Virus record (IMG/VR): IMGVR_UViG_3300033074_002207
Strand: one strand, 5' to 3'
Length of the DNA: 64,000 nucleotides
Origin: a virus
Taxonomy: Duplodnaviria; Heunggongvirae; Uroviricota; Caudoviricetes
The translations under genes were made by a program, and so were the position numbers. Shown here piece by piece: positions 1 through 64,000 of the stretch. The notes below the pieces were generated by a model, which made no database searches, was not told the origin of the DNA, and saw only the letters and a list, made by a program, of their open reading frames with translations. The stretch's first letter is position 1. The number at the start of each line of letters is the position of its first letter.

Positions 1-435
1 ATGAAAAAATGTTCAGTCTGTCTTGAGTTTAAACACCAAGATGAATTTGAAAAGAAAGGGTTAAAACCCGATGGTTCTCAACGATTCACAAGTCGATGTA
101 AGTTTTGTGCTAAGACTAAACAAAAAGAGTCATATTCGCAAGATTTACACGGAGTAAGAACAAAAAAACGCAATGCTGTCTTGACAAAGTTGCGAGAGTT
201 GAAAAACTACGTTAATGTTCTGAAAAGTAATCCATGCACAGATTGCCACCAATCTTTTGACCCGGTGGCGATGGACTTTGACCATGTAAATGGTCAAGAA
301 AAGTACATGGATGTATCCACGATGTGTGACAAAGGCTTCAGTAAGGAAAAGATTCTGCAAGAGATTGCAAAATGTGAACTAGTCTGTGCTGTTTGTCATA
401 GGATTCGTGAGAAAAACAGACGACTTGATGTGTAG
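1..435 (+). CDS. HNH homing endonuclease (N-terminal CxxC...CxxC zinc finger; C-terminal HNH motif DFDHVNG...CAVCH)
   Basis: ORF 144 aa; the motifs DHVNG..N..C..CH and two CxxC pairs are read directly from the translation. Confidence 0.7.
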   Translation: MKKCSVCLEFKHQDEFEKKGLKPDGSQRFTSRCKFCAKTKQKESYSQDLHGVRTKKRNAVLTKLRELKNYVNVLKSNPCTDCHQSFDPVAMDFDHVNGQEKYMDVSTMCDKGFSKEKILQEIAKCELVCAVCHRIREKNRRLDV

Positions 436-934
436 CCGCAAACAATTTCGGCAGTTTGGTGTCGATAAGATATTCCCTTGAGAAAGGGAGAAAGGGTAAA
501 AACCTGTCTACGGTTCCCGCCGCATTAGCGAAAGCTGGTGCGGTCATCCAAACAAGCCCAGTTCCTGTGAGCTTCACGTGACCAACACGTGGAGATATTA
601 ACAGTAAATGGGGAAGCGAAATGCTTGTGCTGTGTGAGGGTAACACTTTAGCGCAGTTGCAAGCCACGGCCGCAAGCCGTAAAGTTTCCACGCAAACCAT
701 TGGTGTTTAAGAGACTAAGGGTAGTCATAGGGTTCGAGTTTTGCAGACAAGAGCTTTATGGAGTCGGCTTCGGTCGGCTTTAGCATGATGAGAGGAGAGA
801 GCCAGGTGTGGATTTGGCTGGATTCTTGAAATCACGTTGAGTAATCTCGCAAAGATGAAAGGCAGAGAGGTGTGTTGTATTTTGTACGTCAAAAGCGTAT
901 GAAGCAATGGCACACGCACATCTCGGTAGACTTC

Positions 935-1010
935 GCAAATAATAGCTCATTGGTAGAGCGTCTGTATGAAGAACAGAAGGCATTTGGTTCAATTCCGAAT
1001 GTTTGCACTA
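935..1010 (+). pseudogene. tRNA-like element (cloverleaf with GAA anticodon loop) embedded in the non-coding region; 3-nt acceptor/D spacer, 3' CTA instead of CCA
   Basis: acceptor gcaaata/tgtttgc, D stem gctc/gagc, anticodon stem tctgt/acaga with loop atGAAga, T arm tttgg-ttcaatt-ccgaa. Confidence 0.35.
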
Positions 1011-2166
1011 AACGCAAAAGTCGTGTGCTGTATGGAGTGAAAACCGCTTCTTTCCAAGGCGAAAGCGCTTGGAGCGATAAGACTCGCAAGGTCGAATCGT
1101 AGTGTGTGGATGAACGACGGTGGGTTTAGCGACCCTTTGCTGCTCGCAAGGTAGACGGCTATTAAGATATGCACAGTAGCTTCATATGTAGCTCGGGACG
1201 CCTTCCGAGGATAAATAAAGGCAGCGGTGCTATCGTACTATGGGCAACTGTAGTGGATAAGCTGAGAATCTACGCCGCAAGCGTGGAGTAATGCAGTATA
1301 AAGCGATAGCGTAGTTGGTAAATCTAAGCCAGCCTTAACTAGATTTAAACGAGTTGTGTCCAAATGGTACTGGAAACAGTGGACAAGAGTTGTAGTAAGA
1401 ACCAACAAGACTACGCCCCTGAAGGTCGGCGGGAACACAGGCGACGAGACGAATAAAAAGCCTAATCGACCAAATTCGTGGCAGTTCGGAGAGACGAACA
1501 CCTTTTACAAGGGGGAACCAAACCTAGTAGTCGCGCTGCAAAGCCCGACAAGCTAGTGGAAAACCCCTTGTAAGCCAGATTTCGCACATGGATGTGCAAA
1601 ACGAGTTGCGATGAAGAGATAGCCTGATACGAACGCCTAGGCCGTGGTCAAAAGCAGGTAAAGTGGCAACCTCACTCTTCCGTGAATAAAAACACGCAAA
1701 AAACTATGGCGCTCTGGAGAGACAGAGACTAAGATTTAGCATCTTTTGATGCGACAAGAGTTGAAAATGCGTTGATGGCATACGCAACCTCTAGTTGGAG
1801 AGGAGAGCCCGGACTTTGAAATACGAAGTCGAATCACACTGCATGCGGTGTTACTAGCCCAATACCATCATAACAGGTGACAGTTCGGAGAGACGAACGT
1901 TAAGTTTGACGGCAACGTGGGAGGAGGAGTTAACCTCCGTTGTTTGTCAGGGATTGCTGAAGACTCCGTAGGCGTCCCAAGATTTTCCCGTAGAGTCGCA
2001 ACCTCTCGAAAGAGAGAACACAGGAAGTGCTTAGTCCCTGGACGCAGGATAAGGCTAAGGCAAACTAGAGACTCGGCGTCGAGCCTACTATGTGTAGGAC
2101 TGAGCGGCAGTGTGCTATCAGGCGAAAAAAGAACTGCGCAAGACACGTGACTGATATGCGGGATAT

Positions 2167-2198
2167 GGGCGAGAGTAGAAATATTCTCGCCCTTTTTT
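2167..2198 (+). terminator. intrinsic terminator (gggcgaga...tctcgccc + TTTTTT)
   Basis: 8-bp GC-rich stem followed by T6. Confidence 0.7.
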
Positions 2199-2250
2199 GT
2201 TTTAACCCCTTTTATTTATGGTATACTGAATCTTCAGGAGTAAAATCACA

Positions 2251-3204
2251 ATGATTTGGTTATCTATCTTTATGCTGCTGGTGTGCGTAATTGCTTTTAT
2301 TGTCTCATTCGGACTTGAGGATGAAAGCAAAACAATCGCTAAAGTGGTTTCTGGCATCACGTTCGTAATCGCGCTGGTGACTTTTCTGTTCGCTTCTATT
2401 AAGGTAATTGCACCTGGACATGTCGGTGTTCAAGTAACCTTTGGAACAGTAAATTCAAAACCGCTACTGAATGGTGTTCATTTCGTCAATCCGTTTTCAC
2501 GTGTCGAATCTGTAGAGGTTCGAACATTTGAATACACCATGTCTTCAACATCTAATGAAGGAGCACGACAAGGCGACGACTCTGTTCGTCTTTTTTCCAA
2601 GGATGTCCTACCTATGGATGCCGATATTACTATCATGTGGCGTCCAGTTCCTTCAATGGTGCCTTGGCTCTATCAACATATCGGCAATCACAACGATTAT
2701 GTTGAGAAAATTATTCGCCCATCTTCGCGCTCAGCATTTCGCAATGCTGTAGTACAATACACTGCTCAAGAAGCTATTACTTCGGCACGAGAACGATTAT
2801 CGACAGATGTTTCAAAACAAATGGGTGAATCAATTAATAAGATTCTGTCAAATAATGAAAATTACCCCGGTGATTGCTTCGTTATTCCAGATGTTCTGAT
2901 TCGAAATATCGAGCCACCTGAAAAGTTAAAAGATGCGGTGCAGTCTAAGCTAGTTGCTGACCAAGAAGCTCAACGAATGCAGTTTGTGCTTATCAAGGAA
3001 AAGCAGGAAGCTGAGCGAAAGCGCATTGAGGCTCAGGGTATTGCAGACTTCCAGAGAATCGTAACTCAAGGTATTAGCGAACCTTTACTTGAATGGAAGG
3101 GTATTGAAGCTACACTTGAGCTAGCTAAGAGCAGCAATGCTAAGGTGGTTGTGATTGGAAGCGGAAAGAATGGATTGCCCATTATCTTGGGTCAAGAAAA
3201 GTAA
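2251..3204 (+). CDS. SPFH/band-7 (stomatin/prohibitin/HflKC-like) membrane protein
   Basis: N-terminal hydrophobic helices followed by APGHVGVQVTFGTV...VNPFSRVESVEVRT and a coiled-coil-like Q/E/A/K-rich tail; AGGAG RBS and TATACT -10 upstream. Confidence 0.55.
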   Translation: MIWLSIFMLLVCVIAFIVSFGLEDESKTIAKVVSGITFVIALVTFLFASIKVIAPGHVGVQVTFGTVNSKPLLNGVHFVNPFSRVESVEVRTFEYTMSSTSNEGARQGDDSVRLFSKDVLPMDADITIMWRPVPSMVPWLYQHIGNHNDYVEKIIRPSSRSAFRNAVVQYTAQEAITSARERLSTDVSKQMGESINKILSNNENYPGDCFVIPDVLIRNIEPPEKLKDAVQSKLVADQEAQRMQFVLIKEKQEAERKRIEAQGIADFQRIVTQGISEPLLEWKGIEATLELAKSSNAKVVVIGSGKNGLPIILGQEK

Positions 3205-4216
3205 AAATCCCTCAAAATCGCAAACAGTGAAATAGATAAAAAGATTTGTTCGTTGTCATTGTAACGTCCCAAGTCGTTGATATGCTGGCTTGGGGTAGCG
3301 GGTACAAACACACGAGAGAGTAATTACTCAAGTTACGCAAGAGTAAAGCAACATGAGCGTAAGCGAACAATCTACAAAGTTTTGTGGTATAATACTTACA
3401 AGGACTTTGAAAGCTGAATAACGACGATTTGGAGTGTGGCAAAATTCTGTCAATAGGCAGATACCCACTTGCAGGGTAATACCAGCCTCGCAGATAAGAG
3501 GCAAACGCGCAAGGCTCCATTTAGATTTGGTGATAGTGGAAACACCCTTGCTCGTAGGAGTGTTGCGTGGTGGTAAACCAGCCGAAGGAAGGCTCTAAGG
3601 TAGCTACGAGTACATTGTCATGACGTGTAGTGAGACAAAAACGCAACATTGCAGGAAAATAGCCGAATATCCTGTTCACCAAAGATTTCACCACAAGGTG
3701 ACGTTTCTCATTTCGTAAAAATGAGTGGTGGAACGTGGCGCGGATAATCCGTGGCTATCGCCCCTTTTTCGCTGGGCTGCGCGACTGGAGCAGTCACTTC
3801 GGTAAGGCGAAACGTTCTCATACGTAAAATGAGTGGAGCAGAGTTTTCGGTAATCTCGCGCAATAAAACCGACTTTTTCAATTTACTCTTTTGTAAATAT
3901 AAAAATTGTTATATTAACCAAAAGGGGGATGTCAGAATATCCAGAATCTGGCAGGGAGCGCAACCTATATATAAGAGCGCGGGTGGTTTTGCAAGTTTAC
4001 CCATAACCGAACTGCGGGCAGTCAGTCCTTAAGTGACCCTTTTATCCACAGCGGAAGGCTTGAGCAAAAAAAGTTCTGTGGCGTGAGTGGTTGGGTTGCC
4101 CCCCCCGACACAACTTTTGCCTGTGACGAACAACGGGTTTATTTAGTAAATAGGGGCTATTGGATTAATTTAATATAGCCCCGCTAAAACAATAGAAACA
4201 ATAAATGAAAACAATG

Positions 4217-4247
4217 GGCGGGTGTGAAAAGCCCGCCTTCAATTTTT
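4217..4247 (+). terminator. intrinsic terminator (ggcggg-loop-cccgcc + ttcaattttt)
   Basis: 6-bp GC stem plus T-run immediately before the 4246 promoter. Confidence 0.55.
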
Positions 4248-4274
4248 CCTCAAAATGATTTGATGTGCTATAAT
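4246..4274 (+). promoter_or_regulatory. promoter: TTCCTC(-35 position)-17 bp-TATAAT
   Basis: ttcctcaaaatgatttgatgtgc tataat; the ORF starts at 4280. Confidence 0.6.
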
Positions 4275-4279
4275 CAAAT

Positions 4280-4585
4280 ATGCCTAGAATTACAGTCAAT
4301 CAAAAAGAAATCGTCGTTAATTTTCAGCATGGCACTCAGCCGAGCAGCTATAACGGTAAGCGACCACGCCCAGATGCAGATTACACCAAGTGTGTTATTA
4401 TTGCTGGACCAGAGGGTTGTCGTGATGAGCAAAAGGAAGTAGAGGGCGAAGCCACAGTTGTTCGCTATTACCGCGACCCACAGAACCGAAAGGAAGCACG
4501 TCGAAATGCTATTCTCCGCGCTCTTGACCAAAGCACTCTCAATAAGGAAGAGAGGGCTGCGGTATGGCAAACCATTCGAAAGTAA
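4280..4585 (+). CDS. hypothetical protein (basic/acidic, 101 aa)
   Basis: ORF directly downstream of the promoter. Confidence 0.45.
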   Translation: MPRITVNQKEIVVNFQHGTQPSSYNGKRPRPDADYTKCVIIAGPEGCRDEQKEVEGEATVVRYYRDPQNRKEARRNAILRALDQSTLNKEERAAVWQTIRK

Positions 4586-5299
4586 ATGTTTGAGTCTGCT
4601 AAGCTGATAGTGCCAGAGTTTCCGCGTACCGCCCACCTGCCAGTGGAGCCGAACGCAGAGCACGATGACATTATAGCCACAGACTCGGAACTTTTGCTAT
4701 TTCTAAACTCCGAGATTTACGTCGAAGAAAAAATCGACGGCACTAATCTCGGAGTTGCTCTTGTTAATGGAGAACCCATTGTTCGCAATCGCTCCCATGT
4801 GTTGCGAAAGAGTTATAGTAAATGCAAAACTCCCTCTCAAATCCAATATCAGCGCTTTTGGTCATGGTTTTATGACAACACCAATAAATGGCGCAACCTG
4901 AATAAAGAGCTTGGGTTTGAAGCCAGTATCTATGGCGAATGGTTGTATGCTCGACATGTTGTTGCATACGACCGTCTGCCATCCCTCTTTATAGCATACG
5001 ATATTTACAATTCGGCTGAAAGAGAGTTTTTACCACCCAAAGAAAGTCGTGATGCACTTGCTTTTTGTGGATTTGAAATTCCACCATTGCTAGATATTGG
5101 TGTGTTTTCAACAGCAGAGTTAATTGCGCTGCGTGATGGCTCCAGTAAATATTCAACGGGTTCACCACGTGAAGGCATCTTTCTGAAATCATCAAATGGT
5201 CAACAGCGATATAAAATGGTGTCTCCCTGGTTTAAAAGCGACGATAATTGGAATAAACAACCGCTTGTTCGAAATGAGTTGGGTAAAATAACAAAATGA
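4586..5299 (+). CDS. RNA ligase, Rnl2/DraRnl-like nucleotidyltransferase
   Basis: motif I lysine EEKIDGTN plus N-terminal FPRTAHLP; the same pair of motifs recurs in ORF 51722. Confidence 0.6.
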   Translation: MFESAKLIVPEFPRTAHLPVEPNAEHDDIIATDSELLLFLNSEIYVEEKIDGTNLGVALVNGEPIVRNRSHVLRKSYSKCKTPSQIQYQRFWSWFYDNTNKWRNLNKELGFEASIYGEWLYARHVVAYDRLPSLFIAYDIYNSAEREFLPPKESRDALAFCGFEIPPLLDIGVFSTAELIALRDGSSKYSTGSPREGIFLKSSNGQQRYKMVSPWFKSDDNWNKQPLVRNELGKITK

Positions 5300-5487
5300 A
5301 AGTGAAATGCTGGGAATGCGACGGTTTAGGACGTATAAGAATAGAAAGAACCGACCCTGCGTTGCATATCTTTACTATGGGCATATCCTGGATAATGGAG
5401 AAACTAATTGAATCAGACCCATATGATGATAGATTTTGGCAAGATTGCCACATTTGTGACGGATATGGATGCCAAGTTCAAGACTAA
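5296..5487 (+). CDS. small zinc-finger protein with two DnaJ-type CxxCxGxG repeats
   Basis: CWECDGLGR and CHICDGYGC. Confidence 0.45.
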   Translation: MKVKCWECDGLGRIRIERTDPALHIFTMGISWIMEKLIESDPYDDRFWQDCHICDGYGCQVQD

Positions 5488-5493
5488 AGTAAA

Positions 5494-5793
5494 ATGAAAA
5501 AACCAACAAATAAATCGAACGGCTCTAACAAGGGCAACAGAAACAATCGGTCATACAAACCCAAAAAGGTTGATTCCGGCAAAGAGGAAGGAATCGAACT
5601 AGATGGCGTTGTTACAGAAAACCTGTCTAATGGACGCTTCCGCGTGAAACTCGAAAATGACATGGAAATTCTGGGGCATATCAGTGGAAAAATTCGTACT
5701 CACTATATTCGCATCATGATTGGCGATAAAGTGAAAATTGAAATGAGCCCATATGACTTGACAATGGGGCGTATCGTTTTTCGATACCGATAA
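5494..5793 (+). CDS. infA: translation initiation factor IF-1 with Lys/Asn-rich N-terminal extension
   Basis: S1-like OB core ...[52 protein letters not shown] closely parallels bacterial IF-1. Confidence 0.85.
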
Positions 5794-5795
5794 TT

Positions 5796-5857
5796 TTCCT
5801 CAAAATGTATTTTTTGAAAATATGTAGTTGACAATCCTCGTGGTTGTTGGCTAAAAT
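5796..5857 (+). promoter_or_regulatory. promoter: TTCCTCAAAAT upstream element + TTGACA-17/18-TAAAAT
   Basis: ttcctcaaaatg...ttgaca atcctcgtggttgttgg ctaaaat. Confidence 0.5.
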
Positions 5858-5934
5858 AAAATACGGCTATTAAGATTCTTCCTTCTAAAAATTATGGCAA
5901 AAAAACAGAGTCTTAGCTCTCCGTAAACGATTTT

Positions 5935-8100
5935 TTGGCTATGGAAAAGCTTCCTTCTAAAAACTTGACTATCAATCAACCAAACAGCTTTCCGCTCTCC
6001 AAAATAAGAATCATGAATAAACTGAATAACATCTACCTTCGTCGTCGCAACCGATTGGTTCTCGAAGCCAACAACGCATATGATACAACTTCTATGCTCT
6101 ATGTTGCCACTATGGTGAAGAATCTCGAAACGCTTGGATACACGTTTTCTGAGCGATTGATGCGAGAATGCACCCGTTTTACACTTCCAGAGCTTACTGC
6201 TTTTAATGCTTGGATTCTTTCTGCTATCAAGCAAGCTAAGGGCGCACATCGGGTACACAAACCTATGTATCCCAATTTTCCATCACAAGTTATGGAAATG
6301 TCTGAATTGGAGTTGTATGTCAATGCAATTTTCCACTACTGGACAGATGGCAAGTGGACACCACCGTCAGAAGTCAAGGAGCGATTCCCGTTAGTTGACA
6401 TCACTCAGTTCACACAAATCGACCTTGGGTCTGATGTTGACCGATTTAAGCTTTTCACCCAGTTGGCTTCAGCCAACGTTGCCTGGGGCGCTCAGGACAA
6501 AGAGGATGTAGAAGAGTTTGTTGTTGTTTATGGCGACAATCTACTTGCTCACATTCCTTCGAATGTTCCACAAAAGGAAAATGCTGCTGCTTTGTCACAA
6601 ATGCTCCTTGCCATCACAACAAATGCCGCTGATTTGGTGGGCAAATTCTGTCATACAGCCACCGACATTCTTCGGCTTGCTGTTGCTATGAGCGGTGGTG
6701 ATGTATCGCTTGCCGCAAAACCTCGATTTAAGAATTTTAAGAGAGCAGAGCGCGTATTTTTGCTTGAGTTGCTGAATGCTGTCCAAAATCCTGTTGAAGA
6801 TATGCTTCGATGGAAGGGCTACTGGCTGCGCCTTGGCGAAAAGTTACACGTTGGGGAATACGCTAAGCGATTCCCTAATGCTGTAGATGCATTTTCTAAA
6901 CTTCGAAACAACGAAAAGGTTGAAACTTTCAACAGTGTCGTTGAACAAGCTTTGCGTTATCATAACGCAGATACTTTGATGAAGACGCTAACTGGACGTG
7001 CTGGCGATTTTGCGCGACGGCTTGACCATGTTTTGCGCAACAACAAGAGTCAGCAGGAAGCTATCGTGGCTTCTTTCAAGACGGTTGCAAATAAGGTTTC
7101 TACACCCGTTTTATTACAGGTGATGACTCACTTCAAGCATCGAAACACACCGACTCGTTTGCGCACGTTCTTCCCCAAGGGTAATGTTGCTAAAGCGAAG
7201 GCGATTGAAAACAATTTGGCATCTATTCCGCAATCTGTGTGTCAAAGTGTGGTGGCTGTGTGTGAGAACGCTTTGATTGAGCGATTCCGGGCTTTGCCAG
7301 ACCTTGGCAATGTTTATTTGGATGACAAATTGGCAAACTACGGTGTGCCGTTTGCTCTTCGTTCATCTTCTAAGTCGTTGCGCACACTGGTGCGTGGTAG
7401 CCGGGTGCCTTTGGATGAAAAGTGTAAGATTCTTCGTTTCTTCTGTTGGTGGAAGAACGGCGGTGGACGCACTGACATTGACTTGTCAGCTTCGATGTTT
7501 GATGAGAACTTTCAGTTCCAAAGCTCTGTGGCATACTACAACTTGAAAGAATTGGGTGGTTGCCACAGTGGTGACATCACAGACGCTCCCGATGGTGCAA
7601 GCGAATTTATCGACATTGACATTGATAAAGTTCGCGCAAAAGGAACTCGTTACATTGTCATGACTTTAAACAGCTATTCACGTCAGCCGTTTTGCGACTT
7701 ACCCGAGTGTTTTGCAGGATGGATGTCTCGACAACATGCAGACTCTGGAGAAATTTATGAGCCTAAGACTGTTGCTGACAGAGTAGATATCGCCGCCGAT
7801 ACACAAATCGCAATCCCGCTCATTATTGACGTGGTAGACCGAGTTGTTATTTGGTGCGATATGGCTTTGAAGCGACATCCGTCGTTCCAGAACAATGTTC
7901 GTAGCAACCTGAGTGGTATTAACGTAACCCTGGAGTCCTTTGCAACGATGAAGAAGCCAAATCTATATGATTTGCTGAAGCTTCACGCCAAAGCCCGTGG
8001 CAACATTGTGGAATCACTTGAGCAAGCAAACACTGTTTTCTCAGTTGCCAACGACACTCCATACAAACTAGAAGAGATTTCGTCAGAGTATATGGTATAA
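5935..8100 (+). CDS. large hypothetical protein (721 aa) with C-terminal vWA-like MIDAS motif (DxSxS)
   Basis: long helical N-terminal region; TDIDLSASM motif at about residue 520; the true start may be an internal Met. Confidence 0.45.
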   Translation: MAMEKLPSKNLTINQPNSFPLSKIRIMNKLNNIYLRRRNRLVLEANNAYDTTSMLYVATMVKNLETLGYTFSERLMRECTRFTLPELTAFNAWILSAIKQAKGAHRVHKPMYPNFPSQVMEMSELELYVNAIFHYWTDGKWTPPSEVKERFPLVDITQFTQIDLGSDVDRFKLFTQLASANVAWGAQDKEDVEEFVVVYGDNLLAHIPSNVPQKENAAALSQMLLAITTNAADLVGKFCHTATDILRLAVAMSGGDVSLAAKPRFKNFKRAERVFLLELLNAVQNPVEDMLRWKGYWLRLGEKLHVGEYAKRFPNAVDAFSKLRNNEKVETFNSVVEQALRYHNADTLMKTLTGRAGDFARRLDHVLRNNKSQQEAIVASFKTVANKVSTPVLLQVMTHFKHRNTPTRLRTFFPKGNVAKAKAIENNLASIPQSVCQSVVAVCENALIERFRALPDLGNVYLDDKLANYGVPFALRSSSKSLRTLVRGSRVPLDEKCKILRFFCWWKNGGGRTDIDLSASMFDENFQFQSSVAYYNLKELGGCHSGDITDAPDGASEFIDIDIDKVRAKGTRYIVMTLNSYSRQPFCDLPECFAGWMSRQHADSGEIYEPKTVADRVDIAADTQIAIPLIIDVVDRVVIWCDMALKRHPSFQNNVRSNLSGINVTLESFATMKKPNLYDLLKLHAKARGNIVESLEQANTVFSVANDTPYKLEEISSEYMV

Positions 8101-8107
8101 TCCGTAT

Positions 8108-8341
8108 ATGCATTCTGATGAATCCATAGTTACACCGGAGCCCCACACATCTTTAAGTGGGGCTCCCGTTGTTTATATTGAGTCTTTCAGCGCGGAAATT
8201 CACCGAAGACCCGAAACGATGTCTGGAAGAAGGACATATCATTATGCTGACGGAACTTCGCTTACAATTTTATTGGGTAAGCACGAAGAAGACTTTCCTC
8301 AAAATCCAAAAACCACCGATAAACAATCAACAGAGCAATGA
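8108..8341 (+). CDS. small hypothetical protein (77 aa)
   Basis: ORF after TATAAT at 8094; weak. Confidence 0.25.
   Translation: MHSDESIVTPEPHTSLSGAPVVYIESFSAEIHRRPETMSGRRTYHYADGTSLTILLGKHEEDFPQNPKTTDKQSTEQ
8295..8323 (+). promoter_or_regulatory. promoter: TTCCTC-17-GATAAA
   Basis: ttcctc aaaatccaaaaaccacc gataaa; gene start 8338. Confidence 0.55.
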
Positions 8342-9750
8342 AAAACATTTGTGTTTCTTATGGAGACGGCATCGGTCCTGAAATTATGGATGCCACACTA
8401 AGGATTCTTAGAGCAGCAAACTTTCAGTTTAATGCTGATGAAATCCTCTTAGGTGAACAAGCTTATTTGGCTGGCTACCTAAATGGCGTGGAAGATTCGG
8501 CATGGGAAAAGATTTCAAGAAACAAGGTGCTGCTAAAGGCACCACTCACAACCCCAGAAGGGAAGGGTTTTAAGTCAGCTAATGTGACAATTCGTAAAAC
8601 CTATGGGTTGTTTGCAAATGTACGCCCTTGTATGTCGTATGCGCCTTATGTGCATGGAGCAGAAAAGCTGGATACGGTCATTATTCGAGAAAACGAAGAA
8701 GATTTATATTCGGGTATCGAACATCGGCAAACCACAGACGTATATCAATGCCTTAAGATTATGTCTGTTCCTGGGTGCGAGAAAATTGTTCGATTTGCAT
8801 TTGATTTTGCAGTTCGAAATCACAGACATAAAATCACCTGTTTAACCAAGGACAATATTATGAAGATGACTGATGGGTTGTTCCACAACATCTTCAAAGA
8901 AGTCGCACAGGAATACCCACAAATTGAGGCTGAACACCTGATTGTAGACATCGGCACTGCCAGAGTTGCCACTAGACCTGAGCGATTCGACATTGTGCTT
9001 GCTCCAAACCTATATGGTGATATCGTCTCTGATGTGGTGGCAGAAGCCGCTGGAAGCATTGGAATGGCTCCATCGGCAAACTACGGGGAACATTGTGCGA
9101 TGTTTGAAGCCGTGCATGGTTCAGCACCCGACATTGCTGGACGCGGCATTGCAAATCCATCTGCACTGCTCTTATCTTCGGTGATGATGTTGTCCTATCT
9201 TGGTGAAAACGAGATTGCCTCTGAGGTTCATAATGCCTGGTTGAAGGCGATTGAAGACGGCTGCGGCACTGGCGATATTAGCGATGCTAAAATGACTACC
9301 AGTGAATTTGCTGATGCCGTTATTGAACGATTAGGTGCAAGACCTGGCTACTTCCCGATTAAGAAGTATGCTAAGACAGATGGCAGTTTTCAATATCAAT
9401 ATCAAAGAAAGCAGACATCGAAAGAACTTGTTGGAGTTGATATCTTCCTCAATGAAGCTGATTTAAACTCTGAACAAATTGCCGAGAAGCTTAACAGCAT
9501 TTGTGACGATGGTGTTGGGTTGGCTGTTATCACAAACCGGGGTGTGAAAGTTTGGCCAGACCAAAATCCTTTCACTTTCTGTACAGACCACTGGCGATGC
9601 CGATTTATGTTTCAGAATGACGGAGCAAACTTTGCTCACATTTTGGAGCTACTTCAAAGAATCCATGACCAAAATCTGGATGTTATCAAATCTGAGCATT
9701 TGTATCAGTTTGACGGAGTGAATGGGTTTTCACAGGTGCAGGGGCAATAA
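8338..9750 (+). CDS. isocitrate/isopropylmalate dehydrogenase family protein (NAD(P)-dependent beta-decarboxylating dehydrogenase)
   Basis: SYGDGIGPEI nucleotide-binding motif and NLYGDIVSDVVAEAAGSIGMAPSANYG active-site region. Confidence 0.7.
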   Translation: MKNICVSYGDGIGPEIMDATLRILRAANFQFNADEILLGEQAYLAGYLNGVEDSAWEKISRNKVLLKAPLTTPEGKGFKSANVTIRKTYGLFANVRPCMSYAPYVHGAEKLDTVIIRENEEDLYSGIEHRQTTDVYQCLKIMSVPGCEKIVRFAFDFAVRNHRHKITCLTKDNIMKMTDGLFHNIFKEVAQEYPQIEAEHLIVDIGTARVATRPERFDIVLAPNLYGDIVSDVVAEAAGSIGMAPSANYGEHCAMFEAVHGSAPDIAGRGIANPSALLLSSVMMLSYLGENEIASEVHNAWLKAIEDGCGTGDISDAKMTTSEFADAVIERLGARPGYFPIKKYAKTDGSFQYQYQRKQTSKELVGVDIFLNEADLNSEQIAEKLNSICDDGVGLAVITNRGVKVWPDQNPFTFCTDHWRCRFMFQNDGANFAHILELLQRIHDQNLDVIKSEHLYQFDGVNGFSQVQGQ

Positions 9751-10277
9751 TGAACGTATTACGATATGAAAATAGCAAGGCGGAAATCTTAGCCGATATT
9801 CAAGCGCCTAAGATTTTCTTAGCGGGACCGACTGTTCGCGGGAATCAACCACACTTAACTTCTTGGAGATTTGAAGCTATTGAGCTTTTTGAAAAGATGG
9901 GGTTTAAGGGCGAATTGATTGTTCCAGAATTTACAGTTCGAACAGAGTCGGACAAAGGTAAGGACTGGATTCCTATTTGGGAATTCACCGGGCTTCAAGC
10001 CGCTGATGTTATTCTGTTCTGGATTCCTCGCACAAGAGAGTTGATTGGACTCACCACCAACTATGAGTTGGGTTATTGGGTGGCTAGAGAGCGCGAAAAG
10101 GTGATTTATGGTCGTCCTGATGACGCATATCGAATCAGCTATCCTGATATTATGTGGAAGGCAGATGCTAAAGAAGGGGAGTCGGTGGATATCTACAATA
10201 CCCTTGAAGACACGGTAAGGGCTGCAATAGATTTAGCCACCAAGCGTTATATTATACGAACAGTTGATTTCTCATAA
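9750..10277 (+). CDS. nucleoside 2-deoxyribosyltransferase-like protein
   Basis: KIFLAGP...E signature near the N-terminus; size 175 aa. Confidence 0.4.
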   Translation: MNVLRYENSKAEILADIQAPKIFLAGPTVRGNQPHLTSWRFEAIELFEKMGFKGELIVPEFTVRTESDKGKDWIPIWEFTGLQAADVILFWIPRTRELIGLTTNYELGYWVAREREKVIYGRPDDAYRISYPDIMWKADAKEGESVDIYNTLEDTVRAAIDLATKRYIIRTVDFS

Positions 10278-10297
10278 AATGAACATCTTAAATTATC

Positions 10298-11251
10298 ATG
10301 AAAAAGACACAAAACCGAAACTTCTTTTATGATGAGCGCTCACTGAACTATTCATTTGGTGAAAAGCACCCATATAATTCTTTGCGCCTGAAAAACGCTG
10401 TGAACAACATTCAGTCTTACGGATTGGAATGTTGTAATTTTGAAGATGCTTCAGATGAAGACATGCTCTCAATTCACACCAGTCAATATATTGAACACTT
10501 AAAACAATGTTCAACCGGGGTGAAGATGGCATTTAAGTATGGAATTGGCGATAGTGATACACCCTCGTTTGAGGGCATGTATGACGCATGCCGAGCAGTC
10601 GCAGGTGCAACCAAGGCAGCAGCAGATGTTTTGTGTCGAGGCGATAATCTTGCATTCAACATGTCTGGTGGTTTGCATCATGCCCGGACTCATCGCGCCA
10701 GCGGATTTTGTGCTGTTGATGATATTGCGCTCGGAATCAACACTTTGTTGACTCGATTTGACAAAGTGGCATATTTGGATATTGACCTACATCATGGTGA
10801 TGGAGTTGAGGAGCGATATTTTGACAACCCACGTGTGTTAACAGCAAGTGTTCATCAGTTTGGATTCGGTTTTTACCCTGGCACTGGCGGTGATTCTGAA
10901 GATGGAAATTATATTAATGAACCACTGTTCGCCGGGACCAATGGTAAAGATTGGCTTCAGGCAGTATCGAGGCTAATTGATGGCATAAAGGCGTATAACC
11001 CAGAAGTTCTTGTGTTGCAATGTGGTGTAGATGCACATTATTCCGACCCACTTGGTTCATTAAACGTCACTGCAAAAGAATGGTTTGATGCGGTTCAACG
11101 AACAAGAATGCTAGACAAACCCATGTTGGTGTTGGGTGGTGGTGGATATGACCATAGAAATCCCGCGAGAATGTGGGCTGCTGCCGTTTTATCTTTGTGC
11201 GATATGGATTATGATGCCACCTGGCTCGATGATGACAGAAATTCCTCTTAA
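10298..11251 (+). CDS. histone deacetylase-family (HDAC/AcuC/APAH-type) Zn-dependent deacetylase
   Basis: DIDLHHGDGVEE and GGGGY motifs; CGVDAHYSDPLG. Confidence 0.8.
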   Translation: MKKTQNRNFFYDERSLNYSFGEKHPYNSLRLKNAVNNIQSYGLECCNFEDASDEDMLSIHTSQYIEHLKQCSTGVKMAFKYGIGDSDTPSFEGMYDACRAVAGATKAAADVLCRGDNLAFNMSGGLHHARTHRASGFCAVDDIALGINTLLTRFDKVAYLDIDLHHGDGVEERYFDNPRVLTASVHQFGFGFYPGTGGDSEDGNYINEPLFAGTNGKDWLQAVSRLIDGIKAYNPEVLVLQCGVDAHYSDPLGSLNVTAKEWFDAVQRTRMLDKPMLVLGGGGYDHRNPARMWAAAVLSLCDMDYDATWLDDDRNSS

Positions 11252-11267
11252 TCAAGGAAATGAGATT

Positions 11268-11310
11268 TTCCTCAAAATCAGTTGACAAATCATAAAAGGC
11301 TGGAGATAAT
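11268..11310 (+). promoter_or_regulatory. strong sigma70-type promoter: TTCCTCAAAAT upstream box + TTGACA-17-GATAAT, driving tRNA transcript
   Basis: ttcctcaaaatcag ttgaca aatcataaaaggctgga gataat; shares about 75 bp with the promoter at 27459. Confidence 0.7.
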
Positions 11311-11316
11311 AGAAGT

Positions 11317-11412
11317 ACAATGAAACTTGAACGCTGTGAGAGAGCGCTTTAAGAAACCGAATCTCCTTCGGACACGCGCCTCTCTCATTAAAAGAGAATA
11401 TAGCAGATTTAT
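11317..11412 (+). ncRNA. structured 5' leader / small RNA preceding tRNA (conserved start acaatgaaRcttgaacgc, large hairpin with UUCG tetraloop)
   Basis: gagagagcgc...gcgcctctctc stem; tccTTCGgga. Confidence 0.3.
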
Positions 11413-11489
11413 GGCGGCGTAGTGTAACGGTCAGCATACCACCCTCTCAAGGTCGGAGATTGCGGGTTCGAATCCCGTCGTCGCTACCA
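11413..11489 (+). tRNA. tRNA-Glu(CTC) (hand-folded)
   Basis: acceptor ggcggcg/cgtcgct, anticodon stem ccacc/ggtcg with loop ctCTCaa, T arm gcggg-ttcgaat-cccgt, CCA encoded. Confidence 0.6.
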
Positions 11490-11507
11490 AAATCTCAATC
11501 AACACAC

Positions 11508-11583
11508 GGGGCGGTCGTCTAGCGGTATAGGATTTATCCCTTTCAAGGATAAGAGCGGAGTTCGAGTCTCCGTCGCCCTACCA
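11508..11583 (+). tRNA. tRNA-Glu(TTC) (hand-folded)
   Basis: acceptor ggggcgg/tcgccct, anticodon stem tatcc/ggata with loop ctTTCaa, CCA encoded. Confidence 0.6.
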
Positions 11584-11647
11584 AATTGATTTAATCAGAT
11601 ACTTGTAGTTTAAAGGTGAGCACAGTTCTTTTAACGAAAGACTAACC

Positions 11648-12151
11648 ATGCCTATATGCGATAAGTGTCAATGTTCATTTCCAAATCATGTTGTAGTTGA
11701 TGGTGTGCAAAGAAATCTTTGTAAACGTAGATTTTGTCTTGTCTGCTCTCCTTTTGGAAAGCGTAATAGACTTGATTTGACCAAACTCAAAGATGGAAAC
11801 AAAATTTGTAAAACATGTGGTGTGTTTAAACCAGCGGATGAATTTTATGTTTATAAAGGAGGAAACAAATTAAATCCACACTGCAAGGTGTGTATGAAAA
11901 AGAAAGTATTGGAACAACAAAGAGCATTAAAACAAGCGGCATTAGAATATCTTGGCGGTAAATGCGGTAGATGTGGTTATGATAAATACAGTGGTGCTTT
12001 GGTGTTTCACCATCGTGTTGAATCTGAAAAATCATTTGCAATATCTATGAAACGAGGATATTCTTTAACTGGTGAGGTTAAAGCCGAACTTGATAAATGC
12101 GATTTGGTTTGTGCCAACTGCCATGCAGAAATACATGGCGAAATACAATAG
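11648..12151 (+). CDS. HNH homing endonuclease with N-terminal zinc-ribbon
   Basis: GKCGRCGY...FHHR...CDLVCANCHAEIH. Confidence 0.75.
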   Translation: MPICDKCQCSFPNHVVVDGVQRNLCKRRFCLVCSPFGKRNRLDLTKLKDGNKICKTCGVFKPADEFYVYKGGNKLNPHCKVCMKKKVLEQQRALKQAALEYLGGKCGRCGYDKYSGALVFHHRVESEKSFAISMKRGYSLTGEVKAELDKCDLVCANCHAEIHGEIQ

Positions 12152-12156
12152 AATAT

Positions 12157-12232
12157 GGCCCGTTCGTCTAATGGTCAGGACACAACTCTTTCAAGGTTGG
12201 AACGAGGGGTTCAATTCCCCCACGGGTCACCA
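12157..12232 (+). tRNA. tRNA, anticodon TTC (Glu-type) (hand-folded)
   Basis: acceptor ggcccgt/acgggtc, D stem gtct/ggac, anticodon stem caact/ggttg with loop ctTTCaa, CCA encoded. Confidence 0.55.
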
Positions 12233-12239
12233 AATTCAT

Positions 12240-12317
12240 GCTGGTGTCTTCTAATTGGAATAGGAACCCTCCCTTTCAAGGAGTGCAATGCGGGTTCGAG
12301 TCCCGTCATCAGTACCA
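12240..12317 (+). tRNA. tRNA-like, anticodon loop ctTTCaa (Glu-type), weaker anticodon stem
   Basis: acceptor gctggtg/catcagt, T arm gcggg-ttcgagt-cccgt, CCA encoded; anticodon stem has one mismatch. Confidence 0.45.
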
Positions 12318-12392
12318 AAATTTATATGGCTCCATCTTCTAAGGGTAGGAAATAAAGAAGGTGTTACTTGGTTCATTCTTGAATATTATTGT

Positions 12393-13124
12393 ATGAAAAA
12401 AAGAACATCTATTATTTGGGAAGAAAGCACGGATGATTTTGCGAAAAGAGTAGAGTCCTGTGGAACAATCGCTGGCGTACTTCGCTCGTATAATCTGGCG
12501 ATGTCGGGCAACGGATATAAAGTTGTTAACGAAAGAATTGAAGCAGATGGTTTATCTCATTTGATTCAACGTGGGTTGAATAACAGGCTCGGGAAGCCTG
12601 GGGCGAATATTGCTCGTCCATTAAGCGAAGTATTGGTTAAAAACCGACCAACATCATCTCACAATTTGAAAAACAGATTGGTTAAAGAAGGTGTGCTGGC
12701 GTATGAATGTGTGAAATGTGGGAATAACGGTATGTGGATGGGTGAAAAAATATCTCTACACTTAGACCATATAAACGGAGACAGAAACGATAATCAAATA
12801 GAAAATCTAAGGATTTTATGTCCAAATTGTCACAGCCAAACCCCAACACATTCTGGCAAAGACAAAAGGGCAAAGTGCCGTGATTGTTTTAAAATTATTA
12901 CAAGTCATCAACAACAGCGATGTCAAGCTTGTGCCAATAAATTGTTGGTGAAACGCCCGATGAAATTTGATATTTCAAAAAGCGAATTGGAAAAACTTGT
13001 GTGGGAGAAACCCACAGAACAAATTGGAAGAGACTTTGGTGTGTCTGGCAATGCCGTAGCTAAAAGATGTAAAAAACTTGGAGTTGACAAACCACCGCGA
13101 GGATATTGGTCTGGCAGCAAATAA
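12393..13124 (+). CDS. HNH homing endonuclease with C-terminal DNA-binding (HTH-like) region
   Basis: LHLDHINGDRNDNQIENLRILCPNCHSQT; start moved to the internal Met because the ORF-track start overlaps the tRNA. Confidence 0.7.
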   Translation: MKKRTSIIWEESTDDFAKRVESCGTIAGVLRSYNLAMSGNGYKVVNERIEADGLSHLIQRGLNNRLGKPGANIARPLSEVLVKNRPTSSHNLKNRLVKEGVLAYECVKCGNNGMWMGEKISLHLDHINGDRNDNQIENLRILCPNCHSQTPTHSGKDKRAKCRDCFKIITSHQQQRCQACANKLLVKRPMKFDISKSELEKLVWEKPTEQIGRDFGVSGNAVAKRCKKLGVDKPPRGYWSGSK

Positions 13125-13157
13125 TCGTGAGTTCAATTCTCCGTGGAGTCACCAGAA

Positions 13158-13186
13158 ATCCTCAAAATCTTCGGCGCGTGTATAAT
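13158..13186 (+). promoter_or_regulatory. promoter: ATCCTC-17-TATAAT
   Basis: atcctc aaaatcttcggcgcgtg tataat. Confidence 0.5.
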
Positions 13187-13247
13187 ATCAAAGTTGAATA
13201 GTTTTGACCAGATTGTTGGGGTTGCAAACCTAACAAGCCTCGGAAGT

Positions 13248-13340
13248 ACAACGAGAGAGTCAAATGCGGAGCAGTGTAGTTTAATGGTAGAACGCCCCCG
13301 TGTGGGGGGCGGTGCGGGTTCGAATCCCGTCGTTGTTCCA
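13248..13340 (+). pseudogene. non-canonical tRNA-like element (5-nt anticodon loop, G5/C5 stem); possible degenerate or intron-containing tRNA
   Basis: acceptor acaacga/tcgttgt, T arm gcggg-ttcgaat-cccg; ccccc-gtgtg-ggggg in the anticodon position. Confidence 0.3.
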
Positions 13341-13345
13341 ATAAA

Positions 13346-13807
13346 GTGTATAACACTTTTACTATGGAAAATCATATTAAAACTGTTCGACATGCATCGG
13401 TTTCACAGCTTAACAAAGCAAAAAAGAAATTTGAGTCTTCGGGTAAATGGATAGTTATACCAGCAGATGATGCTACTCGTCTATGCAAAGGGTTTGTAGC
13501 CTTCACAGAGGATGATTCGCTGCCAGAAGAGAGTCATTACGCTCCAATGTATGATGGCAATGATGCACCATGCTCTGTTATAGAACATGATACTTTTTAC
13601 AGCTATATACTGTCAAAAAATAACTTTTCAAACCTAGAGGGCACTGTCACAATTCCGTGTGATTGTCCCAGAAAATTGATGCACGGTTTTGTTGTTTATC
13701 CACATCGAGAATGGCATTGCATCGAGCTTAAAAAAATCACCCACTTAGATAGACAGAGTTCGGGTTTTCAACAAATGTTGCTAGAGCGCGAGAATCGCAC
13801 AAAATAA
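13346..13807 (+). CDS. hypothetical protein
   Basis: 153-aa ORF. Confidence 0.45.
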   Translation: MYNTFTMENHIKTVRHASVSQLNKAKKKFESSGKWIVIPADDATRLCKGFVAFTEDDSLPEESHYAPMYDGNDAPCSVIEHDTFYSYILSKNNFSNLEGTVTIPCDCPRKLMHGFVVYPHREWHCIELKKITHLDRQSSGFQQMLLERENRTK

Positions 13808-13826
13808 TCTGGTATACTAATCGCTG

Positions 13827-14069
13827 ATGTTTAGCAACTATTTCAAATGGCGTCTCAAAAAATCATTTGTTCTTGCCTGGGCAAACAACTCGTTTTTTAT
13901 CTGTTTTTTGTTTTTAGGCATGGTGATTGCTGATTTGGTGATGGGGAAATATACCAAAGCAACATTCTTGTCTGGAATGTTGCTTTTTTGGTTTGTTATG
14001 ATAATTGCACTGTCATACGCATTTGTGCCAAGACAATATAGGTATCCAGGAGAAGTAAATGAACGATAA
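13827..14069 (+). CDS. small membrane protein
   Basis: two hydrophobic helices. Confidence 0.4.
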   Translation: MFSNYFKWRLKKSFVLAWANNSFFICFLFLGMVIADLVMGKYTKATFLSGMLLFWFVMIIALSYAFVPRQYRYPGEVNER

Positions 14070-14430
14070 TCTTGTTATTCCCGACGACGCTAATATTGAC
14101 TGGTGGCTTGAGCATCAGTTAAGTATCATGGATGAATCCAGTAAATCTTTGATTAAGGGCTTAAGCAGTCCAAAAGATATGGGTAAATTTCATCATGGGA
14201 CTGGAACCGCAATTCGTAACCATTATGGATTGTGGCATCAAAATGGATTAACCAAGTTCTTTAACGAGGAATTTGGCGTTTATCATGGAGATGATATTAG
14301 TTCAATTTTGTTAGAAGCATTGTGGCACCGCATCCATGATAAAGAATATGACCCACAGCCCACTATTGAGCGTTTTAAGCAGCACTGGGAGCAAATGGGC
14401 TGTGATATGAAAGGAGAAAAAAATGCCTAG
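14059..14430 (+). CDS. hypothetical protein
   Basis: 123-aa ORF overlapping its neighbours by a few nt (operon-like). Confidence 0.45.
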   Translation: MNDNLVIPDDANIDWWLEHQLSIMDESSKSLIKGLSSPKDMGKFHHGTGTAIRNHYGLWHQNGLTKFFNEEFGVYHGDDISSILLEALWHRIHDKEYDPQPTIERFKQHWEQMGCDMKGEKNA

Positions 14431-14695
14431 ACTTGAAATGTGGACTACCATTGATATTAACGGAGAGCTATCCCTTGCAGGTTATGTCTATGACGATGAG
14501 CGCAAAATACCAGAAAGCTCACAATATGCTGACGGGCACCGTCTTGTTACTAGCAAGGTATTAAAACTAGATAGGGAAGTCAAAACAGCACAAACTCGAA
14601 ATACTTTATATAGCTTAGGCGAAGAGCTTAAATCCGATGAAGTGCTTACAGCGGAAAATTTTGATTTATTAATGCCCCGAATCGCAAAAAGTTAA
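14423..14695 (+). CDS. hypothetical protein
   Basis: 90-aa ORF. Confidence 0.4.
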   Translation: MPRLEMWTTIDINGELSLAGYVYDDERKIPESSQYADGHRLVTSKVLKLDREVKTAQTRNTLYSLGEELKSDEVLTAENFDLLMPRIAKS

Positions 14696-14741
14696 AAAAG
14701 ATTCCGCACGAGTCAAGCTATCTTCCGAATATAGTATTGTA

Positions 14742-14927
14742 ATGGAAGAAAACACACAACTTTATCGACGTGCGCTTATATTTGTGGTAAAGCAAATGAC
14801 TGAACAACAGCGAGACGAACTATTGAAAAGATGCCCAGAGTATTTGTTTGGATGTCTTCTTGGAGCAAAAATGGTGGCGAATTTATCCTCAAAATCAATC
14901 ACGCAGAAATATCCAACCAATGGCTAA
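14742..14927 (+). CDS. hypothetical protein
   Basis: 61-aa ORF. Confidence 0.3.
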   Translation: MEENTQLYRRALIFVVKQMTEQQRDELLKRCPEYLFGCLLGAKMVANLSSKSITQKYPTNG

Positions 14928-15279
14928 ATCTGTTGATATCTATGAAATTATCGAATCATGTGCCAAGCATAGTGATATCTTCGGTTTTCATCTAGCCCGC
15001 GTTGTTCCAAAAAACAATCAAAAAATGCCCTATATGGATGCAAGAGAGATTATTGACAACCACGAATGGGGAACACATGGTGAAAGCGGGAAGGAGCCAC
15101 TTACCAAAGTGTTTCTTATTAACTGTGAAACCAATCATCTTAAAAATATCTTGCGAACACAGCCGCAAATCACAGCTTTAACCACATTAGTGATTATGGC
15201 GATTTTAATGGAGCGGGGAGAAATTTCTAAAACTAGCAATGTCATTAAAATTTCCTCAAAATCTAAACAAACGCCATAG
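14920..15279 (+). CDS. hypothetical protein (start at the Met overlapping the upstream stop, ATGGCTAA)
   Basis: in frame with ORF-track entry 14848..15279. Confidence 0.35.
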   Translation: MAKSVDIYEIIESCAKHSDIFGFHLARVVPKNNQKMPYMDAREIIDNHEWGTHGESGKEPLTKVFLINCETNHLKNILRTQPQITALTTLVIMAILMERGEISKTSNVIKISSKSKQTP

Positions 15280-15287
15280 AAGTCATT

Positions 15288-15686
15288 ATGCATAATAGTA
15301 GATTGTTTAGTGACGTTCAATATGACGCTCTTGATGCTTTTACAAAGGGGTTGATGTACGAAATCAACAGAGAGTCTTTGTCACATTCGCTACACACCAT
15401 GCTACAACTAGGGGCAGTAGTGGAGCGCCATGTGCTCAAGGCATTAAGCCATGAATGCCAACTAGAACATTCTGTGCTTTTGGCATATTGTATCAACCAC
15501 CCGCAGCTTTCAAAATGGTATTTGACCACCGACAACAGATATGCCGACTTCTTTATGGAGCAAATACCTATTGAACCACCATATATCGAAAATCCTGAAG
15601 GCTTTGCATGTTTGTGGGGCAACTTGGCATCTCAAATGATTGGCGTCATTATCGGGAACATACGAGAGGAAGGATTAAGTGGTTAA
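15288..15686 (+). CDS. hypothetical protein
   Basis: 132-aa ORF after the TTCCTC promoter at 15252. Confidence 0.45.
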   Translation: MHNSRLFSDVQYDALDAFTKGLMYEINRESLSHSLHTMLQLGAVVERHVLKALSHECQLEHSVLLAYCINHPQLSKWYLTTDNRYADFFMEQIPIEPPYIENPEGFACLWGNLASQMIGVIIGNIREEGLSG

Positions 15687-16254
15687 ATCAGTCGAATTTC
15701 TAAAAGATTGGCGTTGCTTTAAAAAGGGTGACAAAATCGAACTAAAGCCAGGAATTAACCTTTTGACTGGCGACCAGGGTTGTGGCAAATCATCACTACT
15801 TCTCATGTTGAAGAATGATGGTTTCTTGTTAAATGACAAAATAGCTGTTGTTGATGCGCCAAGCGGAACAATATCATTTTATCTAGATTTTGAGAAAGGG
15901 AGTATCCGCACGATGGATATTAACGCAGCAGACCATATGGGTATTTCCACTGGCGCTGTTTTGGTAAATATGTTTTGCTCTCACGGTGAATCGGTGAACA
16001 CTACCCTGAGAAGCATGCCAAAAAAATCTGGCGCGGTAATGCTGAACGATGAACCAGACATGGCTTTGTCCATTCGCAGCATTCGCAAGTTGCACCAACT
16101 ATTTACAAAGCATGTCGAGGAATATCAACAGCAAATCATTGTTTCATGTCATAATCCTTACCTAATGGAATTGGTGGGCGAGGTATGTTCGTTGGAGCAT
16201 CGAAGGACTATGCCATATTTCGAGTTTAAGAATCTAATGGAGGAAGAAAAATAA
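15679..16254 (+). CDS. small P-loop ATPase (ABC/AAA_15-like: Walker A GDQGCGKS, Walker B LNDEPD)
   Basis: motifs in the translation. Confidence 0.55.
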   Translation: MVKSVEFLKDWRCFKKGDKIELKPGINLLTGDQGCGKSSLLLMLKNDGFLLNDKIAVVDAPSGTISFYLDFEKGSIRTMDINAADHMGISTGAVLVNMFCSHGESVNTTLRSMPKKSGAVMLNDEPDMALSIRSIRKLHQLFTKHVEEYQQQIIVSCHNPYLMELVGEVCSLEHRRTMPYFEFKNLMEEEK

Positions 16255-16758
16255 ATGGGAGTAAGTTATCGTTCAGTTGTAGTGGCAGGGGTTCGTTTTA
16301 GAGACTTAAAGCCAGTAACACGCAAAGAAGATGTCACTGTTGTCCGATATGACACAATTACAGGAAAACCATACGATGTTGTGATTGAAAAATGGTACAC
16401 AAAAATTGGCAACATCGAAATCGAGGGCAATTTGCGCGATGTTCTTAAGCGATTTTGTGAAGATTTTGAGTCAGAAGAAGAAATGAAAAATGAATTTGGG
16501 GACTCACTTCCCTCATGCTGGAGTGGCTCTTATGTATCTGATATTAGGTATGACAATGACCTGTTAGACCAAATTGTCATTGGATATCGCGCTTCTAAAG
16601 GACATGCTTCGTCTTGGGACGTTAATCAAATGATTCATGAATTTGAGCATGATGATGTTTTAATGGCAATGACAAGCATAGAAAATTGGCTTGTTGAAAT
16701 TGGCGCAAACGAGCGCATCGTGCCAAGCCTATTTGTTGTTCAGTCTGCGTCTTATTGA
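16255..16758 (+). CDS. hypothetical protein
   Basis: 167-aa ORF. Confidence 0.45.
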   Translation: MGVSYRSVVVAGVRFRDLKPVTRKEDVTVVRYDTITGKPYDVVIEKWYTKIGNIEIEGNLRDVLKRFCEDFESEEEMKNEFGDSLPSCWSGSYVSDIRYDNDLLDQIVIGYRASKGHASSWDVNQMIHEFEHDDVLMAMTSIENWLVEIGANERIVPSLFVVQSASY

Positions 16759-16774
16759 GGTATAATGACATATT

Positions 16775-16933
16775 ATGAAATCTAATCAAGATGTATGTCA
16801 GTGTGAATGTCATCAGGACATGTATATCATACACGATGCTCCATGCTGCGAAAAATGCAAGGGCTGTGGTCAAATGATAAATCTTTTTGTGTGGGATGCA
16901 CACAAAACACGATGCAATAAGGAGAAACAATAA
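16775..16933 (+). CDS. small Cys-rich (zinc-binding) protein, 52 aa
   Basis: CQCECH...CCEKCKGCG; TATAAT at 16761; not in the ORF track (below 60 aa). Confidence 0.35.
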   Translation: MKSNQDVCQCECHQDMYIIHDAPCCEKCKGCGQMINLFVWDAHKTRCNKEKQ

Positions 16934-17223
16934 TGTATTGCATGCACTTAAACGAACCAGTTGTAAAAAATATCAATTGCCGATTTTCAGACGATAAGGC
17001 TTGTGTTATTGTTGCTAAAACAGAAAAAGCTCTAGTAGACTATTTTAAAGAACTCAACTCATTTCGTCAGTTCGGCACTCCTATAGAGACTGATTTTACA
17101 CGACTCGCTGGATATGCCACATGGTGCGGTAAAGTGGCATTAATAGATGACAAGGAAATCTTCATCACCCATGTTTTTTGGGCTGAAGATGGGAAAATCG
17201 AAGAAATTCCTCAAAATACTTGA
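16933..17223 (+). CDS. hypothetical protein
   Basis: 96-aa ORF (TAATG overlap). Confidence 0.4.
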   Translation: MYCMHLNEPVVKNINCRFSDDKACVIVAKTEKALVDYFKELNSFRQFGTPIETDFTRLAGYATWCGKVALIDDKEIFITHVFWAEDGKIEEIPQNT

Positions 17224-17248
17224 CATCCGCTTATAAAGAGGATACAAT
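17207..17248 (+). promoter_or_regulatory. promoter: TTCCTCAAAAT box + TTGACA-17-TACAAT
   Basis: ttcctcaaaatac ttgaca tccgcttataaagagga tacaat. Confidence 0.6.
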
Positions 17249-17254
17249 AGGGAT

Positions 17255-17432
17255 AGGAAAAACCAAACACTATGGAAACCAACGCACGAATCAATATGGA
17301 GAACGCAAACGGCAATGCTATGCTATTGCTTGGTCTCTTGTTACTTCGCGCTGCTGACTGTAGTGTGTAATCGAATGTGTTAGAGAAACCAAACGAGAGC
17401 CCCGGTCAGCAGAAAGTTGACCGGGGTTTTTT
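17255..17432 (+). ncRNA. short transcription unit (possible sRNA or 33-aa peptide METNARINMENANGNAMLLLGLLLLRAADCSV) ending at a strong terminator
   Basis: from the 17207 promoter to the 9-bp stem ccccggtca/tgaccgggg + T6 at 17400-17432. Confidence 0.3.
17400..17432 (+). terminator. intrinsic terminator
   Basis: ccccggtcagcagaaagttgaccggggtttttt. Confidence 0.75.
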
Positions 17433-17474
17433 CTATTTAGAACATTGATAATTGCATAGTGGTGAAAGTAATAC

Positions 17475-17563
17475 GCAGATGTGGCGAAATTGGTAGTACG
17501 CGCTAGTCTCAGAAACTAGTGCCCTAATAAGGCGTGGAGGTTCAAGTCCTCTCATCTGCACCA
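17475..17563 (+). tRNA. tRNA-Leu(CAG), type II long variable arm
   Basis: acceptor gcagatg/catctgc, Leu-type D arm tggcgaaattggtag, anticodon stem ctagt/actag with loop ctCAGaa. Confidence 0.65.
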
Positions 17564-17565
17564 AC

Positions 17566-17651
17566 GGGAATATGGCGAAATTGGTAGCACGCGGCAAGCT
17601 CAAACCTTGCTGGAGAAATCCGTGGGGGTTCAAGTCCCTCTATTCCCACCA
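17566..17651 (+). tRNA. tRNA-Leu(CAA), type II
   Basis: acceptor gggaata/tattccc, anticodon stem gcaag/cttgc with loop ctCAAac. Confidence 0.65.
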
Positions 17652-17658
17652 AGTTTTT

Positions 17659-17742
17659 GCGGGATTGGCGAAATGGTATACGCGCCAGGTTTAGGTTCTG
17701 GTGGAGCAATCCGTGAGAGTTCGAGTCTCTTGTCCCGCACCA
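17659..17742 (+). tRNA. tRNA-Leu(TAG), type II
   Basis: acceptor gcgggat/gtcccgc, anticodon stem ccagg/tctgg with loop ttTAGgt. Confidence 0.55.
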
Positions 17743-17749
17743 AATTTTT

Positions 17750-17837
17750 GGTCTTCTGGCGAAATTGGTAGCACGCGGCATCCTTAAAAGTTGTTGTCAG
17801 AAATGGCGTCTCGGTTCGAGTCCGAGGAAGACCACCA
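17750..17837 (+). tRNA. tRNA-Leu(TAA), type II (one anticodon-stem mismatch)
   Basis: acceptor ggtcttc/gaagacc, loop ctTAAaa. Confidence 0.5.
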
Positions 17838-17845
17838 AATTTAAT

Positions 17846-17934
17846 GCGAACGTGGTGAAATGGAAGCACACGCTAGTCTTAGGAACTAGTCCGTAGCCAA
17901 TCGGGTGAGAGTTCGAGTCTCTCCGTTCGCACCA
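17846..17934 (+). tRNA. tRNA-Leu(TAG), type II
   Basis: acceptor gcgaacg/cgttcgc, anticodon stem ctagt/actag with loop ctTAGga. Confidence 0.6.
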
Positions 17935-17941
17935 AATTTGT

Positions 17942-18018
17942 GCTGCATTGGTCAAAATGGTAAAGGCAACAGGCTCAGACCCTGAAATCTGAGAGTTCGA
18001 ATCTCTCATGCAGCACCA
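17942..18018 (+). tRNA. type-I tRNA with Gln-like D arm and anticodon loop ctCAGac (CAG, a Leu anticodon); non-canonical
   Basis: acceptor gctgcat/atgcagc, D arm gtcaaaatggtaaaggc, 4-bp anticodon stem cagg/cctg, short variable loop. Confidence 0.4.
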
Positions 18019-18020
18019 AT

Positions 18021-18097
18021 GCTCCTCTAGGCCAACTGGTAGAGTCACATAGCTCAAACCTATGCAAGTCTCGGTTCGAATCCGGGGAGGAGCACCA
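18021..18097 (+). tRNA. type-I tRNA with anticodon CAA (a Leu anticodon) in a short-variable-arm scaffold
   Basis: acceptor gctcctc/gaggagc, anticodon stem catag/ctatg with loop ctCAAac. Confidence 0.5.
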
Positions 18098-18100
18098 AAT

Positions 18101-18177
18101 GTCGCGTTAGCCAAATTGGTAAAGGCAACAGGTCGAGAACCTGAAATCTGAGAGTTCGAGTCTCTCACGCGACACCA
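18101..18177 (+). tRNA. type-I tRNA, near-duplicate of 17942 with anticodon loop tcGAGaa (GAG; C at position 33) - non-canonical
   Basis: acceptor gtcgcgt/acgcgac; differs from 17942 mainly in the acceptor and the anticodon loop. Confidence 0.35.
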
Positions 18178-18184
18178 AGTTTTT

Positions 18185-18271
18185 GCGGATGTGGCGAAAT
18201 GGTAGCACGCGCAACGTTGAGGGCGTTGTGGGAGAAATCCCGTGGAGGTTCAAGTCCTCTCATCCGCACCA
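18185..18271 (+). tRNA. tRNA-Leu(GAG), type II
   Basis: acceptor gcggatg/catccgc, anticodon stem caacg/cgttg with loop ttGAGgg. Confidence 0.6.
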
Positions 18272-18343
18272 AATGTCCCGTCAGAGTGTGATATCCACTC
18301 TGCGAAGTCAAAAAACAGATAGGACGCTATCTATTGACCGGAA

Positions 18344-18435
18344 AGCGGGAAGATGACTGTGGCGAAATTGGTAGCCGCTGGCCGTGACGAGCGGTCTGCT
18401 GAGATAAGAACAGCGTGCAGGTTCGAGTCCTGTCG
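18344..18435 (+). tRNA. type-II tRNA-like with non-canonical anticodon loop (tgacgag) and an A1:C72 mismatch; identity unresolved
   Basis: Leu-type D arm, long variable arm, T arm gcagg-ttcgagt-cctgt, CCA encoded. Confidence 0.35.
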
Positions 18436-18446
18436 GTCACACCATT

Positions 18447-18932
18447 GTGTTGTATAATATCACAGATATGAACAAACATTCTATAGAAAATTCGATAAAA
18501 AAGGGTGACATCCTTTTAACGGACAAGGTGTGGTATTATGTGCAGTCAGACCCAGCGGTTGAAAATTCAGGGTATTTCTATGTGCCAAGACCTATAGCAG
18601 AAATCTCCTATGATTATGAAAATTATACTGACGAAGAGATTATGGAATTTTATATAAGAGATACACTGAATGGTCTTCGAAAAGCAGTGGAGAAGAAGTT
18701 AGAAAAATACGCCGACGATATTAGAAAAAAATGGAAGATGGATAGAGAAGAGCTATTAGTGGGAGCAGTTTATAAAACTGGTGATGGAGAATATGTTCAA
18801 ATTGTTCAAAAAGATTCAGATGGTGTAATGTTTCATGAAATGGAAGCCACGCCCACAACCAAATACACAGTGAGAAAGGACGTTCAAAAAAAGTCTAGAT
18901 TTGCTCTAAATATAGTTGAGAGAGTAAAGTAA
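18447..18932 (+). CDS. hypothetical protein
   Basis: 161-aa ORF. Confidence 0.45.
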   Translation: MLYNITDMNKHSIENSIKKGDILLTDKVWYYVQSDPAVENSGYFYVPRPIAEISYDYENYTDEEIMEFYIRDTLNGLRKAVEKKLEKYADDIRKKWKMDREELLVGAVYKTGDGEYVQIVQKDSDGVMFHEMEATPTTKYTVRKDVQKKSRFALNIVERVK

Positions 18933-18980
18933 CCCTGTGTTCAACCCAACTATCCAACTTACAAATAAGAAAATAGTTTT

Positions 18981-19065
18981 GGGAATATGGCGAAATGGTA
19001 GCACGCGCTGGTCTTAAAAATCAGTGGAGAAATCCGTGGAGGTTCGAGTCCACCTATTCCCACCA
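18981..19065 (+). tRNA. tRNA-Leu(TAA), type II
   Basis: acceptor gggaata/tattccc, anticodon stem ctggt/atcag with loop ctTAAaa. Confidence 0.6.
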
Positions 19066-19187
19066 AATGTATGACATCCTCTCACCACTATGGAAAAATC
19101 CTCAAAATCAGCGACAACGCAATAGTTTAGTGTCAGGTAGGGGAACATCCCGGAGCGGAGTCTCCGCCCCCCTGACTCCAAAATATC

Positions 19188-19496
19188 ATGAAAACAAATC
19201 AAGAATCAGTTCTTTCTAAACTCAATCCGAGAGAACAGCAGTTTGTCAAAGACGTGGTAAACGACATGCTATTTGATGCCAACGGTATCAGAATCAAAAT
19301 GAAGGGCGCAAAGCGTATCCGCGCAATCATGGATTCAATAGCATTGTGTATTTACGAATCACAAGGTTCTCACGGAAATCCCGATTTTAACCCGCCTGAT
19401 GCAGATTGGGTGGAGAAAGCCCGAGCAGCACAACTAGCAAAGGAAAAGCCCTACATCATTAAAGACGACGACGATGATGATGATTGGCCTGATTAA
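19188..19496 (+). CDS. hypothetical protein with poly-Asp C-terminus
   Basis: 102-aa ORF. Confidence 0.4.
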   Translation: MKTNQESVLSKLNPREQQFVKDVVNDMLFDANGIRIKMKGAKRIRAIMDSIALCIYESQGSHGNPDFNPPDADWVEKARAAQLAKEKPYIIKDDDDDDDWPD

Positions 19497-19532
19497 TTGA
19501 AGCAAAACGAACGATAATATAATCGAGGAACT

Positions 19533-19733
19533 ATGAAAGTACATTGCTCACAATGCGGCGAAGTTGACATCAACGAGGATATGGGATTCTGGTGTGATGA
19601 ATGCGGTGATAGAATCGAAGAATCAGACATCTTGTCTTCATTAATGGTCGAGTTTAGAATGATACAGCAGCCTGTTCAAGCGCTAGAAGCAAATCGTTCA
19701 TAAAATATTGTGCCCTCTTGTTGGAATGGTAGA
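19533..19733 (+). CDS. small zinc-ribbon protein (CxxC-x14-CxxC); 3' end overlaps the next tRNA so the true stop is uncertain
   Basis: hand translation MKVHCSQCGEVDINEDMGFWCDECGDR...; not present in the supplied ORF track. Confidence 0.25.
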
Positions 19734-19795
19734 CAAGGAGGTCTTAAAAACCTTTGCCGAAAGGCGTCCCAGTTCGAGTCTGGGAGGGGGCACCA
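19713..19795 (+). tRNA. tRNA-Leu(TAA), type II
   Basis: acceptor gccctct/agggggc (two G-U pairs), anticodon stem gaggt/acctt with loop ctTAAaa. Confidence 0.5.
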
Positions 19796-19856
19796 AATTT
19801 AACACACATTGGAATACTTAAAGGTACGTGTCTACCATAAATAGAATAACGAGTAT

Positions 19857-20366
19857 ATGTCACGTTCAAAAACATATACCCCTTCTCAGTTATACGAGGC
19901 TATCCAGGTAAGTACGTCTGTTGCTCAGGTTTTGACTCAACTTGGGTTAAAACCATGTGGTGGAAATTACAAAACAATTAACTCTTATATATCAGAGAAT
20001 CAAATTGACATAAGTCATTTCACTGGTTCGGCTTGGTGTGTGGGGGAAAAGGCAAAATATCTTGCTGATTCAAAACGTCTTTCTATGGAAGATATACTTT
20101 CTGGCAAATGTTCTTATAAATCCACATTCAAATTAAAAAATCGTCTAATAAAAGAAGGTTATTTTGTTCACAAGTGTTATAACTGCGGATTGGAAGAGTG
20201 GCAGGGGCGTCCCATTCCTCTTGAATTAGAGCATAAAAACGGAAACAATGCAGATAATCATATTGATAATCTAACCTTGTTGTGTCCAAATTGTCATGCA
20301 CAAACAAAAACATATCGAGGGCGAAACAAGAAGAAAAAAGATGTTGATGTTTTAGATATGGTATAA
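19857..20366 (+). CDS. HNH homing endonuclease
   Basis: LELEHKNGNNADNHIDNLTLLCPNCHAQT. Confidence 0.75.
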   Translation: MSRSKTYTPSQLYEAIQVSTSVAQVLTQLGLKPCGGNYKTINSYISENQIDISHFTGSAWCVGEKAKYLADSKRLSMEDILSGKCSYKSTFKLKNRLIKEGYFVHKCYNCGLEEWQGRPIPLELEHKNGNNADNHIDNLTLLCPNCHAQTKTYRGRNKKKKDVDVLDMV

Positions 20367-20373
20367 TGTCGAA

Positions 20374-20895
20374 ATGATTGAATACTACAAACTTATTGCA
20401 GAGTTCTGCACCTATCCCAAAGTTCATGGTGATGATGTCACGATGGACTTTTTTTGTTTCTTAGAGCAAAGGTATCCGACAATCTGGGAAAATCTCCAAA
20501 AGTTCTACTCAGATGATTGGGAATACGTGGATGAAGAGGAGTATCGCTTGATGTCTAAGCGCGAAAATCCACGCCCTCAACATCGTTATGGTTGGGATAA
20601 TATTGCTTCTCCAGGACGTTTCCCTGAGTTTTTGAACAGTTTTAAATCAATTTTTCATATTTTGACTGGGGAGAATTATGGCACATGTTTCTATTGTCAA
20701 AAAGAAACAGAACTTGCGGTTGAACATCCCGTTATTGTTTCGTGGGATTTTGCACCTATGGTAAAATACTATGAGGCATATGAAATGGACGGCTCAGTAA
20801 ATATTGAAAAGTTGTGCTGCCGAGAATGTGCAGTCGGAATGTACAAGAAGCTAGTTGATAAAAGCAATCCAGAACGTGTGGAGTGTTGGGGATAA
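20374..20895 (+). CDS. hypothetical protein (Cys-containing)
   Basis: 173-aa ORF. Confidence 0.45.
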   Translation: MIEYYKLIAEFCTYPKVHGDDVTMDFFCFLEQRYPTIWENLQKFYSDDWEYVDEEEYRLMSKRENPRPQHRYGWDNIASPGRFPEFLNSFKSIFHILTGENYGTCFYCQKETELAVEHPVIVSWDFAPMVKYYEAYEMDGSVNIEKLCCRECAVGMYKKLVDKSNPERVECWG

Positions 20896-21381
20896 ATGAA
20901 TTTTTATTTGTATTTTGAACGCTGGGACGAGAATGAAGAAAACATCATTGAGACAAAAGAGCGAATGGCGTTTGAAACCCTTGAAGCATGTCAAGAGTAT
21001 GCATCATCCAGCTATAATATCGTAGATGGTTGGTGGAATCCAACCAAAGATTATATTTGGGTTGCACCTGTTAACAGTGATGGCTGGGCGCTGACTATTG
21101 TTGATGAGTTTAAATCATTGCTCGACTATCACAACAACCCCGGACCAGGTTGGACATGGTATAGCGTTTGTTCGGGGCATAGCCCAAGAGCCGATGGTAC
21201 GTACCATGAAACCGACACTGAGTGTAATAGGTGTATGGCTGGTCGCTGGGTTAATGACAAAGAGCACGAAGAAGATGTGAAACTACACGATGAAGATTAT
21301 GATGCTTGGTATAAAAAGCACAATGCTCCAAACTCCGATTCTCGCAGATTCCTCAAAGCTGTTTTCCCAAACTTAAAATAA
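20896..21381 (+). CDS. hypothetical protein (Trp-rich)
   Basis: 161-aa ORF. Confidence 0.45.
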   Translation: MNFYLYFERWDENEENIIETKERMAFETLEACQEYASSSYNIVDGWWNPTKDYIWVAPVNSDGWALTIVDEFKSLLDYHNNPGPGWTWYSVCSGHSPRADGTYHETDTECNRCMAGRWVNDKEHEEDVKLHDEDYDAWYKKHNAPNSDSRRFLKAVFPNLK

Positions 21382-21383
21382 AC

Positions 21384-21800
21384 ATGAAATACACAACATC
21401 ATTCATCGTATTTCCAAAACACTGTAATCATTTGCGCGAAGTCATTTTTGGCGGACAGTTTATGGCTGAAATGGATTTAGCCGCAGCCCATTGTATTCGA
21501 CGCCTTTTGTTTAAGGCAAATGAAGGAGTAGAGCATGCCGTTACTCATAAAGCCAATTTTGATTTCCAAAAGCCAGCCTATCTTGGCGACTTAATTGAAC
21601 TAGAGGCTGAGGTTAAGTCTCTGGGAGAAAAATCTATTGTTGTTCAGGTTGTGGCTTGGCGCAACCGCAAGAATGTTCGCGCTCGCATGGCTATTGGCGA
21701 TTTTGTTTTTGTGGCTATCGGTGCTGTTGACGACCTTACAGGACACCCGGAATTTTTACCCTACAAAAATCACGGTTTGACAGACGAAGATATTGAATAA
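21384..21800 (+). CDS. hot-dog fold acyl-CoA thioesterase-like protein
   Basis: VFPKHCNHLREVIFGGQFMAEMDLAAAH resembles the YciA/4HBT hot-dog signature. Confidence 0.45.
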   Translation: MKYTTSFIVFPKHCNHLREVIFGGQFMAEMDLAAAHCIRRLLFKANEGVEHAVTHKANFDFQKPAYLGDLIELEAEVKSLGEKSIVVQVVAWRNRKNVRARMAIGDFVFVAIGAVDDLTGHPEFLPYKNHGLTDEDIE

Positions 21801-23157
21801 GATGAGTGACCAGCCCAGTTATTTGATAGACATTCCACCAGCCACCATCAGTGGTGAGTTGCACATGGGGCATATGTTCAGCTATGCCCAAATGGATTTT
21901 GTTGCCCGATATCATCAAATGATGGGTAAAGAATTGATTTACCCATTTTGTTACGATAACAATGGTTTGCCTACCGAAAAACTCGCACACAAAAACCAAG
22001 CATATGGGAAAGATGAAATTTTATCTTTTTCTCAGGATTGGTCGCAAGGATATTTGCAAACCTTCGAATCATTAGGGCTTGCACTATCTCCACAATCTTA
22101 TAATACTTTTGACTCCAATGCCGTTGCTCTGGCACAAATGTCATTTCAAGATTTGAAAGACAAGGGGCTTGTTTACAAAGCTCATACTGAATTTTTCTGG
22201 TGTCCAGTAACTCAGGTTTCGGTTTCGCAATCAGAGTTGACTGATGACATGCGTTATGAACGCTCTGGCGAGAAGGTTGAAATACGCAGTGGCGAAGGGT
22301 ATTTTGTTCGTATGATTGACCATTTGCCCGAGATTCGTCAAGCCATTGAAGAAATTCAGTGGCACCCGGAGCATTTCAAGCATAGACTGCTTCGATGGTT
22401 GGATGATTTGAAATTTGATTGGTCGATAAGCCGCGAAAGAAACTTTGGAATTCCTATTCCTGGAGAAGAGGGATTGGTTTTTGACACATGGTTTACAAGC
22501 AGCCTGTCGCCTCAAATGGCTTATTGTGCAGGTGGAAACACGCCCACATTAGACGTTCCGACTTTTGATGCTAGATTTCAGGCTCATGATATTATCAGAA
22601 CATGGGCTTTGTTTACGATTGTCAAATCGCTATATCACAACAACCGAATTCCTTGGAAGCATATTGTTATTAGCGGGCATGCAGTAGATAAACAAGGCAA
22701 AAAGCTGTCGAAAAGCTCACCAAATTACAAGCCTGCAACTTATTATTTTGAGCAATGGGGCGCTGACCCACTTCGTTTTTGGGCTGCTCAAAATCCAGTA
22801 GGCACAGACACCAAGCTCGATGAATCTGTAATGCTGCACGGGAAGAAGCTAATCAATAAAATTAAAAATGCTCGTAGATTCCTTGGTATGCAGTCAGATG
22901 CTGAAACTTGCGATGAGTGGATGAGTCAATGGATGTCCGTCAAAGCCGAGTTCTGCAACATGATGGAAAGCTTCAACTGGAGTGATGCGCTCAAGTTATT
23001 AACCAAATTTTTCTGGCATACTTATTGTGATATCTTTATTGAAGCCAACAAGCAGCAACCTGCAACTTTAACTTTGTCTTTGATAATGGATGATATGCTT
23101 GATTGCTATTCAATCTTTATGCCTGAAGTTAAACCCATACAATGTGAGATAAAATGA
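21793..23157 (+). CDS. catalytic-core-only class Ia aminoacyl-tRNA synthetase homologue (ValRS/IleRS/LeuRS family); lacks CP1 editing and anticodon-binding domains
   Basis: PPATISGELHMGHMF (HIGH), ARYHQMMGK, FDTWFTSS, GKKLSKS (KMSKS); 454 aa. Confidence 0.7.
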   Translation: MNKMSDQPSYLIDIPPATISGELHMGHMFSYAQMDFVARYHQMMGKELIYPFCYDNNGLPTEKLAHKNQAYGKDEILSFSQDWSQGYLQTFESLGLALSPQSYNTFDSNAVALAQMSFQDLKDKGLVYKAHTEFFWCPVTQVSVSQSELTDDMRYERSGEKVEIRSGEGYFVRMIDHLPEIRQAIEEIQWHPEHFKHRLLRWLDDLKFDWSISRERNFGIPIPGEEGLVFDTWFTSSLSPQMAYCAGGNTPTLDVPTFDARFQAHDIIRTWALFTIVKSLYHNNRIPWKHIVISGHAVDKQGKKLSKSSPNYKPATYYFEQWGADPLRFWAAQNPVGTDTKLDESVMLHGKKLINKIKNARRFLGMQSDAETCDEWMSQWMSVKAEFCNMMESFNWSDALKLLTKFFWHTYCDIFIEANKQQPATLTLSLIMDDMLDCYSIFMPEVKPIQCEIK

Positions 23158-23375
23158 CTATTCAATGTGAGCAATGTAAACAATCTTCAAAGCCAGTCTA
23201 TAAAACAGAAGCACAACTGCCTGTCGATTATGAACATGGTTTCTTTTGCAGTGTGTGTGGTGGAAGATTTTCTACTGATGTTGTGTTGTGGGCGGTAATA
23301 CAAGCCTTGGAAAAAACCAGCCAAGACGCTTCATCCGCGCATGACCCATATTTTCGCGGCGAAATTACCAGATAG
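23154..23375 (+). CDS. small zinc-ribbon protein
   Basis: CEQCKQ...CSVCGG. Confidence 0.4.
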   Translation: MTIQCEQCKQSSKPVYKTEAQLPVDYEHGFFCSVCGGRFSTDVVLWAVIQALEKTSQDASSAHDPYFRGEITR

Positions 23376-23404
23376 CTGTATAATCCACTTGGTGTTGATG
23401 AACA

Positions 23405-23611
23405 ATGACGAAAACATTATTGAATTTGGTTGGTAAAAAGATTGGTGCTGATATTAAGGAGTCAGAACTTCAGGACATGGCGAAACAAGCCGGGTATACT
23501 AAATACCAGTTGAGGGAATCTGGGTACATGTATGATTGTCAATATGACACAAGCAGGTTACAGATTCACCTAGACGCGAATAAAACTATCACCGAACTCC
23601 GAGAAGGATAA
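23405..23611 (+). CDS. hypothetical protein
   Basis: 68-aa ORF. Confidence 0.35.
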   Translation: MTKTLLNLVGKKIGADIKESELQDMAKQAGYTKYQLRESGYMYDCQYDTSRLQIHLDANKTITELREG

Positions 23612-23620
23612 GGTGCGCGA

Positions 23621-23705
23621 GGGGCGGTGGCGTAATCGGTAGCCGCAGCAGTCTCAAAAACTGCCGTCGCAAGACGTGAGGGTTCGAGTCCCTCCTGCCC
23701 CACCA
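23621..23705 (+). tRNA. tRNA-Leu(CAA), type II
   Basis: acceptor ggggcgg/ctgcccc, anticodon stem gcagt/actgc with loop ctCAAaa, CCA encoded. Confidence 0.6.
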
Positions 23706-23721
23706 ATAAATGGAGACAAAA

Positions 23722-24409
23722 ATGAAAAAGAGCATAATTGAAATTCGGGCTGCTGAAGGCGGCGCAGAATCAAAGTTGTTAGTTAAAGACCAGTTTGCTA
23801 TTTACGCAAAGGCATGCACGCTGGAGTGTCTTTGACATCACCATCCTTGAAGAAAGAGATGGGTTTATTTCATTTTTGATAGAGGGTAAAAACACTTCTA
23901 TTTTTAACCGTGAATCGGGAAGCCATGTTTGGCAAAGAATATCCCCTACTGAAAAACGCGGTCGAACTCACACGTCCTTAATCACTGTTGCAGTATTGCC
24001 TGTTCCAGAAGAAAATGACATTGTTTTAAACGATAATGATTTAGAGATATCTAATTATTGTTCTTCTGGTCATGGTGGGCAGCACATTCAAAAGAATCAG
24101 ACGGCTGTGAGGATTGTTCACAAACCGACTGGCATCACAGTTACTTGTCAAAATGAACGCTCTCAGTTTCAGAACAAAAAATTTGCTCTAGATTCATTGA
24201 GAGCCAAGTTGAAAGATGTAAACGACCAAAAACAACAAAAAAATGTCACCGCTATGCGAAAAGACCAAATTGGCATCGGAGAGCGCGGAGGAAAAATTCG
24301 AACAATTCGAGTAAAAGACAATATGGTAATTTGCAATGTGACGAGCAATACCAAATCTTTCAAGGAATATCAAAAAGGAAAGATACGATTCGATAATGGC
24401 AAAGAATAA
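23722..24409 (+). CDS. prfB: peptide chain release factor 2 (compact form) with programmed +1 ribosomal frameshift (frame 0: 23722-23832, then +1 from 23834)
   Basis: ORF0 MKKSIIEIRAAEGGAESKLLVKDQFAIYAKACTLECL ends at CTT TGA C; an internal SD-like GGAG lies 3 nt upstream of CTT; the downstream frame carries the GGQ motif (SSGHGGQHIQKNQTAVRIVHKPTGI). Confidence 0.8.
23830..23836 (+). other. programmed +1 frameshift site CUU UGA C
   Basis: GGAGTGT CTT TGA C parallels E. coli prfB AGGGGGTAT CTT TGA C. Confidence 0.75.
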
Positions 24410-24977
24410 AAAAGTTGCAATATTAGTCGGCAAAACTGGGCGAGGAACCAATATGATGAACCTGGTCCAGTTTTGTAAATCACACCAAATTGATGCTGAA
24501 ATCAGTCTGATTGTTTCGCCAGCCCAAAATGCTGCTACAGAATGGGCGTCAGGGAAAAACATCCCGGTTGTTGTTATAGACAAGCTAAATAATCCGAAAT
24601 ATACGACACAGCTTCTTGATGCTTTGCATGATGTCGATATCATTTGTTTAGCTGGATATCTGTATTTACTACCAAGCGAAATTATCGAGCACTACCCCAA
24701 TCGTATCCTTAATATCCACCCATCTTTGCTTCCTAAGTTCGGCGGCAAGGGAATGTATGGACTCAATGTTCATAAAGCAGTTATTGAAGCTGGCGAGACA
24801 GAAAGTGGCTGTACAGTTCATTTGGTTACGCCAGAATATGACCAGGGAAAAATTGTGTTACAAGTCAAATGTAAGGTTAAAGAAGATGACACTCCTGAAA
24901 CCCTTGCATCCAGAATTTTGCTATTGGAACATGCGGCGTATCCTATTGCGCTAGAGTGGCTTTGTCTACAGTGTTAA
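24396..24977 (+). CDS. purN: phosphoribosylglycinamide formyltransferase (GAR transformylase)
   Basis: NIHPSLLPKFGGKGMYG...ESGCTVHLVTPEYDQGKIVLQ. Confidence 0.75.
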   Translation: MAKNKKVAILVGKTGRGTNMMNLVQFCKSHQIDAEISLIVSPAQNAATEWASGKNIPVVVIDKLNNPKYTTQLLDALHDVDIICLAGYLYLLPSEIIEHYPNRILNIHPSLLPKFGGKGMYGLNVHKAVIEAGETESGCTVHLVTPEYDQGKIVLQVKCKVKEDDTPETLASRILLLEHAAYPIALEWLCLQC

Positions 24978-27156
24978 CTGGGTTTGTATTTGGTTGTGTG
25001 GATTGATTCTGCCCTTTGTCCATAGGTGAAACACCAAAAAACTTCAGATAATTGTCTATGTAGCTGTCTAAGCTCTCACGATTGACAATTCTTTTCAACC
25101 AAATATCTTGCTCAATTAGTGATGGGTTTAGTGTTGCATCGTAGTTAGTGACAAGCCAGTTGATAAAATTATAGTTTGGATTTTCTTGATTAGCACATAT
25201 GTTCGCCATTTCATTTGGCGATACGATTCCTTTGTTTAACAACAGGTTTGCCAGTTCTGTATCCCTGATTGCCATTAAGCTAACATATCTCTTATTAACC
25301 TCTGTTGCACCTTTTTCTTCGATAAGCCATTTTAACACAGGCGTGTGTATTACTTTAGGAGACAGTTCATTAACTGATATTTTGCCGGAATCTATAAACC
25401 ATTCTGCCATATCTTTATCTATTGTGGCAAGATAATGTGTGTTGTCACCCACATCAATATTGTGCTCAAGCGTAAGCCACTTAACAACATTCTGGTATAC
25501 ATTCACCTCATTTTGAGATTTCATGTTTTTAAATACTTCAACTATCTGCGGAATAGAAATCAACCCTCTGCTCACAAAATATTTAAGAGTTGGTAAATCT
25601 CTGAAATACGCTCGGATATTTTTATCAACCTCTGTTGCACCTTTTTCTTCGATAAGCCACCTCATAAGGTCGCCATCGGAATATGGCAATAAATCATCGG
25701 GACTCATAGCTTTACTGTCTAAAACAGCTTCAATTAAATCCATATCTTGACTTTTAGCAACATTGTAAGCTTTTTTAGGAGATGTCGGCACACCCATCTC
25801 TACAACCAACCATTTGAATACATCGTCAGACATAGTATATTGCTGCATCAGTTGTTCTGGTGTAATGATATTTTTACTTACGAGCATTTTTGCAAAATTT
25901 AAATCATAAGACGCAATTCTACTAACTTTTTGTATATCAACCTTTGTCGCGCCCTTTTCTTCGATAAGCCATTTTAACATAGGCGGGATATTGTATGGAT
26001 AGCCAGTTGCCAAGATTTCATTTGCCGTAGCTTTTCCGCTATCAATTAATTCATTAAGCTTGTCATAGTCTGGTTCGTTCGGTAAATCCCAGTTTTCTAT
26101 TTCACGTCCTTCATCATCCTCTTCCCGATGAACTGTGGCGATTGATACGATTTCCTCTAGGCTATCAGCATTTTTGTAAATTTCATCTGTTGCAATTTTT
26201 CTAGCACGTAAATATGTGTTCAACCACTGTGGTTTGTGGCTAATCATTGCTTTTTCATCTGGGTTTAAGGCAACACCGCTGTTTAGATATTGAACAATTA
26301 AATCATTGACATTGTTGTGTATCAAATATGCCAACTGCTCCATCGTCAAACGATGTCCGCGACCAATATACTTGGATTTTTCATCGTAAGTCAGTTGTTT
26401 GAACCAGTTCAACTCCCCATTTGTTCTCCCGAGTTTTTTGCTTTCGAGTCTTTCTTCTTCGGTATAGGGCTTGTTGACAAACTGAGATATATCCACGCCC
26501 TTAGATGCCAAATAATCAAAATAGGGTTTTGTTTCTTTACCAAACTGGTGAATGGTGCCCGTTGTGTTGTTTAAATCTGTCAGCAAGATGCCATTTTTGT
26601 TCATATCTACAACAACTCTTCGCAAAGGGCTGTCGGGTGGTTGAGTTCCATCATAAACAAAATAGAAGGTAGAACCCTGCATATCACGATACGATTGAAA
26701 CATACCTGATTGCTGTTTAGCAATACACCAAGATGTGCCCGCGCCCAATCTGCAAGCATCCTGCAAATTGTCCGCTTTTGTAACTGTGATTTTTCCCTCT
26801 TCAAATTGTGCTTGTGGTTCTGTGTTTTGTTGTTTTTTATTGGGGTTGAGCGCGTGATAAAAACCATCGACAACCTCTGTAAATTTAATCCAATCTACAG
26901 GTGTGTTGTTTAAAACCACGCCTTTGCGAGATGCATGAATGCTTATCGGTTTGCGCTCGTCTATCGCTGAAAGCCGAGAAATGTATTTTTGCACATATTC
27001 GGCATCAATGCTATTTAGAAAATACGCCGTTGCCGTTTGAAACTTAGGTTTGGGTGAAATTCGCAAAACTTCGGGCAGCAGGCTGCTGTCATTCAAAATT
27101 TGAATGATTTCTTTCTTTCCAGACAATATTATTCTTTTTGCCCCGCCATACCACAC
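24943..27156 (-). CDS. large repeat-containing hypothetical protein (737 aa) with at least three tandem copies of a WLIEEKGAT(E/K)V motif
   Basis: protein repeats; the DNA repeat tcaacctctgttgcacctttttcttcgataagccat recurs at about 25290, 25620 and 25935. Confidence 0.5.
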   Translation of the reverse strand: MWYGGAKRIILSGKKEIIQILNDSSLLPEVLRISPKPKFQTATAYFLNSIDAEYVQKYISRLSAIDERKPISIHASRKGVVLNNTPVDWIKFTEVVDGFYHALNPNKKQQNTEPQAQFEEGKITVTKADNLQDACRLGAGTSWCIAKQQSGMFQSYRDMQGSTFYFVYDGTQPPDSPLRRVVVDMNKNGILLTDLNNTTGTIHQFGKETKPYFDYLASKGVDISQFVNKPYTEEERLESKKLGRTNGELNWFKQLTYDEKSKYIGRGHRLTMEQLAYLIHNNVNDLIVQYLNSGVALNPDEKAMISHKPQWLNTYLRARKIATDEIYKNADSLEEIVSIATVHREEDDEGREIENWDLPNEPDYDKLNELIDSGKATANEILATGYPYNIPPMLKWLIEEKGATKVDIQKVSRIASYDLNFAKMLVSKNIITPEQLMQQYTMSDDVFKWLVVEMGVPTSPKKAYNVAKSQDMDLIEAVLDSKAMSPDDLLPYSDGDLMRWLIEEKGATEVDKNIRAYFRDLPTLKYFVSRGLISIPQIVEVFKNMKSQNEVNVYQNVVKWLTLEHNIDVGDNTHYLATIDKDMAEWFIDSGKISVNELSPKVIHTPVLKWLIEEKGATEVNKRYVSLMAIRDTELANLLLNKGIVSPNEMANICANQENPNYNFINWLVTNYDATLNPSLIEQDIWLKRIVNRESLDSYIDNYLKFFGVSPMDKGQNQSTQPNTNPVNTVDKATLAQ

Positions 27157-27207
27157 AATGTAATAATTTGGTTTTTAAAGGCATTTAACCTACCCTGGTG
27201 TATAATG

Positions 27208-27486
27208 AAGTTAATGAAAAGTCTTTTCCATACTGCATGGAACGTTTTGGTTCATTTATTTTGGTCAGTTGTCTTCTACGGACAATTTGTCAAAAGTTTT
27301 GATGGTATTTTGATGCTGTTTGGAACACGCTTGAGCCATGCCTACTCCACTTGGCCTAATTTTTCACTATCTTTAATTTTACTATTTTTTATGTGGCTGT
27401 CCATTTATATGTCGAAAATTGCAGTTAAGTGGTTCAGGCAGCTTGGGAATTCTGATTTTTCCTCAAAATCGGTTGACAAATCATAA
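27208..27486 (+). CDS. small membrane protein (start uncertain)
   Basis: hydrophobic segments; ORF-track entry 27100..27486 trimmed to an internal Met downstream of the divergent gene. Confidence 0.25.
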   Translation, partial: KLMKSLFHTAWNVLVHLFWSVVFYGQFVKSFDGILMLFGTRLSHAYSTWPNFSLSLILLFFMWLSIYMSKIAVKWFRQLGNSDFSSKSVDKS

Positions 27487-27501
27487 AAACCTGGAGATAA
27501 T
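27459..27501 (+). promoter_or_regulatory. strong promoter: TTCCTCAAAAT box + TTGACA-17-GATAAT (paralogue of 11268)
   Basis: about 75-bp near-identity with 11268-11340 including the transcript start acaatgaagttgaacgc. Confidence 0.7.
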
Positions 27502-27507
27502 GAAGAT

Positions 27508-27677
27508 ACAATGAAGTTGAACGCACTGATTCTAGATATGAGCTTTACTAGCCCTTCGGGGCTCTGACACAAGAGAGCAGATTTCTCTTGTAAAGCTTTG
27601 CGTTCGCTTCATCGCATAGACTTCCAGATACCCCGAAGGTGAGACACAGACCAGAAATGGCTGTGTCTTTGTGTTTT
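27508..27677 (+). ncRNA. about 170-nt small RNA candidate between a strong promoter and an intrinsic terminator, upstream of the tRNA cluster
   Basis: UUCG-tetraloop hairpin agcccTTCGgggct; terminator gacacag...ctgtgtc + tttgtgtttt; no ORF. Confidence 0.45.
27643..27677 (+). terminator. intrinsic terminator
   Basis: 7-bp stem gacacag/ctgtgtc + T-rich tail. Confidence 0.65.
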
Positions 27678-27682
27678 AAGAC

Positions 27683-27759
27683 GGGAGTTTGGCAGAGATG
27701 GTCTATGCGTCGGGTTGAAGCCCCGATTTAAGTCGGTTCGAGTCCGATGGCTCCCACCA
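27683..27759 (+). tRNA. tRNA with anticodon GAA (Phe-type), Tyr/Ser-like D arm but short variable loop
   Basis: acceptor gggagtt/ggctccc, anticodon stem tcggg/cccga with loop ttGAAgc. Confidence 0.55.
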
Positions 27760-27769
27760 AGATTTATGT

Positions 27770-27846
27770 GCCTCTTTGGTATAAACTGGTGAGTACGCTA
27801 GCCTGAAGAGCTTGAAGTCGGAGTTTGATTCTCCGGGGAGGCACCA
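27770..27846 (+). tRNA. tRNA, anticodon loop ctGAAga (GAA) with imperfect anticodon stem
   Basis: acceptor gcctctt/gggaggc, T arm cggag-tttgatt-ctccg. Confidence 0.45.
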
Positions 27847-27851
27847 AATAC

Positions 27852-27927
27852 GGGGATGTGGCAGAGTTGGTCAATGCGCTCGGCTGAAAACCGAGTTATC
27901 AGGGTTCGATTCCCTGCTACCCCACCA
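27852..27927 (+). tRNA. tRNA-like, anticodon GAA; two acceptor-stem mismatches (possible pseudo-tRNA)
   Basis: anticodon stem ctcgg/ccgag with loop ctGAAaa, T arm caggg-ttcgatt-ccctg. Confidence 0.4.
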
Positions 27928-27931
27928 ATAC

Positions 27932-28008
27932 CCGGACTTAGCTCACGGTGGTAGAGCGCCTCGCTGAAGACGAGGAGGTACTCGGTTCGACTCCGAGAGT
28001 CCGGGCCA
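27932..28008 (+). tRNA. tRNA-Phe(GAA), canonical
   Basis: acceptor ccggact/agtccgg, D stem gctc/gagc, anticodon stem cctcg/cgagg with loop ctGAAga, CCA encoded; overall very close to a bacterial tRNA-Phe design. Confidence 0.7.
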
Positions 28009-28065
28009 TCTAATTTGATATATTGCTGCAAGGTTAACCATCTAAGCTTGTAGAAATATTATGGG

Positions 28066-28641
28066 ATGAAACAGTGTATTAAATGCGGAGAGTTATTTCC
28101 GTCTACAATAGTGGTTAATGGCAAGAATAGGAATCTTCAAAATAGAACTCTTTGTCTTGACTGTGTTCCCTTCGGAGCAAGAAGTAATTCTACGGCTTTT
28201 CAGGTAAAGAAAGACATGGGTGTGCAACATTGGAGGATTAATGCTGGGGACACGCCCTGTTGTGTACTTTGTGGATGTGAAAAAAAGCGCGGACGCGGTA
28301 ATAGTATTCGTCTTTGCAATGTTTGTTTAAATAAAGCGCGTAGATACTTGTCTAAACAAAAAGCCATTGATATGTTGGGTGGTAAGTGTAAGGAGTGTGG
28401 ATGGACTGGTAATCAAGCTGGTTTTGATTTTCACCACAGAGACCCTAGTCAAAAAGAATTTTCTCTTGGAAATATAGCTCATAAAAGCTGGAGTGTGATT
28501 AAAGAAGAATTAAAAAAATGTGATTTGTTATGTAGAAATTGCCACAGTATTCATCACTCTACTAGATACGGAGATGATTTCTTACAAGAAGTTGCAATTT
28601 TACAAGCAAGAAGTAAAATATATCAAAACCCCAATGGTTGA
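28066..28641 (+). CDS. HNH homing endonuclease with zinc ribbon
   Basis: GKCKECGW...FHHRDP...CDLLCRNCHSIHH. Confidence 0.75.
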   Translation: MKQCIKCGELFPSTIVVNGKNRNLQNRTLCLDCVPFGARSNSTAFQVKKDMGVQHWRINAGDTPCCVLCGCEKKRGRGNSIRLCNVCLNKARRYLSKQKAIDMLGGKCKECGWTGNQAGFDFHHRDPSQKEFSLGNIAHKSWSVIKEELKKCDLLCRNCHSIHHSTRYGDDFLQEVAILQARSKIYQNPNG

Positions 28642-28711
28642 AAAGTGACACTGGTGACACGGCTACCGGGAGGTAGTAAAGTCAGGTTCGATTCCTGTGC
28701 AAACCACCATT

Positions 28712-28740
28712 TTCCTCAAAACCCCAGCATCTTGTATAAT
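28712..28740 (+). promoter_or_regulatory. promoter: TTCCTC-17-TATAAT
   Basis: ttcctc aaaaccccagcatcttg tataat. Confidence 0.55.
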
Positions 28741-28746
28741 CATCTT

Positions 28747-28888
28747 GAGGATAGCTTCCTCTGTTCTTGTCTCGGAGTTAGTGTAGAGATGGGTTAAAGC
28801 TATGCAGTCACCAACAAGGCAAAGCGGGAAAACGAAGCTGGTTTTCTGACAGGGGGCCGCCCAAGTGGAGCAGCCCCCTTTGATTTTT
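28747..28888 (+). ncRNA. about 130-nt small RNA candidate from the 28712 promoter to terminator 28850-28888, antisense-adjacent to the hsp20 3' end
   Basis: no ORF above 15 aa; 7-bp stem agggggc/gccccct + tttgatttttt. Confidence 0.35.
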
Positions 28889-29352
28889 TATCCTTCAGGA
28901 AGAGATTTTCGGTTAATAGGAATCTCCAGCACCGAAGCTTGAGATTCTCTTTCTTTCTTAGGCACGGTGACCGTAATGACACCGTTCTCCACAACCGCAG
29001 CAGCCTGTTCCGCAACAACGTGAGTGGGAAGCCTAAATGAGCGGCTGAATGAGCCATAGCGCATCTCTCGTTTGTAGACCTGTGTGTTTTCATCTACAAT
29101 ATCGCTCTTAGTTTCGCCATGAATTTTCAGCGTATTATTGTCAATAGTTACTCTGACATCTTCGCTGTTTACACCAGGCGCAGACATTTTATATACGACC
29201 GATTGAGCCGTTTCATAAATATCGCACTGTGGTACATGGTCAATCAAAGAGCTTCGCTCAGAACCGAAGAAGTCTTCGAACATTCTTTCGAATGGATTTG
29301 AGGGACGAATAAGATTTAGGGGTTCAAAAACACTTAACGATTTTTTGTTCAT
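28888..29352 (-). CDS. small heat-shock protein (Hsp20/alpha-crystallin family)
   Basis: alpha-crystallin domain ...VRVTIDNNTLKIHGE...GSFSRSFRLP...GVITVTVPK. Confidence 0.8.
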   Translation of the reverse strand: MNKKSLSVFEPLNLIRPSNPFERMFEDFFGSERSSLIDHVPQCDIYETAQSVVYKMSAPGVNSEDVRVTIDNNTLKIHGETKSDIVDENTQVYKREMRYGSFSRSFRLPTHVVAEQAAAVVENGVITVTVPKKERESQASVLEIPINRKSLPEG

Positions 29353-29473
29353 TGTAATTTCTCCTCTTTATCTATTTTGGAGCGAACTCCATATATACAT
29401 GACGAATAATTACCAAAAAACATCTCGCATCTGCGGGCATAATAAAGGATTTTTTTCGTATAATTGTATTGCT

Positions 29474-29779
29474 ATGGAAACAGTTAATACAAATAGTTTT
29501 GAAAAAGAAGTGTTGCAGTCTGGCGTGACGACACTTGTTGATTTTGGCGCATCCTGGTGCTCGCCATGTAAGGCTCTTAAGCCCACGTTGGAGTCTTTTG
29601 CCACTGAGCAAAAGGATTCCTTGAAGGTTGTGTATGTGGATATTGACGAAAATTCGGAGCTTGCCTCACAGTACGGAGTTATGTCAGTGCCAACTCTTGC
29701 CTTGTTTAAAGGTGGCGAGCTTGTTAAACGAATGGTCGGTAATGTGCCAAAGGCAAAATTGCAAGAATTTGTTAGCTGA
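29474..29779 (+). CDS. trxA: thioredoxin
   Basis: WCSPC active site, VPTLALFKGGE; start set at METVNTN inside ORF-track entry 29345..29779. Confidence 0.8.
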   Translation: METVNTNSFEKEVLQSGVTTLVDFGASWCSPCKALKPTLESFATEQKDSLKVVYVDIDENSELASQYGVMSVPTLALFKGGELVKRMVGNVPKAKLQEFVS

Positions 29780-29822
29780 CACACAAAATCCTCAAAGCAT
29801 AATCTATCAGCTATATATAAAC

Positions 29823-30341
29823 ATGGCTGTGGATTATGCTTTTCTATTTACCCAAATCTCTTCGGCTATCGCGGATATGGGTTTTATTGTTCATCCGCGA
29901 TGTGATGTGGTTGACCCAAATACAGGGGAGTTTGATGGGTTGAATATTTGGGTGGAAGAAGACCAGCCCATTGAACAAGCGTTTTATGTATTGCTGCATT
30001 TGTTTGGGCATAGTGTTCAGTGGAATGTAGATGCAGAGTTGCGCGAATTGGGACTAGATGTAAGCCTCGTCAAAACTGAAGAAGAGTTGACTAGAATTTA
30101 TCAATATGAGAAACACGCCTCTGCTTTGGCACTTACATTGTTACATCAAAACGGGATAGACTATCTTGACCAGTGGATTTCAAATTGGTTTTATGCAGAT
30201 TGGATGTGGCTAAAGCATTTGTATCAAACTGGTGATAAAGTAGACTATCTAACCTACTGGAGAGACGATGCAGATTTGTTACAGCCCGAACCCTTGCCAG
30301 AATTTACCCCACAATATTTCATTGCCAGAAACTCTTTTTAG
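29823..30341 (+). CDS. hypothetical protein (Trp-rich)
   Basis: in frame with ORF-track entry 29628..30341; start at MAVDYAF after a TTCCTC-like promoter at about 29779. Confidence 0.4.
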   Translation: MAVDYAFLFTQISSAIADMGFIVHPRCDVVDPNTGEFDGLNIWVEEDQPIEQAFYVLLHLFGHSVQWNVDAELRELGLDVSLVKTEEELTRIYQYEKHASALALTLLHQNGIDYLDQWISNWFYADWMWLKHLYQTGDKVDYLTYWRDDADLLQPEPLPEFTPQYFIARNSF

Positions 30342-30355
30342 GGTATAATGACTAT

Positions 30356-30958
30356 GTGGATTTTTCATCATCACAGGTAGACTTGATACAAGAGCTTGCA
30401 GAATATCTTGCTAAAGGAGCGGGCGTTTATTCTGTAGAAGATTCAAAAAATCAAATTTTGAGTGTAACAGTTTCAACTATTGAAAAGCCAGATTCAGACA
30501 TTCCTGAACAACATTCGTATATTGTTAGCACGAATTATGTAAAGACAGATGAATCGAGAGGCACCGTCGATTATGTCATGGTGCCAGGTAGAGTGGCGCT
30601 GTTGGAGTTTCAACCCCTTGTGATTGAAGAAGGGGAGTCAATTGAAGATAAATTAAAGGAAGTAGCTCAAGATTTAAAGCATCGTGGCGCTTCTATTAAC
30701 TCTGACACCACAAGCATTTGGGCAAACAATTTAGTTTCATATTTATCACTGGGTGTTGGGAACCACGCCCCTAATTTTATGGACTCTGCGATGGGCATGA
30801 CATCGGTTAGGGTTCAGTGGTATTTTCATCCAGACACACATGTGCTCTATAATTTTGGGGGTTCAGAGCAGATTGTTTATTTGTGTCAGGTTATTTATGA
30901 AACTCACGAACCTGTAAAAACCGTTGGTAGTATATTGTTCCGGGTAGTCCCACAGTAA
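30356..30958 (+). CDS. hypothetical protein
   Basis: 200-aa ORF. Confidence 0.45.
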   Translation: MDFSSSQVDLIQELAEYLAKGAGVYSVEDSKNQILSVTVSTIEKPDSDIPEQHSYIVSTNYVKTDESRGTVDYVMVPGRVALLEFQPLVIEEGESIEDKLKEVAQDLKHRGASINSDTTSIWANNLVSYLSLGVGNHAPNFMDSAMGMTSVRVQWYFHPDTHVLYNFGGSEQIVYLCQVIYETHEPVKTVGSILFRVVPQ

Positions 30959-30959
30959 C

Positions 30960-30988
30960 TTCCTCAAAAAGACAAAGGCTCAGATATA
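30960..30988 (+). promoter_or_regulatory. promoter: TTCCTC-17-GATATA
   Basis: ttcctc aaaaagacaaaggctca gatata; ATG at 30995. Confidence 0.5.
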
Positions 30989-30994
30989 CATATT

Positions 30995-31813
30995 ATGACT
31001 CACTGGTTGGTTGAAACAGACGCTTTTGATGAAAATTCGAGTGATAACATCGTCGCCGCTCTTAAGGATGCGGGTATTCCTTTAAAGCGATTCTCCTTAG
31101 AGGATTACTACGAAAAGCGCTATAACCACTTTCCAAAAGGGGAGTCTGTTTATTTTTACGGCTCTGTTCAGGTGGCGAAAGAGATTAGCGAGAGGGCTCT
31201 GTGGAGCCCCGGTGTGATTGGTGACTTTCGCCATTACAAGTGTTCTAGGTTTTATCCAGAATATGGCGATTTGATGCTGAGCGCAGAACACGTTTTTATG
31301 CCTTTTGGCGAACTTGAACGTCAGTGGAATTTTCTTTGTCGATTGTTTGAGAATGACTGTCTGTTTTTACGCCCCGATGGTGCAGACAAGGGTTTCGCGG
31401 GACAGGTGGTTACTGATTTTCAGCGATTCTTTGAAAAAGAATACCCTTATTTGTCTGAATTTAATGATATTAGCACAATGTGCCTAGTCTCAAGTGCGTT
31501 TAATATCGGCGCAGAATATCGTCTCGTGATATCAGATGGTAAATTCGTGACAGGAAGTCGCTATCGGTTAAATAACAGCGTAAGTCGAAGCCCAGAAGTC
31601 CCACTAAATGTTCAAGAGTTTGGTGAAAAACTTGCTGCCATCTATCAACCAGACCCAATATTCATTGTGGATGTGTGTACTTCAAATGACAACTTGTATT
31701 GCCTGGAAATCAACCCAATTAGTAGTGCTGGTCTGTACCTCATTGACCCCGCGAAATATGTTGCTGCAATCAACGAATCAATTGCAAGACATTTCCCGAG
31801 ACTCGCAGTATAA
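30995..31813 (+). CDS. hypothetical protein, possible ATP-grasp-like fold
   Basis: C-terminal IVDVCTSNDNLYCLEINPISSAGLY resembles an ATP-grasp strand-loop; weak. Confidence 0.35.
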   Translation: MTHWLVETDAFDENSSDNIVAALKDAGIPLKRFSLEDYYEKRYNHFPKGESVYFYGSVQVAKEISERALWSPGVIGDFRHYKCSRFYPEYGDLMLSAEHVFMPFGELERQWNFLCRLFENDCLFLRPDGADKGFAGQVVTDFQRFFEKEYPYLSEFNDISTMCLVSSAFNIGAEYRLVISDGKFVTGSRYRLNNSVSRSPEVPLNVQEFGEKLAAIYQPDPIFIVDVCTSNDNLYCLEINPISSAGLYLIDPAKYVAAINESIARHFPRLAV

Positions 31814-31823
31814 TACTAATACC

Positions 31824-31973
31824 ATGAATAACATGCTAAATCTGTCTGAATTGAGAAGTGTTGTTGACGAGGCAAAGGAAAGCGGTAGGCTGATTTGTCT
31901 TTCGCCAGATACCATTGAGTTTCTGCTCAATTTAGCAGAAATGGCATATGGTTCATCTGAAAACGAAAGTTAA
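31824..31973 (+). CDS. small hypothetical protein (49 aa)
   Basis: TATAAT at 31810; in frame with ORF-track entry 31608..31973. Confidence 0.25.
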   Translation: MNNMLNLSELRSVVDEAKESGRLICLSPDTIEFLLNLAEMAYGSSENES

Positions 31974-32014
31974 CAAAAGGTGCGAAAATATCTCGCGTAG
32001 TATATAACTATATT

Positions 32015-32482
32015 ATGCGAGATATTACTGCTGGAGTTAAAGCGGTTTTAAAGACTGCCGCAACATTGGACAAGCATGGGTTTTACGCCTATGCCGATGT
32101 GCTTCATTCTGTATTAAAACGAATGGCGAATGATGAAGAATTCTTTGCTGGTGATTTCGATGAAGGCTGGCGTCCTCCTGATGACAACTATGAAGAACCC
32201 TCTATGGAAGAACTCGAACGCGCAGGTATGGAGTCAGAATTATTTGACCTCATTATGAAGCGCGAGTATTCTCCAGAAGGATTAACAATGGAAGACGCCG
32301 AGCGAATCAGAGAGTTGATGCATTATTTGAAGGGCGGCACCTGGAATAGCTTTAAACAAGAAAATTATGGCAGAACTCCAGAAGATGAGCGATTTAAAAA
32401 TTTGATTTCGAATCCGATGGCAGATGAAATTGATGATATGGCATATAGCGGTCATCCTGATTTTGTAGACTATGATGATTAA
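32015..32482 (+). CDS. acidic hypothetical protein
   Basis: 155-aa ORF followed by a terminator. Confidence 0.45.
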   Translation: MRDITAGVKAVLKTAATLDKHGFYAYADVLHSVLKRMANDEEFFAGDFDEGWRPPDDNYEEPSMEELERAGMESELFDLIMKREYSPEGLTMEDAERIRELMHYLKGGTWNSFKQENYGRTPEDERFKNLISNPMADEIDDMAYSGHPDFVDYDD

Positions 32483-32512
32483 AAAAAGCCCGCTTCAAGC
32501 GGGCTTTTTTCT
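32481..32512 (+). terminator. bidirectional intrinsic terminator (A7-gcccgc-ttcaa-gcgggc-T6)
   Basis: separates convergent genes 32015..32482(+) and 32512..32721(-). Confidence 0.75.
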
Positions 32513-32721
32513 TAGTTATAGAACTCTGACCTAATATTTGTTATTTGCGACTCAGTAAAGTCTGATTTTTGACCACATTGTAATGTGCCATCGTTTAACA
32601 GAACGGCTTTGGCGATTTTTTGTTTATCACCCTCTTGATAGTGAACAACCACGTTGTGAAAGCCAAGTCGGTTGGGTGGAAAATTGCGTAAGTGATTAAT
32701 CCATCGAGTGCTGAGTTGCAT
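32512..32721 (-). CDS. hypothetical protein
   Basis: 69-aa ORF. Confidence 0.35.
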   Translation of the reverse strand: MQLSTRWINHLRNFPPNRLGFHNVVVHYQEGDKQKIAKAVLLNDGTLQCGQKSDFTESQITNIRSEFYN

Positions 32722-32738
32722 GTTTTTTCTCCATTTAC

Positions 32739-33104
32739 CTATAAAGCAGACAGGTCAAACTGGGGCAGCAAAGAATTTACTGGAGTTTGACAATTTGGGC
32801 AAAGCCACAAGTTGCTAAGCAACTCGGGCGGCGTGCCGTCAATGTTTTGTCCAGCTTCTTCGGGTGTGAGTAAACGCACGTTGTTAATGGTTGGATAACC
32901 TTGCTTGTCTTGGACAAGTGGAGCGTCAATGCATTGTGGGCAACCCAAAGGTCGATAACCTTGTGTTAGGTTTTTGTCATTGGGCACGAGCGTCAAGCCT
33001 GTGGACAACACTACCAAATCTTCAACTGTAAATCCAGATGGTATTTGGCGCATCACCTTATTGGCGAAGTCACTGCCGAATGCATTAATGTCGTTTGCGT
33101 TCAT
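32739..33104 (-). CDS. hypothetical protein (CPQC...CPNC)
   Basis: 121-aa ORF. Confidence 0.4.
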   Translation of the reverse strand: MNANDINAFGSDFANKVMRQIPSGFTVEDLVVLSTGLTLVPNDKNLTQGYRPLGCPQCIDAPLVQDKQGYPTINNVRLLTPEEAGQNIDGTPPELLSNLWLCPNCQTPVNSLLPQFDLSAL

Positions 33105-33535
33105 AGCTGCTCGGATTCATCTTCAGTGTCGTTAGCACCGTAGACGATTCGTTTGCCGTCTGTTCTAGGCGACTCATTTTTATTCTGCACAGCCTCGGGA
33201 TTTGCCTCTTGTTTTTGGATTTCTAATTTAGATTCCATCCACATTAATGTGGACTCAATACCTGTTCGCAATCGGTTTAATGATGTTACAAAAATTGAAT
33301 CTGAAACATTCATATTTGAACAAATACCGAGACTTTCCATAATGATATCTGTGGCAGTTAAATGGTCTTCAAGAAATTCGTGCATTTCAGTTGGACTCAT
33401 ATTCAGAATAGCCTGTTTATAAGCCTCAGCTTCTTCTTGACGTTGTTTTTCTTGGGTGGCGAAATGCTCCAAAAGCTCAGACGAAGCTTCTAGAACTTGA
33501 ACTTGATTAGAACCGCTCATATCCTTGTTATACAC
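33101..33535 (-). CDS. hypothetical protein
   Basis: 144-aa ORF. Confidence 0.4.
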   Translation of the reverse strand: MYNKDMSGSNQVQVLEASSELLEHFATQEKQRQEEAEAYKQAILNMSPTEMHEFLEDHLTATDIIMESLGICSNMNVSDSIFVTSLNRLRTGIESTLMWMESKLEIQKQEANPEAVQNKNESPRTDGKRIVYGANDTEDESEQL

Positions 33536-33912
33536 TAGTTTTGTTGGATTAACAAGGATTCTATCGCACTCGTGAGAATTGCTGCTTCCAGTTGGTGAGA
33601 TACTGGCAGGGTGCTTACTGAAACAACATCATCTGCATCTGACAAAATTTCAGTAGGTAAGCCCTTCGAATCACCGAAGTAAAAACTAACTTTGGGTTGC
33701 GAAAGGTAATTTTCGAGCATCGTGCTATCCAGCGGTTTACCGCTGTGATGAATGGCAATTTTTTTAGCACTACCGAGAGGAGGATAGGGGGTGAAATCAC
33801 ATTTGCGCATCAAATTGATGTTCTTAATTGTCTGCGCAATATAGTTTGTGTATTTTCCGCCCCATCCTCTGTGTATCAGGTAAATCATGATTACCTGATT
33901 ATAGCACATCAA
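33535..33912 (-). CDS. rlmH: SPOUT methyltransferase, RlmH-like (23S rRNA m3-pseudouridine methyltransferase family)
   Basis: HSGKPLDS...FYFGDSKGLP...VSVSTLPVSHQLE parallels RlmH LDIPGKPWDT/LLIGGPEGL/LSLSALTLPH. Confidence 0.6.
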   Translation of the reverse strand: MMCYNQVIMIYLIHRGWGGKYTNYIAQTIKNINLMRKCDFTPYPPLGSAKKIAIHHSGKPLDSTMLENYLSQPKVSFYFGDSKGLPTEILSDADDVVSVSTLPVSHQLEAAILTSAIESLLIQQN

Positions 33913-35318
33913 TCTTTGAGAATAACAGCTTTGACCAATCTCAATGGTGCAGCCAGTGAACCAATTCTCAAGCGTACATAATATCTATCGGGGTGAACCA
34001 TCATACCGGGCGGGTAGGCGTTTCCAGCAAGAATATCATTTTCATATACCGTCATCGGGTCGGTGGACAATTTATATGGCGTCCAGTTAGCGCCTGCTGC
34101 GAACTCGACAGTGCCAGCATATGACATGGTTGATGGTGTCCCTTGCTGGTCTGATGTGTTGTCCCAAAGAAATGGTACAGCAACCCAACTGCTTCCATTC
34201 CAATATTCTACCGTCAACGATATACCCGCACCAATATAGTTAGATGCATGTGGGTGAATTAATATACGACTGAATTTTTTCGTTGAGCCAATATACAAGT
34301 TGTCGGTTGTGGCGTTTAAAGCCAAGAATGACAGCGAGTTATTATCTGCGCCCAAACCATAAGGGTTAAAATTCTGAGATGCATCAACTGTGAGGTCTGT
34401 GGCGTTTCCAGCAGATGGTTGTCTCAACACTCTAAAATGAGTGTTTTTAACAATTGGGGTTTCATCAGAATATGGATATTTAAATTCCTGTAATGGCGTG
34501 TATTCAATTTCGAATGTAAACTTACCACCGCTTGGGATTGGACCTGCCATAGAAGCAGCAATGTTAAAACAATCAGAATGAGGCGTGTTTGCCCAGTTAA
34601 TTGCAGGGTTGAACACAACTGTAGCTGACTGTCCAGAAGCGGTTCCGGTTCCTGTACCCTCAACATATGAATCTGCAAGCGATGATGACACTACCCAGGT
34701 AAGTCCAGTGGTACCCATTGTAATAGCAGCACTATTGTTCATAAAATATGTCAGTCCAGCATTTACGGAGCCTGATGTCACCGCTGTAGATAATCCATAG
34801 CGCATTTCAGTGGTAGCAGTATCAGCATCTGTTGCGCGGGTTAAGACATATGCAGAGCCGCCGCTACCAACAGAGGTAACTGTATAAATACCGTTTTGTA
34901 GCGTTGTGACTTGGTTTTTTACTAAAATTCTGTCGCCAACTTGGACATTTACGCCATCAATATTGCCAAGGGTTCCATTTTCTGCTTTTGTTAATGTAGC
35001 ACCCACACCAGCAGCACCATTGGCGTAAATAATAGCTCCATCTGAAGGTAAAGCCTCAGTCGTAGCGACTCTAACCGCCGTGGTTGGAAAGAGGGCTGTT
35101 GGCGCTTTCTTGTGCTTTGCGCCATTGTTTAAAATGTACACAGTTGGGTTGGTGAGCGTACCTGAAGAAAGGGTGACTTTAACCTGGTTGATTTTAGCAC
35201 TGTTTGGGAAATTACCAATGCTAGCATACAAAATTGTTGATGTGCCATCAGCAGCAGGTGTTTGCACCGTTGCTGTGTATACTCTGTTCTGGCGATTGAG
35301 AGATGATACTATACTCAT
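33909..35318 (-). CDS. putative virion structural / tail-fibre-like protein (Gly/Thr/Ser/Ala/Asn-rich beta-type composition)
   Basis: 469 aa, low-complexity T/S/G/N/A-rich, no enzymatic motif. Confidence 0.4.
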   Translation of the reverse strand: MSIVSSLNRQNRVYTATVQTPAADGTSTILYASIGNFPNSAKINQVKVTLSSGTLTNPTVYILNNGAKHKKAPTALFPTTAVRVATTEALPSDGAIIYANGAAGVGATLTKAENGTLGNIDGVNVQVGDRILVKNQVTTLQNGIYTVTSVGSGGSAYVLTRATDADTATTEMRYGLSTAVTSGSVNAGLTYFMNNSAAITMGTTGLTWVVSSSLADSYVEGTGTGTASGQSATVVFNPAINWANTPHSDCFNIAASMAGPIPSGGKFTFEIEYTPLQEFKYPYSDETPIVKNTHFRVLRQPSAGNATDLTVDASQNFNPYGLGADNNSLSFLALNATTDNLYIGSTKKFSRILIHPHASNYIGAGISLTVEYWNGSSWVAVPFLWDNTSDQQGTPSTMSYAGTVEFAAGANWTPYKLSTDPMTVYENDILAGNAYPPGMMVHPDRYYVRLRIGSLAAPLRLVKAVILKD

Positions 35319-35629
35319 TTTTTAATTCCAACCACTTGTGTGTTTCGCTTTTTGTCGTTCAACAACCTGTCTCAACAACCCGGTCTAATAATTTCTTCTA
35401 CATTCTTTGTGTTTTTCCTGTAAAAGAGACGATAAGATAACAGTAGCTCGACAAATGCCGATTTTGGCAGGGAAAATCACGGGATACCAAGAACCATATT
35501 AGGTCTATCTTAATATCAAAAGAGAGCGATGATAACTTCTGCTTTAAAGGCTTCGGGGGCTATGTCATCCTCTCTTTTGCTAATTTAAGGGAGTAATCCT
35601 CAATATCCAAACGGGATGAATAGACAAAT

Positions 35630-36670
35630 ATGAAGAAATCGAACAGACACATTATTGTATCGCACGATGCAGACCTGGACGGAGTGGCATCAGCGGTGTT
35701 GCTCTTCAGATATATCAAGCAATTTTATGCTCCAGCTAGTGTCACCGTCCGATTTTCTAACTATGATGATGTGAAATCAGTAGTAGAAGAATCTGTTCAA
35801 AATTGTGATTTTCTCTGGATTGCCGACCTATCTATCCGCGACTTGTCGCTAGTGGATGTGTTGGCAAAATCAAAGGTTAACACATTTTTCTTTGACCATC
35901 ACGCAGATACATCGTCTTTTGCTTCTCAAATTAAGACTTTTGCAACCGTGTTTTTTGACGACTCTGGCTCAAAATGCGCCGCAGATTTGATTTGGGACTT
36001 TATTTCCCCGGTTTTTGCCGAACACATTAAGGGTCAGGCAAGTGTCGATGAGTTTGAGAGCATGGCTTATTTGGTTCGAGCCACTCACTCACGTGACCTT
36101 TGGGTTAATGATGTGCAAGAAGGCATTGACCTTTCGGCTGTGATTGCGATGATTGGACCGGACAAAAGCCTTGAACTGCTCACCGAGGATATTCACAGGG
36201 TACACAGAGCAAACTTTACAGATTTAATGGAATTTTGCGTAGATTTAGACGAAAGTTTAATGGAGAAGGCAAAAACTGCTGCCAAAGCCACAGCTATCAG
36301 ATATTTCTATTATCCAGATAGCCCCAAGTCTCGTGCAGCAGGAGTTTCTGTGATTGCGGCTGTCACTTCAGGTTGTCAAAGCGATGTTGGACACATGTTT
36401 TTATCGGAACATCCCAGAGCGATTGTTGGATTGATTAACTTGGACAAGGTTGGTATATCTTTTCGAACAAACCAAGAGACGATTGCGCAGCTTGGCTTCG
36501 GAGTCAATGATATAGCACGGACTATCGAGGGCGGTGGCGGTCACCCATTTGCGGCTGGTGCCCCGGCAAGTGAAGAAATTCTTACTGGCGGCAGTAGAGC
36601 TTTGCTCAACTTTATATGCGGCTGTATTGACAAAAAGATATTTGAAACGGAAGGTATTAAAGCAAGATGA
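35630..36670 (+). CDS. DHH-DHHA1 phosphoesterase (NrnA/nanoRNase or RecJ-like)
   Basis: HDADLDGVAS, FFDHHAD (DHH), GGGHPFAAG (DHHA1). Confidence 0.75.
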   Translation: MKKSNRHIIVSHDADLDGVASAVLLFRYIKQFYAPASVTVRFSNYDDVKSVVEESVQNCDFLWIADLSIRDLSLVDVLAKSKVNTFFFDHHADTSSFASQIKTFATVFFDDSGSKCAADLIWDFISPVFAEHIKGQASVDEFESMAYLVRATHSRDLWVNDVQEGIDLSAVIAMIGPDKSLELLTEDIHRVHRANFTDLMEFCVDLDESLMEKAKTAAKATAIRYFYYPDSPKSRAAGVSVIAAVTSGCQSDVGHMFLSEHPRAIVGLINLDKVGISFRTNQETIAQLGFGVNDIARTIEGGGGHPFAAGAPASEEILTGGSRALLNFICGCIDKKIFETEGIKAR

Positions 36671-38073
36671 AAGTAACACACACACCACTCATTCCTACAG
36701 AAGCGGCAAAAGCCGCAGGTAGACCATGTTTTACGCCCGAGCTACTAGCAGCTTCGGGCGCTCGTTATTCGCGCAACAACAGCGGCATCGAAGAAATTTA
36801 TTCGAAGATAGATTTCAACAATTTAGATAAATCTGTCGATGGTATTTTTAAGATGGTTGATTATGGGCATCAATCTATCGCAGATATGACGCCAGTGGCT
36901 ATGTTTATGGATGAAATGTCGCTATACTTGGCATATCATTTATGGAGTATGTGCGCAGTTGTTGGCGGACAAGAATCTTCAACACGCTATATTAAAATCA
37001 GCGTAGATGGCGTAGTTGACCCTGATATTTTGGGCATTCCCAAGGAACATCAGGCTGACTGGAGACAGTTTATTGCCAACTCGTTTGTGGCATATAATGA
37101 CGCTGTTAATTTTTGGGAAAATTTAAGCCGCGAAAATCCATCAATGATGCGTATTCCAGAATCTGTCATCAACGATACTAGCGACAAGGGCGTTAAGGTG
37201 TTGGAGCGAATGAGGCGCAACTATGTCTTTGACCGCGCAAGATATTTTTTGCCGCTGGGCGCAGCAACTAATGTGATGATGGTGATGCCAGCGCGAGAGT
37301 GGGTGAAGCTTATCAATGATTTGTTATCTAGCAGTATTATAGAATTTAATATGCTAGGTGAGGCATTGAGAGTAGAACTTGATTTGTGCGCACCAAGACT
37401 CCTGCGACATGCTATTGCAACAGATTCTACTATTGCTGTTGTTCAGGATGAGTTTGAATGGGCTAGAAAGAATGCCGATTTTGTCTGGAGTCGTTATGAA
37501 GAGCCTGGTAAACCATACCTGAAGGTTTTTCCCCCAAATGATTGCGGTGATTTTATTGGGTGTGATGACAAAGATTATCCGATAGCATTGCAGCACCGAA
37601 CCAATAGATATTCTCGCTTTGGTAGCTCTATTCGAAGAACAGGAGTGCGATTTGGCTGGAATGCTGTCGCAATGGCAGAAATACGTGACTTGAATCGCCA
37701 CAGAACAGGAGAAAAGTTCTGTCCTTTAATTCCGCTGGGTTTTTATGCCGCCTTAGACCAGCTTCCCGAGGGTATAGGCGACAATACCATTAGTGATTTA
37801 GCCACCTGGGGCGCAAATAGAACCACAGAAGCTAGAAACATGCTAGCAAATGACAGTAATCACAGCTATATGTATTACACTCTTTTGGGCTCAGAATTTC
37901 CATTCGAGCACCTAACCACGGCGAACCATTTTCTATATGAAGCGGAGCTACGAACTGGCGTTGGAGCGCATTATAGATATGCAAAGCATCTCAAGGACGT
38001 GTTGCAGTTGTGGTACCAACTTTATCCAGATACCAAGCGTTATATTTTCGAGGGTAGCGCAGAGCCCGAATAA
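36667..38073 (+). CDS. hypothetical protein (468 aa)
   Basis: start overlaps the stop of the upstream gene (ATGA). Confidence 0.45.
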   Translation: MKVTHTPLIPTEAAKAAGRPCFTPELLAASGARYSRNNSGIEEIYSKIDFNNLDKSVDGIFKMVDYGHQSIADMTPVAMFMDEMSLYLAYHLWSMCAVVGGQESSTRYIKISVDGVVDPDILGIPKEHQADWRQFIANSFVAYNDAVNFWENLSRENPSMMRIPESVINDTSDKGVKVLERMRRNYVFDRARYFLPLGAATNVMMVMPAREWVKLINDLLSSSIIEFNMLGEALRVELDLCAPRLLRHAIATDSTIAVVQDEFEWARKNADFVWSRYEEPGKPYLKVFPPNDCGDFIGCDDKDYPIALQHRTNRYSRFGSSIRRTGVRFGWNAVAMAEIRDLNRHRTGEKFCPLIPLGFYAALDQLPEGIGDNTISDLATWGANRTTEARNMLANDSNHSYMYYTLLGSEFPFEHLTTANHFLYEAELRTGVGAHYRYAKHLKDVLQLWYQLYPDTKRYIFEGSAEPE

Positions 38074-38074
38074 A

Positions 38075-38875
38075 CTATCGCTTGCCGTATAAAACGATTT
38101 TATCCTTGCTCTCAAGTTTAATTGTTTTATACGGCTTGCCACAAGCAACCCCAGTATCAGTTAACAGTTGATACACCACTCCATGATTGGCTATTTTTTG
38201 TTGACATTGTTGTAACTCGTCAAAGGTGCAATCCTCCCCAACCACAGCACTCACACAGGCGTCATTGTCAACAATTGATTTTAACCTAAACATATTAGAA
38301 ATCAGCTTATGTTTGTCCGCATCAGCAGACGGATGGATATACACAGGCGATATTGCAGAAGTTTGTTCCAATGCGATGAATGCTATTTCTGGAGTGCAAG
38401 GTTTGCCATCTAGTGCATCAGCAATTTTAAGTCCTAATTGTGCTTCGCTCAAGGGTGCAGATTCGGTAAACGACACTTGCTCTTCGCCAAGTCCGTGCAA
38501 AATATAATGGTCTCGCGTCATCCCCCAGACATTAGACAATTTCGCCATTCCATCGGTTTTTAATTTGCTTTTTATCCAATCAATGTCTTCATTTGATGGG
38601 CAGTCGTGCGCCCACATAAAAATTAAATCCCACCCTGTTGCAAACATCAAGCCCGCTCTCACGCCTAGTATCTCTGGGTTTACTGCCCAATCCAGCGCTT
38701 TTTCAAGCGTAAAGGCATCATCGGTGTGTGTCAGCCAACTCAATTCTTTCGTTGTGGGCTTTTTGCCCAGAAAAATAAAGAGTCTTTTGGAATCATACCG
38801 TCTGTGAATACGGCTTGATGCTATAATAGCATCGTTGATATTCTTGCATAAAACAACCAGTGTGTCGTGCGCCAT
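38075..38875 (-). CDS. hypothetical protein
   Basis: 266-aa ORF. Confidence 0.4.
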   Translation of the reverse strand: MAHDTLVVLCKNINDAIIASSRIHRRYDSKRLFIFLGKKPTTKELSWLTHTDDAFTLEKALDWAVNPEILGVRAGLMFATGWDLIFMWAHDCPSNEDIDWIKSKLKTDGMAKLSNVWGMTRDHYILHGLGEEQVSFTESAPLSEAQLGLKIADALDGKPCTPEIAFIALEQTSAISPVYIHPSADADKHKLISNMFRLKSIVDNDACVSAVVGEDCTFDELQQCQQKIANHGVVYQLLTDTGVACGKPYKTIKLESKDKIVLYGKR

Positions 38876-39026
38876 GTTCTATTTTTACAAAAAAAAGTCG
38901 ATTTGCGATGGTTTGTGTAAAAATGGAGTATAATAGAATACGACAATAGAAGAGGATGCTACAAATCGCTGGGTAACACGGTCACAAGGCGAAGCGCGTA
39001 TCCTCAATCGTCAAAGGAAAAAACTA

Positions 39027-39476
39027 ATGAAGAAACTCGTATTAGCAATCGGACTTATGGTTGCCACTGTGTCTGCTTTCGCGCAGACCAATCGGCTTCC
39101 AGTTGATGCCGGAACTCCTCGGGGTCAGGTGTCTGCACAATCATCTTCGTTCTTTATGGATGAGAAGGGCTTTAACTATCTCTATCTCAACGATGGACAC
39201 GACAATCTTGCGGCTATCAGCTACACTATTGCTCCAATTCGAGGCACCAATGGTCGCCTTCGACTTCAGGCGCTCGGTGCGGCTGACCCCACTGACTTGA
39301 ACAACAAGGCTTATTTGACTATGGGTCTTGGTTACAACCTGTTCAACAGCGCAAGCGGATTTCGACTTGACCTGTTTGCTGGACCCAAGGGCTTCAACGC
39401 CGCTGACGGTTTCAAGTTCCAGAGCGGTCGAAACAGCTTTGTTTTTGGTGTTGGATTCTCAATCCCCCTCAACTAA
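39027..39476 (+). CDS. secreted / outer-membrane beta-barrel-like small protein
   Basis: signal peptide MKKLVLAIGLMVATVSAFAQ; alternating beta-type pattern, C-terminal aromatic. Confidence 0.5.
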   Translation: MKKLVLAIGLMVATVSAFAQTNRLPVDAGTPRGQVSAQSSSFFMDEKGFNYLYLNDGHDNLAAISYTIAPIRGTNGRLRLQALGAADPTDLNNKAYLTMGLGYNLFNSASGFRLDLFAGPKGFNAADGFKFQSGRNSFVFGVGFSIPLN

Positions 39477-39541
39477 CAAGCTGAAAATTCGGTAATAACC
39501 TGTATAGGCAGCGGGGGTGCATTTCTCCCTGCTGCCTATTT

Positions 39542-39570
39542 TTCCTCATAAATACCTGGTGAGAATAATA
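39542..39570 (+). promoter_or_regulatory. promoter: TTCCTC-17-ATAATA
   Basis: ttcctc ataaatacctggtgaga ataata. Confidence 0.45.
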
Positions 39571-39574
39571 ATAT

Positions 39575-40024
39575 ATGGCTACACTACATCGAGCTATAAT
39601 GATTTCAACAATCGCATTCGATGGCGTCTTCGACAAAGGCGGTGTACCCTTCTTTTTGCACCAGGTTAGGGTTTCACTCAAGGGAAAAACCGAGGATGAA
39701 CGAATCGTAGGCATGCTCCATGATTTGGTGGAGGATGTTGATGGGTGGACTTGTGAGCGACTTCTGGAAGAGGGCTTCGCTCCCCACATAGTGCAAGCAG
39801 TTGACAACCTCACACGAAGGAAGGGAGAAACATACGCTGAATTTATCGAGCGGTGTTGTTTAAGCCTGTTGTCTATCAACGTCAAATTGTATGACCTTGA
39901 AGACAACATGGACATCAACCGTCTTATTCTGGTGACAGACCAAGATATGAACCGAATGAAGCGATATCACAAGGCACGACAAACTTTGCTAGAGGCAAAA
40001 GAAAAGTGGCTTACAATCATGTAA
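39575..40024 (+). CDS. small HD-domain hydrolase of the RelA/SpoT (p)ppGpp-hydrolase type (SAH/Mesh1-like)
   Basis: H..R...HDLVEDV motif (LHQVRV...GMLHDLVEDVDGWT) as in the SpoT hydrolase domain. Confidence 0.65.
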   Translation: MATLHRAIMISTIAFDGVFDKGGVPFFLHQVRVSLKGKTEDERIVGMLHDLVEDVDGWTCERLLEEGFAPHIVQAVDNLTRRKGETYAEFIERCCLSLLSINVKLYDLEDNMDINRLILVTDQDMNRMKRYHKARQTLLEAKEKWLTIM

Positions 40025-40034
40025 AATAAACCAA

Positions 40035-40829
40035 ATGATTTATGCAATTTCAGATATACACGGCGACAAAAAGCAGGCAATAAAATTGCTTCAAAAACAC
40101 AACGTCATTGATGGCGAGAATCAATGGATTGCCAAAACCTCTACACTTGTGGTTAATGGTGATTCAACAGACCGTGGGACTGATGGTATAGGTGTACTTC
40201 GCTTTTTTTACAATCTTGCTCAAGAGGCAGAATCACATGGCGGAAGGGTTATTCACACGATGGGGAATCACGATGCTTTAATTTTGTGTATAGCCCTACA
40301 TGCTTACAAGGAAGATTATAACTACGAACACTCATATGTTTTCAGGGGCAATGGCGGAAAGGCACACGAGGCTATATCTCTTTCCAGACTGCATGATTTG
40401 CGAAAATATGTACAGTCTTTTCCATTGATGTGTCGTGTTGATGATGTTTTATTTCAACATGCCGATGGTTTTGAAATTTATGAGTTAGCGTCAAAGGATG
40501 GCACCACGCCAGAAGAAAAGATTAGAGCAGCAAATGATTATTGCCGCTCAAAAGCCAATACTGCTTGGGGTGCATGGAATTTGTTTTATGACTTAACCGA
40601 CGAGCGTTATTGGCGAAATAGTGGCGAGTTGATACCAGAGTATCTGGAGTCTTTCGGTGCGCGTATGGTTGTGCATGGACACACGGGTTTTCATGGCGAT
40701 TCACCTCATTTCTACCTAGATAATCAGGTTGTTAATATTGATGCCATTTTGAGTCGTGGATACCGGGCAGATGAAGACAGAGGATGCGTGCTGGTGATTG
40801 ATAGCCCCGGAACTGATATCGTTGTCTAG
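40035..40829 (+). CDS. calcineurin-like metallophosphoesterase (ApaH/PP-type Ser/Thr phosphatase family)
   Basis: DIHGD, GDSTDRG, GNHD motifs. Confidence 0.8.
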   Translation: MIYAISDIHGDKKQAIKLLQKHNVIDGENQWIAKTSTLVVNGDSTDRGTDGIGVLRFFYNLAQEAESHGGRVIHTMGNHDALILCIALHAYKEDYNYEHSYVFRGNGGKAHEAISLSRLHDLRKYVQSFPLMCRVDDVLFQHADGFEIYELASKDGTTPEEKIRAANDYCRSKANTAWGAWNLFYDLTDERYWRNSGELIPEYLESFGARMVVHGHTGFHGDSPHFYLDNQVVNIDAILSRGYRADEDRGCVLVIDSPGTDIVV

Positions 40830-40830
40830 T

Positions 40831-40859
40831 TTCCTCAAAACGCCTCTAAGCATGATATA
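40831..40859 (+). promoter_or_regulatory. promoter: TTCCTC-17-GATATA, overlapping a 14-bp inverted repeat (cgcctctaagcatg / catgtttagaggcg)
   Basis: sequence. Confidence 0.45.
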
Positions 40860-40864
40860 AAAAC

Positions 40865-41128
40865 ATGTTTAGAGGCGTCAAAACCCCAATTCCAACCTAT
40901 CTCTCGATAGATATTGATTTTTTCGGATATCCATTTCTTGCCAGTTTAGAAGAGTTTGAGTTGTTTTTAGAGGGTGTTGCCAAATTTTCATCTGATAACA
41001 ATATTTTAATTCAAGCTATGGTCAACCACCCACGACTGAAAGTCGTGGGCTTGTTACAAGCGCCGAAGGCGCGAACAATAGGGAGATTGACTGCTCCCCT
41101 AAAGAAGCTATATTCTTACTGGCATTAA
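40865..41128 (+). CDS. hypothetical ORF whose 3' half overlaps the IS right-end hairpin; possibly a 5' remnant of a gene disrupted by the IS
   Basis: SIDIDFFGYPF (SxDxD) motif; the ORF reads into the IS end. Confidence 0.3.
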   Translation: MFRGVKTPIPTYLSIDIDFFGYPFLASLEEFELFLEGVAKFSSDNNILIQAMVNHPRLKVVGLLQAPKARTIGRLTAPLKKLYSYWH

Positions 41129-42262
41129 AGTCAGCATTCTCTGTGTGTCCGCAGGACACACAGAGAAACAAAGATTGACTCTTTCTATTGGCCTTTTCAC
41201 AATGTCCACATTCGCTACACGTCTGCGACGTGTAGCGAGCAGGGATAATAGCTAAAGGCACTCCATAGAGTTCAGCTTTGTAAGCAATGTAGCTTCTGAG
41301 TTGGGCGAACGCCCAACTCATTCTTTGACTTCTATTCACCCGCTTGACCGTTACTCTTTTATTGATATTTGTTAGCTCTTCGAGAGCTAACAAATATCCG
41401 AGTGCCTTTGCTTTTGTTACTAGAAGTTTTGAAATGACGTGATTGACGTCTCTTCTGAATCTGGATTCTTTTTGTCCAGCTTTCTTGACTCTTCTCATTG
41501 CAGAGCGCGTTCCGCGCTTCTGCAATCGTTGGCGATGAGCATGATACTGCTTTCGTTTCTTCTCGATGTGCTCTCCTGAGAACACATCTCCCAAAGAACT
41601 TACGGCAATTTTGTTCACTCCCAAGTCGATGCCTATGACGCCCTTGGCGTCATAGGCTGATGCTGTTGGGATTTCCAAGTTGCAGAGCAAGTAGAACTTG
41701 TTGTTTTGATAGACTAAATCTACTTGTCCTCTTCTAAATTTGAATCTGTCTTTGTCGTAGACTTGGATTGGAATTTCCATTCTCCCATCATTAGTCCAGA
41801 TACTGACAGTCCCTGAATCCCTGAAAGTAATCACTCTGTCGTCGTAGACGACAGCAGAAGTCTTCTTGAAGAAGTTCCTCTGATGTCTATTTCTCTTCAC
41901 TTTATAGGAGTCGCTCACGACTCCTATAGCTCGTACAACGAGCTGGGAAGAGAAGTCGGGCAGCGCTTCGCGCTGCCCTCTATACACCATATGATGTAGC
42001 TGAACTTTTTGATACTCTTTGGCTTCAAATGCTTGATTGGAAATATCGTTGCAAATATCGTTGAAAGTATTCATAGTGCGCAGAAGCGCACTATGTTGAA
42101 TCTCATTTGTATTGAGCTTCACTTTCAAAGTGATATTCACAATAAGGATTTTATGGTAGAAATGCTTTTTGTCCTTGTTGTTTTGAACAAATGTGCTATA
42201 ATTATTTCAGAGGCTCGATTCCTCCCACGATTAAAGTCGTGGGTTTCCTCTCGCAATTATCA
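41000..42262 (-). mobile_element. IS200/IS605-family insertion sequence carrying only tnpB (IS1341-like), with subterminal hairpins at both ends
   Basis: hairpins cccacgac-tgaaa-gtcgtggg at about 41027-41050 and cccacga-ttaaa-gtcgtggg at about 42225-42245; boundaries approximate. Confidence 0.6.
41022..42140 (-). CDS. tnpB: TnpB (OrfB) RuvC-like RNA-guided nuclease / IS605 accessory protein
   Basis: C-terminal RuvC-III plus zinc finger ...ARYTSQTCSECGH...CVSCGHTENADFNASKNI. Confidence 0.8.
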   Translation of the reverse strand: MNITLKVKLNTNEIQHSALLRTMNTFNDICNDISNQAFEAKEYQKVQLHHMVYRGQREALPDFSSQLVVRAIGVVSDSYKVKRNRHQRNFFKKTSAVVYDDRVITFRDSGTVSIWTNDGRMEIPIQVYDKDRFKFRRGQVDLVYQNNKFYLLCNLEIPTASAYDAKGVIGIDLGVNKIAVSSLGDVFSGEHIEKKRKQYHAHRQRLQKRGTRSAMRRVKKAGQKESRFRRDVNHVISKLLVTKAKALGYLLALEELTNINKRVTVKRVNRSQRMSWAFAQLRSYIAYKAELYGVPLAIIPARYTSQTCSECGHCEKANRKSQSLFLCVSCGHTENADFNASKNIASLGEQSISLLFAPSALVTSPRLSVVGG

Positions 42263-42720
42263 TGAATCATCATCAAATGCTCAGGTGTGTTAATCAATCT
42301 CATGCCCGTCGCTTGGTAAATTTAGATGCGCACTCGGATTTGGCTAACAAAGATGTTGATGAACTCAACATTGGAACTTGGATTTCTTATGTGAAGTGGC
42401 GCAAACAGGGGCAGTATATTTGGCTTCGTAACGCAAGTGACCCCTACGGGGGAGAGTGTGGATATAGTTTTACTTATCCACACGCCCGACATACTGATTG
42501 GAGTTCTGTGACAACTCATCATATTGATTATGTTCCAACTCTTCGAGATTTAAACAAAATGTCTGTGGTGGAAATTGGCATGTGCATGTCTCCAGCTTTT
42601 TGCGAGAAAGACCACGAAATGTCTTTCGTTCATTGGCTCAAAGAAAATAAAATTCAATATCGCAAAGGGTATCGAGATGAACACAAATCATATCGAGCAA
42701 TTTCTCCGCCCAAGCGCTAA
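42262..42720 (+). CDS. hypothetical protein (DAHSD motif)
   Basis: 152-aa ORF abutting the IS left end. Confidence 0.35.
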   Translation: MNHHQMLRCVNQSHARRLVNLDAHSDLANKDVDELNIGTWISYVKWRKQGQYIWLRNASDPYGGECGYSFTYPHARHTDWSSVTTHHIDYVPTLRDLNKMSVVEIGMCMSPAFCEKDHEMSFVHWLKENKIQYRKGYRDEHKSYRAISPPKR

Positions 42721-42723
42721 ATA

Positions 42724-42800
42724 AGAGATTCCTCAAAATGATTTGAGGTAAGATAAGAAAGATATGGCAATCATAAAGTCAGCCCTAGACACCGATTTGT
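42724..42800 (+). repeat. direct repeat copy 1: duplicated pncB promoter + first about 15 codons (MAIIKSALDTDLYKS...)
   Basis: gattcctcaaaatgatttgaggtaagataagaaagatatggcaatcataaagtcagc versus the 43510-43586 copy. Confidence 0.65.
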
Positions 42801-42844
42801 ACAAATCTAAAGGTTGATGATACAGATTTGTAGAAATAGTTGTC

Positions 42845-43537
42845 ATGAACATTTTTATCTATGCGCTTCTTGATTTAGACAACAACCCGTTTTACGTTGG
42901 TAAAACCAACAATATAAAAAAAAGACAGCATGGGCATTTGAACATGGCGCGTCGTGGTTTTGTTTCGCCAGTGTATTCTAAAATTAGAAAATTGCAGAGA
43001 CAGGGCTGGTTATTTAATTTTCAAATTTTAGAATATTGTACAGAATTGAACTGCGATGAAAGGGAGCGATTTCATATTGCTCATCTAAAAGCCCAAGGAT
43101 TTAAATTAACAAATTTGGCAGAAGGCGGTGAGGGTGGATGCTCTTCTGAATCAGCAAGAAAAGGTGTGGAGACTCGCAGGAAAAATGGCACATTAGCTCA
43201 CACTGATGAATCTAAACAAAAGCTTTCAAAAGCACACAAGGGCATTTTGAAAACCGAAGAACACAAAGCTTCTCTTCGAAAAGCCTGGAAGCGTACACCG
43301 GAGCAACTTAAACAGCAAGGGCAAAAATCATCGGTTACGAGCAAAGGAAGAATCAACATCAAGCAATATAGGTGCGTAGACCCCAATGGCACAGAGCATA
43401 TAACATCGGAGGGGCTCACAAAATTTTGTGAAGAACACGGGTTGTTACGAGCAAATATGATTAAAGTTGCTAACGGAGAGCGTTCCAATCATAAAGGGTG
43501 GAAATGTGAAAGATTTCCTCAAAATGATTTGGGGTAA
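42845..43537 (+). CDS. GIY-YIG homing endonuclease with NUMOD-like C-terminal repeats
   Basis: IYALLDLDNNPFYVGKTNNIKKR...H...E; repeated ESKQKLSKAHKG / EHKASLRKAWK modules. Confidence 0.8.
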   Translation: MNIFIYALLDLDNNPFYVGKTNNIKKRQHGHLNMARRGFVSPVYSKIRKLQRQGWLFNFQILEYCTELNCDERERFHIAHLKAQGFKLTNLAEGGEGGCSSESARKGVETRRKNGTLAHTDESKQKLSKAHKGILKTEEHKASLRKAWKRTPEQLKQQGQKSSVTSKGRINIKQYRCVDPNGTEHITSEGLTKFCEEHGLLRANMIKVANGERSNHKGWKCERFPQNDLG

Positions 43538-43586
43538 GATAGTGAAATATGGCTATTATTAAATCTGCTGTAGATAATGACACATA
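43510..43586 (+). repeat. direct repeat copy 2 (functional pncB promoter and start)
   Basis: gatttcctcaaaatgatttggggtaagatagtgaaatatggctattattaaatctgc. Confidence 0.65.
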
Positions 43587-44754
43587 TAAATTTTCTATGC
43601 AACAGGCTGTATTGCACAACTACCCCGATGTTCCCGTTCGATACAATTTTGCTTGCCGAAGCAAAGGGGTGGATTTACGACCTTTTCGACAAGAAATTCG
43701 GGATGAAATTGACGCTCTAGAGGGTGTAATTTTTACCGGGCAAGAACTGGATTATCTCTCTGCGTTGCCTTGGGCAAAGCCTAGCTACATTGAATCGCTT
43801 CGCTCTTTCAGGTTTCATCCAGAATATATCAAGCTTGGTGAAAAGAACAATCAACTTACACTCACGTTTTCTGGCAACTGGTATGAGACGATTTTATTCG
43901 AAGTTCCAGTTTTGGCGATTATTGAAGAAGTGTACACACGCAACATGTTTCCTTTTACAATGGAGCGTGAGGTTCAGGCAAACCAGTTGCTTATTGATAA
44001 AATCAACTGGCTTCTAGCTCAGTTGTCTTCAAACAGCTTCCCTAATGCTTGTTCGGACTTTTTGCTGACAGAAATGGGAACGCGCCGACGATATTCGCGG
44101 GTGTGGCAAGAAACTGTAGTGCGACGATTGGCAGAGAAAATGCCGAAGAATTTAGTCGGCACAAGCAATATCTATTTGGCTAAGGAATATGGGTTGAAGC
44201 CCGTTGGCACAATGGCTCACGAATGGCTACAAGCCCATCAAGCACTTGCACCACTGCGAAAGTTTCAGAAAACTGCACTTGAAGTCTGGATGCATGAATA
44301 TCGAGGCTGGCTTGGAATTGCCCTATCCGATGTTGTTGGATTTGCAGCTTTTCTTGTCGATTTCGACATGCTTCTGTCGAAGGCATATGACGGCGCTCGG
44401 CATGACAGTGGCGACCCTGTTGACTGGGGGCATCAGCTTGTCAAGCACTACGAGAAACACTGGATTGACTCGCGCACTAAAACCGCCGTTTTTAGCGATG
44501 GATTGGACTTTGAGAAGGCTTTCGAGCTTTACAAAGAATTCAATGAGTTGTTCAAGATTTTCTTCGGCATTGGAACCTATCTGACAAACGATATGGGCGA
44601 TGATGCGCCGCCGCTTTCTATCGTTATCAAAATGGTAGAATGTTGCGGTGAGCCTGTGGCTAAACTTTCAGACAGTCCCGGTAAAGAGATGTGCGACAAC
44701 AACGTGTATCTCGATTATTTGCGACAATCCACCAGTAGAATTATCAATTCATAA
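43549..44754 (+). CDS. pncB: nicotinate phosphoribosyltransferase
   Basis: N-terminus DNDTYKFSMQQAVLHNYPDVPV parallels the PncB consensus LDTDAYKLHMQQAVFHHY. Confidence 0.75.
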   Translation: MAIIKSAVDNDTYKFSMQQAVLHNYPDVPVRYNFACRSKGVDLRPFRQEIRDEIDALEGVIFTGQELDYLSALPWAKPSYIESLRSFRFHPEYIKLGEKNNQLTLTFSGNWYETILFEVPVLAIIEEVYTRNMFPFTMEREVQANQLLIDKINWLLAQLSSNSFPNACSDFLLTEMGTRRRYSRVWQETVVRRLAEKMPKNLVGTSNIYLAKEYGLKPVGTMAHEWLQAHQALAPLRKFQKTALEVWMHEYRGWLGIALSDVVGFAAFLVDFDMLLSKAYDGARHDSGDPVDWGHQLVKHYEKHWIDSRTKTAVFSDGLDFEKAFELYKEFNELFKIFFGIGTYLTNDMGDDAPPLSIVIKMVECCGEPVAKLSDSPGKEMCDNNVYLDYLRQSTSRIINS

Positions 44755-44932
44755 AAAAGTGTACGATAATATGGAATAGTTTCTGTATATCACAAGTAAC
44801 ATGTGGATTGAAGATTGGGTACCATATCTTTTTATTTGTAGCGTCTTGATAGCTGCAAGTTTTAGTTCTGTTCGTGAAGCGGTGTTATACGTGGTTGTCA
44901 AAATAAAAAGTAAGCGCGGCGGTTTGTTGTAA

Positions 44933-45976
44933 ATGGCACGGTGGTACGAAACCAGAGCTAAGCTATACGAGGAATTTTCAGCAAATTTAGCGTTCCACGA
45001 ACCGCATAATAAGGGGTTGTTTAAATGCCCAATATGTCTTGATTTATTTACACAAGACTATTTAGTGTCAAAGCCTAATCAAAATGCCGTGGTGGTGGCG
45101 CATATTATTCCTAAAAGCTTTCTAAACGCTGGATACACACTATGTTGCATCAAATGTGACAGCAAATTTGGTTCAACCCTGGCTGGCGCAGAGCGTGTTC
45201 TTCGACATAATCTGAGATTGGCAAAATGGCGAAACAAGCCATATATCACACGCACAACATTTGAAACAACGCATGGCTCCGTCACTTTGTTGGCTGAAAT
45301 TACATGGGGAGAAAACGGGGAGCCACTACCCACATTTCGTGTAGATGAAATACCAAAAGGTATTAATCACGAAATGCTACTTGAACAATGCAATGCGTTT
45401 GTAACTCGTTCCCATACTGGTGAGCCGAATGATTTTACGCTCTGGAAGTCATATCTATATAACAGAAAAATCCGTTATGCAAATCTAAATTGGTGGCACA
45501 GTCTTTATCTTTTTATGTTTCATCACTTTGGATACCAATGGGTGTTAAACGACCCACGCGGCGAGTTGATTCGCAATCAACTTAACAATTTGAATGAAAA
45601 TATCATTCCTGAAATTTTCTTAGAGCCCAAGGTTTATCCACTCGTGGCACCATATGAAGCGCCGCCGCACGACCATCTACCACAGCGTCCAAGTTTGCGA
45701 TTTGGCATAGATAAAGATGGAAATGTTATCAACAGCGGTTATTTTATGGTTTTCCCCAAGCTTAATGAGACGATGGATAACATTACGCTATTCCTGCCTT
45801 GGAATTTTGAGACGTGTGTGGAGCGCCCAGAGCCTGTTAGTTTTACAGCAAGGCTAAAATATGGACATTCTGTTATTAAACACCGGATTCCAGATTATAT
45901 ATCGCCTGATGATGTGGTAAAATATCACATTCCCAATCAGGAGCAATCAAATGAATCTGTTTTCATTAATAGCTGA
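44933..45976 (+). CDS. hypothetical protein with Cys/His cluster (CPICLD...AHIIPKS...CIKCD), possible HNH-like fold
   Basis: 347-aa ORF. Confidence 0.35.
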   Translation: MARWYETRAKLYEEFSANLAFHEPHNKGLFKCPICLDLFTQDYLVSKPNQNAVVVAHIIPKSFLNAGYTLCCIKCDSKFGSTLAGAERVLRHNLRLAKWRNKPYITRTTFETTHGSVTLLAEITWGENGEPLPTFRVDEIPKGINHEMLLEQCNAFVTRSHTGEPNDFTLWKSYLYNRKIRYANLNWWHSLYLFMFHHFGYQWVLNDPRGELIRNQLNNLNENIIPEIFLEPKVYPLVAPYEAPPHDHLPQRPSLRFGIDKDGNVINSGYFMVFPKLNETMDNITLFLPWNFETCVERPEPVSFTARLKYGHSVIKHRIPDYISPDDVVKYHIPNQEQSNESVFINS

Positions 45977-46048
45977 ATACCCAATGACCACATTTACCAT
46001 CATCTTGCTTGGAATGGTAATTTACAAACATTTTCGTGAGTCAAAATA

Positions 46049-46077
46049 ATCCTCATTTGCCTGGGTGTTGTGATATA
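46049..46077 (+). promoter_or_regulatory. promoter: ATCCTC-17-GATATA
   Basis: atcctc atttgcctgggtgttgt gatata. Confidence 0.45.
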
Positions 46078-46082
46078 TTACT

Positions 46083-47753
46083 ATGGTTGTTCAGGAACTA
46101 GAAACACTCATTGAAGCCACAATCTTGCAGATTTATGGCATTAATTGCACGACAAAACTTGTCGTGCCTAAAAATCTCTTTGGTGGACAGCGATTTTATG
46201 CATCAAATGTATCCTTTCGCCTATCAGAGCAACTGAAAAAGTCACCAGCAGATATTAGTTGTGAAATCGCATCTGCATTGCCTCAACACCGATATATTGA
46301 TGCTGTAGAGGCTGTTAACGGGTATATCAACATTCTGCTCAGCAAAGTAGCTATTGCTGACATCGTTTGCCGACTTCATGATACCGACAATTTAGCATCA
46401 TCTGATGTGAATGCCGGAAAAGCAATCGCCCTTGAATTTGTGAGCGCGAACCCCACTGGACCACTTAGTGTAGTCAACGGTCGTGCTGCCGCGATTGGAA
46501 GTAGCCTAGCTAATATTCTGGAAACCACTGGCGCGTCAGTAACAACGCGGTATTACATAAACGACAATCCCGAGTCTGGTCAGTTGGTAGCACTTAAAAA
46601 CACATTGGATTATTACGACAAGGTAAACCAAGGTGAGCAAGTTGAGTTTCCAGAGGATGGTTATAAGGGCGAGTTTATCAAGAGTGTGTGGAAAAAATAT
46701 CATGCATTTCACGCGGTTGGAGATATCGCTTTTGGTGCGGTTGCTGTTAATTACATCATTCAGTGCCAACAGGCTGACCTAGACGCATTAGGTGTTTATT
46801 TTGATTCATTTGACCGGGAATCTGTCTATATGAAGGGACGGACTTTAGACCGTTTGTTCAGCGGCTTCGGTGTGAATTTATCTGATTTCACCTATATCCA
46901 GGATGGTGCTACATGGTTGAAAACATCTGAATATGGAGATAGTAAAGACAGGGTTATAATTCGAGCAGATGGACGACCCACTTATTTCCATAATGACATC
47001 ATTTACCATGCCGTCAAATATTATCGCAGTCGAAACGCTGATTCGAATGTACAGCTAATTAATATTTTTGGAGCAGACCATCACGGTTATGTTGACCGAT
47101 TAAATGCTGTCATGCGAATGTGGGGATTGCCAGATATCACTGTGCTTTTAACTCAAATGGTGAGCCTGGAAACAACCGATGAGAACGGTGTCACCAGTGC
47201 ATATATTGGAAGCAAGCGAGAAGGGCAATATTTGCATCTTAAAGAGGATTTTATCGACCGTGTGGGTTGTGACGCAGCGCGATGGTATTTTCTGTCTGAG
47301 ACATTGACTGCACATTTGAAGATTAATGTCGATAAGGCGACAGAGCAGAATATGTCCAATCCGGTGTTTTATGTGCAATATGCACATGCGCGATTTGCTC
47401 AAATTCTTTCAAAGGCATCAACCTTGGGAATAACACTCGACGGTCATTTTGCGAATCTATATTTGTTAAATGAATCCGAGGCGGCTGTTCAGCTTATTCT
47501 CAAATTGAACGAATATGAGTCTGTAGTGGCTAGTGCCGCTGAGAAGTTGTCGCCACATGTCATCAAAACATACCTGTATGAGTTGGCACAACTGACGCAT
47601 AAATATTATGCCAGCGGACGACTTATCGAACAAGCATATGAAGAGTGCTTAGCGGGATTGTATTTGGTCACCACCACGAACAAAGTTTTAAAGCACGGAC
47701 TTGGCTTATTGGGAATCAGTGCGCCGTTGGCTATGGTGGCTTTAGACGAGTAA
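46083..47753 (+). CDS. arginyl-tRNA synthetase-like protein; HIGH-equivalent position appears degenerate (SVVNGRAA in place of HVGHLRS)
   Basis: SANPTGPLSVVNGRAAAIGSSLANIL and GADHHGYVDRL align by eye to ArgRS [22 protein letters not shown] / GADQHGY. Confidence 0.55.
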   Translation: MVVQELETLIEATILQIYGINCTTKLVVPKNLFGGQRFYASNVSFRLSEQLKKSPADISCEIASALPQHRYIDAVEAVNGYINILLSKVAIADIVCRLHDTDNLASSDVNAGKAIALEFVSANPTGPLSVVNGRAAAIGSSLANILETTGASVTTRYYINDNPESGQLVALKNTLDYYDKVNQGEQVEFPEDGYKGEFIKSVWKKYHAFHAVGDIAFGAVAVNYIIQCQQADLDALGVYFDSFDRESVYMKGRTLDRLFSGFGVNLSDFTYIQDGATWLKTSEYGDSKDRVIIRADGRPTYFHNDIIYHAVKYYRSRNADSNVQLINIFGADHHGYVDRLNAVMRMWGLPDITVLLTQMVSLETTDENGVTSAYIGSKREGQYLHLKEDFIDRVGCDAARWYFLSETLTAHLKINVDKATEQNMSNPVFYVQYAHARFAQILSKASTLGITLDGHFANLYLLNESEAAVQLILKLNEYESVVASAAEKLSPHVIKTYLYELAQLTHKYYASGRLIEQAYEECLAGLYLVTTTNKVLKHGLGLLGISAPLAMVALDE

Positions 47754-47755
47754 TT

Positions 47756-47784
47756 TTCCTCAAAACGAGTCTTATGGAGATATA
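47756..47784 (+). promoter_or_regulatory. promoter: TTCCTC-17-GATATA
   Basis: ttcctc aaaacgagtcttatgga gatata. Confidence 0.5.
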
Positions 47785-47789
47785 AAGTT

Positions 47790-48470
47790 ATGCCAGATTT
47801 ATCACCGCACACAAAAAGCTACGTCTTTGTATTTGACGACACGCCCATTACTATTGCAGTAACTAATCAAAGTCTTTTGGATATTGAGGGCGTAGAAGCA
47901 ATTGTCAATGCTGCTAACACAGGAATGCGTGGCGGTGGTGGCATTGATGGCGCGATTCATAAGGCGGCTGGAAGCGAACTTCTCGAAAGTCTTCAAAAAG
48001 AGGCTCCAAACGGATGCCCAACCGGAGAAGTTGTAGTTACCCCCGGTTTTAAAACTGGCTTCAAATACATTTTCCACACACCTGGTCCGCGATGGGAAGA
48101 TGGTAAAAGCGGAGAGAAAGAATATCTCATTTCATGCTATTGGAATTGCATGAATGAAGCCAATCTCCTCAAGGTTCCATCCATTGGTTTTTGCTCGATT
48201 TCTACAGGAATCTACCGATACCCGCTTGATGATGCTGCCTTCACCGCAGTAGAAACGGTGCTACGATATTTACGAAGCGCGATTGAAGATATCGGTGTAT
48301 CCCACACCACCAAGGTGGTATTTGCCATGTACACCAAGCCAGAGTATGACATGTATCTCGGTGTATTGGATGCATTATACGACCAGCATTTGGCAATGGA
48401 AAAGACAGCATCGCGTGGCGGTTTCTGGTATCGGCTTTCACAAAAGTTCTCAGGATGGTTGGTTAGATGA
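47790..48470 (+). CDS. macro domain protein (ADP-ribose / O-acetyl-ADP-ribose binding or hydrolysing)
   Basis: IVNAANTGMRGGGGIDGAIHKAAG. Confidence 0.85.
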   Translation: MPDLSPHTKSYVFVFDDTPITIAVTNQSLLDIEGVEAIVNAANTGMRGGGGIDGAIHKAAGSELLESLQKEAPNGCPTGEVVVTPGFKTGFKYIFHTPGPRWEDGKSGEKEYLISCYWNCMNEANLLKVPSIGFCSISTGIYRYPLDDAAFTAVETVLRYLRSAIEDIGVSHTTKVVFAMYTKPEYDMYLGVLDALYDQHLAMEKTASRGGFWYRLSQKFSGWLVR

Positions 48471-48775
48471 AGAAATATTGCAACACAACGTTTTACAATG
48501 TGATTTTACCAGTCACACTTATGGTGTTAATGGTAACTGCTGCGGTTCTGTGGATGATTACACGGGTGGATTTTTGGATTTGGCTCTGTCTTATTATCTG
48601 CGTTTCTTTTAAATTTATCCATCACAAACTGGAAAGGCTTTCAATTCAACAGCGAGAGGACTACGGTCTTGTGGATAGTGAGGGAAGGCTTTACCCCGGT
48701 AGCCTGTCTGATGCTGATGAGCGCGAAATCTTGCGCATCAAAGAGGGATGGGATGACAATAAGGGGGTAAAATAA
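48467..48775 (+). CDS. small membrane protein
   Basis: two TM helices. Confidence 0.4.
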   Translation: MKKYCNTTFYNVILPVTLMVLMVTAAVLWMITRVDFWIWLCLIICVSFKFIHHKLERLSIQQREDYGLVDSEGRLYPGSLSDADEREILRIKEGWDDNKGVK

Positions 48776-48924
48776 TGTCCATGTCTGAATCTATCTTTGA
48801 TACAATATTTGGAATTATCATTGGCTTGTTTTTTCTTGCCATGTTATGGAACTACGTAATTGGCGAAGAAATCAAAACTTTCTTCGCGGATGTGTTGTCG
48901 CTCTTTAAGAAAAAGGGAGAGTAA
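48775..48924 (+). CDS. small membrane protein (49 aa)
   Basis: TAATG overlap; single TM; not in the ORF track (below 60 aa). Confidence 0.3.
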   Translation: MSMSESIFDTIFGIIIGLFFLAMLWNYVIGEEIKTFFADVLSLFKKKGE

Positions 48925-48926
48925 AA

Positions 48927-49418
48927 ATGCATGAAGTTTTTATCTGGACAGCGTTCAGGCATGTTTCTGTAAAAGAACCCTTTCAACAGTTTTATGCTAA
49001 TTATATAACAGAAATTTGGGACAACTTATCACGAGGCACACAGCAATGTATTGTGCGCGATGTGGAAGACATGGTGAGAAACCCTCACTGGTATCAAGAT
49101 GGCGCGATTGACAATTGGGGATTCATTCTTAATCTGCCACTTAATGCAGACACTAGAGGCGAGGGGCAAGTCAAACCAAATGAAATGTTTATGCTTTTTG
49201 CAGTTAAGTATGCTGCTGGGCGCATGACCTATGTTGTCAGTTGGGTGGTTGATGAGCTTCGCAAAGTCTGGGATGGATTGCAGTATGAAACCAAATTTGA
49301 AATCCAAAGCTATCTATCTTTGCGAATGGACAGAGAGGGTGCGCTCGGGATGGATTGTGACAAGAAGCAATGGCTGGATGTAATTAGCTGGAAACTAGAA
49401 GAACCAGCAAATTCATAA
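48927..49418 (+). CDS. hypothetical protein (Trp-rich)
   Basis: 163-aa ORF. Confidence 0.45.
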   Translation: MHEVFIWTAFRHVSVKEPFQQFYANYITEIWDNLSRGTQQCIVRDVEDMVRNPHWYQDGAIDNWGFILNLPLNADTRGEGQVKPNEMFMLFAVKYAAGRMTYVVSWVVDELRKVWDGLQYETKFEIQSYLSLRMDREGALGMDCDKKQWLDVISWKLEEPANS

Positions 49419-49424
49419 TCAACT

Positions 49425-49453
49425 TTCCTCAAAACTGAAAATCGGGATATAAT
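49425..49453 (+). promoter_or_regulatory. promoter: TTCCTC-17-TATAAT
   Basis: ttcctc aaaactgaaaatcggga tataat. Confidence 0.6.
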
Positions 49454-49458
49454 AAACC

Positions 49459-50631
49459 ATGCAAAAGATTAATGGAATCCCGGTTTTCGGACATCCTGTC
49501 GATGAACAGGCTTTAGCGCAGATTCAGAACTGCATGCCAGAGGCATGCGGCGCGGCTCTTATGGGCGACCATCACCTTGGTTATTCTGTGCCCATTGGCG
49601 GCGTGGTCGTTTACGATGGAATGATTTCTCCAAGCGGCGTGGGATATGACATCGCATGTGGAAACAAGGCTGTCCGACTGGACATGGACGGAGACGAAGC
49701 TCGAAAGAACATCAAGACCATCATGGATGATGTTTGGAAGAGCATCGAATTTGGAATTGGACGCAAGAACCAAGAGGTAGTAGACCACGAGTTGTTCGAC
49801 AGTGACGCTTGGCGTTTCGGTGTGGCGTCAGATTTCAAGGACAAGGCGCGTGAACAGCTTGGAACTGTCGGAAGCGGAAACCACTATGTGGACATTTTCG
49901 TTGACGAAAAGAACCGGGTTTGGGTTGGCGTCCACTTTGGAAGCCGTGGACTTGGACATACTTTAGCAAGCCACTTCATTAAGTTGGGTGGTGGAAGCGA
50001 CGGTATGCATGTAAAGCCCGTGGTATTCGATGTCAATTCCAACCTTGGCGCAGATTATATCGAGTGCATGAATCTTGCTGGCGAATACGCTTATGCAGGA
50101 CGTGACTGGGTGTGTTCGCGTGTGGCGCAAATTCTTGGGGCACCGATTGTTGAAGAAATTCACAATCACCACAACTTTGCGTGGAAGGAAACTCACAACG
50201 GTCGAGACTATTGGGTTGTCCGCAAGGGCGCAACCCCGGCATTTCCTGGTCAAAAGGGATTTGTTGGCGGTTCAATGGGTGACCGTTCTGTGATTCTGGA
50301 AGGCTTGGAGTCAGATGCGTCTCGTGAAGCGTTTTATTCCACTGTGCATGGTGCTGGTCGTATTATGTCTCGTACAGAGGCGACTGGACTGAGCAAGTGG
50401 GGTAAGCGACGTGTGCGCGAACCTGGCGTTAAGCAAGAAGACATGGACGCTTGGGTGAAGAAGGTTGGTGTAGAACTTCGTGGCGCGGGTGTTGACGAAT
50501 CCCCGCAGGTGTACAAGCGCATCAATGATGTTCTTGAACATCACGAAGGAACCATCAAGATTCTACATACGCTTACGCCAATCGGCGTGGCTATGGCTGG
50601 AAGCGACACCTTCGACCCGTACAAGGATTAG
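49459..50631 (+). CDS. rtcB: RtcB-family RNA ligase (3'-phosphate/5'-OH)
   Basis: GVGYDIACGN, GSGNHYVD, HNHHNF, VHGAGR. Confidence 0.8.
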   Translation: MQKINGIPVFGHPVDEQALAQIQNCMPEACGAALMGDHHLGYSVPIGGVVVYDGMISPSGVGYDIACGNKAVRLDMDGDEARKNIKTIMDDVWKSIEFGIGRKNQEVVDHELFDSDAWRFGVASDFKDKAREQLGTVGSGNHYVDIFVDEKNRVWVGVHFGSRGLGHTLASHFIKLGGGSDGMHVKPVVFDVNSNLGADYIECMNLAGEYAYAGRDWVCSRVAQILGAPIVEEIHNHHNFAWKETHNGRDYWVVRKGATPAFPGQKGFVGGSMGDRSVILEGLESDASREAFYSTVHGAGRIMSRTEATGLSKWGKRRVREPGVKQEDMDAWVKKVGVELRGAGVDESPQVYKRINDVLEHHEGTIKILHTLTPIGVAMAGSDTFDPYKD

Positions 50632-50641
50632 TCCTTAAATT

Positions 50642-50671
50642 CGGAGTTGTTATATAGTGTAACAACTCCGA
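50642..50671 (+). other. perfect 12-bp hairpin (tcggagttgtta-tatagtg-taacaactccga) immediately after the rtcB stop; processing or termination signal without a T-run
   Basis: sequence. Confidence 0.4.
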
Positions 50672-50707
50672 ATCCTCAAAAGCGGATAAGCTCGGGTATA
50701 ATAAGAC

Positions 50708-51685
50708 ATGACTAAACAGACTCCAAACGGCGACATTAAGATTTTCAGCGGCAACGCTCATCGTGACTTGGCATTACGGGTTTGTAACTACTTAAATGTA
50801 GAACTTGGGCACATGACTTGTACAAGGTTCGCAGACGGTGAAGTTCGTGTAAAAGTCGATGAATCTGCGCGTGGAAACAATGTTTACATCATTCAGCCCA
50901 CATGTGCCCCAACAAATGACAACTTGATGGAGTTGCTTATTATGTTAGACGCCTTCCGACGAGCATCTGTCAAGGAAATCAATGTCATTATCCCATATTT
51001 TGGTTATGCGCGTCAGGACAAAAAGGTAAAGCCAAGGGAGCCTATTTCATCTGCTCTTGTTGCCAAGTTGATTGAAACTGCTGGCGCTGCTCATGTAACA
51101 GTTTGTGATATTCACGCTGAGCAAATTCAAGGATTTTTTGATATTCCAGTAGACCATCTTTATGCTGGACCGATTATCACCAGATTTTATGAAGAGCAAG
51201 GATATGCTAATCAAGACGATGTTTGTGTGGTTAGCCCAGACGTTTCTGGTGTTGCCCGAGCGCGAAATTTAGCTGAGTCTCTCAAGGCACCTATTGCTAT
51301 CGTTGCAAAGCGACGACCAGATGCTAATGTGGTAGACATTTTAGAAGTTATTGGTGATGTTGCTGGAAAACGTTGCATCATGATTGATGACATGCTCGAC
51401 ACAGGTGGTACCATTATTGCTGGCGCAGAAGCATTAGTTCGACGCGGTGCTGTTAGTGTTGAAGCGGCGACAACGCATTTGGTGTTAAGCGCCAATGCAT
51501 CCCAACGGCTTCAAGATTCAGATTCTATTACAAGAGTGGTGGGGCTGGATACAGTTCCTATTGCCAGTGAAAAGTTATTCCCCAAGCTAAGCGTCTTGCC
51601 CGTTGCACCGCTCATTGGTGAAGCTATTAAGCGATTCCACGCAAATCAATCAGTGAGCGAACTGTTTGAAAAATGGAGACATTAG
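50708..51685 (+). CDS. prs: ribose-phosphate pyrophosphokinase (PRPP synthetase)
   Basis: near full-length collinearity with bacterial Prs (FSGNAH..., DGEVRVKV, IIQPTCAPTNDNLMELLIM..., IPYFGYARQDKK, HAEQIQGFFDIPVD, DDMLDTGGT). Confidence 0.9.
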   Translation: MTKQTPNGDIKIFSGNAHRDLALRVCNYLNVELGHMTCTRFADGEVRVKVDESARGNNVYIIQPTCAPTNDNLMELLIMLDAFRRASVKEINVIIPYFGYARQDKKVKPREPISSALVAKLIETAGAAHVTVCDIHAEQIQGFFDIPVDHLYAGPIITRFYEEQGYANQDDVCVVSPDVSGVARARNLAESLKAPIAIVAKRRPDANVVDILEVIGDVAGKRCIMIDDMLDTGGTIIAGAEALVRRGAVSVEAATTHLVLSANASQRLQDSDSITRVVGLDTVPIASEKLFPKLSVLPVAPLIGEAIKRFHANQSVSELFEKWRH

Positions 51686-51686
51686 T

Positions 51687-51715
51687 TTCCTCATAGTTGA
51701 AAGTTTGACTATAAT
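51687..51715 (+). promoter_or_regulatory. promoter: TTCCTC-17-TATAAT
   Basis: ttcctc atagttgaaagtttgac tataat. Confidence 0.6.
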
Positions 51716-51721
51716 AAACAC

Positions 51722-52783
51722 ATGGGACGGCTTTTAACTAGAACAGAATTTAGGGAAGGAGTGCTGGAGCGCGACGGACATCGTTGTGTGATTTGTGGTA
51801 TCTCTGGTGTCAAGTTAGACGCCCATCATATTGTTGAACGAAGACTTTGGACAGCCGAACACGAGTTTGGCGGATATTTTCTCGACAATGGAGCATCCGT
51901 TTGCGAAACCCATCATATCATGGCTGAACAGACTGTTTTGTCATGTGATGATGTGCGTCGTGCTGCTGGAATCACCAAGGTGATTCTTCCAGAGCAATAT
52001 TACGATGACGTTGTGATTGACAAGTGGGGTAACTACATTCAATCAAACGGCACCAGGCTTCGCGGGGAGTTGTTTTATGATGAATCTGTTCAAAAAATTC
52101 TAAAAGAAGGTGGTGTTTTATCCGATTTTGTGGATTATGTTAAATATCCACGGACTTATCATTTAGATTTTAGCAATCCACCTAAAGATGATAAGGTTCT
52201 CAAAAATTACGACTTTATTCGTGACAAAGAAGTTGTAGTCACCGAAAAAATGGACGGCGAAAACACAACGATGTATCGTGATTATATCCATGCGCGGTCG
52301 CTTGAATATCTAACAGGAGAAGACCGTGGCTGGGTAAAAGCGTTGCATGCTAGAATTTGCTACGATATACCAGAAGGATGGCGTATTTGCGGTGAAAATC
52401 TGTATGCTAAGCACTCTATCACATATGTTGATTTAGAATCTTATTTCAACGTGTTTTCCATTTGGAATGAAAAGAATGAATGTTTGTCGTGGGATGACAC
52501 CGTTGAATGGTGCAACTTGCTGGGATTAAATCATGTTCCAGTCTTGGCTCGCGGACTTTTTGATAGAGAAGAGCTTCTTAGAATTACGCAAATGTTAGAT
52601 TTAACAGTTCAAGAGGGCTTTGTTGTGCGCCCAACTCAACAGTTTTCTTATTCAGATTTCAAATATGCAGTTATGAAATTTGTTAGACCCAACCATGTCA
52701 CCACCAGTAATCACTGGCGACATCAGCGTATCGTGCCAAATGGTTTGAAGAGAACAGACGCCTTGGAAAACATTGTGGTATAA
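51722..52783 (+). CDS. fusion protein: N-terminal HNH-like zinc/His domain + Rnl-type RNA ligase
   Basis: DGHRCVICG...DAHHIVER (HNH-like), then KYPRTYHLD and motif I EKMDGEN. Confidence 0.6.
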   Translation: MGRLLTRTEFREGVLERDGHRCVICGISGVKLDAHHIVERRLWTAEHEFGGYFLDNGASVCETHHIMAEQTVLSCDDVRRAAGITKVILPEQYYDDVVIDKWGNYIQSNGTRLRGELFYDESVQKILKEGGVLSDFVDYVKYPRTYHLDFSNPPKDDKVLKNYDFIRDKEVVVTEKMDGENTTMYRDYIHARSLEYLTGEDRGWVKALHARICYDIPEGWRICGENLYAKHSITYVDLESYFNVFSIWNEKNECLSWDDTVEWCNLLGLNHVPVLARGLFDREELLRITQMLDLTVQEGFVVRPTQQFSYSDFKYAVMKFVRPNHVTTSNHWRHQRIVPNGLKRTDALENIVV

Positions 52784-52804
52784 TCACTGGGCAAGCTAAT
52801 CATT

Positions 52805-52835
52805 TTCCTCAAAACTTAACACGCCACGGTATATA
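52805..52835 (+). promoter_or_regulatory. promoter: TTCCTC-17/19-TATATA
   Basis: sequence. Confidence 0.45.
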
Positions 52836-52838
52836 AAC

Positions 52839-53747
52839 ATGAGCATTCGAACCGATTTACACACTCAAGAGGGCATCCAGACATATGCGGCTGGTATGAA
52901 TGCCTCGGTTTCTGACAAAGCAAAGATTTTGCCCTATATTAAGCCAGGAAACATTTTGGAAATCGGGTGCGGAAACGGCACTGTTCTTGAGTTGATTTCG
53001 GAAGCTTTCCCCACTAGCAATGTATATGGCGTGGACATGTCTGCGCAGTTGCTTGGTCTTGCTGCGCAAAGAAAGTATGATGGACCGGTGCAGTTATACT
53101 GCTGTGATGCTAAAAAGCTGCACACCATTGACGGGGCACCGCGAAAATTCTCTACCATCATCTTTTGCTCAGTTCTGCACGAGATTTTCTCTGGATATCT
53201 TGCGCGTTCCGTAGAAGACAACCCTATTGAAGACGCTTTTAGGGACACAATGGATTTTGTCGCCCACTTCTGCGAAGAATATCTAGAAGAGGGTGGACGG
53301 CTTATCATCCGCGACGGTGTGCGCCCCAAGCCCGAAATGATTTATGTGGAAATTGACACCCCGGAACAGCGTGATACATTCTTCCGATTTGTGGATGATT
53401 TTACGCCGTTTAAGATTGAATTTAGCTACTCGTCGGTAACTAATAAAATCAAGATGCCATCTACGCATTTGTTTGAATTTCTTACCAAATATTTCTACGA
53501 GAAGAACTGGAACATTGAAGTAACAGAACAGTTCGGATGGGCTGACCCTGACTCGATTGCTGAGTATCTTCAAGACTACTTCGAAGGTGATGCAGAAATG
53601 ACGATGCAAACAGTAGAAGGGTGGTCTTATACGCTCGAATTCTTGCGAAACAAGTGGACTGGTGACTTTACTCTCACCGATATGGATGGTCAAGAGTATA
53701 CTCCAAAGTCTACAATGATGTACATTGCGGAAAAGGTGAGTTTATGA
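52839..53747 (+). CDS. class I SAM-dependent methyltransferase (possible Hen1-like RNA 3'-end 2'-O-methyltransferase given neighbourhood)
   Basis: motif I ILEIGCGNGTVLE, motif II VYGVDMS; adjacent to the RNA ligase. Confidence 0.6.
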   Translation: MSIRTDLHTQEGIQTYAAGMNASVSDKAKILPYIKPGNILEIGCGNGTVLELISEAFPTSNVYGVDMSAQLLGLAAQRKYDGPVQLYCCDAKKLHTIDGAPRKFSTIIFCSVLHEIFSGYLARSVEDNPIEDAFRDTMDFVAHFCEEYLEEGGRLIIRDGVRPKPEMIYVEIDTPEQRDTFFRFVDDFTPFKIEFSYSSVTNKIKMPSTHLFEFLTKYFYEKNWNIEVTEQFGWADPDSIAEYLQDYFEGDAEMTMQTVEGWSYTLEFLRNKWTGDFTLTDMDGQEYTPKSTMMYIAEKVSL

Positions 53748-54202
53748 GCCGAAAATCCCCCTGGTCTGACAAGGAGTTTTTAAGTGCGGTGATTCGTCAA
53801 CTGGCTGTTGATAATGGTACGCCCAATATCATGCCCACCTATGATGATATGTCGGCATACCCCGGCTTGTCTTCTTGGGTTAAGACCAAAGAGGGCGGTA
53901 CAAAGCGACTTTCTGACAAACTCAAAATGGTGATGAAGCCCAATATTATGCCAAATTCTAACAACAATCCGTTTTATCAACACAGTGTCATGAAGGGAGC
54001 AACTGTGTTGGTTCACAATCTCAACAACATTACACCAGCAATCGTCATTGATAAGAATGGCAAGCCTGGTGGTTTAAAAGTTATGGTGTTGAACACAAAA
54101 ATGGCTATCAAAAATGTCCAATATGGGAAAACTCCATCCAGACATTTTCAATGGTGCTATGTATCCGATTTGCCCAAGGGCGCTGTAACGATTGAAGTCT
54201 AG
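53744..54202 (+). CDS. hypothetical protein
   Basis: 152-aa ORF. Confidence 0.4.
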   Translation: MSRKSPWSDKEFLSAVIRQLAVDNGTPNIMPTYDDMSAYPGLSSWVKTKEGGTKRLSDKLKMVMKPNIMPNSNNNPFYQHSVMKGATVLVHNLNNITPAIVIDKNGKPGGLKVMVLNTKMAIKNVQYGKTPSRHFQWCYVSDLPKGAVTIEV

Positions 54203-54209
54203 AGCAATT

Positions 54210-54238
54210 TTCCTCATACACCGGGCGGACTCCATATA
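54210..54238 (+). promoter_or_regulatory. promoter: TTCCTC-17-CATATA
   Basis: sequence. Confidence 0.4.
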
Positions 54239-54243
54239 GAAGT

Positions 54244-55275
54244 ATGGTAACACAGAATCTATATCGTCCTAAGTCGCTCAATGAGATTGTTGGACAAGAT
54301 GAAGTTCGAGAATATTTGCGCATCAAGGTAAGTGCAGCAAAAAATTCTGGCGCTCCTATTGGTCACACTCTTTTTCTGGGTTCTTCGGGTGCTGGTAAGA
54401 CCACCTTTGCACATGCAGTGGCTCTCGAAATGGGCGTTGATTGTGTAGAGTTGTTTGCACCAACGATTCCAAGCAAGGATGTTCTGATTCAGACACTCGC
54501 AAAACTGAAGCCAAATAGCATTGTGTTTGTGGACGAAATTCATGCGCTTTCTCCCAAGGTGCAGGAAGTTTTATACACTGCCCTTGAAGACGGTGAAATT
54601 CACGGAATCAACAAGTTCACTAAGGCTCAATACATTATCAAGGTTCCGCCCTTTACGATGATTGGTGCAACGACTCACGAGGGACGTTTGAACGAACCGT
54701 TGCGAAAGCGATTTCCAAACGCTGTTCGTCTGCGCCCTTACAATCTTGCAGAAATGACCAGAATCATTGTTTCGGCTGCTAAGAATCAGTTCCAGATTTT
54801 GCTGGACGAGAATACAGCAAAGCGCATCGCCTGTGTGTCTCAGGGCACTCCGCGTGTTGCACGGAACTTGCTAAAAGCCGCATATGAAGTGGCTCAGGCA
54901 TACAACTCGGATGTGTCAGTTGCGGTGGTAAACAAGACGTTGTTGTTCGAAGAGTTAGACCCGATTATTGGTCTGAATCGCGCTCAACGGCGCTACTTGA
55001 TGGCTCTCGCTACTGAGGGACAAATGGGTGCCAAGGGACTTGCGGTGCTTTTGGATGAACAGATTGAAACTATTGAGTTTGCAATCGAACCATTCTTGAT
55101 GCAAGAAGTGGAGCTTCCGCATCCAGACAACAACACACAATACGAATCTGGTATAATGGTAAAGCGAACAACCAAGGGTCGTCAAATCACCCCGTTTGGA
55201 TTGCGATACCTTCAGGTGTGCGCCAAGCTACAACAGCATGGTTGGTTGCAGGGCGAAAGTGTAAAGGTGGGTTAA
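54244..55275 (+). CDS. ruvB: RuvB-like AAA+ Holliday-junction branch-migration ATPase
   Basis: LYRPKSLNEIVGQDEVREYL...LGSSGAGKTTFAHAVALEMG...VFVDEIHALSP...PPFTMIGATT collinear with RuvB. Confidence 0.8.
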   Translation: MVTQNLYRPKSLNEIVGQDEVREYLRIKVSAAKNSGAPIGHTLFLGSSGAGKTTFAHAVALEMGVDCVELFAPTIPSKDVLIQTLAKLKPNSIVFVDEIHALSPKVQEVLYTALEDGEIHGINKFTKAQYIIKVPPFTMIGATTHEGRLNEPLRKRFPNAVRLRPYNLAEMTRIIVSAAKNQFQILLDENTAKRIACVSQGTPRVARNLLKAAYEVAQAYNSDVSVAVVNKTLLFEELDPIIGLNRAQRRYLMALATEGQMGAKGLAVLLDEQIETIEFAIEPFLMQEVELPHPDNNTQYESGIMVKRTTKGRQITPFGLRYLQVCAKLQQHGWLQGESVKVG

Positions 55276-55988
55276 TGAGACAATACTCTTCTTCTGAAAA
55301 AGAACTTAGACAGTCATGGGCGAAAGACATCTTTCACCCTGACTGTGAAGAGTATCGCGTACATTATGCGCTCACAGATTATCATGCCAATCAAAGCTTT
55401 GATTGGTTAATGTCTCAATATCAGGAAACTCACAGGTATTACCACAACCTTAACCACCTGTTTCACCTGTTTAACACTCCTTTTGAAAGAACCGACTATG
55501 GCTCTTCGCTGGTGAGAACACTATTCTTCTTCTTTCACGATTGTATTTACAACATCCCATCCTCTACCAACGAAGAGGATAGCGCAACTGAGTGTGAGGC
55601 TCGGTTGAGTTCTATGGGGTTTGTTAAATCCGAATCTGTGTTTAACAGACATAAAGGTGGGGAAACCAGAGATTTTGTATGTGAGACGATTCTGTTAAGC
55701 AAACACACACAACCCACAAACAACACCTTTCAACAAGAACTCTTAGATGCAGACCTTTGTATTCTGGGCGGAAATCCTCAAGAATACAAAGAGTATGTTA
55801 CTAATATAAGAACCGAATACGGAGTCGTCCCACAAAACGTATGGAATGAAAAGCGCGGCGAATTTTTAGAGTTTATGCTGACAAAGCCACGAATATTTCA
55901 ATCACCGCTTTTTTACGGACTCTACGAAGAACAAGCAAGACAAAACATGTCTGAAGAATTAAGCAAATACACACGAGAACAAATATGA
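55275..55988 (+). CDS. hypothetical protein, possible HD-type phosphohydrolase (H...HD)
   Basis: YHNLNHLFHLF...FFFFHDCIYN; start at the Met overlapping the ruvB stop. Confidence 0.3.
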   Translation: MRQYSSSEKELRQSWAKDIFHPDCEEYRVHYALTDYHANQSFDWLMSQYQETHRYYHNLNHLFHLFNTPFERTDYGSSLVRTLFFFFHDCIYNIPSSTNEEDSATECEARLSSMGFVKSESVFNRHKGGETRDFVCETILLSKHTQPTNNTFQQELLDADLCILGGNPQEYKEYVTNIRTEYGVVPQNVWNEKRGEFLEFMLTKPRIFQSPLFYGLYEEQARQNMSEELSKYTREQI

Positions 55989-57199
55989 AACAACTGACAC
56001 TCAGCACTCTTTTAGGCGATGCCTCTCCAACGAAGCGAGGCGAAATGTCCATCGTCTTTTCCACAGAAGTTTTTTGGGCACCCAAGAACGAAAATGTGAG
56101 CGCCGCAAAGGGCAACAAGAAGTTTTGGCAAGGTCACGTAGCCACTGATGGTATTGATTGGTACACCCTCACCACTTTCTGGCAAGAAACCTCTGATGGC
56201 TCAGAATCTAAGCGACAAACCAGCGCACCGACCAAAATGACGCAGAAGAATGTCGGAAAGGCTAATGAAACGAGCTTGGAACAACAGGCATATTCTGAGC
56301 TAAACTCAATGATTAACAAACAGCGAGACAAAAAGTATCGTCTAGAAGGCGAAACTGTCGCCGCTGATTCCGCTCTTAGCTTGCCACTTCCAATGTTGGC
56401 TCACAAGTGGAAGGAAAAGAAGCACAAGATTCAGTTCCCGGTTTGGGCTCAACCCAAGTTTGATGGCGTCAGGATGCTCCAAGACGGCGAAAGAATGTGG
56501 TCACGAAAGGGTAAGCTGATGATTCCTGAGTGTATTGAGCACCTGCTTATTGATACACAAGGCTATAACATGGATGGAGAGCTTATTCTTCCGCCGCCCT
56601 ACGCCTTTCAAGACACAATGCAAGCAGTGAAGAAATACTATCCGCATCTGTCACCGAATTTGTTGCATCGTGTGTATGACATTATGATTCCTGATATCAA
56701 GTTTTCTGAAAGGTTGGCTTTTCTCAAGGATGTCGTGCAAAAATCAGGCGCGTCGAATATCGTTTTATCTGAAACCGTTCAACTTCACAGTGAACAAGAA
56801 CTAGAACAATATCATGAAGCCAAGGTCGCTGAGGGTTGGGAAGGCGTTATCGTTCGTGCAGATATCGGCGGATATGAAATCAATAAAAGAGCCAACCAGT
56901 TGCTCAAATATAAGTCTTTTGACGACGATGAGTTTGAAGTTGTCGGTGTCGTCACCGGAGAGGGTAAGTTTGAAGGCTTGGGAATTTTGGAGTGTATTAC
57001 CAAGCATGGTGTGACATTCCGCGCCACACCAAAGGGCACGGTGGAGTATCGAAGACGACTATACGAACACCCAGAGGAAGTTATTGGACAAATGTGGAAA
57101 ATCCAATACTTCGGGTGGACTACAAACCCAGACCCGACACAGGTCAAGCCAAGGCATGCTATTGCCGTTGGTGAGCGGGACTCTGATATCGAGGGATAA
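55985..57199 (+). CDS. ATP-dependent DNA ligase (phage/T7-like)
   Basis: motif I AQPKFDGVR, central adenylation region, C-terminal OB-like region. Confidence 0.7.
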   Translation: MKQLTLSTLLGDASPTKRGEMSIVFSTEVFWAPKNENVSAAKGNKKFWQGHVATDGIDWYTLTTFWQETSDGSESKRQTSAPTKMTQKNVGKANETSLEQQAYSELNSMINKQRDKKYRLEGETVAADSALSLPLPMLAHKWKEKKHKIQFPVWAQPKFDGVRMLQDGERMWSRKGKLMIPECIEHLLIDTQGYNMDGELILPPPYAFQDTMQAVKKYYPHLSPNLLHRVYDIMIPDIKFSERLAFLKDVVQKSGASNIVLSETVQLHSEQELEQYHEAKVAEGWEGVIVRADIGGYEINKRANQLLKYKSFDDDEFEVVGVVTGEGKFEGLGILECITKHGVTFRATPKGTVEYRRRLYEHPEEVIGQMWKIQYFGWTTNPDPTQVKPRHAIAVGERDSDIEG

Positions 57200-57394
57200 A
57201 TGGAATTTTTCGTTGGAGCTACAGTTGTTGATTCTGCCTATTTCGGAAAAATAGGCAGAATCACACACATTGATGATTACGATTCATGTCACGTAATTCA
57301 TGTATTATGGCATGACGGGACGCAATCTGACTTTATGCCGGATGAAGGCACAAAGATTGTTGACGATGAAATACCGATTTTAGTAAAAAAATAG
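57200..57394 (+). CDS. hypothetical protein
   Basis: 64-aa ORF. Confidence 0.3.
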   Translation: MEFFVGATVVDSAYFGKIGRITHIDDYDSCHVIHVLWHDGTQSDFMPDEGTKIVDDEIPILVKK

Positions 57395-57431
57395 CCCTAC
57401 GGGTGAAAAACCTTGGTATAATAACGTTGAT

Positions 57432-57731
57432 ATGTCGAACGTTATTCAACCACTAAGTGATAAAATTGCTATTTTGGCAGATGTCGAAAATAGAACATTG
57501 GCATCTGGTATTCAACTACCCTCCGAAGCTCGCAAAACGTCCACACAAACTGGAATTGTGCAAGCTGTCGGACCAGGCTTTCTCCTCGAAAGCGGCAACC
57601 GAGTTCCGCCAAGCGTAGCTGTTGGTGACCGTGTTGCTTTCAGTATTCATGCAGGTGCCGACGTAGAAGTTGACGGCAAGACGTATATATTGATTAACGA
57701 AGAGCAAATCTTGGCGATTTTGAAGAAGTAA
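57432..57731 (+). CDS. groES: co-chaperonin GroES
   Basis: classic 99-aa Cpn10 (PL.D.I...GI..P......TGIV.AVGPG...V.VGD.V.F......V..DG..Y.I). Confidence 0.85.
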   Translation: MSNVIQPLSDKIAILADVENRTLASGIQLPSEARKTSTQTGIVQAVGPGFLLESGNRVPPSVAVGDRVAFSIHAGADVEVDGKTYILINEEQILAILKK

Positions 57732-59390
<1,659 letters not shown>

Positions 59391-59412
59391 TGTCTTGTTG
59401 ATGGAGAGTAGG

Positions 59413-59443
59413 CAAGCCCCCAAAATTGGGGGCTTGTTTTTTT
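59413..59443 (+). terminator. intrinsic terminator (caagccccc-aaaatt-gggggcttg + T7) overlapping the next promoter
   Basis: sequence. Confidence 0.75.
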
Positions 59444-59470
59444 CCTCAATACCACAATGCGCTGTATAAT
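59442..59470 (+). promoter_or_regulatory. promoter: TTCCTC-17-TATAAT
   Basis: ttcctc aataccacaatgcgctg tataat. Confidence 0.6.
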
Positions 59471-59476
59471 AAAGAC

Positions 59477-60409
59477 ATGCAGAAAACCTATGTGGTGGTG
59501 TTGGCTTATTTTCAGAACATCAATTTAACCCAAAAAGACAAAGATTATCTATATTCTCTGAAGCCTGAAAACGGAGACATGATTGCAATTTTAGACGTGA
59601 AGCGTGGTGCATGCACCGCCGAGCAACCTTTGCGTCCAAATCAGCGGCAGGACATTTTACGTGGACACAAGAAGCTTTTCAACGCTGGTGTCGCAGAACA
59701 CGTTCATATCAAGGATAATGAACGATGGTCGCTCATTCTCGATGAAACAATCGACCGTAATATGACTACTGGCACGACACATATTGTGTTTTATGCCGCG
59801 AAATCACTTGCTGATAAATATTGCGGTAAATATCAAGTTGAGGTCATGGAAGATATTCCTGGTCTAACAGATGTTTCAGCCGCTGTAGGCGTTAAGCCAC
59901 ACACCAGTAATGATTTTCGTCAAGGCATTATGTATGCCGAACAACGACGTTTCCCGATGGTGTATTCAACAGTGGATATTGCTATTGTTGACCCAACGGC
60001 TCAATATGTACTGCTTGGACGCAAGAAGGATGAAAAGCTGTGGCGCTTCCCCGGTGGCTTTGTTGACCCTACCGATGTTAGCAAAGAAGCCGCTTGGTGC
60101 CGAGAACTTAGCGAAGAAGTTCCCTTTGGAGTGGAAAGGTATCTCTCTGATATCGAGTATATCTGTTCAAATATCGTCCCAGATTGTCGATATACCGGAC
60201 GCGATAAGATTATGACCACGATGTTTGGTGCAGTGGTGGAATTTAAGATAGATGAACTCGAAGCTGGAGATGACTTGGCAGAAGTTCAACTGTTTAAAAT
60301 TGATGAAAGTCTGTTCGATAAGATGACAGACGACCATCACCCGGCGCTAAAGTCATTCTTGGCTTGGGCAACAAAAACCCGCAAAAATCTAAGTGGCATT
60401 ACATACTAG
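59477..60409 (+). CDS. Nudix hydrolase domain protein (C-terminal Nudix box; N-terminal domain unassigned)
   Basis: GGFVDPTDVSKEAAWCRELSEEVPFG fits GX5EX7REUXEEXGU; start set at MQKTY after the promoter. Confidence 0.65.
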   Translation: MQKTYVVVLAYFQNINLTQKDKDYLYSLKPENGDMIAILDVKRGACTAEQPLRPNQRQDILRGHKKLFNAGVAEHVHIKDNERWSLILDETIDRNMTTGTTHIVFYAAKSLADKYCGKYQVEVMEDIPGLTDVSAAVGVKPHTSNDFRQGIMYAEQRRFPMVYSTVDIAIVDPTAQYVLLGRKKDEKLWRFPGGFVDPTDVSKEAAWCRELSEEVPFGVERYLSDIEYICSNIVPDCRYTGRDKIMTTMFGAVVEFKIDELEAGDDLAEVQLFKIDESLFDKMTDDHHPALKSFLAWATKTRKNLSGITY

Positions 60410-60488
60410 AAGCTTTGCTGGCTGGGTATAATACTGGCAGAGAATAGTTCCACTAATGTGGAACTATTCTTTACGTAAGGAGCCTTCT

Positions 60489-61343
60489 ATGAATAAAAAC
60501 AAAGCATTTACACTAATTGAACTTCTCGTCGTTATTGCGATTATCGCTATTTTAGCCGCCATTCTTTTCCCCGTTTTCTCTCAAGCCAAATTAGCGGCTA
60601 AAAAGACTGCTGGTTTGAATCAGGTCAAGCAGATTGGAACATCTATGCACCTGTATCTTCAAGATTTTGATGATGTGTTTTTCCCCTATCGCACTTCTGA
60701 CCCCAATCCTGATTATGTAGCCTGTGTAGCTTCTGGAAACCCAAACTGCAACACATGGTTTGGTAGCAGCACACGAACTCGCACATTCTTTAATCAACTG
60801 CTTCGACCCTATACAAAGTCAAGTGGGCTATGGGTTGCGCCAACACAAACGCAAGCGTGGGAAGGCACCGATAAATTTGGAACTTCTAGCCCTAACTTCC
60901 GAAGTTACGGTGGTCAAAACAGCTATGGTGTAAACAACTATGCATTTCTCCAGAATGGCATGGGCGCATCGGCTATTGCTGAGCCTAGTAATACGCTGAT
61001 TATGGTGGATGCAAGTTATTACAACGTGCTTCCACGATATGTTGGACGCTTGGACGGAGCACCTGCTGGTGGACTGGATGTATGTTCTTCTTCATATCCT
61101 AAGTATTGGAAGAATTTAGGAAACTCCTACCTGTTCAAGTGGAATGGAACAGCAGAAGTGGAGCCGACTGATGCAGAAGCGTTAAAGCTGATTGACGCAC
61201 GTTACAGCGGAATGTTGAACATTGTACGAGCAGATACGAGCGCCAAGGCTTATAAATCCAACTTCCTGTTGAACGAATTCCGAGACAAGGGTGCTGAATC
61301 CATGTGGAATCCGTACAAATCCACTGTTACAGCCTGTCCGTAA
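60489..61343 (+). CDS. prepilin-type N-terminal cleavage/methylation-domain protein of the DUF1559 type (abundant in Planctomycetes/Verrucomicrobia)
   Basis: [56 protein letters not shown]; AAGGAG RBS; 5'-UTR perfect inverted repeat agaatagttccac/gtggaactattct. Confidence 0.65.
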
Positions 61344-61360
61344 TCAACCAATAAATTAAA

Positions 61361-61396
61361 CAAATCCCTTGATTTTCCTCAAAATCAAGGGATTTG
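61361..61396 (+). promoter_or_regulatory. 16-bp perfect palindrome (caaatcccttgatttt|CCTC|aaaatcaagggatttg) centred on the TTCCTC box; terminator/operator overlapping the promoter (-10 TATATA at 61398)
   Basis: sequence. Confidence 0.5.
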
Positions 61397-61686
61397 TTAT
61401 ATAGAATCATGTGAGGTAGCGCCTCACTCGGGAACGACGGAAACAGGACGTTGGAGAGTGAAGAACACAACGACCTTGAATCGAAGGATGGCGGAAATAA
61501 TCGACCGCCGAACGACTGTGAAAGTCGTTCCTTAAAAAACAGGACAAACGCCACGAAATGTGGTATAATAAATACATACGGGGTCGTAAGGGTTCGACAG
61601 TGGACATATGGCTTCGGTTGCAAGGCGTGGATGTATCCTTGGCCACGGCGAAAGGTCTTTCTTTGAAAATTGAATAAATAAGATGT

Positions 61687-62115
61687 ATGCAAACATCTAT
61701 GAAAGTATGTACAGTCTGTAAAGAGCCCAAAGACAGAAGTGAATTTCATTTCCGTAAGAAAGGCGAACCGTATTTACAAAGCTGGTGTAAAGCGTGTAAG
61801 TCAAAGGTTAATTCAACATATGATAAAAAATCTGCGAGAAAGAATCTTCTGAAAAGAAGAAATCTATCGAGCGAAGAATATTCTAATTTGTTGATTAAAC
61901 AAAATGAAGCTTGTGCGATTTGCGGCTCCTCTGTTGGACACCAAACCAATAGAGGTAAAAAAGCCAGCTTAGCAATCGACCATGACCATTCAACTGGTGC
62001 GGTGCGAGGCTTGTTGTGCAATAAGTGTAATCGAGCACTTGGGTACTTTCAGGATGACGTTGATATAATGCGACGAGCTATTTCTTATTTGCTCAATTTT
62101 GAAAGAAAGACCTAG
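61687..62115 (+). CDS. HNH homing endonuclease
   Basis: CAICGSS...DHDHSTGAVRGLLCNKCN. Confidence 0.7.
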   Translation: MQTSMKVCTVCKEPKDRSEFHFRKKGEPYLQSWCKACKSKVNSTYDKKSARKNLLKRRNLSSEEYSNLLIKQNEACAICGSSVGHQTNRGKKASLAIDHDHSTGAVRGLLCNKCNRALGYFQDDVDIMRRAISYLLNFERKT

Positions 62116-62419
62116 AGCGAAAAATGGATGCAAAAAACAAATGGCGTAACAAACTTCGCCTTCGCTGCCTAATAACCAGCGACATGAAGCAGTAGCGAGT
62201 CAGTAGCGACTGTGGAGTGCAGATGAATCTGAATAAGCTTAAAGGCTTCTGTTCGTAGCCAATAAGACGAAAAAGAATCGAACTGGCAACGGAACGGGTT
62301 GGTCTCTTCCAAAGTCCGTTGTAAGAAAAAATAGAGAAGAACCTTGTGGTAGCCAAAGTGCTGGTTGCATTGGATGCGGTTTCGATACCGCCGACTCCAC
62401 CAGTTTTGCATCGCCTCCA

Positions 62420-63031
62420 TTATTTGGAGGCGATGGCTTTACAAAACTCCTGCATTTCTTCATTAGAGAAATCGCTTTTTGCAAAATTTGCCATGACGCA
62501 AACAATTTGTATATTCCCTAAAATATAACCTTTAGATGAATCTATTCTATCTAAGCTGGCTGTATTGGGTTTCTTTTTTTCAGTTGATTTAGGAAGCTCC
62601 ATCTTCCACCCAGTATATGGGCATATTCCATCTTGAGCCGTCCACAATTCTTTGAGTTGTTCAATGGTTATGTCTAGTTCTCGCCCCTTGCTTTTTACAC
62701 TTTTTCTGGCGCGTCGTAAAAATTCTTTGAATGGCTCAGCGTTTTGTGTTCGCAATGTGCGCAAATTGGCGAGATGCTTCTTGTTGGAATCTCCATTTGC
62801 CCATTCTTGTAAATGTTGAACAAATTCTTTACCATTTTGCTTCATAAATATCTTGCCACAGTTTCTAGAACAAAACCGACGATACCCACGAGACTCACAC
62901 CTTTTATGCTCTGCTAACGACTTTGAATACGCAACACCACATTGTTCACATGTCAATTCAATTGTTTTTCCCATAGTAAGTTGTTCTACGTATAATTTCT
63001 CTTCACATCCACATTTTTCCCCCAACTCCAT
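62420..63031 (-). CDS. HNH endonuclease (HNH_3 / zinc-finger type)
   Basis: CEQCGVAY...C...C; SLDRIDSSKGYILGNIQIVCVMAN. Confidence 0.65.
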   Translation of the reverse strand: MELGEKCGCEEKLYVEQLTMGKTIELTCEQCGVAYSKSLAEHKRCESRGYRRFCSRNCGKIFMKQNGKEFVQHLQEWANGDSNKKHLANLRTLRTQNAEPFKEFLRRARKSVKSKGRELDITIEQLKELWTAQDGICPYTGWKMELPKSTEKKKPNTASLDRIDSSKGYILGNIQIVCVMANFAKSDFSNEEMQEFCKAIASK

Positions 63032-63036
63032 TCCAC

Positions 63037-63065
63037 TTCCTCAAAATATAAAAGCATACGATAAT
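63037..63065 (+). promoter_or_regulatory. promoter: TTCCTC-17-GATAAT
   Basis: ttcctc aaaatataaaagcatac gataat. Confidence 0.55.
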
Positions 63066-63071
63066 ACAAGT

Positions 63072-63722
63072 ATGAGTGAGACGTTGGATTGGATTAAACC
63101 AGGAGCGCTTTGCAACTGTAACGGTGATGGAACTGACACCCTTATTATTCGCACAGTCGAAAAGGATAGGGTTTCTGTTGCGCGTTTTGATGACGAGGCT
63201 GAAAAGTCGCTGTCTGTTGCAAAGAAGCTCTGGCAAGAGGGCTTTTTCTGCTGGGAGAGCTTGCACAAGATTCATAGGGAGTTTATTGAACCAGCAAGGC
63301 GCGAGTTCAACTTGTGTGATACTCATGGCGCGAAACTGACTTCACCCATTAACAGAAGGTGGAAAGCGAAACCTATGCCGTGCCCTGACGATATTCAAGA
63401 AATGCTGTTTGAATATTTCAAGATTCAAGAGGAAGAGTATTTGGACGCTGGACACGGATATCATTTAGGTGCCTATCTTGCAGAAAAGATGCTTAAAGCT
63501 GAGCGACCACTGGCGTTGGCTATCGGTCGGATTATCAATCAGATTTACATGCATGGGCTTGAAGATGCGCTGAATGGATATCAAGCATCTTCTAATGAAA
63601 GAATTTCTATGCTAATCAAGTCTATGGGAATTCGCACAGAACAGGCAGATTATTTTGCTAAAACTATTGGTATATGGGGCGACGAAATGTATCGTCAGTA
63701 TATCAAAAAAGCTCTGGGGTAA
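63072..63722 (+). CDS. hypothetical protein
   Basis: start at MSETLDW downstream of the promoter (ORF-track entry 62853..63722 trimmed). Confidence 0.45.
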   Translation: MSETLDWIKPGALCNCNGDGTDTLIIRTVEKDRVSVARFDDEAEKSLSVAKKLWQEGFFCWESLHKIHREFIEPARREFNLCDTHGAKLTSPINRRWKAKPMPCPDDIQEMLFEYFKIQEEEYLDAGHGYHLGAYLAEKMLKAERPLALAIGRIINQIYMHGLEDALNGYQASSNERISMLIKSMGIRTEQADYFAKTIGIWGDEMYRQYIKKALG

Positions 63723-63768
63723 CAAGGAGTTTTATTCCTCATCCTTTTGTGCGGTATAATACATAGAT

Positions 63769-63942
63769 ATGAACACCCATTGTACGGTTTGTGGAACGTC
63801 CATTTATGATAGCGTATATGATGTATGCTGTGATTGTGAGCACAAAGAGAATCCTTCAGTGAGTCCCAATTGGGATTGGCGATATCAAATGCACAAAGAA
63901 ATGGCGGAAGCAAATCGTCAACGACTAAAGGATGGGGATTAA
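63769..63942 (+). CDS. small zinc-finger protein (57 aa)
   Basis: CTVCG...CCDCEH; TATAAT at 63755; not in the ORF track (below 60 aa). Confidence 0.3.
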   Translation: MNTHCTVCGTSIYDSVYDVCCDCEHKENPSVSPNWDWRYQMHKEMAEANRQRLKDGD

Positions 63943-64000
63943 ATGTACGGAGCCATTGTAGGCGATATTGTCGGAAGTGTGTATGAGCGGCACAATACTT
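63943..64000 (+). CDS. 5' fragment of an ORF continuing beyond the window
   Basis: ATG overlapping the preceding stop (TAAATG). Confidence 0.2.
   Translation, partial: MYGAIVGDIVGSVYERHNT

What the first reader, a model, noticed from the sequence alone, without database searches (positions are those of the whole stretch)
21793..23157. Minimal class Ia aminoacyl-tRNA synthetase (catalytic core only, ValRS/IleRS/LeuRS-type motifs)
This 454-aa protein carries PPATISGELHMGHMF (the ValRS-like PPxxxTGxLHMGH), ARYHQMMGK, DTWFTSS and GKKLSKS. Only about 275 residues separate HIGH from KMSKS, so the CP1 editing domain is absent, and there is no anticodon-binding domain. It sits a few kb from the redundant Leu-decoding tRNA set. 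It could be an editing-free, anticodon-independent synthetase, which would be a route to mischarging or recoding. It could equally be an aaRS-derived regulatory protein.
Basis: partly seen in the sequence, partly recalled or inferred. Interest (0 to 1): 0.65.

Follow-up and report, generated by a model that had tools for sequence, protein, structure and literature searches.

The report
Stripped-down phage valyl-tRNA synthetase without proofreading
A huge bacteriophage encodes a half-size valine tRNA-charging enzyme that keeps an intact active site but has lost its proofreading domain and part of its tRNA-binding end; it belongs to a conserved phage family that has not, as far as I could find, been described.

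Summary
The ORF is real: 21802-23157 on the + strand, 451 aa from the ATG. It is not a fragment. It belongs to a family with conserved length (about 420-490 aa), found on IMG/VR viral contigs and metagenome contigs of up to 735 kb. The family is under strong purifying selection (dN/dS about 0.1). It derives from the archaeal-type ValRS lineage. The HIGH and KMSKS motifs and all seven mapped valine-pocket positions are identical to E. coli and T. thermophilus ValRS in every member that covers them. The CP1 editing domain is precisely excised, a second small insertion is gone, and the protein stops halfway through the helix-bundle anticodon-binding domain. No separate CP1 or C-terminal piece exists in the window, or in a complete 634,780-bp relative that has two tRNA-Val genes and no other ValRS. 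The best reading is a functional, editing-free ValRS that charges tRNA-Val. This is inferred and has not been shown. The same phages also carry a CP1-less 422-aa LeuRS family, so miniaturised class Ia synthetases are a general trait of this group. I rate it a new variant of a known kind, of moderate to high interest.

The parts
21802..23157 (+). CDS of the miniaturised ValRS (451 aa from the ATG; an in-frame TTG at 21793 would give 454 aa). The stop is TGA at 23155-23157.
   Evidence: Pfam tRNA-synt_1 6e-50. NCBIfam ValRS PRK13208 2e-106, 357 bits against a cutoff of 738. AF2 model pLDDT 92.8, pTM 0.90.
21835..21855 (+). PPATISG (P12-G18): the ValRS N-terminal signature that forms part of the valine pocket (P12 and P13 correspond to Tth P41 and P42).
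   Evidence: PPPT[VI]SG is the motif of 60 of 78 nearest full-length ValRSs.
21862..21873 (+). HMGH (H21-H24): the HIGH ATP-binding signature.
   Evidence: G23 and H24 are invariant and H21 is present in 38 of 38 covered members.
21955..21957 (+). D52, equivalent to Tth ValRS D81 / Ec D80 (binds the amino-acid alpha-amino group).
   Evidence: Invariant in 39 of 39 members. The role assignment is from memory of the 1GAX paper.
22225..22278 (+). Linker SQSELTDDMRYERSGEKV (residues 142-159) that replaces the whole CP1 editing domain (E. coli ValRS ~190-367).
   Evidence: MAFFT map against EcValRS, HMMER alignment to 1GAX and blastp/tblastn blocks. Model pLDDT here is about 84-87.
22453..22479 (+). 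PIPGEEGLV (residues 218-226): the junction where a second ValRS insertion (Ec ~440-470) is deleted.
22483..22491 (+). DTW (D228-W230). W230 corresponds to Tth W456, a wall of the valine pocket.
   Evidence: Invariant in 39 of 39 members.
22585..22605 (+). HDIIRTW (H262-W268). D263, I264 and W268 correspond to Tth D490, I491 and W495 in the valine pocket.
   Evidence: Invariant in 39 of 39 members.
22702..22716 (+). KLSKS (K301-S305): the KMSKS catalytic loop.
   Evidence: K301 and K304 are invariant.
22822..23118 (+). Retained proximal half of the helix-bundle anticodon-binding domain (residues 341-439, four helices).
   Evidence: DSSP helices at 341-363, 371-389, 393-418 and 422-439. Pfam Anticodon_1 profile 6-80 of 148, 29.5 bits against a cutoff of 25.1. 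Aligns to Ec ValRS ~632-765.
22855..22881 (+). NKIKNARRF (residues 352-360), the first bundle helix. K353, N356 and R359 correspond to Tth K581, N584 and R587.
   Evidence: K353 and N356 are present in 39 of 39 members; position 359 is K or R in 37 of 39.
23014..23052 (+). WHTYCDIFIEANK (residues 405-417), the ValRS-specific 'W..FCDWYLE..K' helix. W405, C409, E414 and K417 correspond to Tth W642, C646, E651 and K654.
   Evidence: W and C are present in 39 of 39 members, E and K in 38 of 39, and all are identical to E. coli ValRS. The motif is absent from the phage IleRS and LeuRS sequences.
23119..23154 (+). Short, poorly conserved C-terminal tail. The protein stops where full-length ValRS continues for another 80-190 residues or more.
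   Evidence: pLDDT falls to 34-68. Most family members end here. Ec 766-951 has no counterpart.

Best explanation
This is a genuine, expressed, phage-encoded valyl-tRNA synthetase reduced to its working minimum. It keeps the Rossmann catalytic fold, a stub of the CP core, the stem-contact fold and the proximal four helices of the anticodon-binding bundle. It most likely activates valine with ATP in a canonical ValRS pocket. It then most likely transfers valine to tRNA-Val (phage-encoded and/or host), reading A35-C36 with the retained helices. With CP1 gone it has no post-transfer proofreading, so any Thr-tRNA-Val it makes goes uncorrected. The phage probably uses it to keep Val-tRNA-Val supplied during infection, alongside its many tRNAs, a complete ArgRS, tRNA-repair enzymes and a release-factor homolog. 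What is shown: the architecture, the conservation, the purifying selection, the absence of a split partner, and the presence of tRNA-Val genes in relatives. What is inferred: valine specificity, tRNA-Val as the acceptor, lack of editing activity, and the physiological role.
For: (1) The closest profiles and structures are ValRS: NCBIfam PRK13208 2e-106, PDB 1GAX 5e-31, and Foldseek TMq 0.86 to 1GAX. (2) All catalytic residues and all seven mapped pocket positions are identical to E. coli and T. thermophilus ValRS in every member covering them, across 44-67% identity. The two neighbouring substitutions, N44T and T46S, form the normal PPPT[VI]SG motif of the parent full-length ValRS lineage. (3) The ValRS-specific helix-bundle residues are retained. 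(4) The model is compact and confident: pLDDT 92.8, pTM 0.90. (5) The family has a conserved length and end point and dN/dS of 0.08-0.12. (6) No CP1 or C-terminal fragment was found in the window, in flanks of relatives, or in the complete 634,780-bp LR745206. (7) In LR745206 the family member is the only ValRS homolog, and the genome has tRNA-Val(UAC) and tRNA-Val(GAC), both with A73, A35 and C36. In L008 a tRNA-Val(GAC) ends 3 nt before the start codon. (8) There is precedent that CP1 is dispensable for aminoacylation: M. mobile LeuRS naturally lacks CP1, and its nonapeptide linker can replace CP1 in E. coli LeuRS (PMC3643597). The model matches that enzyme's structure, 3ZIU, at TMq 0.85. 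(9) The surrounding genes concern translation: 23 tRNAs, a complete ArgRS, RtcB, RNA ligases and an RF homolog.
Against: There are no biochemical data for any member. The distal half of the anticodon-binding domain and any C-terminal tRNA-binding domain are missing. From memory of Fukai et al. 2003, which I could not retrieve, deleting only the C-terminal coiled-coil of T. thermophilus ValRS already costs several hundred-fold in kcat/KM, so efficient tRNA charging is not assured. I could not superpose the model on the ValRS-tRNA complex, so the claim that the retained helices form the A35-C36 pocket rests on sequence equivalence and recollection. tRNA-Val is adjacent in only one of about 16 loci; where tRNAs are nearby they are mostly tRNA-Leu. 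The window itself contains no tRNA-Val. Scores fall below the curated ValRS cutoffs because half the protein is missing.
Confidence: 0.6

Rival explanations
1. It is a valine-activating enzyme whose acceptor is not the 3' end of tRNA-Val. Like GluQRS/YadB (which modifies tRNA-Asp at Q34), MshC or amino acid:carrier-protein ligases, it would make Val-AMP and pass valine to another RNA position, a small molecule or a protein.
For: Truncated class I synthetase paralogs with new acceptors are an established pattern (GluQRS is cited in PMC9437257). Loss of distal tRNA-binding elements is conserved. No tRNA-Val lies near the gene in most loci.
Against: The stem-contact fold and the ValRS-specific anticodon-helix residues are conserved as strongly as the active site, which is unexpected if tRNA-Val were no longer the substrate. 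No conserved neighbouring gene suggests a pathway. A parallel CP1-less LeuRS family exists in the same phages, so ordinary streamlined synthetases are the more economical reading.
Confidence: 0.13
2. It is a relaxed-specificity ValRS that valylates tRNAs other than tRNA-Val. Candidates share A35 and A73, for example tRNA-Ile, tRNA-Met or the phage's short Leu-anticodon tRNAs. The result would be deliberate mistranslation or recoding.
For: Half of the anticodon-binding domain is missing. A35 and A73 are shared identity elements, and full-length ValRS is known to mischarge tRNA-Ile and tRNA-Met (PMC9976931). Unusual 74-78-nt tRNAs with Leu anticodons recur near the gene in the window, L005 and L006.
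Against: The short Leu-anticodon tRNAs are closest to the window's own type-II tRNA-Leu genes (0.75-0.79 identity) and not to tRNA-Val. These phages also encode their own miniaturised LeuRS, a more natural partner for them. The helix residues matching the ValRS anticodon helices are invariant. Leu-to-Val substitution across the proteome would damage the phage's own proteins. Proximity to Leu tRNAs is largely shared synteny within one clade and is absent in 6 of 11 other loci.
Confidence: 0.07
3. It is a functional ValRS core that needs a separately encoded partner: a tRNA-binding protein, or a trans-editing factor such as the adjacent hotdog-fold thioesterase.
For: A 4HBT thioesterase gene ends one base before the start codon and is also adjacent in L001-L005. 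A small zinc-ribbon ORF overlaps the stop codon. Split or trans-acting synthetase modules are known: the A. aeolicus split LeuRS (mentioned in PMC3643597) and free-standing editing proteins (PMC11415595).
Against: The thioesterase is 5 kb away in L006, about 306 kb away in LR745206, and absent from the flanks of 12 other loci. The zinc-ribbon ORF has no detectable homolog next to other members, and the 68-aa ORF downstream is shared only with the close relative L005. No CP1-like or ValRS C-terminal sequence exists elsewhere in the window or in LR745206. Hotdog thioesterases are not known to hydrolyse aminoacyl-tRNA esters.
Confidence: 0.1
4. It is a non-catalytic decoy or regulator derived from ValRS, for example one that sequesters tRNA-Val or senses valine.
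For: Synthetase-derived regulators exist, such as HisZ (from general knowledge). Truncation could reduce catalytic competence.
Against: HIGH, KMSKS and every pocket residue are invariant across 44-67% identity with dN/dS about 0.1. Non-catalytic paralogs typically lose these residues.
Confidence: 0.03
5. It is an artefact: the N-terminal fragment of a full-length gene broken by an assembly or frameshift error, or a decaying pseudogene.
For: Its length is about half that of ValRS, and it scores below the curated ValRS cutoffs.
Against: Identical sequence appears in four independent assemblies. More than 100 homologs of 423-492 aa share the same end point. Two internal deletions are precise and in frame. 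There is no ValRS-like sequence downstream in any frame. Purifying selection is strong. The fold is confident and compact.
Confidence: 0.01

Closest known systems
Archaeal-type valyl-tRNA synthetase (NCBIfam PRK13208; nearest full-length relatives P0148, P0152, 730-830 aa)
   Same: It has the same signature motifs (PPPT[VI]SG-x-LH-x-GH, KMSKS), the same valine-pocket residues and the same 'W..FCD..[IL]E..K' anticodon helix. Identity is 31-37% in two collinear blocks.
   Different: It lacks CP1 (about 150-180 aa), a second small insertion, the distal half of the anticodon-binding domain and the C-terminal extension. It scores 357 bits against a curated cutoff of 738. It is phage-encoded, whereas P0148 sits among cellular genes.
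Mycoplasma mobile LeuRS (PDB 3ZIU), the natural CP1-less class Ia synthetase
   Same: CP1 is replaced by a short linker while the catalytic core stays intact. Structural match is TMq 0.85. M. mobile LeuRS is active in aminoacylation and is linked to mistranslation (PMC3643597 and its reference to Li et al. 2011).
   Different: That enzyme is a LeuRS of a cellular parasite, and from memory it keeps its anticodon-binding and C-terminal tRNA-binding domains. This protein is ValRS-derived, viral, and also truncated at the C-terminus.
Minimal MetRS core (e.g. T. thermophilus MetRS, 500 aa; PDB 2D54, 1A8H)
   Same: Its overall size and architecture are the closest among solved structures (TMq 0.82, TMt 0.75): Rossmann fold, small CP, stem-contact fold and helix bundle, with no editing domain.
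   Different: MetRS has a complete anticodon-binding bundle and a methionine pocket. Sequence identity is only about 20%, and the motifs here are ValRS-type.
GluQRS / YadB (truncated GluRS paralog that modifies tRNA-Asp)
   Same: It is a class I synthetase shortened at the tRNA-anticodon-binding end and retaining amino-acid activation.
   Different: GluQRS lacks the whole anticodon-binding domain and is GluRS-derived. Here half of the domain remains with its ValRS-specific residues. There is no evidence for a non-canonical acceptor.
Aminoacyl-tRNA synthetases of huge phages (Al-Shayeb et al. 2020, PMC7162821)
   Same: The genomic setting is the same: genomes or contigs of up to 735 kb with dozens of tRNAs and up to 15 synthetases. 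LR745206, an uncultured-phage genome of the same size class, carries a family member.
   Different: The main text of that paper treats phage synthetases as host-related full enzymes and does not describe loss of editing or anticodon-binding domains. I did not read its supplement.
CP1-less 412-442-aa LeuRS family of the same huge phages (e.g. LR745206 404831-406099)
   Same: It shows the same design: a class Ia core with HIGH and KMSKS intact, no CP1 and a truncated C-terminus. It co-occurs on the same contigs and aligns end to end with the window protein at 24% identity.
   Different: It is LeuRS-derived (MFPYPSG motif, leuS_bact best hit). No Anticodon_1 Pfam domain is recorded for any of the 120 listed members. 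The family is much more tightly conserved (71-86% identity).

Membership tests
Class I aminoacyl-tRNA synthetase, subclass Ia | Rossmann-fold catalytic domain with HIGH and KMSKS signatures | tested here: met
   Pfam tRNA-synt_1 6e-50. HMGH and KLSKS are present and invariant in the family. Foldseek probability is 1.00 to ValRS, IleRS, LeuRS and MetRS structures.
Valyl-tRNA synthetase | ValRS-type amino-acid pocket (Tth P41, P42, D81, W456, D490, I491, W495) and the PPP[NT][VI][TS]G motif | tested here: met
   All seven positions are identical in every member covering them (39 of 39; P41 and P42 in 38 of 38) and identical to E. coli ValRS. PPPT[VI]SG is shared with 60 of 78 nearest full-length ValRSs.
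Valyl-tRNA synthetase | Reaches the curated whole-protein score of a ValRS equivalog model | tested here: not met
   The best model, PRK13208, gives 357 bits against a cutoff of 738; TIGR00422 gives 245 against 612. The shortfall is explained by the missing domains.
Valyl-tRNA synthetase | CP1 post-transfer editing domain inserted in the catalytic fold | tested here: not met
   The alignments skip Ec ~190-367 / Tth ~200-345. An 18-residue linker takes its place. No CP1 homolog exists elsewhere in the window or in LR745206.
Valyl-tRNA synthetase | Complete helix-bundle anticodon-binding domain plus C-terminal tRNA-binding extension | tested here: not met
   Only Anticodon_1 profile positions 6-80 of 148 are present. 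The protein ends at Ec ~765 of 951. The proximal helices and their ValRS-specific residues are retained.
Valyl-tRNA synthetase | Catalyses Val-AMP formation and valylation of tRNA-Val | not testable with these tools
   This needs ATP-PPi exchange and aminoacylation assays. Indirect support comes from relatives: two tRNA-Val genes in LR745206 and one abutting the gene in L008.
Naturally CP1-less class Ia synthetases (M. mobile LeuRS type) | CP1 replaced by a short peptide linker in an otherwise intact catalytic core | tested here: met
   Linker residues 142-159. TMq is 0.85 to 3ZIU. The literature definition is in PMC3643597.
Naturally CP1-less class Ia synthetases (M. mobile LeuRS type) | Leucine-specific enzyme with retained C-terminal tRNA-binding domain | tested here: not met
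   The motifs and profiles are ValRS-type and the C-terminus is truncated.
Truncated synthetase paralogs with non-canonical acceptors (GluQRS/YadB type) | Complete absence of the anticodon-binding domain, and an acceptor other than tRNA A76 | tested here: inconclusive
   The domain is half present. The acceptor cannot be determined computationally.
Gene fragment or pseudogene | The remainder of the gene lies in another frame or nearby, with variable end points among homologs and relaxed selection | tested here: not met
   No further ValRS homology was found. The end point is conserved. dN/dS is 0.08-0.12. Fifteen of 16 loci are intact.

The most novel reading that the evidence does not exclude
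The miniaturised ValRS, the miniaturised LeuRS and the unusual short (type-I-like) tRNAs with Leu anticodons together form a phage-private charging system with altered identity rules. In the extreme version, the ValRS core has lost the distal anticodon-binding elements and valylates A35/A73 tRNAs beyond tRNA-Val, so the phage deliberately changes what some codons mean, or tolerates a statistical proteome, during infection.
Probability: 0.05. Interest if true: 0.9.

Novelty: new variant of a known kind. Interest (0 to 1): 0.58.

Why it matters
ValRS is the textbook 'double-sieve' enzyme. Its CP1 editing domain is regarded as essential for keeping threonine out of valine codons, and editing-defective ValRS mutants harm both bacteria and mammalian cells (PMC11415595). 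If this family is active, as its conservation suggests, it would be the first natural ValRS I know of that lacks CP1 and half of its anticodon-binding domain. Two questions then become directly testable: how small a working class Ia synthetase can be, and how much proofreading a virus needs over a single infection cycle. The pattern in one complete relative is informative, because its IleRS keeps CP1 while its ValRS and LeuRS lose it. This suggests that selection for editing depends on the specific near-cognate threat. From memory of published E. coli metabolite pools, Val greatly exceeds Ile, whereas Thr is well below Val. These compact enzymes (about 450 aa) are also attractive scaffolds for engineered or orthogonal translation systems. 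A cultured Stenotrophomonas jumbo phage (RAS14) carries a comparable short ValRS, so experiments are feasible.

Tried and rejected
1. Frameshift or fragment artefact: rejected.
2. Split gene with CP1 or the C-terminus encoded elsewhere: tblastn with E. coli ValRS, its isolated CP1, and nine nearest full-length ValRSs found nothing further in the window, in flanks of relatives, or in the whole LR745206 genome.
3. The adjacent 4HBT thioesterase as a conserved trans-editing partner: rejected, because the adjacency holds only in the window's own lineage.
4. The downstream zinc-ribbon and 68-aa ORFs as conserved partners: no homologs lie next to other members, apart from the 68-aa ORF in L005.
5. 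N44T and T46S as signs of changed amino-acid specificity: rejected, because they are the normal motif of the parent ValRS lineage.
6. A functional link to the Leu tRNA array: weakened. The short Leu-anticodon tRNAs are tRNA-Leu-like, tRNA neighbours are absent in 6 of 11 further loci, and the phages have their own short LeuRS.
7. General domain loss in all of this phage's synthetases: rejected. The window's ArgRS is complete, and the IleRS of LR745206 keeps CP1 and passes its curated cutoff.
8. Searches that led nowhere. Fukai et al. 2003 (ValRS-tRNA contacts) is not held. The afdb50 fold library was unavailable. Megablast of 15 kb of the window against phage records found only a tRNA-sized match. 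Six literature searches found no description of a natural CP1-less ValRS; a seventh search looked for ValRS-tRNA contact data.
9. The 232-aa GluRS-like ORF of L005 has no counterpart in the window.
Full report
OBSERVATION. The ORF exists as described. It runs from 21793 (TTG) or 21802 (ATG) to 23157 on the + strand. The ATG at 21802 is the probable start: it lies one base after the TAA of the upstream gene, and homologs begin at the equivalent position. From the ATG the protein is 451 aa. The quoted motifs sit at PPATISG 21835-21855, HMGH 21862-21873, DTW 22483-22491 and KLSKS 22702-22716, and HIGH and KMSKS are 280 residues apart. The gene's G+C content (41.3%) matches the window's (42.6%). 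The protein matches Pfam tRNA-synt_1 (6e-50, in two stretches) and Anticodon_1 (8e-7; 29.5 bits against a gathering score of 25.1, but only profile positions 6-80 of 148). Among NCBIfam models the four best are all ValRS. The archaeal-type model PRK13208 leads at 2e-106, but its 357 bits fall short of the curated 738. The best solved relative is T. thermophilus ValRS, 1GAX.

WHAT IS MISSING AND WHAT IS KEPT. I aligned the protein and its family with E. coli ValRS (951 aa, taken from NC_000913). Relative to that enzyme, the window protein lacks:
- the first ~34 residues;
- the entire CP1 editing domain (Ec ~190-367), replaced by the 18-residue linker SQSELTDDMRYERSGEKV;
- a second insertion (Ec ~440-470);
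- an E. coli-specific insert after KMSKS;
- everything beyond Ec ~765.
It keeps both halves of the Rossmann fold, the CP-core strands that flank CP1, the stem-contact region and about 100 residues of the helix bundle. An AlphaFold2 model built from a 39-sequence family alignment is compact and very confident (mean pLDDT 92.8, pTM 0.90). It shows four helices at 341-363, 371-389, 393-418 and 422-439 after the catalytic domain. Foldseek places the model closest to three structures: ValRS 1GAX (TMq 0.86, TMt 0.47), the naturally CP1-less M. mobile LeuRS 3ZIU (TMq 0.85) and the 500-aa T. thermophilus MetRS (TMq 0.82, TMt 0.75). The domain is cut roughly in half.

NOT A FRAGMENT. The same sequence occurs in four independent assemblies. 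A search of 5.8 billion proteins returned 845 hits. The top 120 are all 423-492 aa apart from one 644-aa fusion, at 45-68% identity, and many lie on contigs of 444-673 kb. One of them is the 634,780-bp uncultured-phage record LR745206. IMG/VR viral contigs of 343-533 kb also carry members. Members share the internal junctions, and most end at the same point. An exhaustive profile search of 1.84 billion cluster representatives shows that the short form is a tight clade of about ten 50%-identity clusters. The next hits are ordinary 730-1100-aa ValRSs that match in two or three stretches. tblastn with E. coli ValRS, and with nine of the nearest full-length ValRSs, finds nothing else ValRS-like in the window or in the flanks of relatives. 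Nei-Gojobori dN/dS for the closest informative pairs (80% amino-acid identity) is 0.08-0.12, and 15 of 16 loci examined have intact ORFs.

ACTIVE SITE AND SPECIFICITY. I mapped T. thermophilus numbering through the HMMER alignment and E. coli numbering through MAFFT. The following are identical to both reference ValRSs in every member that covers them (39 of 39; the first three positions in 38 of 38, because one sequence is N-terminally partial):
- the HIGH residues (H21, G23, H24);
- both lysines of KMSKS (K301, K304);
- the seven pocket positions P41, P42, D81, W456, D490, I491 and W495, which here are P12, P13, D52, W230, D263, I264 and W268.
The only differences near the pocket are N44T and T46S, which give PPPT[VI]SG. 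That is the motif of 60 of the 78 nearest full-length ValRS homologs of 700 aa or more. It is therefore a trait of the parent lineage, not a change of specificity. P41 is the residue that excludes isoleucine in the 1GAX description; I state this from memory of Fukai et al. 2000. I conclude that the enzyme most probably activates valine and, like all ValRSs, threonine at a low rate.

tRNA-BINDING END. The first bundle helix (NKIKNARRF, 352-360) has K353 and N356 conserved in 39 of 39 members. The helix WHTYCDIFIEANK (405-417) has W405 and C409 conserved in 39 of 39, and E414 and K417 in 38 of 39. All of these residues are identical to E. coli ValRS K644, N647, W709, C713, E718 and K721. The 'W..FCD' signature is absent from the phage IleRS and LeuRS sequences. 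Valine identity rests mainly on A35, C36 and A73 (PMC9976931), and in the T. thermophilus complex A35-C36 sit in a pocket on the helix bundle (as summarised in PMC6372641). My recollection is that residues at or near Tth 581-588 and 646-650 line that pocket. I could not retrieve Fukai et al. 2003 to verify this, so this step is inference. The distal bundle and any C-terminal elbow-binding domain are missing. tRNA affinity is therefore probably reduced, but anticodon reading is probably retained.

NO SPLIT PARTNER; A COMPLETE RELATIVE. I downloaded all of LR745206. It has 59 tRNA genes, including tRNA-Val(UAC) and tRNA-Val(GAC), both with A73. Its class Ia set is:
- the family member (443 aa), which is the only ValRS homolog;
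- a MetRS of ~470 aa directly beside it;
- an IleRS of 735 aa that retains CP1 and passes its curated cutoff (674 against 621 bits);
- a LeuRS of 422 aa that also lacks CP1 and the C-terminal domain.
An isolated E. coli CP1 probe against all 50,697 phage records hit only ordinary full-length ValRS or LeuRS genes, mostly in host-like records. It hit nothing in LR745206 or in the Stenotrophomonas phages. In relative L008, a tRNA-Val(GAC) ends 3 nt before the start codon. The short LeuRS is itself a very large, tightly conserved family: the top 120 hits are 385-472 aa (all but two between 412 and 442) at 71-86% identity. It occurs on the same huge contigs as the short ValRS, for example the 518,809-, 518,834- and 132,459-bp contigs. 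Miniaturisation of class Ia synthetases is therefore a general feature of these phages, but a selective one: the window's own ArgRS (46083-47753, 556 aa) has all of its domains.

ORIGIN AND RELATED FORMS. The nearest full-length relative, P0148 (763 aa), lies among cellular genes: F-type ATP synthase, LytB and restriction-modification systems. There are CP1-less forms that keep a full Anticodon_1 domain, namely P0174 (617 aa) and P0239 (645 aa). P0239 lies on a contig of mostly unannotated, phage-like genes. The cultured Stenotrophomonas jumbo phage RAS14 has a 449-aa annotated 'valyl-tRNA synthetase'. It has the bacterial PPPNITG motif and ends at the same point, but carries a different and larger internal deletion that removes the CP core as well. 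Domain loss in phage ValRS has therefore probably happened more than once.

CONTEXT. The window is a translation-rich stretch of a huge phage. It holds 23 tRNAs, the ArgRS, RtcB, two RNA ligases, a release-factor homolog, a PurN-like formyltransferase and an NAD-salvage set. A hotdog-fold (4HBT) thioesterase abuts the gene upstream. That adjacency is confined to the window's lineage: the thioesterase is 5 kb away in L006, ~306 kb away in LR745206, and absent from the flanks elsewhere. I reject it as a conserved partner. tRNA genes lie near the gene in the window and in eight of the 15 relatives examined. They are mostly tRNA-Leu, which probably reflects shared synteny, and 6 of 11 IMG/VR loci have none within 6 kb. 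The short (77-nt) tRNAs with Leu anticodons are most similar to the window's own type-II tRNA-Leu genes (0.75-0.79 identity), not to tRNA-Val.

MECHANISM (BEST EXPLANATION, CONFIDENCE ABOUT 0.6). The protein is a working, editing-free ValRS. It forms Val-AMP in a canonical pocket, docks tRNA-Val through the stem-contact fold and the retained anticodon helices, and transfers valine to A76. Without CP1, Thr-tRNA-Val cannot be cleared in cis, which is how ValRS normally edits (PMC9023258). There is precedent that CP1 is dispensable for charging: M. mobile LeuRS lacks CP1, and its linker can replace CP1 in E. coli LeuRS (PMC3643597). Why might the loss be tolerated? An infection cycle is short. 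In addition, from memory of published E. coli metabolite pools, valine far exceeds threonine, so uncorrected Thr misacylation would be rare. Valine also far exceeds isoleucine, which would explain why the phage IleRS keeps CP1. That rationale is inference. The rivals, with my confidences, are: a non-tRNA or non-A76 acceptor (0.13), dependence on an unidentified partner (0.10), relaxed tRNA specificity or recoding (0.07), a non-catalytic role (0.03) and an artefact (0.01).

COMPARISON AND NOVELTY. By ancestry and active site this is a ValRS. It fails the membership features 'CP1 present', 'complete anticodon-binding domain' and 'reaches the equivalog cutoff'. It works most like the M. mobile CP1-less LeuRS and has the proportions of a minimal MetRS. 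IMG and GenBank annotators already label members 'valyl-tRNA synthetase', and huge-phage synthetases are known (PMC7162821). However, that paper's main text does not describe the truncated architecture, and neither do the reviews or the six literature searches I ran for it. BFVD holds no comparable viral structure. I rate it a new variant of a known kind, with interest 0.58: surprising to synthetase specialists and directly testable, but still without functional data.

Noticed in passing
window 23710-24409 (+); site at ~23814-23836; also L005 ~10790-10820: The release-factor homolog downstream is split between two frames at ctGGAGtgtCTTTGAC: an SD-like GGAG, a 3-nt spacer, then CUU UGA C. This is the classic prfB (RF2) +1 programmed-frameshift cassette. 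Frame 0 encodes METKMKKSIIEIRAAEGG...ACTLECL*, and the +1 frame continues DITILEERDGF... through the GGQ domain. The same cassette and the same two frames are conserved in L005. The protein lacks RF domain 1 and has 'SPT' where RF2 has SPF and RF1 has PxT.
   Followed up: partly
window 17942-18018, 18021-18097, 18101-18177 (+); L005 5212-5451; L006 64-138 and 14685-14758: These tRNAs carry Leu anticodons (CAG, CAA, GAG) but are only 74-78 nt long with a 5-nt variable loop, so they lack the long variable arm of bacterial tRNA-Leu. They sit beside normal 84-89-nt tRNA-Leu genes. All have A73, and they are most similar (0.75-0.79) to the window's own type-II tRNA-Leu genes. They may be substrates of the phages' C-terminally truncated LeuRS.
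   Followed up: partly
LR745206 404831-406099 (L019, locus coordinates 4831-6099): A 422-aa LeuRS (MFPYPSG..HIGH, KMSKS) lacks CP1 and the C-terminal domain. It represents a very large, tightly conserved family: the top 120 hits are 385-472 aa (mostly 412-442) at 71-86% identity. The family occurs on the same huge-phage contigs as the short ValRS.
   Followed up: partly
LR745206 382047-384254 and ~32.6-34.0 kb (-): The same complete phage genome has an IleRS (735 aa) that retains CP1 and passes its curated cutoff. It also has a normal-size MetRS (~470 aa) directly beside the short ValRS, followed by an EF-G-like GTPase ORF. Editing-domain loss is therefore selective: ValRS and LeuRS lose it, IleRS does not.
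   Followed up: partly
L024 5893-7242 (Stenotrophomonas phage RAS14, OP752703; also phage CM1): A cultured 320-kb jumbo phage carries a 449-aa annotated ValRS with the bacterial-type PPPNITG motif. It ends at the same point as the window protein but has a different, larger internal deletion that removes the CP core as well as CP1. This is probably an independent miniaturisation, and it offers an experimentally tractable system.
   Followed up: partly
window 46083-47753 (+): A complete ArgRS (556 aa) with the N-terminal, catalytic and DALR anticodon-binding domains.
   Followed up: partly
window 4586-5299, 40035-40829, 49459-50631, 51722-52783 (+): A candidate tRNA-repair toolkit: two RNA-ligase-family proteins, a calcineurin-like phosphoesterase and RtcB. 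This is consistent with countering host anticodon nucleases.
   Followed up: no
window 21384-21800 (+): A hotdog-fold (4HBT / FlK-like) thioesterase ends one base before the synthetase start codon. Homologs exist in L005, L006 and LR745206, but the adjacency is not conserved. Its function in the phage is unknown.
   Followed up: yes
window 24396-24977 (+): A PurN-like formyltransferase (Formyl_trans_N only, 193 aa) overlaps the end of the RF-like gene. It could act in purine synthesis or be a truncated Met-tRNA formyltransferase; I did not resolve this.
   Followed up: no
window 41022-42140 (-); L006 13044-14147: IS605 OrfB / TnpB (Cas12f1-like TNB domain) genes lie inside the phage genome, in the window and near the synthetase in a relative.
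   Followed up: no
window 43549-44754, 47790-48470, 50708-51685, 59426-60409 (+): Genes related to NAD and ADP-ribose metabolism: NAPRTase, a Macro-domain protein, PRPP synthetase and a NUDIX hydrolase. This looks like an NAD-replenishment or counter-defence set.
   Followed up: no
window 18353-18444 (+): ARAGORN calls a 92-nt tRNA-Arg(ACG), which is unusually long for tRNA-Arg. It may have an extended variable region or an insertion.
   Followed up: no
L035 6001-7287 (IMGVR_UViG_3300045125_000119): This family member matches by tblastn over residues 7-417, but its longest ATG-initiated ORF across the middle of the match is only 89 aa. It may be a pseudogene, a sequencing error or a phage using an alternative genetic code.
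   Followed up: no
window 8338-9750, 10298-11251, 57744-59390 (+): The phage encodes an isocitrate dehydrogenase, a histone-deacetylase-family enzyme and a GroEL-type chaperonin.
   Followed up: no

Follow-up and report, generated by a model that had tools for sequence, protein, structure and literature searches.

RESULTS

A predicted +1 shift joins two reading frames into one release factor

Can a phage gate its own release factor behind a stop codon that ribosomes must shift past, and if so, which release factor does it make? The locus at 23722-24409 of the window (the whole 64-kb stretch of DNA analyzed here) raises this question. A sequence-only reading had described it as a phage-encoded release factor 2 (RF2) retaining the CUU UGA C frameshift cassette of bacterial prfB. 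Our analysis gives a probability of roughly 80% to another account: that 23722-24409 is a single frameshift-gated, RF1-type factor without domain 1, that its cassette is convergent with that of prfB, and that it belongs to a family found mainly in huge phages.

The upstream frame (ORF0, 23722..23835, plus strand) starts at ATG 23722, reads MKKSIIEIRAAEGGAESKLLVKDQFAIYAKACTLECL, and stops at TGA 23833-23835. Its end had been given correctly as GGAG TGT CTT TGA C and its length as 36 codons; we count 37 sense codons. A putative initiation Shine-Dalgarno (SD) element, GGAG (23713..23716, plus strand), is separated from the ATG by the 5 nt ACAAA, and relatives, which start 2 to 5 codons ahead of an IEIRAAEGG motif, likewise carry an RBS-like purine run. 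At its 3' end, ORF0 reads CTG GAG TGT CTT TGA C. Here an internal SD-like GGAG (23823..23826, plus strand), the presumed frameshift stimulator, lies 3 nt 5' of the CUU shift codon, and the shift site CUU UGA C (23830..23836, plus strand) follows, with CTT at 23830-23832, TGA at 23833-23835, and C at 23836. The second frame (ORF1, 23834..24409, plus strand) lies at +1, contains RISPTEKRGRTHTS, and runs for 191 codons, as had been stated, to TAA 24407-24409, with the GGQ catalytic motif at 24074..24082 (plus strand) in an invariant alignment column. The joined product is 228 aa long, and its predicted junction peptide is ACTLECLDITILEER.

ORF0 corresponds to the first strand and helix alpha5 of release factor domain 2, including the GG-x-E tip, and matches Pfam PCRF profile positions 100 to 128. 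ORF1 supplies the remainder of domain 2/4 as well as domain 3. Profile searches with the frameshifted product found release factor homology across the junction: PCRF spans fused residues 2 to 89 at 52.9 bits (the separate halves score 18.8 and 31.1 bits), and ORF1 matches the Pfam RF-1 domain at 1.9e-29. The proposal that a prfB-style +1 cassette (GGAG, 3 nt, CTT TGA C; 23823-23836) is needed to reach a GGQ-containing class I factor thus held, and the cassette is kept in relatives.

How unusual is this arrangement within the window? The string GGAGNNNCTTTGAC occurs once in the 64 kb versus 0.00 times expected from 100 shuffles. By itself, the heptamer CTTTGAC is not unusual (15 occurrences versus 11.2 expected), so that the significance of the cassette rests on its context and its conservation. 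Downstream RNA structure was not significant (z = -1.74), and a search of the locus against Rfam returned nothing besides the neighboring tRNA.

The product resembles RF1 without domain 1 rather than RF2

We then asked which release factor the fused protein represents. Against NCBIfam models, it scored 202.7 bits for prfA (TIGR00019, cut-off 423.25), 144.9 for prfB (TIGR00020, cut-off 370), 103.9 for PrfH (TIGR03072, cut-off 166.65), and 34.6 for ArfB (cut-off 100), all below the equivalog cut-offs. The RF1 model exceeded the RF2 model by 58 bits for the window protein and by about 50 to 85 bits in nine diverse relatives. The prfA match spans only positions 113 to 319 of 361, and domain 1 and the last helix are absent; the N-terminal truncation noticed earlier in an approximately 228-aa product therefore amounts to the loss of the whole of domain 1, a domain that release activity does not require (Baranov et al. 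2006).

Structure comparisons agreed. The best PDB sequence matches were RF1 of T. maritima and of T. thermophilus. An AlphaFold model built with an alignment of relatives (A1) as input had a pLDDT of 89.8 and a pTM of 0.79, with a pLDDT of ∼97 across residues 30 to 45, which contain the junction; ORF0 encodes strand 2-12 and helix 15-34, both predicted at pLDDT >95. Foldseek aligned the model to domains 2 to 4 of ribosome-bound RF1 with a TM score of 0.88 and an rmsd of 2.2 Å.

The codon-recognition tripeptide is S-P-T (23942..23950, plus strand), placed in the slot of RF1 P-x-T and RF2 S-P-F by HMMER alignment to the T. maritima and T. thermophilus factors; the SPF expected of an RF2 is absent. 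The decoding loop, W-Q-R-I-S-P-T-E-K-R-G-R-T-H-T-S, is RF1-like in its Gln and Thr-Glu, with Ser in place of the first Pro, and the Gln keeps the relative position of the Gln in the RVQRV segment of RF1. Members of the window's clade have SPT, GPT, or SGT and the rest of the family PPT; neither PPT nor SPT occurred among 35 sampled bacterial RF1 genes. The gene shares with canonical RF1 (prfA) its best sequence and fold match over domains 2 to 4, the Gln, the x-P-T-E loop, and GGQ, and differs from it in having no domain 1, no C-terminal helix, and S-P-T instead of P-x-T and in requiring a frameshift; the full-length match of an RF1 equivalog is missing, and a tRNA gene takes up the DNA upstream, where domain 1 would be encoded. 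RF2 orthology fails on the prfB score and on a loop whose S-P-T has RF1-type neighbors. Taken together, the profile scores and coverage, the structure matches, and the loop indicate that the 228-aa product is a class I release factor descended from RF1 and devoid of domain 1, and not the RF2 proposed previously.

Could the protein instead be a PrfH-like or ArfB-like rescue factor, possibly acting with a phage RtcB, whose rescue activity is gated by the shift? PrfH also lacks domain 1, has ∼200 aa, and keeps GGQ; the window carries an RtcB gene (49459-50631) and an RNA ligase gene (51722-52783), and the recognition loop of one family member, from phage LR745208.1, is shortened. However, the PrfH score is ∼100 bits below that of RF1, and the TM score to PrfH is 0.64, against 0.88 to RF1. 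The window protein keeps the P-x-T-type loop, the Gln, and the GG-x-E tip, whereas PrfH has a distinct decoding loop. PrfH also has an obligate upstream rtcB (RtcB2); the gene here has a tRNA and small ORFs upstream and no adjacent rtcB, and the RtcB of the window, encoded at a distance of 25 kb, does not belong to the PrfH-linked type (TIGR03073, 97.6 versus a cut-off of 271.8). An ArfB/ICT1-type protein is disfavored by the ArfB score and by the complete decoding domain 2/4. We consider a rescue factor very unlikely.

The cassette is conserved at a single site across a large family

Is the frame change a property of this one sequence or of a family? The 15 closest proteins in a 5.8-billion-protein database (53 to 97% identity) are all N-terminally truncated calls that cover the downstream ORF alone. 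They begin with unrelated N termini and then converge on WSVFD (RSVFD, WRVFD, or WSLFD in a few), which is TGG AGT GTC TTT GAC, i.e., the cassette translated in the +1 frame. In the DNA of 7 of these 15 relatives, a 36- or 37-codon ORF0 leads to (Y)TGGAG NNT CTT TGA, with GAC next. The string (Y)TGGAG is invariant in all eight members of the window's clade, while the surrounding codons vary synonymously.

For the wider family, an alignment-based search was used, and 80 IMG/VR viral loci and 80 metagenome loci were taken from ∼370 and >600 matches, respectively. A motif script located the frames of IEIRAAEGG and of the decoding loop, and de-duplication left 56 shifted genes with pairwise identities of 39 to 99% (median, 52%). 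Wherever the motif and the loop lay in different frames, the offset was +1, and frame 0 ended at CTT plus a stop codon; in all 56 genes, it ended exactly 32 codons past IEIRAAEGG, with C-T-T-T invariant. The cassette stop was TGA in 44, TAG in 11, and TAA in 1, and the base after it was C in 45, G in 10, and T in 1. An SD-like run at positions -13 to -6 was present in 45 (80%) and lacking in 11, compared with 2 of 13 unshifted short genes, 5 of 35 bacterial RF1 genes, and 0 of 28 genes with in-frame stops. The SD-like element of the window is 4 nt only and lies one base nearer the CUU than the GGAGG consensus of the family. The window gene and 55 other non-redundant loci share the features by which we delimit the family: a start 2 to 5 codons before IEIRAAEGG, CTT plus a stop, x-P-T-E-K-R-G-R and GGQ in the +1 frame, a product of ∼220 to 230 aa, and no domain 1. 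One further relative (L136) has a second frame change.

Shifted genes were found on huge-phage contigs of up to 456 kb and in the curated 485-kb phage LR745208.1, in which the site reads CGGAGGGGT CTT TGA C. Nine loci of the GTDB set also have the cassette, including one on the complete chromosome of Minicystis rosea DSM 24000 (CP016211.1, at about 5.21 Mb), with the predicted junction LCGRSGLDLDLVEALPGL. Samples that contain these phages include JGI 3300013280 and SRR23617308. Other searches were less productive. Scans of IMG/VR with 14- to 17-nt cassette strings returned chiefly chance matches (release factor genes in 12 of 215 stretches). A nucleotide search of INPHARED gave tRNA matches only, and a protein-mode search gave uncultured huge phages and probable bacterial contaminants, with no annotated example found.

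Two patterns bear on whether the shift is real. Third-codon positions of ORF0 at -10, -7, -4, and -1 are conserved at 1.33, 0.97, 0.86, and 2.0 bits, respectively, versus a mean of 0.43 bits for the other third positions of ORF0. Codon periodicity follows frame 0 upstream of the site (1.22/1.45/0.43 bits) and frame +1 downstream of it (0.65/1.06/0.27 bits). A pseudogene or an assembly error by one-base insertion would be a simple alternative, given that one extra T would produce the pattern and that L136 carries its second frame change. Against this, 56 non-redundant genes, drawn from independent samples and assemblers and including some in curated complete genomes, share the same site with an invariant CTT-T; synonymous positions show constraint, and coding constraint acts on both halves. 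This explanation is scarcely credible.

Do the two frames instead encode two products, a 37-aa peptide and a shorter factor started inside the +1 frame (e.g., at TTG 23795)? Gene callers predict exactly this for the 15 close relatives (P0001-P0015) and for GenBank APR79142.1. However, the open +1 stretch that precedes the site in relatives is just 18 to 135 nt long and contains neither a conserved start nor a conserved RBS, and ORF0 is helix alpha5 of decoding domain 2, predicted to fold continuously with ORF1. We regard two products as highly improbable. The conserved site, the synonymous constraint, and the frame-switching periodicity together exclude the error, pseudogene, and two-gene readings for practical purposes, and this conservation indicates that the frameshift is programmed.

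The gene lies in a phage-like neighborhood

The phage-like context noted earlier was borne out. The window has 23 tRNA genes and no cellular core genes, relatives of the factor lie on IMG/VR contigs, and PHROG matches include RtcB, RNA ligase, DNA ligase, clamp loader, GroEL, and HNH endonucleases. Upstream of the release factor gene is a tRNA-Leu(CAA) gene with an encoded CCA (23621..23705, plus strand; ARAGORN; Rfam tRNA, 53.4 bits) that ends 16 nt before the ATG. The adjacency had been described correctly, and it is common only to a near-identical contig (L168); in other relatives, a Clp_N-domain gene lies upstream. Co-transcription with the tRNA, which the sequence-only reading also suggested, is possible since no terminator was predicted, and the adjacency itself is lineage specific. 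A promoter scan was uninformative (16 promoter-like matches versus 11.2 expected). Downstream, a PurN-like formyltransferase gene (24396..24977, plus strand; Pfam Formyl_trans_N, 1e-41; NCBIfam PurN, 144.6 bits) overlaps the end of the release factor gene, stop codon included, by 14 nt, and one is also nearby in L001 and L168. The overall order is thioesterase, an editing-less ValRS-like synthetase, two small ORFs, tRNA-Leu (Clp_N in relatives), release factor, and PurN-like gene, syntenic with L001 and L168 and partly with L163 and L164.

The cassette is best explained as a convergent copy of the prfB device

Was the cassette inherited from prfB? The two devices have much in common: an SD-like run 3 nt before CUU, a stop codon in the A site with C at +4, a Leu-Asp junction, a short dead-end ORF0, and a presumed logic in which bypass is inverse to the rate of termination. 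In E. coli prfB, for which the mechanism is experimentally established (Prince et al. 2025; 2016 recoding review), the stop of the shift site is codon 26, in domain 1 (2016 recoding review). Here, junction residues 37/38 align to about position 150 of the prfB and prfA profiles, at the end of helix alpha5 in domain 2, so that the site is ∼125 residues deeper in the protein. The two positions are therefore not homologous, which argues for an independent origin. The gene differs from prfB also in being RF1 derived, in encoding a protein without domain 1, in using UAG in 20% of family cassettes (never in 8,164 prfB motifs; Prince et al. 2025), and in that its product may not read its own sensor codon. 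The alignment does not support the earlier view that the cassette was retained from prfB; it is best explained as a convergent copy.

How might such a copy arise? The cassette occupies the codons of a conserved R-R-G-(F/L)-(D/E) segment of domain 2. Unshifted relatives read Q-R-R-G-F-E at this site, e.g., CGG CGT GGT TTT GAG; R-R-G can be spelled CGG AGG GGT, and a one-base insertion turns GGT TTT GAG into GGT CTT TGA G. Coding for R-R-G-F-E thus predisposes the spot to become a prfB-type cassette. In neighbor-joining order, the shifted genes form one large clade, which suggests a single origin of the cassette, or a few, with retention thereafter.

Relatives without the shift mostly keep an early stop codon

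Is it the shift or the stop codon that is under selection? Nested in the shifted clade are genes with an in-frame stop in the same slot: L003 with TAT TAG A, L006 with CTA TGA C, and L095 with CTC TGA A. In a sister clade of 20-odd genes, in-frame UGAs (one or two per gene) occur 31 to 46 codons past the motif, in four genes at a codon that is Trp in bacterial RF1, and the gene of the 735-kb phage LR756501.1 has two in-frame UGAs. Ungated short genes accounted for only 13 of the 97 sampled.

Genome-wide reassignment of UGA or UAG as the cause of these in-frame stops, or of the gate, was considered and rejected on stop usage and on a test for long segments joined across a stop. Flanking ORFs use all three stops in every gene class; in the window, which uses the standard code and all three stops, UAA is commonest (38 of 68 ORFs). 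With flanks of at least 90 codons, the window gave 0 joined segments; looser 80-codon flanks gave five minus-strand TGA joins and 0 TAG joins. In the 50 kb surrounding the LR756501.1 gene, TGA ends 19 of 70 ORFs, and 0 long segments were joined across UGA. This test is confounded in high-GC loci, and an ORF-coverage metric was uninformative.

These comparisons also bear on whether the shift senses anything. It could be constitutive, holding a potentially toxic factor at a low constant yield, or it could be a tolerated, "corrected" indel. Release factor overexpression is toxic (Prince et al. 2025), 11 of the 56 cassettes lack the SD-like stimulator, and the stop may be TGA, TAG, or TAA, all of which would fit. 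On the other hand, every cassette keeps a stop in the A site, and its +4 base is a weak one (C in 45 of the 56 genes, G in 10); the alternative solutions of relatives retain an early in-frame UGA or UAG and no other attenuator. A constitutive shift is unlikely. Because the stop is always kept and relatives have in-frame stops with no other attenuator, selection appears to act on a stop codon gate rather than on the shift as such, and bypass of a gate that is a stop codon would necessarily depend on the termination rate.

The gate probably senses termination capacity

What would the gate respond to? In the mechanism we propose, translation would start at ATG 23722 and reach codon 37 with peptidyl-tRNA-Leu on CUU and UGA-C, a stop in a weak context, in the A site, with the GGAG, 3 nt upstream, placed where it could base pair with the anti-SD of 16S rRNA. 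If UGA were recognized quickly, a 37-aa dead-end peptide would be released; if slowly, the tRNA would re-pair from CUU to UUU (+1), GAC (Asp) would be read next, and translation would continue through S-P-T and the GGQ domain. Such a choice between stopping and shifting would couple the output of the factor inversely to the capacity of the cell for UGA termination, meaning host RF2 and possibly also the phage factor. Shifting is predicted to take place in vivo, with an efficiency that would respond to RF2. The gate is probably a sensor of termination capacity; UGA-termination sensing, already suggested from the sequence, seems to us the most reasonable reading.

UGA is recognized by RF2, and RF1 does not read UGA. 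Since the factor is RF1-like, classical autoregulation is not guaranteed. One possibility is cross-sensing of host RF2, in which case indirect feedback could operate because RF1-type and RF2-type factors share UAA. Alternatively, the factor itself may read UGA. This is plausible for the window's clade, with Ser or Gly in place of the first Pro, and conceivable for the whole family, since the middle Pro of P-P-T is RF2-like.

The second alternative would restore classical prfB-like autoregulation, with the S-P-T factor reading UGA and terminating its own ORF0 when abundant. In the window's clade, the near-universal Pro of P-x-T is replaced by Ser or Gly, and all eight members use UGA; the middle Pro is RF2-like, and PPT and SPT are missing from the bacterial RF1 sample. 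Under the tripeptide rule of Ito et al. 2000, Ser in the first slot reportedly confers tolerance of A or G at the second base, and a Ser-first loop would then fit direct autoregulation. Later work found that the tripeptide by itself does not determine stop specificity. Elsewhere the loop is RF1-like (Gln, Thr-Glu), which argues against direct UGA reading, as does the fact that most UGA cassettes of the family go with PPT loops, while SPT or SPL loops also occur with UAG (L072, L057). Direct autoregulation is therefore doubtful, albeit an alternative to be kept in mind.

We also considered a covariation between tripeptide and stop codon (SPT with UGA, PPT with UAG), prompted by a locus (L002) that has PPT with CTT TAG C. 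It was rejected: genes with S or G first had 9 TGA and 2 TAG, those with P first had 35 TGA, 9 TAG, and 1 TAA, and PPT with UGA was the commonest combination.

DISCUSSION

How does this family relate to known systems? Huge phages and phages with recoded stop codons are known to encode RF1 and RF2 (Al-Shayeb et al. 2020; Borges et al. 2021 preprint). The gene studied here is of the same kind, in the same kind of genome, and curated huge phages of the 2020 study carry family members; our searches of Al-Shayeb et al. 2020 and Borges et al. 2021 turned up neither a frameshift nor an in-frame stop nor a missing domain 1. A role in a code switch is not evident here since the code of the window is the standard one and all three stops are in use. 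Mimivirus and Megavirus have a class I eRF1-type factor expressed by frameshift and read-through, which was interpreted as bacterial-like autoregulation (Jeudy et al. 2012). It is likewise a viral release factor whose synthesis must pass internal stops, but it has the unrelated eRF1/aRF1 fold, belongs to viruses of eukaryotes, and uses other recoding signals.

In bacteria, a survey of >12,000 genomes detected no prfA gene with a programmed shift and never encountered UAG in a prfB motif (Prince et al. 2025), and the 2016 recoding review knew of no RF1 counterpart. Our searches of the open-access literature turned up no account of frameshifting in an RF1-like phage gene, an absence that is not proof. 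Fused products of 220 to 230 aa were absent from a 15-billion-protein collection, and every traceable public record represents the downstream ORF only (P0001-P0015; APR79142.1, a 188-aa M. rosea protein labeled "Peptide chain release factor 1"). Phage RF1/RF2 genes and viral eRF1 recoding were thus already known; the frameshift-gated RF1-type family is sizeable and previously unrecognized, a conserved family that databases have missed.

The prfB frameshift is a textbook case of autoregulatory recoding that was thought to be confined to RF2. Our data suggest that the same device arose independently in an RF1-type gene, where UAG and UAA variants of the cassette exist. More than 50 natural variants, with or without an SD-like run, with three stops and different +4 bases, offer a test set for models of +1 frameshifting, and natural release factors without domain 1 may be of interest for genetic code engineering.

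A broader proposition, to which we give even odds, is that huge phages and some Myxococcota share an unrecognized class of RF1-type factors that lack domain 1 and are almost always gated by an early stop, be it a convergent prfB-like +1 shift (with CUU-UAG in a fifth), a stop that occupies the same slot but lies in frame, or in-frame UGAs close by. The gate would be a UGA cross-sensor, or else the S/P-P-T loop would confer an expanded (UGA-reading or omnipotent) specificity. If this is true, the family would represent the first programmed frameshift in the RF1 lineage. These observations suggest that large phages may monitor or rebalance host termination; if the cross-sensor is real, such a phage would make its own terminator only when RF2-dependent termination in the host falters.

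Gene neighborhood of the release factor (RF) gene

Immediately downstream of the RF gene, on the plus strand, we found a PurN-like formyltransferase gene (24396-24977; 144.6 bits, slightly under the PurN cut-off of 150.1). This gene and the RF stop codon overlap by 14 nt, which suggests that the two genes are translationally coupled. On the 5' side, also on the plus strand, lies a gene for a 454-aa class I aminoacyl-tRNA synthetase (21793-23157) that is nearest to ValRS. The match to the ValRS model is split into three stretches and scores 358 bits where the cut-off is 738, and the protein is devoid of the CP1 editing domain. The position of this synthetase gene 5' of the RF gene is kept in two relatives' loci, L001 and L168. 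Four relatives within the window's clade encode a Clp_N-domain protein directly upstream of the RF gene (L001:5141-5959, L163:3109-3756, L164:3471-3917, and L166:1904-2638); this position is filled by tRNA-Leu(CAA) in the window and in L168.

RNA repair genes and apparently mismatched tRNAs elsewhere in the window

Our analysis also revealed a cluster of four RNA repair and chaperone genes within 49459-59390. These encode an RtcB ligase (49459-50631), which does not belong to the PrfH-linked type, an RNA ligase with an HNH fusion (51722-52783), an ATP-dependent DNA ligase (55985-57199), and GroEL (57744-59390). Inside the tRNA-Leu gene array, at 17942-18177 and 18353-18444, we observed four tRNAs: three of 77 nt with short variable arms and Leu anticodons (CAG, CAA, and GAG), and one of 92 nt with a long variable arm, a Leu-like D-arm, and the Arg anticodon ACG. 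Anticodon and body appear not to match in these tRNAs, and thus mis-decoding or unusual charging is possible.

Frameshift cassettes and in-frame stops among relatives

The shifted gene, in which frame 0 ends at CTT plus a stop 32 codons after the IEIRAAEGG motif, is present in a cultured myxobacterium, Minicystis rosea DSM 24000 (chromosome CP016211.1, ∼5,209,473-5,216,136; RF gene at L394:3001-3670), with the cassette CGG AGT GGG CTT TGA C. Nearby genes encode a sigma factor of the ECF type and a GDSL lipase, and the context is not obviously that of a prophage. The GenBank entry for this gene (APR79142.1) comprises only the 188-aa downstream ORF. Eight more GTDB contigs, mainly Myxococcota or "Deltaproteobacteria" MAGs, also carry the shifted gene.

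The curated 485-kb huge phage LR745208.1 (L169; RF gene at ∼1500-2150) has the canonical cassette, CGGAGGGGT CTT TGA C, and a recognition loop cut down to RVQRTSNGRIHSS, without x-P-T-E; codon specificity of this factor may be altered or lost. In JRHI01000077.1 (L136), CTT TGA C and its +1 continuation are followed ∼20 codons on by a return to frame 0; this return stems from another recoding event or, alternatively, from an indel or a fault in the assembly.

Short RF1-like phage genes of a sister clade (L170 [LR756501.1, a 735-kb phage], L171-L173, L009, L017, L018, L026, L028, L042, L055, L059, L062, L069, L071, L078, L080, L085, L093, L097, L111, and L141) have no frameshift and carry one or two in-frame UGAs, rarely UAG, 31-46 codons 3' of the IEIRAAEGG motif. 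Four of these genes have UGA in place of the conserved Trp codon of bacterial RF1. Across 50 kb around the RF gene of LR756501.1, UGA is an ordinary stop. The in-frame UGAs thus resemble sites of read-through specific to this gene, not signs of an altered genetic code.

Nested inside the frameshifting clade, three IMG/VR and metagenome loci hold an in-frame stop instead in the identical slot of the frameshift stop: L003 (TAT TAG A), L006 (CTA TGA C), and L095 (CTC TGA A). Their position suggests that the shift and read-through solutions interconverted during the history of the family.

Follow-up and report, generated by a model that had tools for sequence, protein, structure and literature searches.

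Putative transcribed leaders with short open reading frames precede the single-amino-acid tRNA clusters of a huge phage

The analysed stretch of DNA (64,000 nt, here called the window) comes from a huge phage with single-amino-acid tRNA operons. Three of the four units flagged in it, those at the Glu, Leu and Phe clusters, are, by comparison with relatives, cis leaders of tRNA operons that occupy the same sites in diverged phages, and at least one of them almost certainly regulates tRNA expression, to judge from its sequence. The best explanation, which we consider probable, is that one transcribed leader precedes each single-amino-acid tRNA cluster, the flagged element at 27459-27677 being the leader of the tRNA-Phe operon. 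The original prediction had described ORF-less small RNAs of a single family. The units at 11268 (Glu), 27459 (Phe) and 17207 (Leu) each open with a short ORF conserved in relatives, and the sequences of the four units are unrelated apart from one exchanged promoter block.

The 23 tRNAs of the window are grouped by amino acid (four Glu, a Leu array and four Phe); genes for aminoacyl-tRNA synthetase-like proteins, an RF-1-like protein, a formyltransferase and an IF1-like protein lie near the leaders. The window contributes the Glu, Leu and Phe leaders to the set, and a sister contig adds an Asn leader. Relatives were sought in INPHARED phages (tRNA-level match only), IMG/VR (none by DNA pattern or by three proteins) and GTDB genomes (none found). 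Homologues of the 737-aa neighbouring protein were rejected as relatives because they were not syntenic, and loci L027-L030, found through the synthetase-like protein, because they carried no tRNA arrays. Rfam, at gathering and permissive thresholds, returned tRNAs only, and no family matched any leader.

Cognate tRNA genes lie directly 3' of the leader in every relative. The leader ORFs, helices and terminators are kept and covary across relatives with anchor proteins only ~58-68% identical, a comparison behind which stand only three to six independent lineages. This conservation argues against plain 5' leaders that are removed by RNase P or RNase E and carry ORFs and hairpins by chance, and placing a strong terminator ahead of tRNA genes is not a neutral step. 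On the side of plain leaders are the fold of the Glu unit, which is not significant alone (z -1.74), and homing-endonuclease genes, which have inserted into leaders (in L019 and L032) without obvious harm; on balance this explanation is very improbable. Leader elements are nonetheless dispensable or plastic, since L019 and L032 carry these insertions and the Leu leader of L026 has a ~75-nt deletion.

Each of the putative leaders would start from a strong sigma-70-type promoter, and its short ORF would open at the very 5' end of the transcript or a few nucleotides into it. The promoters are as follows.

27459-27468, + strand: phage promoter motif TTCCTCAAAA of the Phe unit, 4 nt upstream of the -35 hexamer
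27473-27501, + strand: sigma-70-type promoter of the Phe operon, TTGACA-17-GATAAT (11/12 matches), its architecture kept in L026, L031, L032, L034 and L037
11268-11310, + strand: promoter of the Glu unit (motif plus TTGACA-17-GATAAT, hexamers 11282-11310, 11/12), within a ~70-nt block 90% identical to the Phe unit
17207-17248, + strand: promoter of the Leu unit (motif 17207-17216; TTGACA-17-TACAAT at 17220-17248, 11/12)

The three sigma-70-type promoters are the best + strand sites between 10 and 30 kb of the window. With one mismatch allowed, the TTCCTCAAAA motif occurs in 27 copies on the + strand versus 4 on the - strand; most copies are followed after ~13 nt by TATAAT and 5-6 nt further by ATG. 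Because motif promoters place ATG 5-6 nt past the -10 hexamer genome-wide, leaderless translation of the phage mRNAs is plausible.

The composite promoter, phage motif plus host consensus, is confined to the tRNA leaders. This would suit a temporal or factor-dependent gate, at which the host polymerase would stop early in infection; later passage would depend on a phage factor for antitermination or on a modified polymerase, either of which may act from the TTCCTCAAAA motif promoter, and the ORFs would be incidental to that step. The Phe leaders, with strong terminators and no predicted RNA switch, point the same way. Gating is quite improbable, however: it leaves the cognate codons, the ORF conservation and the covariation of the Leu antiterminator unexplained, the leaders of L037 are kept despite the absence of the phage motif, and the window revealed no antiterminator protein.

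The Leu leader (17207-17437) contains the following elements.

17272-17370, + strand: leader peptide ORF METNARINMENANGNAMLLLGLLLLRAADCSV with stop codon, 32 codons, seven Leu codons at 17323-17346
17353-17360, + strand: region 2, GCUGACUG, predicted to form the antiterminator by pairing with 17403-17410; 8-15 nt before the stop codon
17395-17432, + strand: regions 3 and 4, the intrinsic terminator (16-bp stem, UUUUUU)
17475-18271, + strand: first block of the tRNA-Leu array, downstream of the putative attenuator; 9 genes with anticodons CAG, CAA, UAG, UAA and GAG

The Leu run of the window uses five of the six Leu codon types. LLLGLLLL is kept in four lineages (window, L026, L031 and L037), with five of the seven Leu codons changed synonymously between window and L037, and seven Leu in nine codons were reached by none of 200,000 shuffles. 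The 8-bp antiterminator helix between regions 2 and 3 and the terminator between regions 3 and 4 covary in three lineages through compensatory changes; in L037, the first 8 nt of region 4 repeat region 2 exactly. The deletion in L026 takes out regions 2 and 3. Truncated folds gave the antiterminator when a ribosome was placed on the early Leu codons, whereas a ribosome at the stop codon blocked it. Since the terminator is present in every equilibrium fold of a full-length Leu leader, the argument for the switch is a kinetic one. No consistent -10 element of a second promoter was found between the terminator and the first tRNA, and a match to the Rfam Trp_leader family on this unit (15.3 bits, E 1.7) was not significant.

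A promoter-proximal conserved ORF, a run of cognate codons, a terminator with an exclusive antiterminator and a model-based ribosome geometry were thus all found in the Leu unit, which on these sequence hallmarks, the full classical set, reads as a textbook leader-peptide attenuator in front of tRNA genes. Slow decoding by Leu-tRNA would stall the ribosome in LLLGLLLL, regions 2 and 3 would pair, no terminator would form and the tRNA-Leu genes would be transcribed. With fast decoding, the ribosome would reach the stop codon and cover region 2, and the 3:4 terminator would form. In this way, a shortage of decoding capacity would prompt the phage to make the corresponding tRNAs itself, a response that we infer from the arrangement.

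The Asn leader of the sister contig is of similar build. Its ORF (MVYAYAYSNNNNNANTSPATGDVA, then a stop codon) carries NNNNNAN, an Asn density reached by 1 of 200,000 shuffles, and its terminator ends 3 nt before three tRNA-Asn genes. More generally, every leader ORF holds one or more codons that match the amino acid of the downstream tRNAs.

The following elements were assigned to the Phe leader.

27511-27567, + strand: mini-ORF MKLNALILDMSFTSPSGL with stop codon; ATG 9 nt past the -10 hexamer, single Phe codon TTT at 27544-27546
27511-27611, + strand: 5' rod domain, in which 27511-27525 (including the AUG) pairs with 27598-27611 and encloses P1c, H1 and P3
27553-27561, + strand: X, 5' arm CCUUCGGGG of a conserved long-range helix, starting 6 nt past the Phe codon, within the final codons of the ORF
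27631-27639, + strand: X', 3' arm CCCCGAAGG of the same helix, ending 1 nt before the terminator stem
27641-27677, + strand: intrinsic terminator (stem 27641-27669, U-tract UUUGUGUUUU to 27677; pair probabilities 0.78-1.0)
27683-28008, + strand: four tRNA-Phe(GAA) genes, reachable only via read-through of the leader terminator

The mini-ORF has 18 codons and the pattern MKLxxLILxMxFxxPS, with one invariant Phe codon at codon 12. Its peptide was found in six versions (window plus five other loci), with synonymous changes at K2, L3, L6, L8 and S16. Between window and L037, 5 codons are identical, 5 differ synonymously and 8 non-synonymously (61% nucleotide identity); neither of the remaining two frames is both open and equally conserved. 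By these substitution patterns, the leader mini-ORFs are apparently translated.

The RNA from 27508 to 27682 folds at -60.2 kcal/mol (z -4.83 versus shuffles). The stable stem-loops claimed for both the Phe and the Glu unit are therefore borne out for the Phe unit; the Glu unit did not reach significance on its own. A UUCG tetraloop had likewise been attributed to both and is present in the Phe unit as C(UUCG)G, whereas the loop of the Glu hairpin is UCUCC. Within the rod domain lie the UUCG hairpin H1 (27550-27563) and hairpin P3 (27569-27591). P1 shows double changes between window and L026 (G-C to A-U, A-U to G-C and G-C to A-U), and H1 has two compensatory pairs in L031. L037 lacks the rod domain entirely, so this domain is not the core of the Phe leader.

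The position of the long-range helix is better kept than its sequence. The spacer from the Phe codon to X measures 6, 6, 6, 5 and 6 nt in five orthologues; the helix of L037 is a different 22-bp sequence, and that of L032 is a third, starting 5 nt after the codon. Codon-to-hairpin spacing is thus 5-6 nt in six versions with three unrelated hairpin sequences. The X:X' helix is part of the minimum-free-energy fold in all five orthologues, with 0-1 nt between X' and the terminator stem. An intrinsic terminator is present in all six versions, with unrelated stem sequences and covarying stems. As predicted at the outset, the unit of the window terminates just before the tRNA, its hairpin and U-tract (27641-27677) ending 5 nt before tRNA-Phe (27683), which leaves no room for a promoter in between.

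A short conserved 5' ORF and a terminator were thus found in the Phe unit; tandem cognate codons and an antiterminator were not. No conserved antiterminator emerged when the window and L026 leaders were folded in truncated form or under ribosome masks, nor in duplex scans of five orthologues, and the terminator stayed intact in every fold (probability ~1), with or without such masks. The best competitor for the terminator 5' arm, a weak pairing with the segment just past X (-6.7 kcal/mol in the window and -8.6 in L031), was rejected because it fails in L026 and L037. Stop-codon read-through of the ORF, which would reach the terminator in the window, was rejected because L026 does not keep the extended frame. 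The Phe and Glu leaders lack the tandem-codon hallmark, since the Phe ORF has one cognate codon and the Glu ORF one or two. From its conserved geometry, the Phe leader is probably a ribosome-position sensor that acts on read-through into the tRNA-Phe genes.

Alternatively, the ORFs could be functional micro-protein genes of 10-32 residues with their own terminators, the tRNAs arising by constitutive leakage. In its favour, peptide conservation extends beyond the cognate codon (MKLxxLILxMxFxxPS, QRFxESS and ME.N.R.N), and the search for a Phe antiterminator came up empty. A plain micro-protein gene, however, gives no role to the covariation of Leu regions 2, 3 and 4, to cognate-codon runs right before the matching clusters (Leu 0 and Asn 1 in 200,000 shuffles) or to a codon-to-hairpin spacing that is fixed despite unrelated hairpin sequences. 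We regard this alternative as rather unlikely and retain the cis leaders.

The Glu leader has the codon and hairpin geometry of the Phe leader without its terminator.

11320-11352, + strand: mini-ORF MKLERCERAL with stop codon (GAA 11329-11331, GAG 11338-11340)
11337-11387, + strand: leader hairpin (basal stem 11337-11347 with 11376-11387, apical stem-loop 11357-11371), with no U-tract after it
11390-11403, + strand: single-stranded AAAAGAGAAUAUAG, which separates the hairpin from the first tRNA-Glu (11413) and does not vary among the window, L019, L026, L031 and L037

In relatives, the peptide reads M..QRF(Y/T)ESS(E/G)(R/I)AL before the stop codon. The GAA codon is invariant and stands 5-6 nt before the covarying hairpin, the apical stem of which changes from CCGAA/UUCGG to UUAGA/UCUAA in L026 (four double changes); the basal stem covaries in L031 and L037. 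Anticodon mimicry was considered because the apical loops UCUCC and UUUCU hold CUC and UUC, and was rejected because the loop in L031 and L037 is AACCA. The earlier reading that this unit runs into tRNA-Glu without a terminator was correct.

The Glu and Phe units do share a near-identical promoter, as had been noticed: the 32-nt block TTTTCCTCAAAATCRGTTGACAAATCATAAAA occurs exactly twice (at 11266 and 27457), with 0 copies expected by chance, and the repeat extends over 59 nt at 88% identity or ~70 nt at 90%. The shared transcript start, put at 25 nt, is shorter, at ~17-18 nt with an indel (acaATGAAGTTGAACGC versus acaATGAAACTTGAACGC). The shared block is absent in L026, L031 and L037. Rather than paralogy of the two units, the likeness is best read as a recent, lineage-specific ~70-nt exchange of promoter and first codons.

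The remaining unit stands apart.

28712-28889, + strand: unit 3, with a motif-type promoter (TTCCTCAAAA, 13 nt, TATAAT at 28735-28740), a ~105-nt body and a terminator at 28852-28889

The terminators predicted here and for the Leu unit are present (28852-28889 and 17395-17432). The body of unit 3 is identical in strain L022, where another hairpin replaces the terminator. No counterpart was found in L026, L031, L034 or L037, nor any conserved ORF or significant structure (fold z -0.90). Unit 3 is strain-specific and unrelated to the tRNA-leader set. A role as tRNA-associated regulators therefore fits the other three units, tied as they are to tRNA clusters and with a covarying antiterminator and terminator in the Leu leader, and does not extend to unit 3.

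Independent small RNAs that pair with targets in trans or guide tRNA processing, as first proposed, would account for the strong promoter, terminator and very stable fold (z -4.83) of the Phe unit and for the fact that the Leu unit and unit 3 also have a promoter and terminator of their own. The 22-nt CTGATTCTAGATATGAGCTTTA is moreover identical in the window, L022 and L026, and its first 14 nt are predicted to be unpaired in the rod fold. This stretch, however, is the LILDMSF coding part of the Phe ORF, and L037 keeps the peptide and not the nucleotides; the structured 5' domain is also missing from the Phe leader of L037. With up to 3 mismatches allowed, nothing in the window is complementary to a conserved 18-mer from the Phe leader. 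The Glu unit lacks a terminator, conserved ORFs are present in the Glu, Phe and Leu units, and every relative keeps the position right before cognate tRNA genes. Independent trans action is thus unlikely, and these three units are better described as cis-acting transcribed leaders with conserved mini-ORFs. Terminated attenuator RNAs can act in trans, as documented for rnTrpL of Sinorhizobium, an attenuator-derived small RNA (PMC6614838). Terminated phage leaders share the leader-peptide ORF with rnTrpL and could likewise survive as small RNAs, and by this analogy they may have a secondary role in trans; no rnTrpL-like activity is indicated for them, as no target was found in the window.

A more far-reaching proposal, which we put forward tentatively as a possibility short of even chances, is that modular ribosome-sensing leaders, one per tRNA array and including a single-codon design (Phe and Glu), switch on the phage isoacceptors only when decoding fails. 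Such failure could stem from codon-usage mismatch, depletion of host tRNAs or cleavage by an anticodon nuclease. The multi-codon leaders (Leu and Asn) would be classical attenuators; the Phe and Glu leaders would represent a new design, in which a hairpin 5-6 nt after the sensor codon would report ribosome position by a coupling new to description and which may hide a second, non-classical way to read that position.

Phage tRNAs are usually seen as constitutive codon-usage helpers or as substitutes for those that host defences have destroyed; to our knowledge, how a phage sets the timing and amount of each tRNA is essentially unknown. An attenuator in front of a tRNA array would, if confirmed, be a direct feedback from decoding capacity to tRNA supply, and would apply the oldest known RNA-based regulatory logic to a new class of target. 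Literature searches found no precedent for natural leader-peptide control or attenuation of tRNA genes. The leaders would supply natural, compact, codon-family-specific sensors. They would also provide a signature for which other huge phages can be searched: a cognate-codon mini-ORF followed by a hairpin or terminator and next by a tRNA cluster for a single amino acid.

The tRNA cluster of phage T4 contains two small stable RNAs, species 1 and 2 (rnaC and rnaD), for which we know of no described leader ORF, attenuator or function. Like the phage leaders, they are RNAs other than tRNAs that are transcribed together with a phage tRNA cluster in which homing endonuclease genes reside; they differ from the leaders in lying inside the cluster or at its distal end. 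T-box riboswitches likewise use a cis leader and terminator to couple tRNA status to translation-related genes. The phage leaders have neither their specifier-loop nor their T-box sequence architecture, no T-box match was found in Rfam at E up to 10 (27400-28950, 11200-13400 and 17150-17480), and sensing would use the translating ribosome.

Leader-peptide attenuators precede amino-acid operons and synthetase genes (leuL, pheL, pheM of pheST, hisL, thrL and trpL). The E. coli leuL peptide contains ..GLLLLN.., and the phage Leu peptide (..LLLGLLLL..) resembles it. The general logic of such attenuation has been described (PMC1183508, PMC3082878). Like the classical systems, the Leu unit carries a short ORF close to its promoter that includes a cognate-codon run, and the 5' arm of its terminator can pair upstream instead, with a segment that a ribosome terminating at the stop codon would mask. 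In contrast to them, the Phe and Glu leaders have one conserved cognate codon, with no antiterminator found for Phe; the elements are phage-encoded; the genes under their putative control are tRNAs, the molecules being read out, rather than biosynthetic enzymes or synthetases; and the phage Leu run, with five of the six Leu codons, matches the isoacceptor variety of the array that it precedes.

ARAGORN predicts 23 tRNA genes in the window, and Rfam confirms them; all lie on the + strand, sorted by amino acid. The clusters considered here and one further unit are:

11413–12317, + strand: four tRNA-Glu genes (Glu leader starting at 11268)
17475–19795, + strand, with one further gene at 23621: tRNA-Leu array (Leu leader, 17207–17437)
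27683–28008, + strand: four tRNA-Phe(GAA) genes (Phe leader, 27459–27677)
28712–28889: motif-type promoter and terminator flanking a body of ∼105 nt

Neighbouring genes encode a ∼450-residue class I synthetase-like protein, ArgRS-like, RF-1-like and IF1-like proteins, a formyltransferase, an RNA ligase, Cpn60 and Hsp20; such surroundings are typical of a huge phage investing in translation. The synthetase-like protein (21793–23157) is encoded beside the Leu array and belongs to a widespread minimal synthetase-like family; over 500 homologues are equally short, some on contigs of 0.5–0.67 Mb and one labelled as a Nanoarchaeota MAG.

No close relative was found in INPHARED, IMG/VR or GTDB genomes; several metagenome assemblies hold the same genome or strains ∼98 % identical. 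Strain-level relatives (metagenome loci L013, L019, L021 and L022) were retrieved from metagenomes with a degenerate promoter pattern, which also located the same promoter type before three tRNA-Asn genes on L016, a contig of the same sample as the window. More distant relatives were collected with two anchor proteins, the synthetase-like protein (L026, 68 % identical) and the RF-1-like protein (L031–L038, ∼63 % identical). Their loci are syntenic with the window, contain Glu, Leu and Phe clusters, and carry a leader at the same place before each.

The original prediction described the units as leader or small RNAs; the Glu, Phe and Leu units are not ORF-less, as each holds an ORF. Downstream of the Leu promoter this ORF reads METNARINMENANGNAMLLLGLLLLRAADCSV to its stop codon, with seven Leu codons that cover all but one of the six Leu codon types. 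LLLGLLLL is also encoded by L031, L037 and L026, and five of the seven Leu codons are changed synonymously between the window and L037; seven Leu in nine codons inside an ORF occurred in 0 of 200 000 shuffles. Region 2 (GCUGACUG, 17353–17360) lies 8–15 nt before the stop codon and is complementary to CGGUCAGC (17403–17410), the distal part of the 5′ arm of the predicted terminator at 17395–17432, which was found to exist. The corresponding 2:3 (antiterminator) pair is GCUGACUG with CAGUUAGC in L031 and ACUAACCG with CGGUUAGU in L037. Because the terminator 3′ arm shifts in step (GUUGACCG, GCUAACUG and ACUAACCG in the window, L031 and L037), the 2:3 and 3:4 (terminator) pairings covary together. 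Truncated folds contain the 2:3 helix with a ribosome on the early Leu codons; a ribosome at the stop codon blocks it. At equilibrium the full leader folds with the terminator in every case, as expected, so the switch would be kinetic. L026 has kept the ORF and lost regions 2 and 3 in a ∼75-nt deletion. The anatomy is that of classical attenuators, the general logic of which is described in PMC1183508, and the comparative support is strong; the Leu unit thus very likely represents the known leader-peptide attenuation mechanism in a variant form.

The Asn leader of L016 follows the plan of the Leu leader. It contains a Shine–Dalgarno sequence, the ORF MVYAYAYSNNNNNANTSPATGDVA (to its stop codon) and a region 2 that directly precedes this codon. 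A strong terminator ends 3 nt short of the first of the three tRNA-Asn genes; the Asn density of the ORF was matched by one of 200 000 shuffles.

The interval from the Leu terminator to the first tRNA-Leu gene holds a conserved AU-rich motif, TTGATAATTGCATA, TTGAAAATTGAATA or TTGACAATTAAATA (window 17438–17474; L026 6535–6563; L031 ∼5040–5083; L037 ∼4030–4066); no usable −10 element follows it in this interval.

The Phe leader contains the ORF MKLNALILDMSFTSPSGL (27511–27567), with counterparts MKLNALILDMSFTGPSGL, MKLSTLILDMSFIGPSGLRDK, MKLSTLILDMDFTTPSGV, MKLETLILNMNFINPSCC and MKLSTLILDMDFTTLTCGRL in relatives, all given to the stop codon. Nucleotide identity between the window and L037 is only 61 %, yet the peptide retains 10 of its 18 residues, five of them by synonymous codon changes; the remaining frames are either closed or conserved less well, so that translation of the ORF is very probable. 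The RNA structure is under selection as well: in L026 the helix of the 5′ end (AUG included) with 27598–27611 has undergone three double compensatory changes, and the UUCG hairpin shows two compensatory pairs in L031; L037 nevertheless lacks the whole 5′ rod. The UUCG tetraloops predicted for both the Glu and Phe units are present in the Phe unit only, and the predicted Phe terminator is borne out: RNA 27508–27682, with a folding energy of −60.2 kcal/mol (z −4.83), closes with a hairpin and U-tract ending 5 nt before tRNA-Phe. Such a short gap means that in the window the tRNA-Phe genes can be transcribed by read-through only.

A single Phe codon, TTT at codon 12, is invariant in all versions, and in all of them the 5′ arm of a helix begins 5–6 nt past it, within the last codons of the ORF. 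This helix is formed by three unrelated sequences according to lineage: CCUUCGGGG:CCCCGAAGG, a 22-bp hairpin (L037) and GCUGACC:GGUCGGC (L032). An intrinsic terminator with wholly different stem sequences between lineages lies downstream in all versions, and in five the helix 3′ arm ends 0–1 nt ahead of the terminator stem. The Phe unit is a conserved, translated leader that carries a terminator, and it most probably regulates read-through. It does not qualify as a classical attenuator: neither an antiterminator nor a conserved competitor for either terminator arm was found, and whether folds were truncated or ribosome-masked, the terminator stayed intact in all of them (probability ∼1). That the unit is a ribosome-dependent attenuator falls a little short of an even chance. 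Speculatively, with the Phe codon in the A site the hairpin would stand exactly at the mRNA entrance of the ribosome, and its state could then report whether the ribosome had passed that codon. Intrinsic termination is depressed by ribosome proximity (PMC4824070); the Phe leader ORF, however, ends 30–75 nt upstream of the terminator.

In the Glu leader, relatives encode M..QRF(Y/T)ESS(E/G)(R/I)AL and the window the shorter MKLERCERAL, each followed by a stop codon. An invariant GAA lies 5–6 nt ahead of a two-tier hairpin, the basal and apical stems of which covary (apical CCGAA/UUCGG to UUAGA/UCUAA); an invariant AAAAGAGAAUAUAG separates the hairpin from the first tRNA. As no U-tract follows it, this hairpin was ruled out as a terminator. 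The promoter block shared with the Phe unit is real (a 32-mer present twice versus 0 expected, within a 59–70-nt repeat of 88–90 % identity), and the first three codons (MKL) are shared as well; the shared transcribed part, predicted at ∼25 nt, amounts to 17–18 nt with an indel. Because relatives lack this Glu/Phe similarity, and in strain L019 an HNH gene separates the same promoter from an intact MNQSFYESSERAL ORF with its stop codon, we infer a recent local exchange rather than the proposed paralogous RNA family.

For the unit at 28712–28889, the predicted terminator (28852–28889) exists, the body holds no convincing ORF, and its fold is no better than those of shuffles (z −0.90). The body is identical in strain L022, where another hairpin replaces the terminator, and no counterpart was found in the more distant relatives. 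The unit lies outside the tRNA-leader set and may represent a small transcript specific to the strain. The initial observation was confirmed in part, and its interpretation was partly right.

The three tRNA-associated units are the three best + strand promoter matches in 10–30 kb. Allowing one mismatch, the phage promoter motif TTCCTCAAAA is strongly strand-biased, with 27 copies on the + strand and four on the − strand of the window, usually followed by ∼13 nt, TATAAT and, only 5–6 nt on, ATG (examples at 4246, 42729, 43515, 49425, 50672, 59442 and 63037); given this spacing, the phage mRNAs are probably mostly leaderless. The tRNA units differ: in all three the motif is placed directly upstream of a consensus TTGACA-17-(G/T)A(T/C)AAT promoter, and 9 nt separate the −10 hexamer from ATG in the Glu and Phe units of both the window and L026. 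The pattern TTCCTCAAAAT, 2–3 nt, TTGACA, 17 nt, −10 hexamer was also seen in unrelated low-GC metagenome contigs (L008–L012, L014, L015, L017, L018, L020 and L023), where it precedes tRNA genes (L010, L011, L017, L018) or a ribosomal protein S21-like gene (L012, L020), by our estimate more commonly before translation genes than by chance. The motif may double as a UP-element-like sequence of strong translation-gene promoters.

HNH endonuclease ORFs lie between the tRNA genes. After them, within the clusters, remnants resembling tRNA 3′ halves (T-arm, acceptor and CCA) are kept across relatives:

window 28640–28710 and 13129–13158
L031 14513–14578
L032 7027–7092
L034 9034–9105

These remnants, with a tRNA 5′ half fused to a 3′ end in L032 (∼6155–6190), suggest that mobile HNH cassettes have remodelled the arrays. 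L022 has ∼600 extra nt (1034–1656 versus window 27708–27737) beginning inside or just past the first tRNA-Phe; even so, the site retains an ARAGORN prediction of a 79-nt tRNA. Three Leu-anticodon genes of only 77 nt without the long variable arm (17942–18177), and a tRNA-Leu-like D-arm (TGGCAGAG.TGGTC.ATGCG) in two of the four tRNA-Phe(GAA) genes (27683–27927), hint at atypical, for example anticodon-switched, tRNAs. Elsewhere in the window, a TnpB/Cas12f-like ORF (41022–42140, − strand) combines OrfB_IS605 and Cas12f1-like TNB domains. GOLLD is a large phage-associated RNA; a full-length match (RF02032; 867–1331, + strand; 148.9 bits, E 3.4e-41) in an ORF-poor stretch (∼436–2250), with an embedded tRNA-Phe-like gene (935–1008), fell 1.1 bit short of the gathering score of 150 and was missed by the default scan.

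T-box elements were excluded by Rfam. The T4 tRNA cluster, which also yields two stable RNAs, offers a loose analogy to these leaders. Full-text literature searches gave no natural case in which a leader peptide controls tRNA genes; the closest published item is a synthetic riboswitch that targets RNase P processing (PMC7897497). Terminated phage leaders could additionally act in trans, by analogy with the terminated leader rnTrpL (PMC6614838), although this analysis gave no pointers to such action. The Leu and Asn leaders share, at the sequence level, the defining features of leuL-, pheL- and hisL-type attenuators; those act on biosynthetic or synthetase genes, whereas the targets of the phage leaders are tRNA genes. 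Taken together, the leaders fit a feedback on phage tRNA supply that is specific for codon families.
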